NCBI GenBank assembly: GCA_048940925.1
Contig: JBHLOC010000046.1
Location: 1 to 36,265, forward strand
Direction: 5' to 3'
DNA: 36,265 nucleotides
From: Promethearchaeota archaeon
Lineage (GTDB): Archaea > Asgardarchaeota > Lokiarchaeia > Sigyniarchaeales > SOKP01
A program made the translations under genes and the position numbers. Shown piece after piece: positions 1 through 36,265 of this stretch (positions are counted from its first letter, which is position 1; every line of letters starts with the position of its first letter). The notes beneath the pieces were generated by a model. That model had not been told where the DNA came from, made no database searches, and saw only the letters and a program-made list of their open reading frames with translations.

Positions 1-408
1 ATAAAAGTAGGTAATACATATCGTTTAAGAGATCTTCAAGACATTCCACTTTTAACTGTCCACGAAAAAGTGGTTTCCATGCGTTCTACCTACAAATTCT
101 TTGAAGGTGGAGAAGAAGATGACAACAAATTAATTGGAAAACTTAAAAGAAAATTAGTATCGATTAAACCTAACTATTGGTTTGAAGACCCAAGCGAAAA
201 GAAATTATTCACAATGAAAGGGAATATCTGGGCCTTAAAATACAGGATTATAAAAGAAGATAAAGAAGTAGCTGAAATAAGTAAGAAATTGTTTAAGATT
301 AAAGGAACTTATGGAGTAAAAATAAAACCAGATGTTTCAGATGACATGGCTATGTTAATATTGGGGATTGTAGTCATGCTCCATCATGAAAAAGAAGAAA
401 ATAGGTAA
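1..408 (+). CDS. LURP-one/Tubby_C-like (scramblase-like) protein, 5'-truncated by window edge
   Basis: Frame is open from base 1 (IKVGNTYRLRDLQDIPLLTVHEKVVSMRSTY...). Repeated beta-hairpin pattern, 'GNIWALKYRI..VAEISKK.F.IK.TY.V.I' and a C-terminal hydrophobic helix (MAMLILGIVVML) are typical of the LURP-one family. Confidence 0.75.
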   Translation: MKVGNTYRLRDLQDIPLLTVHEKVVSMRSTYKFFEGGEEDDNKLIGKLKRKLVSIKPNYWFEDPSEKKLFTMKGNIWALKYRIIKEDKEVAEISKKLFKIKGTYGVKIKPDVSDDMAMLILGIVVMLHHEKEENR

Positions 409-430
409 TAACCATTTTTTTTTATTTTTA

Positions 431-1918
431 TTAGTTAAATCTCCTTCGATATTCAGCATAATCACATATTTTTGCTAAACAGTTCACGGGGCGATCCCAG
501 AATCTAAATGCTACGCCACCATATTTTCTTATCTTTTTAGACCATTCACTCCCATATCTTTGAGGATTTAAATATATGATTGGAATTGAGTATTTTTGAG
601 TGAGTTTTATACCAGGTTCTATCAATAATTTATCTAATTCGTCAATCCTTTCTTCCATATCCTCTCTAATTTCAATATATTTAGATATTTTTTCATCTTG
701 CTGGAAAGAAGATGCCATATCTTGAAAACCCATAGCACCATATATTATTATTACATCAACTTCACCGGATTTCATTAGCATTTTTGGAAAATTTATATAT
801 ATATTAAAAATATTCATATCAAAGGTAATATCTATTGGATTTCTCCAACTTGCGGTATGAGGCAATTTAGTTTTTAATTTTGATTGAAGTGCTTCAGAAA
901 ATTCTGGCACAATTAATCCGTTTCTTTCTGCATTATTCGCAATAAGCGCACCAGGACCTCCTGCAAATGTTATGATTCCTATACGCTTCCCTTTGGGATA
1001 TGGAAAATTGGGAGCTAATAACATTGATGAAATATCTAAAAATTCTTCAATATAATCAGTTTTTATAATACCCGTTTCTTTAACCATAGATTCAAAAATC
1101 TTGATATTACCTGCTATTGAACCTGTATGGCTCCTTATAGCGCGATTTCCTGCTTGAGATCCTCCCCCATATATTGCTATTATGGGTTTTTTTGGTGTAA
1201 TTTTCTTTGCTAATTGTATAAATTCTTGACCTCTTTTAATTTCTTCAATATATAAACCAATTACTGCAGTTTCCTCATCATCTTTGAAATATTCTAAAAA
1301 ATTCACTAAATCTATATTTGCTTCATTGCCTACTGAAATTGCCTTGCCAACATTGAAATCTGGGTATTCAGGATCCATCCATAATTGACTTGCTAAAGTA
1401 CCACTTTGGGATACCATAGAAAACCTACTTCTTTTTATTTCAGTTTGTTGTAACATCATATTAAACGCTCCATCATTTTCAGGATAGATCCAACCATTAT
1501 AAAGCCCTAAACAATTAGGTCCAATAAATCTCATCCCATATTTTTCTCCAATTTCAATAATCTCTCTTGTGAGTTTATTTGAGCGATCTCCTGTGAGTTC
1601 TCGAAATCCACCTGAAATAACTACAATTTTTTTAACACCTTTCTCCCCACACTCTTTAAACACTTGAGGGACAATTTGGGGTGGTAGCACTATAATTACG
1701 AGATCAGGGACTTCTGGGACTTCTGAAATTGATTTGTAAGCTTTATACCCCATTACGTTTTCCAATCTTAAATGTATTGGATAGATTTTGCCTTTATAAT
1801 TAGATGTAATTATCCTTACCAGTAACATGGTCCCCATGGTCGTTCCAAAGGTGTTGTTTGCACCGTAGATTGCAATACTCTTAGGACGGAGGAAATCATG
1901 TAAAAAATGATCTGTCAT
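431..1918 (-). CDS. acdA: Acyl-CoA synthetase (ADP/NDP-forming), alpha subunit (CoA-binding and ligase domains)
   Basis: Motifs PKSIAIYGA, IGPNCLG, SQSG, GNEA and the phospho-His motif SHTGSIAG. No ATP-grasp (beta) domain is fused. Confidence 0.9.
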   Translation of the reverse strand: MTDHFLHDFLRPKSIAIYGANNTFGTTMGTMLLVRIITSNYKGKIYPIHLRLENVMGYKAYKSISEVPEVPDLVIIVLPPQIVPQVFKECGEKGVKKIVVISGGFRELTGDRSNKLTREIIEIGEKYGMRFIGPNCLGLYNGWIYPENDGAFNMMLQQTEIKRSRFSMVSQSGTLASQLWMDPEYPDFNVGKAISVGNEANIDLVNFLEYFKDDEETAVIGLYIEEIKRGQEFIQLAKKITPKKPIIAIYGGGSQAGNRAIRSHTGSIAGNIKIFESMVKETGIIKTDYIEEFLDISSMLLAPNFPYPKGKRIGIITFAGGPGALIANNAERNGLIVPEFSEALQSKLKTKLPHTASWRNPIDITFDMNIFNIYINFPKMLMKSGEVDVIIIYGAMGFQDMASSFQQDEKISKYIEIREDMEERIDELDKLLIEPGIKLTQKYSIPIIYLNPQRYGSEWSKKIRKYGGVAFRFWDRPVNCLAKICDYAEYRRRFN

Positions 1919-2106
1919 GTCCTTATTTCTACTCTGTTGTGAAAATTATTAGGTTCATTGCTACATACGAAAATCTATTCAAATTTTAAAACTTATGTAC
2001 TCAATTTTTGGACATCGAAATAGTAAAGATTATAAAGAAAAAAATTTAAACCGTAATTGGAACAATTCAATTATATTTAAAAGAAAAAAAAATTAAAAGT
2101 GATTTC

Positions 2107-3264
2107 ATGACAATAGAAACAAATATTACCAAAATGTTAGGGATTAAAAAACCGATTATTTCTGCGCCAATGGGTCCATTTTACACTACAGATCTGACAG
2201 TAGCTGTCTCTGAAGCTGGTGGATTGGGCACATTATCGCATACTAATATTGAGAGGGGTCAAGCTTTAGGAGAGGAAACAATATTAGCAGAGGCGGAAGC
2301 CATGACAAGAGAGCAATTATCTCAATCTAGGTTTGGTAGTTCTGTTGACGCCATGAAGAAAAATATGGAATATGTCGTTGAACATACTGACAAGCCCTTC
2401 GGATTTAACATTCGCACCTCCAGAAATGAAACACAAGCAGATAGACTCTGCACTGAAATCCCAAAGTTTATTATGGACAATCCTAAAATCAAGGAACAAT
2501 GTGTGTATGCATTAACATCTGCAGGTTCTTCAAGACGTCTTCCCCAAAGTAAAACTTGGCAGAAGCTAAGAAATGAAACCAGTTCTCAAATAAAGCTTTT
2601 CCATGTAACTCCCGCTTTATGGTTAGCGGAAAAAGCTATTAATCCAAAAGAGGGATCTGACTTTGCAGTTGATGGAATTGTCTGTACTGGTTTAACTGGC
2701 GGTGGTCATCAGTCCTATGAAAAAGTATCCACTCTTGTGCTCCTTCAACAGATTAATCAAAAATACCCTGACTTCCCAAAAATTGCATGTGGAGGATTTG
2801 CAACAGGGGAAAGTTTAGCAGCAGCTTTAACATTAGGAGCTGGTGCAATTGCAATGGGCTCTCGTTTTATCGCGACAGAGGAAAGCGAATTCCACGAAGC
2901 TTATAAAAATGTTATACCCCCCGCAAAGGCTCAAGATACAATTTATGTCACGGGAGTACTTGGCCCAATTAGACTCTGGAAGAATACATATAGTTTGCAC
3001 CATGGTGTTGTCAGCAGTAAAGAGGAGAAGCTTGCTGAAGAAGAGAAAGTAAAACAAATGACTCAGGAAGAATATAGAGATTATTTAATAGATATGGCTA
3101 ACGCATATATCGCTGCATATAGGGGGGATGTTGATTCGGGTGCAGTCCTTCTTGGACAAAGCATTGGTATTATCGATAGTATTGAAAAAGTACCCGATCT
3201 TATGGATAAGATTGTTAAAGATGCTGAGGCTCATCTGAAAAGAGCAACAAGTTATATAAAATAG
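2107..3264 (+). CDS. Nitronate monooxygenase / enoyl-ACP reductase II (FabK)-like FMN oxidoreductase, paralog 1
   Basis: PIISAPM, AVSEAGGLG, PFGFN, GGGH, IACGG and MGSRF motifs. Leader AAAGTGATTTC precedes the ATG. Confidence 0.9.
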   Translation: MTIETNITKMLGIKKPIISAPMGPFYTTDLTVAVSEAGGLGTLSHTNIERGQALGEETILAEAEAMTREQLSQSRFGSSVDAMKKNMEYVVEHTDKPFGFNIRTSRNETQADRLCTEIPKFIMDNPKIKEQCVYALTSAGSSRRLPQSKTWQKLRNETSSQIKLFHVTPALWLAEKAINPKEGSDFAVDGIVCTGLTGGGHQSYEKVSTLVLLQQINQKYPDFPKIACGGFATGESLAAALTLGAGAIAMGSRFIATEESEFHEAYKNVIPPAKAQDTIYVTGVLGPIRLWKNTYSLHHGVVSSKEEKLAEEEKVKQMTQEEYRDYLIDMANAYIAAYRGDVDSGAVLLGQSIGIIDSIEKVPDLMDKIVKDAEAHLKRATSYIK

Positions 3265-3280
3265 TTGAGAAAAAGATTAC

Positions 3281-3320
3281 TCTTTTTCTTTGAAACTAAA
3301 CCTTTTTTATTTTTTCTTTT
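3281..3320 (+). terminator. Oligo-T tracts after NMO paralog 1 (archaeal-type terminator)
   Basis: TCTTTTTCTTT and CCTTTTTTATTTTTTCTTTT immediately 3' of the stop. Similar tracts occur at 415-429 and 4553-4599. Confidence 0.45.
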
Positions 3321-3414
3321 ACACTTTAGTAGTCCAATTAGTTAATGCTTTAAAAAGGATTCTTTATTTTTTAATTTAAATTTTTAATTTTATAATACAA
3401 ACTAAAGTGATTAT

Positions 3415-4542
3415 ATGACAATAGAAACGAATATTACCAAAATGTTTGGTATTAAGCATCCGATTTTTTCGGCAGCAATGGGTCCATTTTATACAACAGA
3501 CCTATGTGTAGCAGTTAGTGAAGCAGGAGGTTTAGGTGTGTTATCCCATACATCAATAGAACGAGGAGCTGATATTCGTGAGGAAACTACATCTACGGAT
3601 ATTAAACTTGATGAAACAACTATGAGAAGGATGAGTATTGATGTAGTAAAAGCAATGAAAAAAAATATGGAATTTGTAGTAGAACATACGGATAAACCTT
3701 TTGGTTTTAATATTAGAACCTCAAGAAATGAAATTCAAGCACCAAAACTCTGTTCAGAAATCCCTAAATTTATAATGGAGAACCAGAGGATTAGAGATCA
3801 GTGTATTTATGCACTTACCAGTGCCGGATCTTCTAAAATTTTACCCGCTAGTAAGACATTCCAGGAATTAAAGGAGAAATCTGAAATTAAACATTTTCAT
3901 GTTGCACCTGCCTTATGGCTTGCAGACAAATGTGTCGATAGTAAAGTGGATGGAATGGTAGTAACTGGTGGTGAAGGTGGAGGACATCAATCTTATGAAA
4001 AGGTTAGTACTCTCGTATTGCTTCAACAAGTACACCAAAAATATCCTGATTTTCCAATAATTGCGTGTGGTGGATTTGCTACTGGAGCAGGTCTAGCAGC
4101 AGCCCTTTCTATGGGGGCAGGGGGGATAGCTATGGGTTCGCGATTCATTGCTAGCAAAGATTCAGAATTTCATGATAATTATAAGAACGTTGTACCACCT
4201 TCAAAAGCACAAGATACTATCTTAGTTACTGGTGCTTTAGGACCAATAAGACTATGGAGAAACGAATACTCATTACACCATGGACTTGTTGCTGACAAAG
4301 ATGCAAAAATTGCAGAAGAAGAAAGACTTCGAAGTATGTCTCGTGAAGATTATATTAAAGAACTTATCGCTTCATCTAACGCATATCTTGCTGCGTATAG
4401 GGGTGATACAAATTCAGGAGCTGTCCTTTTAGGACAAAGCATAGGCATCATTAATAGTATTGAAAGCGTTTCGGATATTATTAATGGAATTGTTTCAGAA
4501 GCAGAAACATTGTTAAAGAACGCTACGGCAAAAATTAAATAA
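3415..4542 (+). CDS. Nitronate monooxygenase / FabK-like FMN oxidoreductase, paralog 2 (tandem duplicate)
   Basis: Same motifs (GGEGGGH). Long identical peptide blocks shared with 2107..3264. Leader AAAGTGATTAT. Confidence 0.9.
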   Translation: MTIETNITKMFGIKHPIFSAAMGPFYTTDLCVAVSEAGGLGVLSHTSIERGADIREETTSTDIKLDETTMRRMSIDVVKAMKKNMEFVVEHTDKPFGFNIRTSRNEIQAPKLCSEIPKFIMENQRIRDQCIYALTSAGSSKILPASKTFQELKEKSEIKHFHVAPALWLADKCVDSKVDGMVVTGGEGGGHQSYEKVSTLVLLQQVHQKYPDFPIIACGGFATGAGLAAALSMGAGGIAMGSRFIASKDSEFHDNYKNVVPPSKAQDTILVTGALGPIRLWRNEYSLHHGLVADKDAKIAEEERLRSMSREDYIKELIASSNAYLAAYRGDTNSGAVLLGQSIGIINSIESVSDIINGIVSEAETLLKNATAKIK

Positions 4543-4600
4543 AATAAAAATTGTTTTTATCCCTAATGGGAATTTTTTTTCATTTTATCTTTTTTTCTTA

Positions 4601-6223
4601 TCATCTATTTAATCGCTCATAAGTTTTCCGCATGATTTTGTAGATATTTAGGAACTCTTCATAAAGTGTATCATAGATTTTCCTATTTTCAGGATTAGGG
4701 GAGTATATATTTGATATTTCACAATACCTTTGGATCTCATCCCATTTCAGGTAGCCAAGTCCTATTGAAGCAATAAACCCCGCTGCTCGCGCATTTGTTT
4801 GAATTGGATTCCTTACTTGCTTGATATTCCTATTTAGAACATCGGCAAATATTTGGCACCATATATCACTTTGAGCTCCACCACCAACAATATTCAACTC
4901 TGGTATAACTATATCCTTTTTTGTGATTCCTTTGTCTTTCATTACCCATTTTCTAATATTGTTCTCAATGTGAAATAATAAACTTCTCACATTATAAGCA
5001 ACTCCTTCAAATACTGCTCTAATTATGTGTTCTCGTGACATTTCAATAGATATATTATATAGACCTCCACGTACCGTATCATCATCAATAGGAGCACGTT
5101 CTCCAACAAGCCAAGGTGTGAAAATAAGGTTATTCGAACCAGCTGGAACTTTTTCTACGATTCGATCAAAAATTTTATATACATCAGGAACAGCTTCTTC
5201 TTTCAGAAGTTCATCTTTATGATAAAGTATTTTATCTCTAAGAAACGACAATGCTCCCCCTGCGATTTCTTGTTCATTTCCGAATATATATCTTCCAGGA
5301 ATCACAGATGGTAAACTTCCTATGGTGTGAGCGATATCTACTTTCTTATATGGAACATTTACCAAAACCCAATCTGAGGTCCCAATATAAATATGACCTT
5401 CATAATCTCCAATAGCTCCCGAACCAATAACTGTTGAAGGTAAGTCTGGAGCACCCATAACTACTTTTGTGCTTTTTTCTAAACCTAACTCATCCGCTAC
5501 TTCCTTTCTTAAGGTTCCTAAAATATCGGTTGATTTATTTAATTTTGAAGGAAATTTATTAGGATCTATTTTAAGCATTTTGATTAATTTCTTAGAATAA
5601 TTTACATTATTAATATCTCGTGTATCTGTTATCCAATGAACATGGATAGATACTACTGAGGTTGCATGCTTTCCAGTTAATTTTAAATTAATGAAATCTT
5701 GAGGTTCAAGGAATTTGTATGTTTTATCATAAATATCAGGTAATTCATTTTTGATAAACAATATATGAGCGATTGGATCTTTTCCTACTAATGATGGTCC
5801 ACCACCAGTCCTTTTCATAAATGCAAGCATTTTTCTTATATTATATCCTGAAACTTTTAATAATCCCTTATTTAGTTTTTCTATATATTTAGCACCTCTA
5901 GTATCCATCCAAATCATAGAATTCATTAAATGGTTTCCATCCTTATCAACAGCAACAGTTCCACTCCACTGACTCGTATTACATACACCCACAATATCTT
6001 CAACTCTCACACGTCCAGCATCAATTACTTTTCTTGCGGTACTTTTAATTGCATTCCACCAATCCTCTGGATTTTGTTCGACAGCACCACCTTTGGATGC
6101 ATATACTGGTGTTTCTTGGAAAGCCCATTCAAGAACTTTTCCTTCTGTAGATACAATCGCAGACTTAGGACCACCAGTTCCATGATCTATTGCCAAAATA
6201 TATTTTATTTGCGAATCAGCCAT
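4601..6223 (-). CDS. FGGY-family carbohydrate kinase (xylulokinase-like)
   Basis: IDHGTGGPKS, EQNPEDWW, WMDTR, GERAP, RAVFEG and GGGAQS motifs. Start moved from 6268 to the ATG at 6223 (MADSQIKYILAID) because the upstream extension is low-complexity. Confidence 0.88.
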   Translation of the reverse strand: MADSQIKYILAIDHGTGGPKSAIVSTEGKVLEWAFQETPVYASKGGAVEQNPEDWWNAIKSTARKVIDAGRVRVEDIVGVCNTSQWSGTVAVDKDGNHLMNSMIWMDTRGAKYIEKLNKGLLKVSGYNIRKMLAFMKRTGGGPSLVGKDPIAHILFIKNELPDIYDKTYKFLEPQDFINLKLTGKHATSVVSIHVHWITDTRDINNVNYSKKLIKMLKIDPNKFPSKLNKSTDILGTLRKEVADELGLEKSTKVVMGAPDLPSTVIGSGAIGDYEGHIYIGTSDWVLVNVPYKKVDIAHTIGSLPSVIPGRYIFGNEQEIAGGALSFLRDKILYHKDELLKEEAVPDVYKIFDRIVEKVPAGSNNLIFTPWLVGERAPIDDDTVRGGLYNISIEMSREHIIRAVFEGVAYNVRSLLFHIENNIRKWVMKDKGITKKDIVIPELNIVGGGAQSDIWCQIFADVLNRNIKQVRNPIQTNARAAGFIASIGLGYLKWDEIQRYCEISNIYSPNPENRKIYDTLYEEFLNIYKIMRKTYERLNR

Positions 6224-6425
6224 AGTTATATAAATGATGTTAAGATAAATAAAGATTATTTGGTACAATAATGTATAATTTTTTTTTATTTCGATTTAAC
6301 CAAAAGTTCTACATGAATTTACTTATTTTTAAATATGAGAAATTTCATTATTATTTTGTCTATAGCTATAGGGTTAATGTGGTTCTAGTAGAAATAGTAT
6401 TTTCACAGAAACAGAGAGGAGTTTC

Positions 6426-8558
6426 TTGCGTACTCTAAGTTCAAAAAAAGCTGAATTTAATAAATATTTTTACTTAATTATTTTTATAATTTTATCTTTC
6501 CTTAGTTTACAGATTCAGGTATTTGCATTAAAAGAAACTCATTATACTAAACAATGGATTAAAGATTCGGAGTTTAATTCCTCCTCAGGTTCATGGTTCA
6601 AGATTTATAATGGAGATTCTTCTGATCTAAATGCTTATATACATTCAGGAAAGGCTAATTTTGAAGTATCAGGTGAGAAAAACACATACTCATTAATAGC
6701 AGATCCACCTTTGGCTTCAAATTGGATTGAAATGGATAATCCTAGTTTCCCAAATCGTCCAGATGTTGATGAAATTACATCTAAAGGTTGTAGAGTCTCT
6801 CATGATTTTGATGACCAATCTCCTATTCAAAGTCCAAGTGTGCATTGGGATAGAAATATTACAATGCCAGTTAATATGTCAGACTACATTATTACTAGTG
6901 CGTCAATTCAGGCAAGAGTTAACGCAACAGTCGATAAGAACCTTGATCGCTATTATGATTTTTTTTATCATTTGAATGCAAGAATAGATCCTCCTATCGA
7001 GGTAGATCAATATGGAAATGGAGATTATGTGAGATTTTATGTTTTACTTTCAGATTTAGAAAAAAATAAAGTCTATGAGATAGCAAATTTACAAACAGTA
7101 TGGTTAGGCAGCGGGGGTGCTCCGGGTACTGCTTATTTATATGATACTTATATGATAAGTGTACCTCAAGAAGATTTAATATATTATCTTTCTTCAACTC
7201 TAAGTACTGATTTCAACAATTTCACAATAACTTTAGGTATGCGATTACAAATTGAAGATAATGTTGGTGCTTATTTGGATAGAGATACATTTAACGAACT
7301 AATCATAAATTTTGTTAATTTAACTTTTATATACGAGAAAAAAATTGATCAATCTTCATCAGTTTCATGGAATCAGATTGGGAATTCTATTAAGGGGGAA
7401 CGTGTCGAGATACAGAATGCTACTTTTCAATTTGCATATAAAATTGATCAAAGCTGGCCACTTTCACTTTCTCTCAATTCTAAGATGAACGTTTTTATTA
7501 ATAATTATGAATATGATTCTCCTATAAAATTATATTCAATGAACACTTCTTTCCAAGAGTTAAGAATAAAAGAGGCAGAATTAATACCTTATATTGTAAA
7601 AAATATTAACATCTCACTCTCTATTCAAGTTTTTGTAGCAGATAAGTTTGTGCTAGATCATCCAATTACAATATCTATCGATGATGTGTATCTTGAAATA
7701 TCATATAGTGTTTGGGAGGAAACAAAACCAGCAAGTAATAATTTTATTTGGATTATATTAATTATTTTAATGATAATAATAGGGATACTTGCAGTTTTAA
7801 GTTTAAGATCATATGTAATTTTACCCCATAAACAAAAAATATCATCTTATTTACGACTCAGAACTCAAAAATTTAAAGATATAAATAATATACAAGGCAT
7901 AATTCTGATCCATAGAGCCAGTGGCCTTCCTATCTACTCATATAGATATTCTTCTTTAATGAAAGGCAAAAAAATTCTTTTTTCTGGCTTTCTTCAAGCA
8001 ATATCGGTTATTGGAGAAGAGATTTCTCGTGAAGAATTCAAGAAGCGTAAAATACCAACAATTTCTGAAGAAATCGACTATAATAAAATAATAGAATTAG
8101 ACTTGAAACAATTTTACTGTTTAGTGTTAGATCTTGAAGAATTACGTACAGTTCTTATTTTGAAGTCAAGATCCTCAAAAAGATTAAAAAAAGTTATGTT
8201 TAATTTTACTTTAGCATTATATCTGAAAATATCTAAAAAGCTAGAACAATTTGATAATGACTTGACCGATTATCCAGAGATAATTTCTCCATTGTTAGAT
8301 GAGTATTTCGAACTAGATTACAAAAAAGACTTCATAACTTATCATAATGAAGGAGACATTCAAGATATTAAGAGAAAATTTAAGCTCTCTAAATTACAAG
8401 TTCAGGTTATGAACATAATTTTCTCACTTTTAAAAGAGAATAGAATTTTTAGATTAATGGATGTCATGGAAAAATTCAGTGAAAAAGACGAAGATTTAAT
8501 TTTTGATACAATAGAAACATTAATTGAATACAAGTTGATTCTTCCCTCTACTAGATAA
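6426..8558 (+). CDS. Single-pass membrane protein: signal/TM, ~400-aa extracellular domain, TM, cytoplasmic longin/roadblock-like domain and C-terminal winged helix
   Basis: TTG start with GAGGAG RBS. Hydrophobic N-terminus, nine N-x-S/T sequons, TM FIWIILIILMIIIGILAVLSL. Segment IQGIILIHRASGLPIYSY..LFSGFLQAISVIGEEI resembles Asgard longin-like domains. Confidence 0.65.
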   Translation: MRTLSSKKAEFNKYFYLIIFIILSFLSLQIQVFALKETHYTKQWIKDSEFNSSSGSWFKIYNGDSSDLNAYIHSGKANFEVSGEKNTYSLIADPPLASNWIEMDNPSFPNRPDVDEITSKGCRVSHDFDDQSPIQSPSVHWDRNITMPVNMSDYIITSASIQARVNATVDKNLDRYYDFFYHLNARIDPPIEVDQYGNGDYVRFYVLLSDLEKNKVYEIANLQTVWLGSGGAPGTAYLYDTYMISVPQEDLIYYLSSTLSTDFNNFTITLGMRLQIEDNVGAYLDRDTFNELIINFVNLTFIYEKKIDQSSSVSWNQIGNSIKGERVEIQNATFQFAYKIDQSWPLSLSLNSKMNVFINNYEYDSPIKLYSMNTSFQELRIKEAELIPYIVKNINISLSIQVFVADKFVLDHPITISIDDVYLEISYSVWEETKPASNNFIWIILIILMIIIGILAVLSLRSYVILPHKQKISSYLRLRTQKFKDINNIQGIILIHRASGLPIYSYRYSSLMKGKKILFSGFLQAISVIGEEISREEFKKRKIPTISEEIDYNKIIELDLKQFYCLVLDLEELRTVLILKSRSSKRLKKVMFNFTLALYLKISKKLEQFDNDLTDYPEIISPLLDEYFELDYKKDFITYHNEGDIQDIKRKFKLSKLQVQVMNIIFSLLKENRIFRLMDVMEKFSEKDEDLIFDTIETLIEYKLILPSTR

Positions 8559-8695
8559 CATCCTTTTTTCTAATTAATTAAAATTACAAAAACACATATT
8601 TTTTTTAGTTAAGAATAAACTTAATTTTTAACAATTCAATTTAATAATTAATTTAGTTACCAAAATAATCAATTACTTGGATTGAAATTTATAAT

Positions 8696-10096
8696 ATGAA
8701 ATATGAAGAAATAAAAGCTAAAATCGATAACATTGTTTCTAATCCTATACACAAATTTAACTCAGAGGAATTAAAAAAAATCGTTCAACGATATCATAAA
8801 AACCACCCAAAATCAAAACAAGCTTTTGAAAGAGCCCGTAAAATTATTCCAGGAGGTGTAGAGCATAATCTTGCCTTTAATTATCCTTTTCCCCTGTCAA
8901 GTAAGAGAGTTTATGATTGTTATATGGAAACGGTAGATGATATAGTGTTAACAGATTACTTAATGGATGGTGGTCCAATCATTCTTGGGCATAATCATCC
9001 AGAACTTACAGAAAAAGTCATAGAAGTTATACGTGAATCAGGGCCTTGTCACGGAATCACAAGTGAATATGAATATTTAGCAGCTGAGCAATTACAAAAA
9101 CATTTTCCATCTTGTGAAATCATAAGATGGCTACAATCTGGAACTGAAGCTGATATGTTAGCAATAAGAATAGCAAGAGTCTTTACTGGAAGGAAATGGA
9201 TTATAAAAGTTGGTGGTTCATATCATGGATGGTCTGATCAACTTGTTTATGATATGCATATTCCAGGGACAAAAAGATTGGAATCACACGGTATTCCTAA
9301 ACCAGTTTTGCAATATACAGAATCTGTCCCACCTAATGATATTGAAGCTTTAGAAGAACTATTTAAGGAGAAACGTAAAGTAGCTGCGGTGTTTATAGAA
9401 CCTATGGGTGGAGAGTCAGGAGCAATACCTACAAAACCAGGTTTCAATAAAGAAGTGGAAGAATTATGTCATAGAAATAGAGCACTTCTCGTTTCTGATG
9501 AAGTCGTTTGTGCATTTAGACTTCATATGGGGGGTGGTCAAGCTTATTATGGTTATACTCCTGATCTATCGATTTTTGGAAAGATTGTTGGGCATGGTTA
9601 TCCTTCAGCTGCAGCTATAGGTGGTCGCGCAGATGTAATGGCAACAGTTGCTGCTGGAGTTGGAGCTGGTGCTAAGAGAGCATATTGTGGAGGAACTTTA
9701 GCAGCAAATCCCTTAACTTGTGCTGCTGCATACTATGCTATAAAATTAGTCGAAGAAACTGGTGCAACTGACAAAGCAGGTAAAGCAGGTACTCAATTAT
9801 CAACTGGTTTAAATGAAGTGTTTAATAAGTACAATTTACCTTGGTTTTCATATAATTTTGGAGGAACTGTCCACTTCCATACATCCTGTGTATTTGGACT
9901 TGATTTAGGTGATGCCAAGCAAGCAGGTCAAATTCCACAAAGAAAAGAATTTATGGAACATATGGGAGCTGCGTTAGTAGATCAAGAATTAATCTCTGTA
10001 GCTGGCAGTAGATTTTATACATGTATGCTTCATACAGACGAAATTATTGATGAAACTGTTCAGAAAATTGATAATATTTGTCAAAAAATAAAATAA
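8696..10096 (+). CDS. Class III PLP aminotransferase (glutamate-1-semialdehyde aminomutase-like)
   Basis: IPGGV, GPIILGH, SGTEA, GSYHG, DEV..AFR and the PLP lysine in FGKIVGHGYP. Confidence 0.88.
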   Translation: MKYEEIKAKIDNIVSNPIHKFNSEELKKIVQRYHKNHPKSKQAFERARKIIPGGVEHNLAFNYPFPLSSKRVYDCYMETVDDIVLTDYLMDGGPIILGHNHPELTEKVIEVIRESGPCHGITSEYEYLAAEQLQKHFPSCEIIRWLQSGTEADMLAIRIARVFTGRKWIIKVGGSYHGWSDQLVYDMHIPGTKRLESHGIPKPVLQYTESVPPNDIEALEELFKEKRKVAAVFIEPMGGESGAIPTKPGFNKEVEELCHRNRALLVSDEVVCAFRLHMGGGQAYYGYTPDLSIFGKIVGHGYPSAAAIGGRADVMATVAAGVGAGAKRAYCGGTLAANPLTCAAAYYAIKLVEETGATDKAGKAGTQLSTGLNEVFNKYNLPWFSYNFGGTVHFHTSCVFGLDLGDAKQAGQIPQRKEFMEHMGAALVDQELISVAGSRFYTCMLHTDEIIDETVQKIDNICQKIK

Positions 10097-10099
10097 GCT

Positions 10100-11362
10100 T
10101 TAAATATCAAATGCCCATTCTCCTTTACGCATAATTGGTTCGCTAGTTCCATTTTCCAAGATACCGTCAACATCAATTTTATCAGATCCAATCATAAAGT
10201 CAACATGATCCATACTAATATTTCCACCAGCCGCAGAAAATTCTTCATCAGACATTTTTACACCATTAGATATCCAAAATTTTAAACCTCTCCCTAAAGC
10301 AATATGACATGAAGCATTTTCATCAAGGAGAATATTATAAAATAACAATCCTGATTGAGATATTGGCGAACTATGCGGAACTAATGCGACTTCTCCTAAT
10401 CTTCTCGTACCTTCATCCGTTTCAAGTATTTTATGCAACATTTCTTCACCCTTTTTAGCACTGGCATCCACAACTCGTCCTTTGGAGAATGTTAGACTAA
10501 AATCTTCAATCATACCCTCAATAGGAAGCGGCTTTGTTGCAGTAACAAACCCTTCTGTTTTATCCTTATGTGGTAATGTGAAAACTTCTTCAGTAGGTAT
10601 GTTTGCTACATAATCAATCCCGTTTTGACTCTTAAATCTAGCACTTCCCCAAATATGACCTTTAGGTAACCCAACTCTTAGATCAGTTCCTGGAGCAACA
10701 AATTTCAATGCAATATAACGTTTTTTATTTAAATAATCACATCTAGCAGCAAGTTGTTTTATATGAGCTTCCCATACTGCAATTGGATCTTCATTTTTTA
10801 CTCTACAAATCTCAAAAATTATATCCCAAAATTTTTCTTGTCGTTTTTCCGGGGAAATATCAGGAAAGACTTTTTCAGCCCAGCCTTCAACTGGTGCAGT
10901 AACCCCAACCCAATTCAATACATTTTTTGAGATTAAATCACTATAAGGCTTACTATATTTGAGATGAGTCTTCATGGCAGTTGCTATTAAATTATGATCA
11001 TAAGCATTGAGTAAATCTGGATTATATGCAAGAATACGAACTATAGCATCACTATTTTTAGCAAATTCATACTGACAATCAGTACGCCATGTCGCAAATT
11101 CCTCAAAAGAGTCCCTAGGAGCGTGCTGAAACCGTATTAATTTCAATTGTTCATCATCCCACATTACATCAACAAATCTAGCCCCAATCTGGTAAGCCTT
11201 TTTAGCAATCACTCGGATTAAGGGAGCTAATTCAATTGGTGCACCATATTGATATATATTAGGAGTTCCAATCAATAAACGTTGACCTGGTTGCAAATTA
11301 AGTCCTATTTTTAATATTATTTCTGCGTATTTTTCTAAATTTTCCTCAAATTTCGATGTCAT
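10100..11362 (-). CDS. Aminopeptidase, peptidase family M29 (AmpS/AmpT/PepS), paralog 1
   Basis: GLNLQPGQ, ANIPTEEVFT, LGEVALV, LDENASCHIALG and HVDFM metal-ligand motifs. Confidence 0.93.
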   Translation of the reverse strand: MTSKFEENLEKYAEIILKIGLNLQPGQRLLIGTPNIYQYGAPIELAPLIRVIAKKAYQIGARFVDVMWDDEQLKLIRFQHAPRDSFEEFATWRTDCQYEFAKNSDAIVRILAYNPDLLNAYDHNLIATAMKTHLKYSKPYSDLISKNVLNWVGVTAPVEGWAEKVFPDISPEKRQEKFWDIIFEICRVKNEDPIAVWEAHIKQLAARCDYLNKKRYIALKFVAPGTDLRVGLPKGHIWGSARFKSQNGIDYVANIPTEEVFTLPHKDKTEGFVTATKPLPIEGMIEDFSLTFSKGRVVDASAKKGEEMLHKILETDEGTRRLGEVALVPHSSPISQSGLLFYNILLDENASCHIALGRGLKFWISNGVKMSDEEFSAAGGNISMDHVDFMIGSDKIDVDGILENGTSEPIMRKGEWAFDI

Positions 11363-11461
11363 AGGAATCTCAATAGAATTTTCTAATATTCATCATATAT
11401 TTTATTTTGCCTTAAATCTTTTTAAAACTATCAACTAACTATAAGGTTTAAAAGATTAAAA

Positions 11462-12487
11462 ATGGGAACTCAAAACGAAATTACTGCCCATTCAGACTTA
11501 TTTAATGAAGATGGTTCTCTAGTTCAACGAGGGTGGGCTAAAAAACCAATTTTAAATTATAATAAAGAGAATATTGGGAAAGGATGGACAAGAATTAAGG
11601 AATGGGATCATTATTCAATATTAAATAAACAATTTGGATTACAACTTACAATTGGAGATATTGGATACCTTACTCAGATGAGTTATGTATGGCTCGATTT
11701 TGAAAATAAAACTAGAGAAGGAAAAGGAGAATTTAAATTTTTTACTAAATCTAAACTTTTACCTCTTAGCTCTTTGGAAGATAGTTTTATTGAATTTCCT
11801 TCTAAGAAATTTAATGCCATAATTGAAAAAAAGGGACGTAAAAGAATATTAACTATTGATGATAAAACATTTAAGGATAAAGGTTTTCAAGGTACAATTG
11901 AGCTTGATGATAAACCAGAGTGGGATAATACTGTAGTAGTAACCGGTTATAATGAAAACCCTGGACAGTTTTATTATAACCATAAAATAAATATGATGCC
12001 TGCTAAAGGGGCTATAAAAATAGCAGATAAATCATATCAATTCGATCCTGAAACTTCTTTTGGACTTATGGACTGGGGAAGAGGAATCTGGCCCTATAAA
12101 ACACACTGGTTATGGGGATCGGCATCTGGAATTGTAAATGGAGTCCCAGTTGCCTTTAATATTGGCTATGGTTTTGGAGATTTATCTACTCATACAGAGA
12201 ATATCATTTTTTATGATGGGAAAGCTCACAAAATTGATGAAGTAGAATTCCACCACGAGAATAGAGATCCTAAAAAACCTTGGACATTTACAAGTAATGA
12301 CAATCGATTCAATATGATTTTGAATCCAATTATTCCACATAAGGAAAAAATCAATATGGGATTAATTTACCTTAATTCTTCCCTACTTCATGGCCTTTAT
12401 ACTGGAGATCTCGTATTAGATAATGGAGAAAAAGTTCAGGTTAAAGACATATTAGGTCATGCTGAAGATATTTACTGGCGATGGTAA
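11462..12487 (+). CDS. DUF2804 family protein
   Basis: GWA..P, KEWD.Y, DWGRG.WP, W.W.S and FNIGYGFG..TEN motifs. Confidence 0.8.
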   Translation: MGTQNEITAHSDLFNEDGSLVQRGWAKKPILNYNKENIGKGWTRIKEWDHYSILNKQFGLQLTIGDIGYLTQMSYVWLDFENKTREGKGEFKFFTKSKLLPLSSLEDSFIEFPSKKFNAIIEKKGRKRILTIDDKTFKDKGFQGTIELDDKPEWDNTVVVTGYNENPGQFYYNHKINMMPAKGAIKIADKSYQFDPETSFGLMDWGRGIWPYKTHWLWGSASGIVNGVPVAFNIGYGFGDLSTHTENIIFYDGKAHKIDEVEFHHENRDPKKPWTFTSNDNRFNMILNPIIPHKEKINMGLIYLNSSLLHGLYTGDLVLDNGEKVQVKDILGHAEDIYWRW

Positions 12488-12620
12488 AATTACCCGCTGA
12501 AGCATGATAACCAAATATGTGAAATGTTAGATTATATCTCTCTTAAAAATTATGCTTCACTGAATAAATCCTAATTTAGAAGAGAAAATAATAAAAATCC
12601 CCTAATTTTGTATTCAATTC

Positions 12621-15203
12621 TTATATCATTCTATGTTCAGTTCTGGATATAACCTCATCTTGAATTTCTTTTCCAAGATCAGTAAAGTATGCTGAGTATC
12701 CTCCAACTTTCACAATAATATTCCTATAAGGTTCTGGGTCTTTCTGGGCTGCTTTTAGCACTTCTGTAGATACCACGGTAGGTTGAAGTTGTTGTCCTCC
12801 TAAATTAAAGTAGGTTTTGAGAAGGGCAATCCACTTTTTTCTAGCTTGTTCTGTCTTTCCTATTCCTGAGGGATGCATTCGTATATTAACTGCACAACCA
12901 CAAACATGTTGAAAATCTAAAGCTGCAACCGATCGCATAACTCCCGTTGGTCCATGTTTTTCTACATTGTAAGGATTACAGCTTGCTGCAAATGGCTTAC
13001 CTGCAAGTCTTCCATCAGGCGTAGCCATACCTATTCTCCCATCGTAGGTGTGTGAAGTCATAGAAATAATGAAAGGAGCATAGATTCCACCTTTATAAGT
13101 TTTATATTTATAAGTTTCTTCAAATATATGGTTAAAAACTTCTCGAGCAAGCTCATCACATTCAGGATTCCCATTCCCCCATTTTCCTTCTAAATCCATG
13201 ATTATTTTATGAATATATGTATAAATATTCATATAATTATGATCAATTGCTTCTAATAGTTCCTTAAAGGTAAATTTTTTTTGTTCAAAGATAAGTTTTT
13301 TAATGGTATATAGTGAATCGACTGTGTTGGCAATACTATTCATTAGTAGAATGCCTTCTGCATCATAAAAAGCACCTCCCTGAGTTACATCTTTTTTTCT
13401 CTTAAAGCAACCTTGCATGAATGCTGAAATGAAAGGTGCTGGAAAATATTTAGCAAATAATCGATCTCTTATGATTGTTGCCTTGACAATTTGTTTAAGA
13501 ACAAAATCTGATTGACGATAGAATGCATCCAAGAATTCATTAAACGTTTTAAAATTATCTGGATCTCCTGTTTTCAACCCTACATTTTTTACTAAACCAC
13601 CTATTGTTAAGCAATTACCATTTCTTAAAGTCATATCTAGTGTCCTACATAATAGAAAAGCTGAAAAACTAATTCCTCCGGTTTTACCTGGACTGCACAT
13701 ATCTACACAACCTGTTATTGAATATGCATTTGCATCCTGTTCTGAGATTCCTCGATTTTTTAACGCTTCAATACATACATTATCATTTAACACTGATATG
13801 CTTGAATATCCACTATATTGAATTTCTGTAACTTTCATATAAAGTTCTTCAGGAGTTTTATCATGGAAACGGACGGCAAAATTGAGAGATGCTTTTGATC
13901 TATCCGCTGCCTCTAATATCAGATAAGAAAGCTCATTAGTTGCGTCTTCTCCGGCTTCATTCAAGCCTCCAACAGTGACAGGCTCTGAACCTTCAAATCT
14001 TTGACTAAAATCACTCACAGCATTAGAATAAGGACGTATATTATGACTCATTATATTTAATACTAATTCTTCTAATAATTCACGAGCTTCTTCTCGAGTT
14101 ATATACCCCTTTTTGATGTCTGAAAGATAATAAGGATAAAAAAGTTGGTCTAAACGACCTGGTCCATGTACATTAAATGGTATAGCCAAATCAACCATAG
14201 TTTTAATAATCCAAAAAGATTGAACTGCTTCACGAAAAGTAGTAGGTGGATACATTGGAATTCTTCTACATGCTTTATACATATCTGATAATTCATTTCT
14301 TCTTTTATTATCTTCAGTTTTATTTAATTGATCTTTTATTTGTTCTGCTAATCTATGGGCAAATATTATAATAGCTTCATAGGTAATATCAAGTGATTCT
14401 AAAAATCTTTTCTGAACATCAGTTAATTCCTTATTGTTTTTAATTTCATTCTGAACTTCTTTTCGAATTGCCAAAAGTCCTTCATCTAACACTGTTTTAA
14501 AATCAAGAACCAAATGACCTTGCCAAACTCCAATTACAGCACAAGGAGATATTACAATATCATTTTGTGCTGTTTTTAATGGAAGATGAGATAGAAAGTC
14601 ATAGGATTCCCCTGTATATACATCAGATGTTGCATATTCTCTTTCTAATAAGTCTGCTAGAGTCTTATTTTTCCAATAAGGAATGAGTTCAGTTAGGAGA
14701 ATTTTTTTATCTTCATCTTTAATTTTATATGGATTTATCTTTCTTTCTTCAAGAGTATCTGTTCCGAGAGTTGTAATCAAAGCTCCTGTCTTTTTATTAT
14801 GTTCTAACATTTTAAGAAGTCCATCAGCTCCGATTTTATTTACTATATATGACATATAGTTCTTATTACTGTTTTTTACAAATCTTTTCATTGTTTTTGC
14901 ATCAAGTTCAATTTCAAAAACTCTATTCCATAATCCACGTTCGATATCGATTGGTATTCCTATGAAATTTTCAGTCCATTTACCCGCAATTCTATCATCA
15001 GGATCAATATAAATGGTCATATTTTCAAGAACATGCTTCATTGAAATGGCAATTCTTACATTTAAATTTAAAATTTCCTTTTCAGTTTCTTTCCATTTTT
15101 CTGTGTAGTATTTTGCTCTTTCTATAGAAATCAACGGGATTTCATCAAGAAGTCTTCTACGTATTCTTTTTATCCTCTCACTAGCATTATCAACCATATC
15201 CAT
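12621..15203 (-). CDS. Glycyl radical enzyme (PFL2/dehydratase-eliminase superfamily), substrate unknown
   Basis: 860 aa. ISIERA, GRLDQ, Cys loop YSITGCVDMC (C499), KWGN, ATPDGR and Gly loop IIVKVGGYSAYF (G835). It has a single catalytic Cys, not the PFL CC pair. Confidence 0.93.
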   Translation of the reverse strand: MDMVDNASERIKRIRRRLLDEIPLISIERAKYYTEKWKETEKEILNLNVRIAISMKHVLENMTIYIDPDDRIAGKWTENFIGIPIDIERGLWNRVFEIELDAKTMKRFVKNSNKNYMSYIVNKIGADGLLKMLEHNKKTGALITTLGTDTLEERKINPYKIKDEDKKILLTELIPYWKNKTLADLLEREYATSDVYTGESYDFLSHLPLKTAQNDIVISPCAVIGVWQGHLVLDFKTVLDEGLLAIRKEVQNEIKNNKELTDVQKRFLESLDITYEAIIIFAHRLAEQIKDQLNKTEDNKRRNELSDMYKACRRIPMYPPTTFREAVQSFWIIKTMVDLAIPFNVHGPGRLDQLFYPYYLSDIKKGYITREEARELLEELVLNIMSHNIRPYSNAVSDFSQRFEGSEPVTVGGLNEAGEDATNELSYLILEAADRSKASLNFAVRFHDKTPEELYMKVTEIQYSGYSSISVLNDNVCIEALKNRGISEQDANAYSITGCVDMCSPGKTGGISFSAFLLCRTLDMTLRNGNCLTIGGLVKNVGLKTGDPDNFKTFNEFLDAFYRQSDFVLKQIVKATIIRDRLFAKYFPAPFISAFMQGCFKRKKDVTQGGAFYDAEGILLMNSIANTVDSLYTIKKLIFEQKKFTFKELLEAIDHNYMNIYTYIHKIIMDLEGKWGNGNPECDELAREVFNHIFEETYKYKTYKGGIYAPFIISMTSHTYDGRIGMATPDGRLAGKPFAASCNPYNVEKHGPTGVMRSVAALDFQHVCGCAVNIRMHPSGIGKTEQARKKWIALLKTYFNLGGQQLQPTVVSTEVLKAAQKDPEPYRNIIVKVGGYSAYFTDLGKEIQDEVISRTEHRMI

Positions 15204-15362
15204 AATATTATCATTAAAATCTATTTTTGAATATTAAATAATTAGAATCTTACAAAGTAAATATGCATATTGTATAATAACTCAAAATTAATTAAGTATT
15301 ATAAAATTGAAAAATTTATTTTTTCTCATTCTTGATTATGAGTATATAATAGCTTGATTGAT

Positions 15363-16271
15363 TTAATAATTAATTATAACTTGAAATAAATGTCTTTCAA
15401 AAATATCAACGATATTTTTTATGTCATCTTCAGTTAAATCCCCCATATCTTTATAAAGTTTGCCCATACCTACTTTCTCATATTTTGTATTTGCTAATTT
15501 GTTGTATGGCATTAAATGTATTATACCTTGGTAATTGATTTGTTGTAAAAAAGATATAATATTCATAATTGTTTTTTCATCCGTATTTACTGTTGGAATT
15601 AATGGTATGCGAGGAACTATTCTTTCATTACCAACTTTAGAATGAATTTTTGAGAAATTTGTTAAAATTATATCATTACAAACACCAGTAAAATTCTTAT
15701 GTTTCTCATCATCAGGGTGTTTGATGTCAAATAAAAATAAATCGACATTATCTGTTAAATCTTCTATTAAAGATTCATTAAAATAACCACATGTTTCTAC
15801 TGCAACATGAATTCCGTTATTTTTTAATTGTTTTAGCAATTGTATGAGAAACTTAAATTGCATTGTCGGTTCACCACCAGAAATGGTTACACCTCCACCA
15901 GAATTGTCATAAAAAGGTTTATCTCTTAGTGCAATTTCAACTAATTCTTCTATTGAGTACTCTTTTCCTATTATTTCTAAAACTTGATTTGGACATGCTT
16001 CAACACAGTTTCCACAAAGTACACAAAGATTTTCATTTCGAATTATTTCATCAACATTTAAGCTAAGAGCATTATTTGGACACGTTTTTATACATGTTTC
16101 ACATAATAAACACTTTTCTTTAAAATAAGATATTTGAGGATTTAACTTTTGAGATTCTGGATTTTGACACCATAAACATCTTAATGGACATCCTTTCAAA
16201 AATATTAATGTTCGAATTCCTGGTCCATCATATATCGCATAATTTTGAATATCAAAAATAATACCTTTCAT
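15363..16271 (-). CDS. Glycyl-radical enzyme activating enzyme (radical SAM) with 2x[4Fe-4S] ferredoxin insert
   Basis: DGPGIRT, GCPLRCLWCQNPES (CxxxCxxC), CLLCETCIKTCP / CVLCGNCVEACP, SGGEP and ETCG. Confidence 0.95.
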   Translation of the reverse strand: MKGIIFDIQNYAIYDGPGIRTLIFLKGCPLRCLWCQNPESQKLNPQISYFKEKCLLCETCIKTCPNNALSLNVDEIIRNENLCVLCGNCVEACPNQVLEIIGKEYSIEELVEIALRDKPFYDNSGGGVTISGGEPTMQFKFLIQLLKQLKNNGIHVAVETCGYFNESLIEDLTDNVDLFLFDIKHPDDEKHKNFTGVCNDIILTNFSKIHSKVGNERIVPRIPLIPTVNTDEKTIMNIISFLQQINYQGIIHLMPYNKLANTKYEKVGMGKLYKDMGDLTEDDIKNIVDIFERHLFQVIINY

Positions 16272-16279
16272 TTAGATGT

Positions 16280-16390
16280 CTATACCTTCATATGTTCTGT
16301 TCTTGAAATGTTTTCTTCTTGTATTTGTTAACCCAGATCAAAGAAATAAGCACTATATCCTCCAATTATTATATTAATATTGTGATTTAT
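16280..16390 (-). pseudogene. C-terminal remnant of a second glycyl radical enzyme
   Basis: Manual translation gives INHNINIIIGGYSAYFFDLG*QIQEENISRTEHMKV*, which aligns with the intact GRE C-terminus YRNIIVKVGGYSAYFTDLGKEIQDEVISRTEHRMI. It has an internal TAA at the Lys position and no start codon. Confidence 0.9.
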
Positions 16391-17026
16391 TCATCTTAAT
16401 TCTGAATTGATAAGTGAAAGTGCTTTTTTTATTCGTGATTTTATTTCATCAAATTTTTTTGCAATAATTAAATCTTTTTTTACAATCCAACTGCCTCCGC
16501 ATGCGAATACATTTTCTAGTTTTAGGTATTCTATTAGGTTATTGTCATTTATCCCCCCAGTAGGCATAAATTTCACCATTGGATACGGTCCTGCTAACAT
16601 TTTGATCGCTCTTGTACCTCCAGATAGAACAGCAGGGAAAAACTTAAAATGTGACAATCCACGTTCTAAACCCCATTCAATGAAAGAGGGTGAATTTAAA
16701 CCCGGACAAATTACTATATTTTTATCTATGCAGTAATCAACAACTGTAGGATTAAATCCAGGAGTTACTATAAATTTAGCGCCTACTTCCACAGCACTTT
16801 TTACTTGGTCAACTGTAAGGACGGTTCCTGCTCCTATTAACAAATTAGGAAATTCATTTTTAAGAATTTTAATAGAATCAAGAGCTGTTGCTGAACGGAA
16901 AGTAACTTCTGCAATAGGAAGCCCTCCTTCTAAAAGTGCAGTTCCTAAAGGAATTGCAAACTTAGAATTTTCTAAGACAATAACTGGTACAAGCTTGAAT
17001 TCTTCGATTTTTTTCATTACATCCAT
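16391..17026 (-). CDS. eda: 2-dehydro-3-deoxy-phosphogluconate / 4-hydroxy-2-oxoglutarate aldolase (Eda type)
   Basis: EVTFRS, IGAGTV, FIVTPG, Schiff-base Lys in KFFPA, FMPTGGI and GGSW. RBS AAGGTGA. Confidence 0.93.
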   Translation of the reverse strand: MDVMKKIEEFKLVPVIVLENSKFAIPLGTALLEGGLPIAEVTFRSATALDSIKILKNEFPNLLIGAGTVLTVDQVKSAVEVGAKFIVTPGFNPTVVDYCIDKNIVICPGLNSPSFIEWGLERGLSHFKFFPAVLSGGTRAIKMLAGPYPMVKFMPTGGINDNNLIEYLKLENVFACGGSWIVKKDLIIAKKFDEIKSRIKKALSLINSELR

Positions 17027-17046
17027 AAAATCACCTTAATAATTTC

Positions 17047-17328
17047 TTAATTTCTTTTTATTTTATAAACATAATTAATTTCTGGGATCATAATTTGAAA
17101 AGAATCGGAGTTTTTTTGCTTAAGTTTCTCTAAATCTTCATGTGTAACAGTGTTATAAGCAAACATAACAAAATGGTGAACTATTAAATTAGGAATTTCT
17201 GCAACCTTCCAAAGTTCTGGAACCTCAGTTATTAAAAAATTACCTGCAATTTTATTATTTATTATTCCACCATAAGTTTCATTTTGGGCACATATAATCC
17301 AAAGCTTATTTATAGATGTTTGTAGTAG
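17047..17328 (-). pseudogene. Start-less 93-codon open frame, probable C-terminal fragment of a deleted gene
   Basis: Translates as LLQTSINKLWIICAQNETYGGIINNKIAGNFLITEVPELWKVAEIPNLIVHHFVMFAYNTVTHEDLEKLKQKNSDSFQIMIPEINYVYKIKRN*. Composition is protein-like and the stop lies 20 nt before the eda start. Confidence 0.45.
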
Positions 17329-17434
17329 TCACAGCACCTATTCTTTCATGCTTTTCATAAATTATCATAGAATATCCTTCCCCTGCAAGAAGTGCTACAG
17401 CTGTAAACCCTGAACCAAACATTACAACTATCAT
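17306..17434 (-). pseudogene. Degenerate N-terminal fragment of an FAD/NAD(P)-dependent oxidoreductase (phytoene-dehydrogenase-like Rossmann start)
   Basis: MIVVMFGSGFTAVALLAGEGYSMIIYEKHERIGAVTTTNIYK* matches the 'vvviGsG.gGLtaAalLa..Gy.V.vyEk....GG' pattern with a damaged GxGxxG. It stops after 42 aa. Confidence 0.65.
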
Positions 17435-17495
17435 CTAATCTCAAAAATTGCTTTATCTTTCAATTTGTTAACAAAAAATAAAAAAAAAGAAAAAT

Positions 17496-18938
17496 TTATT
17501 GCTCTTCTAAACCAAGTTCTTTTAATTTTTCTTTATTTATTTTAATTAAGTCAGGTTTAATATCATACCATTTCCAGAAGATTAGGAGAGTTATAAGCAT
17601 TAAAATAGCTGGAACTATTGCAGTGTGAATACGAATACCAAAAAGTGCGAGTGAGTCTTGAGTTTCCGCACCTCCAACATATCCCGTTAAAATATGACTC
17701 AATGCAATTGTAATTGCTATAAATGTTTGACCAAACTTTATAAAGAAAGCTTGAAATCCATAATATATTCTATATTGTGTTTTTCCAGTGCGAACAGAAA
17801 TATCATCAAGCACATCGCCCATTAAAGGAGGATCAATATACCAATTCGCACCAATTCCAATTCCAAAAAAAATTAACCCAATAATCCATCCTATTACATT
17901 ACCTACAAAAATCAATGGTATAAAAGTTATAAACAGTGTAGCACAAGCAATTATAGCGATCTTTCTATTATCATTTACCTTATGAGCAATTATTGTCCAC
18001 AGAGGAACAGATATTAACGCACCTACTAACATCATTAACAATAATACTGTTATGCTTGTTTCATTCAGAAGTATGTAAGTAACCACATAAAAAGCAGATG
18101 TTTGGATCATAACACCACCAACTTGATAACCAAAAAAGTGTACCATTTTCAACATAAATCTTTTGTCTTTTATTGCTGTTAAAGTAGATTTAAAGAATGG
18201 CTCTATTTCTTCTTTAACACCTGATTCTCTCCTCTGAATATGTAAATTTCTCATACGTTTATCTTCAAATATTCCTGGTATTGTAAAAATAAATATTATT
18301 AACCCTAATCCAACACTAAAAATTGCTCCAAATATATAACCAGAAGCAATAAGAGTCTTTTCACCAATAAAAAACATTGGCGGTATTGCAGCAGCTACTA
18401 ACCCTATTATCCCTAAAATAGTACCAAAACCCTGTGTTGTTCTCCTTTCTCCTAAAGATTTGAATTTATCAGGATATATAGAAACAACATTAACATCATA
18501 AAGTGTTGCTAATGTATCATAGATACATAAACTTATCACATACCATGCAAAAATTGACCATTTATTCTGGTTGACAATAGAACTTGTTCCATACCATTGA
18601 GAGGGTACCAAGTAAATTGATAAATAAGATATTAACCATGGAATAAATGCTATCACCACCCAAGGAAAACGTTTGAATCCTTTCTTTTCCCATGGCATAT
18701 GAATTTTCTCTAAAAACCATCCGATTAATGGGTCATTTATAGCATTCCATATAGAATAAATTGTAAAAGCTAATGCAGCTAGAATCGTAGGCAATGCTAT
18801 TACATTCTCATAAAAGAAAAACACTGAAAATCCAAAAGCAGCAAATATCCATTGTCCCATAAGTTCTCTAGAACCATAAGAGGCCATAATTTTTTTGCTG
18901 TATTTATACTCTTCTTTTCTTTCTTCTGACAATTTCAA
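17496..18938 (-). CDS. MFS transporter, glycoside-pentoside-hexuronide (GPH/MelB-like) family
   Basis: IWNAINDPLIG, KRFPW, about 12 TM segments, GDVLDD..RTG. TTG start with AGGAG RBS. Confidence 0.85.
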   Translation of the reverse strand: MKLSEERKEEYKYSKKIMASYGSRELMGQWIFAAFGFSVFFFYENVIALPTILAALAFTIYSIWNAINDPLIGWFLEKIHMPWEKKGFKRFPWVVIAFIPWLISYLSIYLVPSQWYGTSSIVNQNKWSIFAWYVISLCIYDTLATLYDVNVVSIYPDKFKSLGERRTTQGFGTILGIIGLVAAAIPPMFFIGEKTLIASGYIFGAIFSVGLGLIIFIFTIPGIFEDKRMRNLHIQRRESGVKEEIEPFFKSTLTAIKDKRFMLKMVHFFGYQVGGVMIQTSAFYVVTYILLNETSITVLLLMMLVGALISVPLWTIIAHKVNDNRKIAIIACATLFITFIPLIFVGNVIGWIIGLIFFGIGIGANWYIDPPLMGDVLDDISVRTGKTQYRIYYGFQAFFIKFGQTFIAITIALSHILTGYVGGAETQDSLALFGIRIHTAIVPAILMLITLLIFWKWYDIKPDLIKINKEKLKELGLEEQ

Positions 18939-19080
18939 GCACTCCTTTTATTTAGTATCTCATTCTCAATCAATAAAAAAATTAAATAAAATCCACATTA
19001 AATATCATTTAAATTTTAAAATTTATAAGAGTTTTTCTATACGCTTAAATTCATAAAAATGTAAAATATAATAGAACCTT

Positions 19081-20481
19081 TTAATGATATTCTATATTGA
19101 CTGTATCTAGTTTTTTAATAGCTATTTTTTTTTGAATCCATAATTCTTTAGCCTTTTTAACCCATTGTTCAAACTTATTTATATCTTTTGGATAATTTTC
19201 ATAGTGCTTTTTAATTTTTCCAGCTAAACTATTAGCTTGTAATAAACGTTTCATATGTTTAAATGATAATTTTCTAAGTATCAATCCCGCTATAATTTTT
19301 AAAATGAATTTTAACATGTCTCCTGGACTCATCTCCTCTTCATATTTTTTATTTGGTTCAGGTATATCATCAACTTCACCATTCTGATAAATTAAACCTT
19401 TCTTTAAAAAGTAATTCCATTCCTTTTCGTTAAAATTTAAAACTCCAGATAATTGAGTAAAAAGACTAGCAAATTTTGCTCCTTGATCTCTGAAATAATT
19501 AACGTTTATATCCCAAAGAACTTCTCTGGTAAGATATCCATTAATTTTAAGAGGTTTTTCTATTACTTCAGATGCTATTATACATAAGACCCAGGTTGCT
19601 GTAACACCATGACCAGAGAAAGGATAAGTTATAGCTGCAGCATCTCCAATACATAAAAATCCATCTGCGACCAGTGAATAAGGTGGTCTTCTATATGGCG
19701 TACTACCTTGTTCTTTTTTTATTATCTCATAAGGTGGAAGATTTGCTCTCCTAAGAAAATCTTCACGAGCATTCTTCGCATTTTCAAATGACCCTGGTTG
19801 ACCTACTCCTAATATTGCTCCTTCTGGATCATAAGATGGTCCAAACCATAATAACCACCAGTTGTGTCCTGTGTCTGTAGGAGGATGAGGCTTATTTGGA
19901 TATTTCCATTTTATATATTCCAAAAGGACATACATTACATCATTTGGACCTAATTTGAAAGTTTCTACGCCATAATCATCTGGTAAGGATGTCCTTATAA
20001 CCGCTGATTTTCCTGAAGCATCAATAATTAATCGAGAACGATACTCTTTTCTATTTCCATCTGATTCTGCGAATAAACCTACAATTTTATTATCTTCAAG
20101 AATAATATCTTTAAATTCAGTTGAAAATTCTAGCTTTACTCCGTCTGATTCTAATACTTTATACATTCTGTTTAAAAATGGTGTTAAACGTACAATTGTC
20201 TGAAATGCTTTGAGCTTTATTTCTGTCTTAAAATCTGGGGTAATAACAGTTGAAATATCTCTAATTTCAATACAGTCTGGAGCCCCAACTTTAAATGGAG
20301 GTATCCCCGCCATTTCAACCCTATCCGTCTCAAAATGAATTACATCTAATCGCTTTCCGACTTCTTCTCTTTTATCTTTTTCAATTAAGATAACTGAAAA
20401 TCCTTTTTTGGCTATTAACCAGCTAATATAAGTGCCCGCAGTTCCAGCACCCACAACAAGTACATCACTCTTTTCTAACAT
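19081..20481 (-). CDS. FAD-dependent oxidoreductase, geranylgeranyl-reductase-like family
   Basis: DVLVVGAGTAG, IIDASG and IGDAA..YPFSGHG. The canonical DGGR PxxYxWxFP motif is not evident. Confidence 0.75.
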   Translation of the reverse strand: MLEKSDVLVVGAGTAGTYISWLIAKKGFSVILIEKDKREEVGKRLDVIHFETDRVEMAGIPPFKVGAPDCIEIRDISTVITPDFKTEIKLKAFQTIVRLTPFLNRMYKVLESDGVKLEFSTEFKDIILEDNKIVGLFAESDGNRKEYRSRLIIDASGKSAVIRTSLPDDYGVETFKLGPNDVMYVLLEYIKWKYPNKPHPPTDTGHNWWLLWFGPSYDPEGAILGVGQPGSFENAKNAREDFLRRANLPPYEIIKKEQGSTPYRRPPYSLVADGFLCIGDAAAITYPFSGHGVTATWVLCIIASEVIEKPLKINGYLTREVLWDINVNYFRDQGAKFASLFTQLSGVLNFNEKEWNYFLKKGLIYQNGEVDDIPEPNKKYEEEMSPGDMLKFILKIIAGLILRKLSFKHMKRLLQANSLAGKIKKHYENYPKDINKFEQWVKKAKELWIQKKIAIKKLDTVNIEYH

Positions 20482-20681
20482 ATTTCTAATACCCTCTTTC
20501 TGTAATTTTTAATATAGATTAATTACTTATTTGAACGCTTCAATTCTCCATAATAAAGATGGTGTTATTCTAGATCCAGCATTTCAAACTATTTTTCAGT
20601 ATTTTCAGCTGAAATACCTTGAATCTTACAAAGAAATTGATATATTAAAAACTAAAATATTTTCAATTTTAATAATTTTTG

Positions 20682-21920
20682 TCATAACGGTCTGGAATCT
20701 TCAATTTTCAATTTTTCATCAGTAGGAAGGATGATTAGTTTAAAACGCCACTGAAGAAAAAGAAGGATAAAAATGATTGATGACAACAGAGGTAATATTT
20801 GAGAGGGTAGATATTCAATTATAGCTCCTCCTAATATTGGTGCTATAATTTGCACAAAACTTGTAAAAGCATTATTTACTCCCAAAAGACTTCCCGTCTC
20901 CTCCCTACTGGCTTTTTGTGTTAATTTGCTTGTTAGAATAGGACGACAAACACCTGTTCCAAATGCTAAAAATGTAAGGGGGACATAAATAAAAATATAA
21001 TTTGTAGAAAACATAAGTAGTATCATCGTGATAATCATGGTTACAACACCAAATCCTAAAGTTGAATTTTCCCCAAATCTTTTTTGGAGAGGAGAGATAA
21101 GGGTGGTTTGAAAAATAACACGAAGAATTCCAATCCATGTCATATATAAACCTACCTCAAAAGCAGATACACCTAATTGTTTCTGTGCAAATAAAGAATA
21201 AGTCGATATAAATAACATGAATCCAAAATTATAAGTTAAAAAAATAAATATCAAATTTCGAATTGTAGAATTTTTAAAAAAGCGTTTTGTTTCATTTATC
21301 GGGATAACATCATTAAATTTAAGCTGTAATTTTTCTACTTTAATCTCTAATGATTCGGGTAGAAAGATCAGTATTAAAATTATTGAGATGAGACTTACAC
21401 CTGCTGCAAAAAACATTGGAATTGAATAGCTGAAAGTAGATAAAGTTCCCCCAATAACTGGTCCAAATATTAATCCTGCACCAAAGACTGCACTTGAATA
21501 TCCATATACTCGTGTTCGATCTTGTGGCTTTGATACATCGCTAATGTATGCTTGACTCACTGTCATATTACTACCTATGAGCCCATCAACTAACCGAGCG
21601 ACAATTAATAACCAAACAACGTCAGCAATTCCAAGAAGTAAAAATCCTATAAAGGTACTAGTTTGGCTAATAATTAAAATAGGTTTTCTTCCAAAGCGAT
21701 CACTCAATTTACCTGTTATTGGGCTTGCAAATAATTGACATATACTAAACATACTCAGAATTAAACCAATTTGTAATGCATTTAATCCTAAGGATAATGC
21801 TAAAAAAGGAATAACAGGCATTACCATACTAAATCCTAATATTTCCGTAAACATAATTATGAAAATTATGATTAGATGTTTATTGAATCTATTTTTCTTA
21901 GTAGGTAATGGCGCTCCCAT
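20682..21920 (-). CDS. MFS drug:H+ antiporter (TetA/DHA1-like)
   Basis: Motif A GKLSDRFGRKP, ARLVDG, AYISD and motif C GLIFGPVIGG; about 12 TM segments. Confidence 0.88.
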   Translation of the reverse strand: MGAPLPTKKNRFNKHLIIIFIIMFTEILGFSMVMPVIPFLALSLGLNALQIGLILSMFSICQLFASPITGKLSDRFGRKPILIISQTSTFIGFLLLGIADVVWLLIVARLVDGLIGSNMTVSQAYISDVSKPQDRTRVYGYSSAVFGAGLIFGPVIGGTLSTFSYSIPMFFAAGVSLISIILILIFLPESLEIKVEKLQLKFNDVIPINETKRFFKNSTIRNLIFIFLTYNFGFMLFISTYSLFAQKQLGVSAFEVGLYMTWIGILRVIFQTTLISPLQKRFGENSTLGFGVVTMIITMILLMFSTNYIFIYVPLTFLAFGTGVCRPILTSKLTQKASREETGSLLGVNNAFTSFVQIIAPILGGAIIEYLPSQILPLLSSIIFILLFLQWRFKLIILPTDEKLKIEDSRPL

Positions 21921-22043
21921 AATTTATCAATATTACATGCTCTTTTAGTAAAAGTATAATTAAATTAATTAAAACCTTTAATAAATAAAATATTAATTCA
22001 AAGAATTCAATAAAAAATTAATTTGAGGAAATACTTTAATTCC

Positions 22044-23309
22044 TTACAATTCAAAAGACCATTCTCCATTTTGCATAATCAATTCGGTGGTTCCATCTTC
22101 CAGTATCCCTTCTACATTCGTATCACTAGAACCAAACATGCAGTCAATGTGAATTATACTGTGATTACCTCCCGCAGCTAAAAATTCCTCATCAGACATA
22201 TTTTCTCCATTTTTAAAGCTAAATTTATAGCCTCTTCCCAACGCAATATGATTTGAAGCATTTTCATCAATAAGAATATTATAAAATAGTAATCCGGATT
22301 GTGAAATCGGAGAGCTATGAGGCACTAATGCAATTTCCCCTAAATATCTGGCACCTTCATCAGTTTCAATTAATTTATTCAATAAATCTTCTCCCTTTTT
22401 AGCAATTGCCTCTACAATCTCTCCATTAGAAAAAGTTAGTTTAAAATCTTCAATAAGACTACCACTAAAGTAGATTGGTTTGGTACCTTTTACCACACCC
22501 TCAGTTTTATCTTTATGTGGTATAGTGAATACTTCTTCAGTAGGAATGTTTGCTGCAAAAGTGATGCCATTTTTGCTGGTCATTGAACCACTTTGCCATA
22601 TATGCATTTTTGGTAAGCCAACGTTTAAATTTGTTCCCTTTGCAGTAAATTTCAATGATATATAATGTTTCTTATTAAGATAATCACTTATCTCAGCAAG
22701 TTGTTTTATATGATTTTGCCAAGCTAAAACAGGATCTTCTTGTTTTATACGACATATCTCAAAGATAGTATCCCAAAATTTGTGTTTTCGCTCTTCTGAG
22801 GGGATATTAGGAAATACTTTATCCACCCATCCATTTAATGGCGCCGTGATTACTGACCAATTCATTGTATTTTGAACCAGTAAATCCATAATTGGTTCTT
22901 CATGTTTAAAGTAAGTTCTTTGAACAGTTGTTAATAAATCAGGATCTGCATCATTAAGTAGATCCGGATCTTCAGCGTAGATAATAAGTATAGCTTCACC
23001 ATTTTTCGCCATATTATATACTAAGTCAGTTCTCCATGTAGCAAATTCTTCAAATGAATCTCGAGGAGCGTATTTATATCGAATTGGTTGCAATTGATTG
23101 TCAACCCACATCACATCAACAAATTTTGATCCTATTTGATAAGCTTTTTTTACAACCAATCTTATTAACGGAGCTAGCTCAATAGGAGCATAAGTCTCGG
23201 CAAATATTGGTGCTCCTATCAATAGACGTTGACCTGGTTGTAAATTAAGTCCTACTTTAACGATAACCTCCGCATATTTATCTAAATTTTTTTCAAACTC
23301 TAATGTCAT
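22044..23309 (-). CDS. Aminopeptidase, peptidase family M29, paralog 2
   Basis: GLNLQPGQ, ANIPTEEVFT, LGEIALV, IDENASNHIALG and HIDCM; colinear with 10100..11362. Confidence 0.93.
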   Translation of the reverse strand: MTLEFEKNLDKYAEVIVKVGLNLQPGQRLLIGAPIFAETYAPIELAPLIRLVVKKAYQIGSKFVDVMWVDNQLQPIRYKYAPRDSFEEFATWRTDLVYNMAKNGEAILIIYAEDPDLLNDADPDLLTTVQRTYFKHEEPIMDLLVQNTMNWSVITAPLNGWVDKVFPNIPSEERKHKFWDTIFEICRIKQEDPVLAWQNHIKQLAEISDYLNKKHYISLKFTAKGTNLNVGLPKMHIWQSGSMTSKNGITFAANIPTEEVFTIPHKDKTEGVVKGTKPIYFSGSLIEDFKLTFSNGEIVEAIAKKGEDLLNKLIETDEGARYLGEIALVPHSSPISQSGLLFYNILIDENASNHIALGRGYKFSFKNGENMSDEEFLAAGGNHSIIHIDCMFGSSDTNVEGILEDGTTELIMQNGEWSFEL

Positions 23310-23521
23310 TTTAGTATCAATTAGAACTTTTTGTTTTTTTTTAATTTTCTTACTCTTTAATTCACAATTTTTTGATTTATAAATTAATCTATTTAAGAAT
23401 TTAAAAACTATTAATTCTAATATTCAATTTTGAATAAACAATTTTGCAAATAATGTATAATATTATTGGAGATAATAAAGAAATCTAATCCAAGCCAAAC
23501 AATTTATAATAATAAAAACAC

Positions 23522-26107
23522 ATGAAAAGTGAAAAATTAACTCTCTATTATCTAGCAAAATACACTAATCATGAACTGCTTATAGATGAGTTAGTTTTAA
23601 CAAGGGGTGAAAATCAATTAGAATCATTAAGTTCAAATAAAGCAAGAAGTAGATCCATAAAAATAAAGATTATTCGCACTAAGATTTTTTATGCAATAAT
23701 ATTTGGAATATTACCAATAACTCCTCTTTTAGGATATTTTCAAATTGCGGATTTACTTCTGCAGGGTGGTATTTCACCAGAAATAATTATTTTTCATGGC
23801 AGTCTCTTTATCAGTTTATTTTTCATACTTCAATTTTTCAATTTTTTTTTAATGGGAATGCTAGAGACTGGTATGATAATGTCAGGAAGAATCTTTGAGT
23901 GGTTCCAAACGTTACCTATTACACGAAAAAAATTACAGAAATTAGTATTTTTAACTATTTTTCGTAGTTTTGATGTACCAATAATAGTAATAATATTTGC
24001 TTTTCCTCTTATAATGTTTATAGGGACTTTAGATCCTGTTCTTTTTTTAATCAGTATTGGAATTTCGGTGATAAATGTAATATTCTCATTTAGTATTATA
24101 ATTTTAACTGGAGCAAGAATGAAACGTATTTTAGATCTTAACGAGATGAACTCTAGGAGATCCTATAAAATTCGATTATTTAATATAATTACTTATATAA
24201 TTATCATTCTTGGAAGCATGTATTTTATTCAATGGACATTTACTTCGATAGATGTCTTTTTTAGAATGTTTTTAGCAATAGGTAATCATTCTACGATAAA
24301 TTTCGCACTCAGCATCATTCCTTATCCATTTAATCCTAGTTATTTTGTTGCTATCTTTATTATTATTGGTAATAGGAATCAAGTTCCTTCAAATTTATGG
24401 ATAAGTACAATTATAGGATTATGCTTTTTTTCTATTATTTCATTCTTTCTTTTTAAAAGGGCTTTATCGACTCTAGAAAAAATTACCTTTTCAAAATTCC
24501 AAAAAGATGACAAGAGTTATAATTTGAGTCAAATTAAAACTTATAAACAGATTAAAATTAAACGGTTATCCCCCTTTAAAGCATTTCTAAGAAAGGATTT
24601 GGTTTTAATTTCTCATGATCTTAAAACATTAATGGCTATAATCACATCTGTTATCCTTTCTTTTGTATTCTTATTTTATTATAATTTACAAAATATTGGA
24701 AGAAATGTTCCCACAGAATTTTTAATTTATACAAATTTAGTAGGTATACTAATATTTAGTCCTGTTCTTTCTGGCATGCTTATATTCAGTTTTTTAAGCT
24801 TGGAGGATTCCGGTCAATCAGTAATCACTTCATTACCAATTGTACCCCAAGATCAGGCAAAATCGAAATTACTTCTTATTTTCATAATTCAAACAATTGC
24901 ATTGGTTTTGCCTCCATTGATGTTTATTCCTGATCAGAAGTTTATACCATTAATGTCCGCAACACTTATAGCATTACCTTTTACATACATGTTTTTGATG
25001 ATTATATTCGAGCTAAAAATACATTTTTTCGGAAAAAAGAAGTACAATTATGTTGTTAATGATGTTGTTCCTAAGAATAAATTATTAAAATGGGTAGGTA
25101 TAATGAGTATCCAATATTGTTTTTGTATTTGGATTGTCTCATTTGTATTAACGTTTTTCATTTATAATAATATTCTCGCTCTGCTTTCTTTTTTGACAAT
25201 GTCGGCAATTGTTGGACTTGCAAGTGTAGGCTGGATTTTTATAAGAATGTTTCCTAAAATTAAGAAGGAGAAAATAGTCAAGGCACCAAGAACAATTTTA
25301 ATAATTCCAAAACCTACATTTTTCTCAAAACATCCGTGGATCTCAATAATATCCTTAATAATTTTGTATTACTATTTTTGGGAGCTACTAATTTCTACTT
25401 TTACCTTCTATGTTTATCAAATTTGGATCCCTTTTTCTAATTATAGAACTTATTATTTAATGTTATTTATACAAATTCTTTTGTCTAACTTCTTTTATAC
25501 TGCCTTATTAATAATAATTGTTCCTCTAATATTAGGACTACCTGACGGGCGCCAACCAGTAAGACAATATATGAAAAGTATTGGATTAAGAGGGATCATT
25601 TCATATCCAAGAATGATATTAGGAAGATTATCGAAAAAAATAGAATTAAAGTATTATAATAATACAACAAGGAGAGCTAAATTAACGGCAAGGAGCGTAT
25701 TAGGTATAATTTTACTCTTTTTAATAATACTACTTATATTTTCGTTTTTAGATTTAGAAATAGTTATGAGATTTCTTTCTAATGCTAGTTTCTTGTTTTG
25801 GCAAGAAGTATTATTCCGAGGAATTATATTATCTATTTTCTTGAACAAATACACAAAAGGTAAAAGTATTGTTTTAAATTCATTGTTATCTCTTGGTGGA
25901 ATTATTTTATATGCTTTTTTATCTTTTTTATTGACTGGATTTTTAATTTTGGATTTATTTATGAATCTATATTTTTTTACCTTTATGATAATAAATAGTT
26001 TAATTAGTGCGTTTTTATATACTAAAAAAAGAAATCTTTTCCTATGTTTTGCTGTGAGTGTAATACTATATTTAGTAATCGTCCCCTACTTTGTCACAAT
26101 GTTTTAA
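23522..26107 (+). CDS. Polytopic membrane protein: ABC-exporter permease-like region fused to a degenerate CPBP (CAAX protease/Abi)-like C-terminal domain
   Basis: Two permease-like halves (FQTLPI..K, AFLRKDL..ISHD, ITSLPI). C-terminal FWQEVLFRGIIL resembles the CPBP EExxFRG motif. Confidence 0.6.
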   Translation: MKSEKLTLYYLAKYTNHELLIDELVLTRGENQLESLSSNKARSRSIKIKIIRTKIFYAIIFGILPITPLLGYFQIADLLLQGGISPEIIIFHGSLFISLFFILQFFNFFLMGMLETGMIMSGRIFEWFQTLPITRKKLQKLVFLTIFRSFDVPIIVIIFAFPLIMFIGTLDPVLFLISIGISVINVIFSFSIIILTGARMKRILDLNEMNSRRSYKIRLFNIITYIIIILGSMYFIQWTFTSIDVFFRMFLAIGNHSTINFALSIIPYPFNPSYFVAIFIIIGNRNQVPSNLWISTIIGLCFFSIISFFLFKRALSTLEKITFSKFQKDDKSYNLSQIKTYKQIKIKRLSPFKAFLRKDLVLISHDLKTLMAIITSVILSFVFLFYYNLQNIGRNVPTEFLIYTNLVGILIFSPVLSGMLIFSFLSLEDSGQSVITSLPIVPQDQAKSKLLLIFIIQTIALVLPPLMFIPDQKFIPLMSATLIALPFTYMFLMIIFELKIHFFGKKKYNYVVNDVVPKNKLLKWVGIMSIQYCFCIWIVSFVLTFFIYNNILALLSFLTMSAIVGLASVGWIFIRMFPKIKKEKIVKAPRTILIIPKPTFFSKHPWISIISLIILYYYFWELLISTFTFYVYQIWIPFSNYRTYYLMLFIQILLSNFFYTALLIIIVPLILGLPDGRQPVRQYMKSIGLRGIISYPRMILGRLSKKIELKYYNNTTRRAKLTARSVLGIILLFLIILLIFSFLDLEIVMRFLSNASFLFWQEVLFRGIILSIFLNKYTKGKSIVLNSLLSLGGIILYAFLSFLLTGFLILDLFMNLYFFTFMIINSLISAFLYTKKRNLFLCFAVSVILYLVIVPYFVTMF

Positions 26108-26238
26108 ATGAAAAACTAAATTATTGTAAGATATTTTAATTTCTCAATATAAGCCATAAGTATTTAGGTAGCTAAAAATCTAATAATTTTAAGAATTAGC
26201 CTAGTAATTTATAGTATAGAAATAATAGGTGATGTTAT

Positions 26239-26913
26239 TTGAAAATAATTGTTTTTGCGCCTCATCCCGATGATGAGAGTTATGGTGCCGGTGGTTCAAT
26301 TATGACATGGCTTGAAGAAGGTCATGATTTACACATTATTTGGTTCACAGATGGTAGAGCCGGATATCGAAAAGCCAGAGAGGAGAACGCATTGGATGAA
26401 TGTAAAGCCACAATGATTTCAGAAGATGAGCTTGCGAGAATCAGATTAGCTGAAGCAGACGCTGCAGGTGAATTTTTAGGAGTTAAAAAAGAAAATAGAC
26501 ATTTTTTAAAATTCTATGATTCAGAGTTACAAAATCATATTGATGAATCTGTAGAAAACATTAAAGATAACGTAAGGGATGCAGATCGATTTGTTATTCC
26601 AAGCGGAAATAATAAACATCTAGATCATCAAGCAACTCATGATATTGCAATCAGAGTAGCTGAAGAACTCAACTTAAATAACCTTGAGTTCTATGTATAT
26701 GCTCTATATAATCCTATTAAAGCTCAAAACGAACATTTAGTTAAAATAAAATTAGGCAACTTGAGATTTAAAGTCTATAAAGCATTAAAACTGCATAAAT
26801 CTCAATTTTATACTAAAGATATGAAATGGCAAACTGAAGCAATGAAAGAAGTACGTAGACAGAGATTTGGAGTGTTTCACTTAGAAGATAAGGGAAAATT
26901 TTATAATTTTTAA
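26239..26913 (+). CDS. PIG-L / LmbE family deacetylase
   Basis: APHPDDE, TDG, R..E..AA..LG and HLDH motifs. TTG start with AGGTGA RBS. Confidence 0.9.
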   Translation: MKIIVFAPHPDDESYGAGGSIMTWLEEGHDLHIIWFTDGRAGYRKAREENALDECKATMISEDELARIRLAEADAAGEFLGVKKENRHFLKFYDSELQNHIDESVENIKDNVRDADRFVIPSGNNKHLDHQATHDIAIRVAEELNLNNLEFYVYALYNPIKAQNEHLVKIKLGNLRFKVYKALKLHKSQFYTKDMKWQTEAMKEVRRQRFGVFHLEDKGKFYNF

Positions 26914-26952
26914 CATTCTTTACTTTATTCATTAAATAATTTGGTGATGAAT

Positions 26953-27843
26953 ATGGAATGGAAAACTAAAATAACGGAAATCTTAAGATGTAAATATCCA
27001 ATTTTTTCAGCAGCTTTTGCGAGATTTGATAATAGCAAGTTAACAGCTGCAGTAAGTGAAGCTGGGGGAGTAGGAATTTTAACAGGATCTTATTTTAAAA
27101 ATGAAGAAAAATTTCGAAATGCCATCTTCAAAATTAAAGATATCACTAAAAATCCTTTTTGTATCAATTTTTCTCCATATAGACCATTAGATTTTCAAAA
27201 GGATCTTGATCAACTGTTTGGAAAATATCTGAATGTCGCTAAAGAGGAAAAGGTAAAAACTATTATAACTGTGGGTCCTCGAGTTGAAGGATTTGGAAAA
27301 AAAATCAAAGAATATGGAATGAACTGGATTCATAAAGTTACTACAATGAGACATGCCCAATTTGGAGAAAAAATGGGCGCAGATGCAATCATTTTGACCA
27401 GTCTTGAAGGAGCGGGTTTCAAAAATCCTAAACAAAATACATTCTTTATTAATATGGTTAATGCAAAAGATAAAATAAATGTCCCAATAATAGCTTCAGG
27501 AGGGATTAGTAATGGTAAAGGTATGTTAATGGCTCTAATCTCTGGAGCGCAAGCAATACACATGTGTACAGCATTTCTAGCCACAGAAGAGAGTACTATT
27601 TCTGATGAGTGGAAACAAAATATACTTGATGCTGATAGTTTTGATCCAAGTCTTATTGAAAATGTATGCCATTTTGAATCTGATCAAATGAAAGCTGTTC
27701 CATTATCCTTAGCGGCAGGTACTATTAATAAGATCATATCCGCAGAACAATTTGTTAATAAAATAGTAGCAGAAGCTGAAGAATTACTTGTAAAAATAGG
27801 TTTTCAGGAAAATTTAATTGATTTTACAAGATTATTATTATAA
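26953..27843 (+). CDS. Nitronate monooxygenase / FabK-like FMN protein, paralog 3 (divergent)
   Basis: WKTKITE, AAVSEAGGVG, PFCINF, GADAI and PIIASGGI. Start is ambiguous among 26941, 26944, 26947 and 26953. Confidence 0.82.
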   Translation: MEWKTKITEILRCKYPIFSAAFARFDNSKLTAAVSEAGGVGILTGSYFKNEEKFRNAIFKIKDITKNPFCINFSPYRPLDFQKDLDQLFGKYLNVAKEEKVKTIITVGPRVEGFGKKIKEYGMNWIHKVTTMRHAQFGEKMGADAIILTSLEGAGFKNPKQNTFFINMVNAKDKINVPIIASGGISNGKGMLMALISGAQAIHMCTAFLATEESTISDEWKQNILDADSFDPSLIENVCHFESDQMKAVPLSLAAGTINKIISAEQFVNKIVAEAEELLVKIGFQENLIDFTRLLL

Positions 27844-27885
27844 AGATATCATTAAAAATAAATTCAAAAACACAAAATCAAAAAG

Positions 27886-28041
27886 CTATTCGGATTTTTT
27901 TATTTCTCTATATTCTTTAGTTATTAAAAATCTTATAATTTCAGTAATATTCTTTATACCGTGATAATCTTTAATAGATTCCAATTTATCGAATACTTCC
28001 TTCTCTATAGCAATATGAAATTCATGTTTTTCATTTTCCAT
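27886..28041 (-). CDS. Ribbon-helix-helix (CopG/Arc/MetJ-like) DNA-binding protein, 51 aa (absent from ORF track)
   Basis: MENEKHEFHIAIEKEVFDKLESIKDYHGIKNITEIIRFLITKEYREIKKSE* shows an alternating beta-strand (EFHIAI), helix A, a Gly turn and helix B (NITEIIRFLI). Confidence 0.75.
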   Translation of the reverse strand: MENEKHEFHIAIEKEVFDKLESIKDYHGIKNITEIIRFLITKEYREIKKSE

Positions 28042-28084
28042 TAGTTGTTTCTTTATATTTTTAAATAATAATTTTTCTATTTCT

Positions 28085-28135
28085 TGGATACTTAATGGAT
28101 AATTTTGGATAAAAAATGGATAATTTTATATATAA
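28085..28135. promoter_or_regulatory. Four phased TGGATA direct repeats next to a TATA-like box; putative operator/promoter of the RHH gene
   Basis: TGGATA at 28085, 28096, 28106 and 28117 (spacing 11/10/11). AATGGATAATTTT occurs twice, 21 bp apart. TTTATATATAA at 28125-28135. Confidence 0.55.
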
Positions 28136-28297
28136 GTTAAAATGTAATAGAAATGGAGTGACTAAATTAGCAGTGATTATTAGAATAAGAAATTAATATC
28201 TTATACGGCATAAAAGAGATTTTAGATTTCCATAATCACTTCAGTATATTTTGAACAAGACAACAAAATCACTTAATAAAATAAGAGTAATCCAAAA

Positions 28298-29272
28298 ATG
28301 ATGCAATTATTATTTGCAATATTAGCTCTTATTAGCGGTATAGTTCTTATTATTTACTCTAGTATGAAGGCTGTAAAACATTCTGCTATTCTTGCTGCTG
28401 CATTGGGAGTATCACCTTTAGTAATTGGGGTAAGTCTTGTTTCAATAGGAACCGATATTTCAGAAATTTTTAATTCCCTTATATCTTGTGCGTTAGGACA
28501 TGCTGATATTGATATTGGTGATTCTGTAGGTTCAGATTTAACACAACTTACCTTAATTTTTGGGTTATTACCCCTAGTAGCGGGGGTATTTTATATTCAC
28601 AGAAAAGATATAATTATTTTAGGAGCATGCGAAATTTTATCTTTAGTTTTAATTTTTACTGTTGTTGAAAAAGGTTATATAACTAGATTCAATGGTATTA
28701 TATTAGTTGGATGCTTAGGAATTTATATTTGGTTAATATATAATGCCAATAAGGAGAGTATTTTACAAAGAGTGGAAATGATTGAAAAAATAAAAGCACC
28801 AAAAAGTAAAAAGTTTCACCTCTTAATAGCAGTAATAGGATTTGGAGGAGTAACTTTAGCAGCTTTTCTCATTGTTGAATCTGTGATATTTATTTCAAGT
28901 CTCTTAAACATTCATGAATACATTATTAGCTTTTTTATTGTAGCGGTAGGCACTTCTCTTCCAGAATTGGTTGTTGATATTAATGCTTTAAAATTAGGGC
29001 ATCATCAAATTGCTATTGGAGATATTGTAGGTTCATGCATAGTGGATTCAACACTTTCTATTGGAATAGGACAAGTTGTTTTTAATCGTAATCCAAATTA
29101 TATTACAGCAGCTCTTGCGGTTCCCACCGTTTTATATACTTTATTTGCTAGTTTTATAGTTTTTATTACAATCGCAGCAAGGAAAAAAATTGATAAAAAA
29201 GCAGGAATTATGTTTATTACACTTTATTTTATATCTTACATATTTCTTTTTACATTTTGGATCCGTATATGA
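28298..29272 (+). CDS. Cation:Ca2+ antiporter (CaCA, YrbG/NCX_Mj-like)
   Basis: Two alpha repeats, GTDISE..GDSVGSD and GTSLPE..GDIVGSCIVD; about 10 TM segments. Confidence 0.88.
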   Translation: MMQLLFAILALISGIVLIIYSSMKAVKHSAILAAALGVSPLVIGVSLVSIGTDISEIFNSLISCALGHADIDIGDSVGSDLTQLTLIFGLLPLVAGVFYIHRKDIIILGACEILSLVLIFTVVEKGYITRFNGIILVGCLGIYIWLIYNANKESILQRVEMIEKIKAPKSKKFHLLIAVIGFGGVTLAAFLIVESVIFISSLLNIHEYIISFFIVAVGTSLPELVVDINALKLGHHQIAIGDIVGSCIVDSTLSIGIGQVVFNRNPNYITAALAVPTVLYTLFASFIVFITIAARKKIDKKAGIMFITLYFISYIFLFTFWIRI

Positions 29273-29374
29273 ATATGAAAATCTTACGTTTAGAAAATCA
29301 GATTTAAAAATATTTTCTTTTTTTACCCTTGACTTTCTGGTAATGAGTCTGACGTTAATTATTTTTAGTTATAA

Positions 29375-30355
29375 TTAGGGTATTTTATTAAGTTTATTTA
29401 GTAGTATAGAAGCATCTTTCATTGTTAGGGCTAATCCTTCCATTAACTTGATGAATTTCTCGGAAAAATATATTTTGCCTTCAAATGGTTTTTCTTTACT
29501 TATTTCTATTATTTCTTTTAAATTTAAAATGTTTTTTTTATCAATTTCTATTCCTAATTTATCAATGTAAATTCTATTTAATTCTTCAAGTGATTCATCA
29601 ACCGTTATTTTAGAATAAATCCAATAGTTTGATGGCGCTTTTTCCTCAGCCCTTCGTTTTTGAGCTTCTTCTATCTTTTTCATTCTTAGTTGCTCTTTCT
29701 TTTTTAGTTCTATAGGATCCTCATACTCCATAACAAATTTTTTAAATTTGTTTAAATATGATTCTGCCTCACTGATACTAACAACATTCGAAAAAAGAAT
29801 AACGATAGTTAGGACGTTGTCTTCCACATTTAGAAATTCGGTAATTATTTTTTGATTATTATCTAATTCAAAGATCATTTTTTTTAATTTAATTTCCTGA
29901 TCTACTTTTTGAAGCTCAAATTGGTTTATCATATTAAGAAATATTTCATCTGGTAAGGAAAAATATAAAACACTTCCTTTTTGATTAAATAGACTACCAC
30001 CCAAAATTATTTTTTCTTCCTCATCATTCTTTAATTTGCTAATAATGTTTTTAATGACTAAAGATACTGCATATGTAGCAATATCATCAACTATTTTAGT
30101 CCCTGTTTCATAAATTTCTAGATTTGTTAATTCAAGATCAGCGTTTTGATAACCTCTCACACAGAACCATTTATCTATATATGCTTGAAAGCTATGTTCA
30201 CACATGTAATTTGGAGGAACTGAAACTGTTAAAAGAGTTTTATAATTTTGCACTACTTTTTTAGGTATTTTAACTAATTCTGTTGCATTACATATAGGAC
30301 AGATTAATTTTATTTCTTTTATGTCTTCCTTATAAATTTCATCCTCTTTTAACAT
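29375..30355 (-). CDS. Asgard-type protein: N-terminal Zn-binding domain, roadblock/longin/profilin-like domain and coiled coil
   Basis: CPIC...CEHSFQAYIDKWFCVRGYQ, then ILGGSLFNQKGSVLYFSLP, then the charged helix ELKKKEQLRMKKIEEAQKRRAEEK. Confidence 0.5.
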   Translation of the reverse strand: MLKEDEIYKEDIKEIKLICPICNATELVKIPKKVVQNYKTLLTVSVPPNYMCEHSFQAYIDKWFCVRGYQNADLELTNLEIYETGTKIVDDIATYAVSLVIKNIISKLKNDEEEKIILGGSLFNQKGSVLYFSLPDEIFLNMINQFELQKVDQEIKLKKMIFELDNNQKIITEFLNVEDNVLTIVILFSNVVSISEAESYLNKFKKFVMEYEDPIELKKKEQLRMKKIEEAQKRRAEEKAPSNYWIYSKITVDESLEELNRIYIDKLGIEIDKKNILNLKEIIEISKEKPFEGKIYFSEKFIKLMEGLALTMKDASILLNKLNKIP

Positions 30356-30456
30356 ATTATATCAACTTAGCTCTTCTTTAAAAATATATTTTTTTTTTAG
30401 TTTTCATTTTTTATTTTTATTTAAAATTTATGTAGAATAGCCCATAATAATAATGT

Positions 30457-30813
30457 TTATATTGGCATATAAAATTTACATAACGAGCATTGACTAGCTC
30501 TCAATCTTCTTTCTGGTCCTAAAATAATAAGCTTTTCTTTCATGTTCCCTCCACATTTAGGACAACTTTTAGCAAAATTTTCTTTTATTGAATTTAATAC
30601 CTTTTGTATACCTTTCTCTAAATTAAGTAATTCATTAGCATTTTCGATAATTTGACCAGCAGATATCATCCCTATCCCCTTGATCCAAGCTAATTCTTCA
30701 GGTTTGGATTTAGCAATTTCTTCAATAGATTTAATACCTGCATTTACTAATCGCTCTGCTGCCGTTGGTCCAATTCCTCTTACTCGTATTAATTCTTCAA
30801 TCATAAATGACAT
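30457..30813 (-). CDS. Tandem helix-hairpin-helix (RadA/Rad51 N-terminal-like) protein with C-terminal Zn ribbon
   Basis: VRGIGP.AAERL..AGI.SIEEIA and IKGIG..SA..II HhH motifs; CPKCGG...CSLC. Confidence 0.75.
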   Translation of the reverse strand: MSFMIEELIRVRGIGPTAAERLVNAGIKSIEEIAKSKPEELAWIKGIGMISAGQIIENANELLNLEKGIQKVLNSIKENFAKSCPKCGGNMKEKLIILGPERRLRASQCSLCKFYMPI

Positions 30814-30965
30814 GGCATTAAAGTTTCAAAATATTTTCAATACACATAAAAAAAATCTATTAACATGCCTAATATTATTTCTGTAATTTCAATTATTTTA
30901 ATAATATAATGTTATTTCCAAAAAATAAAATTTAAGATGCAAAAAAATAATAAAAAAAAAGTAAG

Positions 30966-31700
30966 TTATTTCTCTAATTGTCGTCCTACTCCAGAATACA
31001 TTAAATAACCACCAGAAATCGCAAGTAAAAGACCTATAATCCCCATGACTAATCTGATGTTAATATCATAAGAAGCTAAGAAATTAGAGAGGAAAATTCC
31101 ATACATAAAAATGATTAATGCACAAAAACCGAATATAAAGAATTTCCATTTCTTTTTCAATTGTTCATCTTCAAATTTATTGTAAATTTTGAATGATAAG
31201 TACAATTTTGGACCTACAGCAAACAGAGATACACCAATAATCAAATACAAGAAAAAAGGTAAAGACCATTCAGGCGACCAGTCAGTATCTGCGTTAAGAG
31301 TAATTCCCCAATCGGGCGTTTCGATAAAAAATATCATACAAAATATGAAAATCCCAAAGCCGATAAGAATTAATAATTGTTTAAAAGTATTAATGACTTT
31401 TTCAGACTTAAGTAAAATTAAATCGAACACCACTAAAAATATAGGAGAATAAAAAATACCGAAATTTGTAATATAGTTCAAATACTTTACAACCGTTTCA
31501 TCAGCGAGGGGAGCATATATAAAATTAAAAAATAATCCAATGACGGCAGAAAGATAAAAACCTGCGAAAATTAAATTAATTCTTTTCCTATCACGTTTGA
31601 GAATTCTATAAGCTAAATAAGCGAACCATGCACATACTAGCCCCTGAGCAACATATACTGTTAAAGCTCTAGTTACAGTTAATTGATATATTAAAAACAT
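30966..31700 (-). CDS. Stand-alone 7TM membrane protein (HisKA_7TM-like sensor fold?)
   Basis: Seven hydrophobic segments, a polar loop after TM4 (DWGITLNADTDWSPEWS) and basic KKKWK before TM6. No cytoplasmic output domain. Confidence 0.6.
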   Translation of the reverse strand: MFLIYQLTVTRALTVYVAQGLVCAWFAYLAYRILKRDRKRINLIFAGFYLSAVIGLFFNFIYAPLADETVVKYLNYITNFGIFYSPIFLVVFDLILLKSEKVINTFKQLLILIGFGIFIFCMIFFIETPDWGITLNADTDWSPEWSLPFFLYLIIGVSLFAVGPKLYLSFKIYNKFEDEQLKKKWKFFIFGFCALIIFMYGIFLSNFLASYDINIRLVMGIIGLLLAISGGYLMYSGVGRQLEK

Positions 31701-32037
31701 ATTAAAAACACATATATTCTTAATTTTATTTTAATATAGAATTTGTTAATGTAATGTAACAATCTTTCATTCTATATTTATTATTTTGTGGTTAAAAGAT
31801 TATTTTTTCTTCTCTTCATAAAATTAAAGTCTTATTTACTCTTTTATTACAGCTGTATAATTGCAATAAAATATGAGTTTAACCTATACTCTATACCGAT
31901 ATATTCCCTGAGAATCTTTTTTAAGGACGTTAAATGCCCTTATCTTACTCATATTTAATAAAAACACAACTCTTATTTGATTTAGAATACAGGATGAAAT
32001 CAAATGAAAATAGAAAATGAAAATAATCCTTAATCTG

Positions 32038-32232
32038 TCATTTTTCCCGCCACTCAGTCCCGCATGCACCACAGCGGTATTTATAACCATAGACTCTTGG
32101 ATAATCATTTATGATCCTTGTCTTATCAACAGATTCATGTATCATATACTTATTTTCTTCTCCACAAGAAGGACATTTCCTACGTCCCTCAACTTTCTCA
32201 ATAGTGAGTATATCATCTGGTTTTTCTTCCAT
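32038..32232 (-). CDS. Small Zn-ribbon protein
   Basis: CPSCG...CGACG. ATG at 32232 is preferred because GGAGTTGA lies 8 nt upstream. Confidence 0.7.
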   Translation of the reverse strand: MEEKPDDILTIEKVEGRRKCPSCGEENKYMIHESVDKTRIINDYPRVYGYKYRCGACGTEWREK

Positions 32233-32295
32233 CTCAAATTTCAACTCCTATTTCGTAAAAGTAATAATTATATTTTAAATTGTTTTATATTATTT

Positions 32296-32904
32296 TTATA
32301 ACTTTTCTTTTAACAGTTCTGCTCCATATTTTTGAGCTTGTTCATACAAATCGGAATTTGAAAACTGAAATCTAAAAATAAAATCATCAAGAATTTTCGT
32401 GTAAATCTCAATTATATCTTTAGATTTATTATAGATTTCAAAGCAATAAATTACACCAAGCTCTTTTGTTTTTTTTTTTAAATTATATCTACTGATCCTT
32501 AAATTATTAGGTGGTGGGATGTTAAAAATTTGAGAAATGTCCATTCCAACAAGGACAGATATACCTTGAAATGAGAAAGTTTCATTAAATTCATTAATTA
32601 TTTCTTCATTATAATCATGAACTGAGCTTGGATCATTTAAATTTATAGTAAGAATTAACACATCAAGTTTTTCAATTCTATTAAAATCATAAATTAATTG
32701 ATCTATATCTTCTGCTAAAAATATCTTAGTTTTGATTGGGATTCGTTTAAAAACTAAGAAAAATTCAGAATATTCTTCATAAGTTTTTGATTCAATAGCA
32801 CTTTCTTTTATATAATCTAAAAAAATCTCTTTCCTTGAACCTTTTGAGCCAACAATTCCGATCCTTAAGCTATAGCTTATTTTCTTCAAGCTATGTCTTT
32901 CCAA
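32296..32904 (-). CDS. Degenerate Ras/Rab-like small GTPase-fold protein
   Basis: LRIGIVGSKGSRKE (P-loop-like), DVLILTINLNDPSS, VLVGMD (G4 position) and YCFEIYNK (G5 position) with Rab-like spacing. Confidence 0.6.
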   Translation of the reverse strand: MERHSLKKISYSLRIGIVGSKGSRKEIFLDYIKESAIESKTYEEYSEFFLVFKRIPIKTKIFLAEDIDQLIYDFNRIEKLDVLILTINLNDPSSVHDYNEEIINEFNETFSFQGISVLVGMDISQIFNIPPPNNLRISRYNLKKKTKELGVIYCFEIYNKSKDIIEIYTKILDDFIFRFQFSNSDLYEQAQKYGAELLKEKL

Positions 32905-32996
32905 AAATAGTTATTACTGTTCTTAATTTATTATTCTTAATAAATAAATTTAGTGGGATTTTTTAGAGTAATATTGACTAAGACTTACTTAATACA

Positions 32997-33923
32997 ATGT
33001 TAGTAATCTATTTAGAATTAATTATTATGATTATAATATGGAGTTTTTCATTCGTATTAGTAGATATTGCTGTGCAATTTATCTCCCCTTTATCACTTGC
33101 GTTATATCGATTTATTATCGCATCTGTTTCATTTATTATAATTGATTTTTACTTGAAATTTTGCAGATCAAAAGAAAAGAATGAGAATAATAACCATAGT
33201 GAAAAATGTAAATTCTCGAGAAATGAATGGATATTACTAATATTAGCAAGTTTCACAGGTGTTTCCCTTTTTTTCTTTGCTCAATATACAGCAATAGAAA
33301 TAATCGGTCCTTCGCTTCCTGCTTTATTTGTATGTTTATTAGCACCTGTGGCAATAGCTATCCTAGCATTGATCCTTTTTAATGAGAAATTAAATATCCA
33401 AAAGATACTAGGATTTGTTATTGCAACATTCGGTGGGTTTCTCTTAGTAACAGGAGGTAATTTAGAAACGTTGACTCCTACATCTCCTAATTTTCTTGGT
33501 TATTTACTAGCGCTTTTAACTCCTCTTCTATGGGCAATTTATTCAACAATAACAAAAAAATTGACTAAGAATCGTTCAACCAATGTATTAAATAAATATA
33601 TATCATATCTTGGTCTTATCGAATTAACAATCTTCATGTTGCTTAATGGAGAACTTATAGATTTCTTTACTAAATTTTTAAACATCACTTTATTATTATC
33701 TGCTTTATATTTAGGTTTAGGATGTTATGTTTTAGGTTATTTTGTATGGCAGAATTCGCAAAAAAATTTAAAATCATCGAAAGTTGCTTCATTTTTGTAT
33801 ATTGAACCTTTTCTTACGCTTTTATTTTCAGCTTTACTTCATAGAACTGAAACTATTGTATTTTGGAATATTGTAGGAGGTGTAATTGTTTTAGTTGCAG
33901 TCCTTATTATTAATTATAAATAA
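32997..33923 (+). CDS. DMT/EamA family transporter
   Basis: IWSFSF, LYRFIIA, LAPV..FNEK, WAIYS and FLYIEPF; two EamA repeats. Confidence 0.9.
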   Translation: MLVIYLELIIMIIIWSFSFVLVDIAVQFISPLSLALYRFIIASVSFIIIDFYLKFCRSKEKNENNNHSEKCKFSRNEWILLILASFTGVSLFFFAQYTAIEIIGPSLPALFVCLLAPVAIAILALILFNEKLNIQKILGFVIATFGGFLLVTGGNLETLTPTSPNFLGYLLALLTPLLWAIYSTITKKLTKNRSTNVLNKYISYLGLIELTIFMLLNGELIDFFTKFLNITLLLSALYLGLGCYVLGYFVWQNSQKNLKSSKVASFLYIEPFLTLLFSALLHRTETIVFWNIVGGVIVLVAVLIINYK

Positions 33924-33940
33924 AAAAAAGATAACTATAA

Positions 33941-34687
33941 TTATTTTAGTCCAATAATTTTTTTCATCCATTTGGGCATAATAAAACCAATATAATAAAA
34001 CAAACTTGAAAGCAAAAGAAATGTTCTGAAGATAACTAATGTGATTGGATTTAATGGTAAGAATCCATCTCCTATTGCTCCAATTGCAAATAAATTAAAT
34101 GATAATATTAAAAATCTACCTTTCCATTTAATTTCTGGATTATCTTTTATTTTCAACGAAGCAATAGAGAAATCATTTCCTGTAACAGTACTTATTATTA
34201 ATGAAAACGCGAGAAATACAAGAACAAAACCTGTATAATCAATATCAATTGGATTTCTTTTAATACCTATTAAGTTCTCCACTGGATCACCCAGGGCAAA
34301 AAGGAAAACAAATACATATATATAAAATACTATTGAAATAGCTATTATAATTATTGTGACAAGTTTTTTCTGTTTAGGATGCAAAGTTGGCATATAGATT
34401 TGTAGCCAAGAATATAGAGCAATAGGTACACCAATAGTACCTAATAAGACATAGACAGGATAAATAATTTCCTCACGAGTAAATAACCAATAAATATAAC
34501 CAAAACCACTTGGATACCAAGGTGAGATAGTAAATATCACAGCAAAGAAGAAAAAATAAAGCAACTTTTCTCTAAATTTTATAGCTTTATATAGGGTAAT
34601 TCCACCATATAACCAACCTAATATTACGGAGAAAAATCCAAAAATTCCAGAAATTTGGGTTAGAAGTTCCAATTCAACCATTTTCAT
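33941..34687 (-). CDS. Stand-alone 7TM membrane protein (Asgard-expanded type)
   Basis: Seven hydrophobic segments, IKWKGRFL before TM6 and C-terminal IGFIMPKW. Size and layout are like 30966..31700. Confidence 0.6.
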   Translation of the reverse strand: MKMVELELLTQISGIFGFFSVILGWLYGGITLYKAIKFREKLLYFFFFAVIFTISPWYPSGFGYIYWLFTREEIIYPVYVLLGTIGVPIALYSWLQIYMPTLHPKQKKLVTIIIIAISIVFYIYVFVFLFALGDPVENLIGIKRNPIDIDYTGFVLVFLAFSLIISTVTGNDFSIASLKIKDNPEIKWKGRFLILSFNLFAIGAIGDGFLPLNPITLVIFRTFLLLSSLFYYIGFIMPKWMKKIIGLK

Positions 34688-34954
34688 TCAACTCATTATA
34701 ATTATAGTAAAAAAAGTTATTTCATAATTATTTAATATGTGAATGTTTAATATATATCCATACTTCTTTTATCAGTTTCCTCAGTTATTTATTAACTGTT
34801 AAATATTAGAAATTGATTCAATAAAAAAAACATGTATAAATACAATTTATACAATAACTAAATTAGAGTATTTATATTACGGTAAGACTTCAAAATCAGG
34901 CAACTAGAACAAGATTTTAAAATTATAGTATCTCCCTGTTTTTATTATTTTTTA

Positions 34955-36112
34955 TTATAATTTAAAGAGTTCATATTTTGAACTACATGGATAGCTATCA
35001 GTAACCCAGAATTCCCTTTTAGTTGGCAATACAATTATTGATCCTAAGGTTCCCGCAGAAGGTCCATGAGTACAGATTGTGAAATCATCAGGCTCTCTAT
35101 TATCATGATCGCTCAAAATGCTTTTAATTGTATTCATAGCAATTTTCCCATGATGCTCTTTTAATAGCTCAATTTCTCTCTTATAACGTTTTATTGGAGA
35201 TTCAATAGGATTTATATCCATATCATCCATTTTGAATCTGACATACTCAGGTAGATTCGCATCTTTAAGTTCTTCTGTTTGGTAATGGTTAGTGTGTGCT
35301 AAAATTCCATCGACAGGATAGCGAATTGCATGGCGTGTACTTGTAGTTTCCACAACACATGCATCTCCAGAAACATCCATAAGTCCATAATGGCATCCAT
35401 TTGAACGTCCAGTAAATTTTGTTATAAAATCAACAGCTTCTTGGGTATTTGCACATGTTTCTAGAACTTTTAATACGATAAAGGTACCAGGAATACCTTT
35501 TAACCTAAAATCAAGAGGTTCTTTCTTCCAAGAACGACCATAATTATAACCAATTGTTAATCCTTTCTCATTAATTCCCATATGACAGCCAATTAGAGGA
35601 TAATGAGTGAAATTCAGATTTCTATAACCCTCGTCAGGCATCTCTTTACGAACTATTTGAAAAGGTTGAAGAACATTGGGAAAATCATAATTTCGTCCAA
35701 ATATCATGGTATTATTTATAGTAGCATCTGGAAGAGCAAATAACATCGAACATGCTGGTACGGGTGGATTTTTATACATAGATTTTGGGTTTCCTGACAT
35801 GACTTCTATAAAATGAGCCCCATAAATTATTCCTTCTTTTACATCCGCTCCTTTACACAATTCTTTCATCCTTGTAAAGTGATTAGGTAGATGGGTTTGT
35901 AAAGCTTTTTTCAAATTCTTTTTAGCCATAATACCCAATCCAAGCTTAATTATTGAGAGGGGAATGAATTTAGAGGTTACTTCAGAAAATATTTTTGAGT
36001 GAAAAACAATATCAAACATATTATGAATTTTTTCTTTCAATAAAGCTCCCTGTTGGAAACCCATCTCAACAGAATTACCCTTTAACTCAATAAAGTCAAC
36101 CAATATAACCAT
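34955..36112 (-). CDS. Peptidase C45 family Ntn-hydrolase (acyl-CoA:6-APA acyltransferase-like)
   Basis: G.QQG pro-region, A|CS candidate nucleophile, GRNYDF, GINEKGL and HTNHY. Confidence 0.88.
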   Translation of the reverse strand: MVILVDFIELKGNSVEMGFQQGALLKEKIHNMFDIVFHSKIFSEVTSKFIPLSIIKLGLGIMAKKNLKKALQTHLPNHFTRMKELCKGADVKEGIIYGAHFIEVMSGNPKSMYKNPPVPACSMLFALPDATINNTMIFGRNYDFPNVLQPFQIVRKEMPDEGYRNLNFTHYPLIGCHMGINEKGLTIGYNYGRSWKKEPLDFRLKGIPGTFIVLKVLETCANTQEAVDFITKFTGRSNGCHYGLMDVSGDACVVETTSTRHAIRYPVDGILAHTNHYQTEELKDANLPEYVRFKMDDMDINPIESPIKRYKREIELLKEHHGKIAMNTIKSILSDHDNREPDDFTICTHGPSAGTLGSIIVLPTKREFWVTDSYPCSSKYELFKL

Positions 36113-36265
36113 TCTCCTTTGTTATTAAAAGTTAGTGTAAATAATAATTTAAATAGTTGTTACAACTTCTTTTCTTTTAATCTGCATAATCTGATATTGG
36201 ATATACCATAAATATCCCCTAATAAGTTTTAATATATACTATGTTTCTTAAAAATATAAAATAAT

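Follow-up and report, generated by a model that had tools for sequence, protein, structure and literature searches.

In a contig of a Promethearchaeota archaeon (JBHLOC010000046.1 of assembly GCA_048940925.1), of which we analysed a window of 36,265 nucleotides, one gene for a glycyl radical enzyme (GRE) raises the question whether an aspartate in place of the catalytic glutamate marks an enzyme group of its own, and on which kind of compound such an enzyme would act. The gene (12621-15203, minus strand, like all further genes of the cluster described here) encodes P0001, a protein of 860 aa with an uninterrupted translation, which scores above the cut-offs of PF02901 (497 bits, E 1.2e-148) and PF01228 (73.5 bits, E 2.3e-20) and is a member of the PFL-like glycyl radical enzyme superfamily. 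Direct translation places the Cys loop G498-C499-V500-D501-M502-C503 at 13695-13712, within the motif YSITGCVDMC (13695-13724), and the Gly loop K832-V-G-G835-Y at 12696-12710. The residue numbers and coordinates given for C499 (codon 13707-13709) and for G835 in KVGGYS (codon 12699-12701) by a first-pass annotation of the sequence proved exact. Because the Cys of the Cys loop and the radical-Gly (R/K)VxG(Y/F) loop are both positioned at the homologous columns of a full-length GRE alignment, they are not chance motifs; C499 is predicted to be the thiyl radical site and G835 the glycyl radical site. The loop G-C-V-D has one Cys at the catalytic position, and the adjacent Cys-Cys pair of PFL is absent. 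Judging from the alignment with the GCVE loops of glycerol dehydratase (GD), 1,2-propanediol dehydratase (PD), PflD and 9rco, D501 (codon 13701-13703) stands in for the canonical Glu. Active-site residues were mapped by pairwise sequence alignments, in which (HMMER) H230 (14514-14516) is the counterpart of GD His164; its conservation across an alignment of 64 GRE sequences is at least 90%. His164 of GD (His166 of PD), located in strand 1, acts in C-O eliminases as the general acid that protonates the departing hydroxyl (PMC13450708). The AF2 model of P0001 (pLDDT 94.3, pTM 0.94) superimposes on solved GREs with TM values of 0.85-0.94.

The adjoining gene encodes P0002 (15363-16271; 302 aa), a radical SAM protein (PF04055, Fer4, TIGR02494), which is predicted to be the cognate activase of the GRE. 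Its motif CPLRCLWC at 16167-16190 was confirmed as CX3CX2C by direct translation, and the ferredoxin insert that had been noticed before is indeed present, with two auxiliary-cluster Fer4 motifs at 15954-16133. Yet this insert is no distinctive trait, as it is the norm for non-PFL activases (TIGR02494, 339.9 bits at a cut-off of 174). Past the activase gene, in order of coordinates, lies a pseudogene stump of a second GRE (16280-16390), comprising the C-terminal Gly-loop region, whose frame 0 reads IIIGGYSAYFFDLG, an in-frame stop and QIQEENISRTEH, where the intact GRE has IIVKVGGYSAYFTDLGKEIQDEVISRTEH; an unbroken arrangement of second GRE, activase and GRE is found in locus L017. Next come P0003 (16391-17026; 211 aa), a KHG/KDPG (Eda-family) class I aldolase (PF01081 7e-64; PDB 1vhc 5.8e-61; TIGR01182 and NF004325 above cut-off), and a GPH-family (MFS_2) symporter (17496-18938; PF13347 8.5e-43, TIGR00792 gph match below cut-off), likely the substrate importer. 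Upstream of the transporter gene and in the same direction lies a gene for a FAD-dependent oxidoreductase of the distant geranylgeranyl-reductase family (19081-20481; Pfam and NCBIfam matches), which is kept upstream in eight archaeal loci of the same loop type. For a DUF2804 neighbour neither solved relatives nor NCBIfam matches were found.

Judged from sequence comparison, none of the characterised GREs is close to P0001. Identity to solved structures is at most 31%, and the NCBIfam models are all missed: PFL2-3 (TIGR01774) with 500.9 against a cut-off of 678.2, HpsG/HpfG with 484 against 1000, HypD with 454 against 1100, CutC with 389 against 1050, IAD with 347 against 1100, HPAD with 274 against 1150 and PFL with 101 against 994. 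PDB sequence and fold searches place the 1,2-eliminases and isomerases nearest overall, above PFL, the decarboxylases and the X-succinate synthases; the closest folds are PD, GD and HypD, while X-succinate synthases and HPAD come at the bottom. The characterised eliminases and isomerases all have a CXE loop, in which the Glu two residues past the catalytic Cys is the base (PMC13450708), as had been assumed from the start for the eliminases, whereas P0001 deviates from this pattern of GD, PD, HypD, CutC, IslA, HpsG, YbiW, PflD and HplG by its C499-V-D501. A literature search on Glu-to-Asp mutants of GREs (E491D and similar) returned unrelated proteins only. There is no archaeal PFL-like GRE with known function according to a GRE review of June 2026 (PMC13450708), and the only structurally characterised one, PFL2 of Archaeoglobus fulgidus (2F3O), is of debated function; it shares the fold of P0001 (TM 0.84/0.94) but belongs to another clade (26% identity, 8.3e-91).

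The Asp is not peculiar to this one protein. C-V-D is invariant in 61/61 tree tips of the CXD clade and present in all of the 120 homologues listed, and every homologue with at least 54% identity, from Asgard archaea and several anaerobic bacterial phyla, keeps the Asp. Five further GREs of the same genome have GCVE, thus the Asp is specific to P0001, and Glu is found at this position in 102 of 133 outgroup cluster representatives. Since the Asp is fixed in the clade and no known GRE is close, two ways in which the first-pass proposal could have failed, a private substitution (or sequencing error) and tight clustering with a characterised enzyme, are excluded. According to its sequence, the GRE is a member of an uncharacterised subfamily, which is defined by the invariant C-V-D loop inside a KVGGYS superclade, with weak FastTree support for monophyly of the main CXD clade (0.37). 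Superclade relatives occur in 163 stretches of a collection of 185,579 species genomes, namely in Asgard archaea, Dehalococcoidia, Desulfobacterota, Spirochaetota and Actinomycetota, and most of those examined are CXD. Two further traits that had been taken as signs of new chemistry do not hold. The second Cys four residues on is variable, as residue 503 is C, S, A, V or L within the clade, and KVGGY is common to the whole superclade including its CXE sister clade and to a 36%-identical GCVE paralogue of the same genome, the Lys being present in about 12 of about 133 neighbouring GRE clusters.

The sister clade (with P0124 and L057-L083, including Helarchaeota Hel_GB_A, as examples), which is likewise uncharacterised, shares 48-52% full-length identity with the GRE and has the N-terminal insert, KVGGYS, R402, H346 and PGK after the Cys loop in common with it. 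However, its loop is C-V-E in 19/19 sequences, Leu takes the place of residue 404 in all 19, Ala that of 513 and Tyr that of 711, and a Cys is present at residue 504, one position beyond C503. E404, in contrast, is found in 61/61 sequences of the CXD clade. D501 co-varies with F343, V345, E404, E407, F513 and F711, which fall in segments aligned to Ser282, Tyr339 and Asp447 of GD, positions that we take to be its substrate contacts, and to HpsG Arg672. This suggests that the co-varying residues are substrate-contact positions and that the pocket was remodelled alongside the Asp. Clade-specific gains of Glu are E404, E407 and E616, the first two forming an acidic pair (E404-G-S406-E407, 13983-13994) around the position aligned to GD Tyr339.

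The gene context also splits by loop type. Among 32 archaeal CXD loci an activase gene is found in 25, a GPH transporter gene in 15, an Eda gene within 7 kb of the GRE in 15 and a gene for a XylB-like kinase in 7; the 29 bacterial CXD loci have activase (25), GPH (16), Fe-ADH (8), kinase (5) and DeoC (5), the latter scoring above the deoxyribose-phosphate aldolase (DERA) equivalog cut-off. GPH, Eda, kinase and DeoC were each found in 0 of 21 CXE loci, which lack this sugar-like set and instead have acyl-CoA-type genes, with acetoacetate-decarboxylase-like, acyl-CoA dehydrogenase, SDR and epimerase genes as neighbours. Archaeal and bacterial kinases encoded beside the GRE share 51-54% identity. 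No orthologue of them was found in the window's own cluster or in the 4.8-Mb genome, and the pathway of this archaeon may thus differ from that of its relatives; a FGGY gene at 4601-6268 was rejected as pathway kinase, since its product shares just 29% identity with the kinases linked to GREs, far below what these share among themselves. P0003 is the only PF01081 match of the genome, which also has two IlvD/Edd-family dehydratases that could supply Eda without the GRE.

We propose that P0001 is a functional, oxygen-sensitive GRE and most likely a 1,2-eliminase of the dehydratase type, acting on a sugar-like substrate at the start of an anaerobic catabolic route, a reading that we consider slightly more probable than all others together. 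Radical formation, elimination chemistry, substrate class and pathway order are what we infer here. The activase would generate the radical at G835, from where it would move to C499, and the C499 thiyl radical would take a hydrogen from the carbinol carbon of the substrate. D501, replacing the usual Glu, would deprotonate the carbinol hydroxyl, H230 would give a proton to the neighbouring leaving group, and the product radical would finally recover a hydrogen from C499. The substrate is probably neither glycerol nor propanediol, but rather a larger sugar-like polyhydroxy compound (alditol, aldonate or anhydro-sugar) that may enter via the GPH symporter. In the archaeon studied here the adjacent Eda aldolase would then split the deoxy-carbonyl product, whereas in the relatives the XylB-like kinase would phosphorylate it before cleavage by Eda (archaea) or DERA (bacteria). 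The first-pass annotation had suggested a different substrate pose or a new reaction class. Of these, a new substrate is favoured by the data and a new reaction class is not: the general-acid His is kept and, as a base, Asp does not differ in kind from Glu, so that known elimination chemistry on a new substrate is the simplest reading.

More specifically, the CXD clade may stand for a new radical route by which sugars or polyols are degraded anaerobically, through vicinal-diol dehydration of an imported alditol or aldonate; we put this forward tentatively and regard it as possible rather than probable. Bacteria, for example, would convert a pentitol to a 2-deoxy-pentose and Asgard archaea a hexonate-type compound to a 2-keto-3-deoxy acid, and cleavage by DERA or Eda would yield glyceraldehyde 3-phosphate together with acetaldehyde or pyruvate. 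The literature searched for a connection of GREs to pentitols or deoxyribose offered nothing informative. The GRE would thereby act in place of Fe-S or enolase-type sugar-acid dehydratases, and Asp501, Glu404 and Glu407 would be an adaptation that seats a long polyhydroxy chain above the thiyl radical. However, the eliminase reading as a whole has its difficulties: as Eda and DERA require different substrates, one common product is hard to reconcile with both, and no single substrate fitting the two contexts was found. Furthermore, the acidic and hydrophobic changes specific to the clade would fit poorly to an anionic aldonate or phosphate substrate.

A non-dehydration chemistry is unlikely, but deserves attention before all other alternatives. 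Here the pocket, with its shorter Asp and added Glu residues, would hold a new kind of substrate in a different position, and the enzyme would be an isomerase like YbiW and PflD, opening an anhydro-sugar ring or cleaving a C-O glycosidic or ether bond, or a C-N lyase for amino-polyols. YbiW and PflD are 1,5-anhydro-hexitol 6-phosphate isomerases (8ID7, 8ID0, 8YJO), whose class also supplies a sugar aldolase: as in the pathway proposed above, the GRE yields a deoxy-keto sugar, from which a class I aldolase releases triose phosphate. The acidic pocket of E404, E407 and E616 could hold an ammonium group or many hydroxyls, and bacterial CXD hosts have tandem GCVD and SCVD paralogues, which recall the epimer-specific pairs YbiW/PflD and HpyG/HpzG that serve related substrates. 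Genes for a PIG-L deacetylase and a class-III aminotransferase turn up repeatedly in the vicinity of some archaeal loci, but this linkage is weak, with 6-7 loci, mostly of close relatives in shared synteny. Moreover, the three known isomerases all have CXE, YbiW and PflD are about 26% identical to P0001, their substrates are already phosphorylated and their aldolase is another one, whereas CXD loci have a symporter and a separate FGGY kinase; no particular leaving group is directly supported.

That P0001 is an ordinary glycerol or 1,2-propanediol dehydratase with neutral drift from Glu to Asp appears quite improbable, even though these enzymes lead both the sequence and the structure searches: PD of Roseburia inulinivorans (5I2G/5I2A; also 9RCO) matches with 1.8e-116 and GD of Clostridium butyricum (1R8W) with 1.3e-107, the ten-stranded barrel superimposes with TM 0.85/0.92 (Foldseek), and the Cys- and Gly-loop positions, the general-acid His and an activase with ferredoxin insert are shared. 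Identity is just 28-31%, though, no equivalog or PFL2-3 cut-off is reached, and an Asp that is constant over more than 60 divergent sequences is not drifting. Ser282, Tyr339 and Asp447 of GD are changed to V345, S406 and F513, and P0001 has about 70 additional N-terminal aa (residues about 78-148) with a long helix (102-139). Whereas PD and GD stand among aldehyde-processing genes, the context here is transporter, kinase and aldolase, and among the ORFs examined in the window no gene for aldehyde dehydrogenase, 1,3-propanediol dehydrogenase or microcompartment shell proteins was seen.

Even less probable is a C-S lyase or dehydratase for DHPS or isethionate (HpsG, HpfG or IslA type) that ends a sulfo-Entner-Doudoroff route, in which Eda would make sulfolactaldehyde. 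Sulfo-ED routes employ Eda-type aldolases and the sulfoquinovose importer is a GPH-family protein; in addition, the dihydroxypropanesulfonate sulfolyase HpsG (6LON) is the second-best PDB match (4.7e-114), the NCBIfam equivalog with the top score is (2S)-3-sulfopropanediol dehydratase, and both proteins have a TSH motif after the strand bearing HpsG Arg672. However, C-S lyases (IslA/IseG/HpsG) hold the sulfonate by two Arg and one Gln, in HpsG R183, Q187 and R672 (PMC13450708), which align to I224, H230 and F711 of P0001, and on these anchoring residues the reading is rejected; besides, the HpsG/HpfG loop is CXE, the equivalog score is under half of its cut-off, and the kinase recurrent in the relatives is not needed by sulfo-ED. 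An alkyl- or benzylsuccinate synthase, as published for Hermodarchaeota and other Asgard GRE homologues (single-Cys GREs with 29-33% identity to AssA/BssA were annotated as Ass/Bss; PMC8163825), is hardly credible and is dismissed by similarity rank and gene context, although a Hermodarchaeota MAG provides one of the CXD loci (L031): X-succinate synthases stand near the bottom of the match list (1e-53 to 1e-54 versus 1e-116 for PD; TM about 0.8 at 22% identity), the context is sugar transporter, aldolase and kinase, and no beta/gamma (small) subunit or beta-oxidation gene is found beside the GRE among the neighbouring ORFs examined.

P0001, probably a 1,2-eliminase of sugar-like compounds, belongs to a coherent and widespread CXD clade, in which the Asp goes along with apparent remodelling of the pocket and with catabolic genes that set the clade apart. 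Published work that annotates Asgard GREs as succinate synthases activating hydrocarbons should be read with caution. Identification of the substrate would yield a new GRE function, would probe how far radical elimination tolerates a change in the side-chain length of the base, and would show one of the carbon sources that Asgard archaea of sediments ferment. If the new radical route is true, archaea would gain with it their first GRE pathway that can be assigned a function.

The contig codes on its minus strand (12621-15203) for a glycyl radical enzyme (GRE) of 860 amino acids, P0001, which is translated without interruption and contains a PFL-like domain (PF02901, E 1.2e-148) and a glycine radical domain (PF01228, E 2.3e-20). 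Direct translation places the Cys loop GCVDMC at 13695-13712 (C499, 13707-13709; D501, 13701-13703) and the Gly loop KVGGY at 12696-12710 (G835, 12699-12701), which reproduces the loop coordinates and the residue numbering of the first-pass annotation. In the direction of transcription the GRE gene is directly preceded by a radical-SAM activase gene (15363-16271, minus strand), whose product has the motif CPLRCLWC and a ferredoxin insert with two motifs and scores 339.9 bits in TIGR02494, the GRE-activase subfamily model, above its cut-off of 174. The best solved relatives of P0001 in a PDB sequence search are 1,2-propanediol dehydratase (PD; 1.8e-116), the dihydroxypropanesulfonate sulfolyase HpsG, glycerol dehydratase (GD), HypD and CutC, with far weaker matches to MasD, BssA and HPAD. 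A Foldseek search with the confident AF2 model of P0001 (64 aligned sequences; pLDDT 94.3, pTM 0.94) has PD, GD and HypD at the top (TM 0.85/0.92, 26-31% identity), with HPAD and the succinate synthases at the bottom of the ranking. At this identity to solved structures, and with P0001 below the cut-off of all NCBIfam functional equivalogs and of the PFL2-3 subfamily model, there is no tight clustering with a characterised GRE. The closest solved structures all have GCVE, whereas P0001 has GCVD. According to a review of June 2026 (PMC13450708), a Glu two residues after the catalytic Cys (CXE), hydrogen-bonded to the substrate, is kept by every characterised eliminase (six for C-O, one for C-N and three for C-S bonds) and by the three isomerases, and no function is known for any archaeal PFL-like GRE.

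Among 5.8 billion proteins searched with a word index, the homologues listed, at least 120 with 57-94% identity, all have C-V-D. Across 185,579 species genomes, a scan detected relatives in 163 stretches, from which 78 distinct loci were retained; they come from Promethearchaeota/Asgard MAGs, including Hermod- and Helarchaeota, and from Dehalococcoidia, Desulfobacterota, Spirochaetota/Leptospirales, Actinomycetota and candidate phyla. All GREs of the fetched loci that reach about 54% identity carry the loop [GS]-C-[VT]-D (CXD), and the group at 48-52% has G-C-V-E. When 1.84 billion cluster representatives were searched exhaustively with HMMER, an identity gap appeared, with two representatives at 47-49% (about 890-900 bits) and the remaining full-length GREs at no more than 38% identity and about 458 bits; in about 133 full-length representatives the D501 column holds Glu 102 times and Asp only four times. 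P0123, a cluster representative of 859 amino acids within the same KVGGY(S) superclade (47% identity), has the Cys loop V-C-A-N and the Gly loop KVGGF, so that its base position lacks both Glu and Asp. The 4.8 Mb genome of the organism itself, unusually rich in GREs for an archaeon, has five more GRE paralogues (31-36% identity), all with GCVE, at C55:93784-95868, C35:654-2672, C32:38233-40263, C78:73668-75737 and C63:26532-28613 (L085-L089 of genome G000), the last of which contains an in-frame TAA. Since the clade keeps Asp and all five same-genome paralogues have GCVE, D501 is neither a sequencing error nor a private substitution nor an organism-wide habit.

The other parts of the proposed motif did not hold. 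The second Cys, C503, varies (C/S/A/V/L) within the clade, and the CXE sister clade places a Cys one position later. All of the superclade, its CXE sister clade included, shares the Gly-loop Lys; about 12 of some 133 neighbouring clusters have it too, as does the C55 paralogue, which combines GCVE with KVGGYN at 36% identity to P0001. The ferredoxin insert is normal among non-PFL activases. The exchange of Glu for Asp is the sole clade-defining part of the motif.

FastTree, run on 218 sequences, gives a support of 1.0 both to the KVGGY superclade and to the CXE sister clade. All 32 CXD sequences from Asgard archaea group together (0.998) and sit among those of bacteria, a sign of inter-domain transfer. 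Support for a monophyletic main CXD clade is weak (0.37), and two C-T-D sequences are placed next to the CXE clade, so that one or several Glu/Asp switches would both fit the tree. Tandem GCVD and SCVD paralogues are frequent in bacteria, where operons of L001, L002, L034, L035, L039, L041 and L044 have adjacent copies with one common activase, recalling known epimer-specific GRE pairs. Some Asgard loci also have two GRE copies. Between eda and the activase gene the window retains a decayed GRE C-terminus (16280-16390, minus strand; ...IIIGGYSAYFFDLG*QIQEENISRTEH..., with an in-frame stop), the leftover of a second GRE that once stood in tandem; the arrangement GRE'-activase-GRE is intact in L017, and L030 has another remnant upstream of its GRE.

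Active-site positions were mapped by pairwise sequence alignment. The GD contact residues Ser282, Tyr339 and Asp447 correspond to V345, S406 and F513 of P0001. H230, conserved at 90% or more, corresponds to GD His164, which as general acid donates a proton to the departing hydroxyl (PMC13450708). The sulfonate anchors of HpsG, Arg183, Gln187 and Arg672, align with I224, H230 and F711. Fourteen positions have one residue in 95% or more of the CXD clade and differ in both sister and outgroups (W227, F343, V345, H387, E404, E407, L440, D501, F513, E616, L619, A709, F711, G754), and about half of them lie within GD/HpsG-aligned contact segments. D501 thus appears to go together with a pocket that has been remodelled and become more acidic and more aromatic, which argues for a different substrate rather than for drift. 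An N-terminal insert specific to the superclade (residues ~78-148, window ~14760-14972), with invariant W76, E78, G82, P84, E88, R89, G90, N93 and E99 and a confidently modelled long helix (102-139), is absent from GD and PD in pairwise alignments.

In the window, genes for an FAD oxidoreductase, a GPH symporter, an Eda aldolase, the GRE stump, the activase and the GRE form a co-directional run. Within 7 kb of the GRE, the 32 archaeal CXD loci contain the activase (25), GPH (15), Eda (15), and a XylB-like FGGY kinase, a cupin isomerase and an AroE-like dehydrogenase (7 each). In some archaeal CXD loci a 2-hydroxyacid-dehydrogenase/MBL fusion is a further recurrent gene. The 29 bacterial loci contain the activase (25), GPH (16), TetR (14), Fe-ADH (8), a second CXD GRE (7), the XylB-like kinase (5) and DeoC (5), the latter passing the deoxyribose-phosphate aldolase (DERA) equivalog (202, cut-off 117). 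The kinases beside archaeal and bacterial CXD GREs are 51-54% identical and score near the xylulokinase cut-off. The window Eda is a typical KHG/KDPG aldolase, single-copy in its genome, which has no orthologue of the XylB-like kinase; a nearby FGGY gene of the window is unrelated (29% identity). GPH, Eda, kinase and DeoC occur in none of the 21 CXE sister loci counted within the same distance, where acetoacetate-decarboxylase-like (15), acyl-CoA dehydrogenase (14), epimerase (12) and SDR (11) genes are found. These loci (L057-L083, e.g., L060:9992-14632), from bacteria, Helarchaeota and Promethearchaeota, consistently have such flanks, the epimerase being of the NAD type, together with TetR and often a URO-D-family gene, and look like a second uncharacterised GRE pathway. 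Elsewhere in the window are M29 aminopeptidase paralogues on each side of the GRE cluster (10100-11362 and 22044-23309, minus strand), three nitronate-monooxygenase-like genes (2107-3264, 3415-4542 and 26941-27843, plus strand) and two plus-strand ORFs without Pfam match, 6426-8558 (710 aa) and 23522-26107 (861 aa), the latter not a GRE despite its like length.

The most economical reading is that P0001 is a dehydratase-type 1,2-eliminase acting on an imported sugar-like polyhydroxy substrate, in which Asp501 and His230 would be used and whose deoxy-carbonyl product a class I aldolase would then process. For the bacterial operons a putative scheme is attractive, in which the GRE would convert a pentitol (or its phosphate) to a 2-deoxy-pentose (phosphate), DERA would give G3P and acetaldehyde, and Fe-ADH would yield ethanol, each tandem paralogue perhaps serving one C2 epimer. 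For the Asgard loci, a possible substrate is of the aldonate type, which would yield a 2-keto-3-deoxy acid for Eda. The acidic pocket predicted for the clade argues against an anionic substrate. As no single substrate fitting both the Eda and the DERA contexts was found, the substrate class is the main uncertainty. Ring-opening or C-N cleavage by CXD GREs is possible as well. Of the first-pass proposal, the GCVD loop is confirmed and the interpretation partly supported, the new reaction class being so far unsupported; the CXD GREs are an uncharacterised, clearly delimited GRE subfamily.
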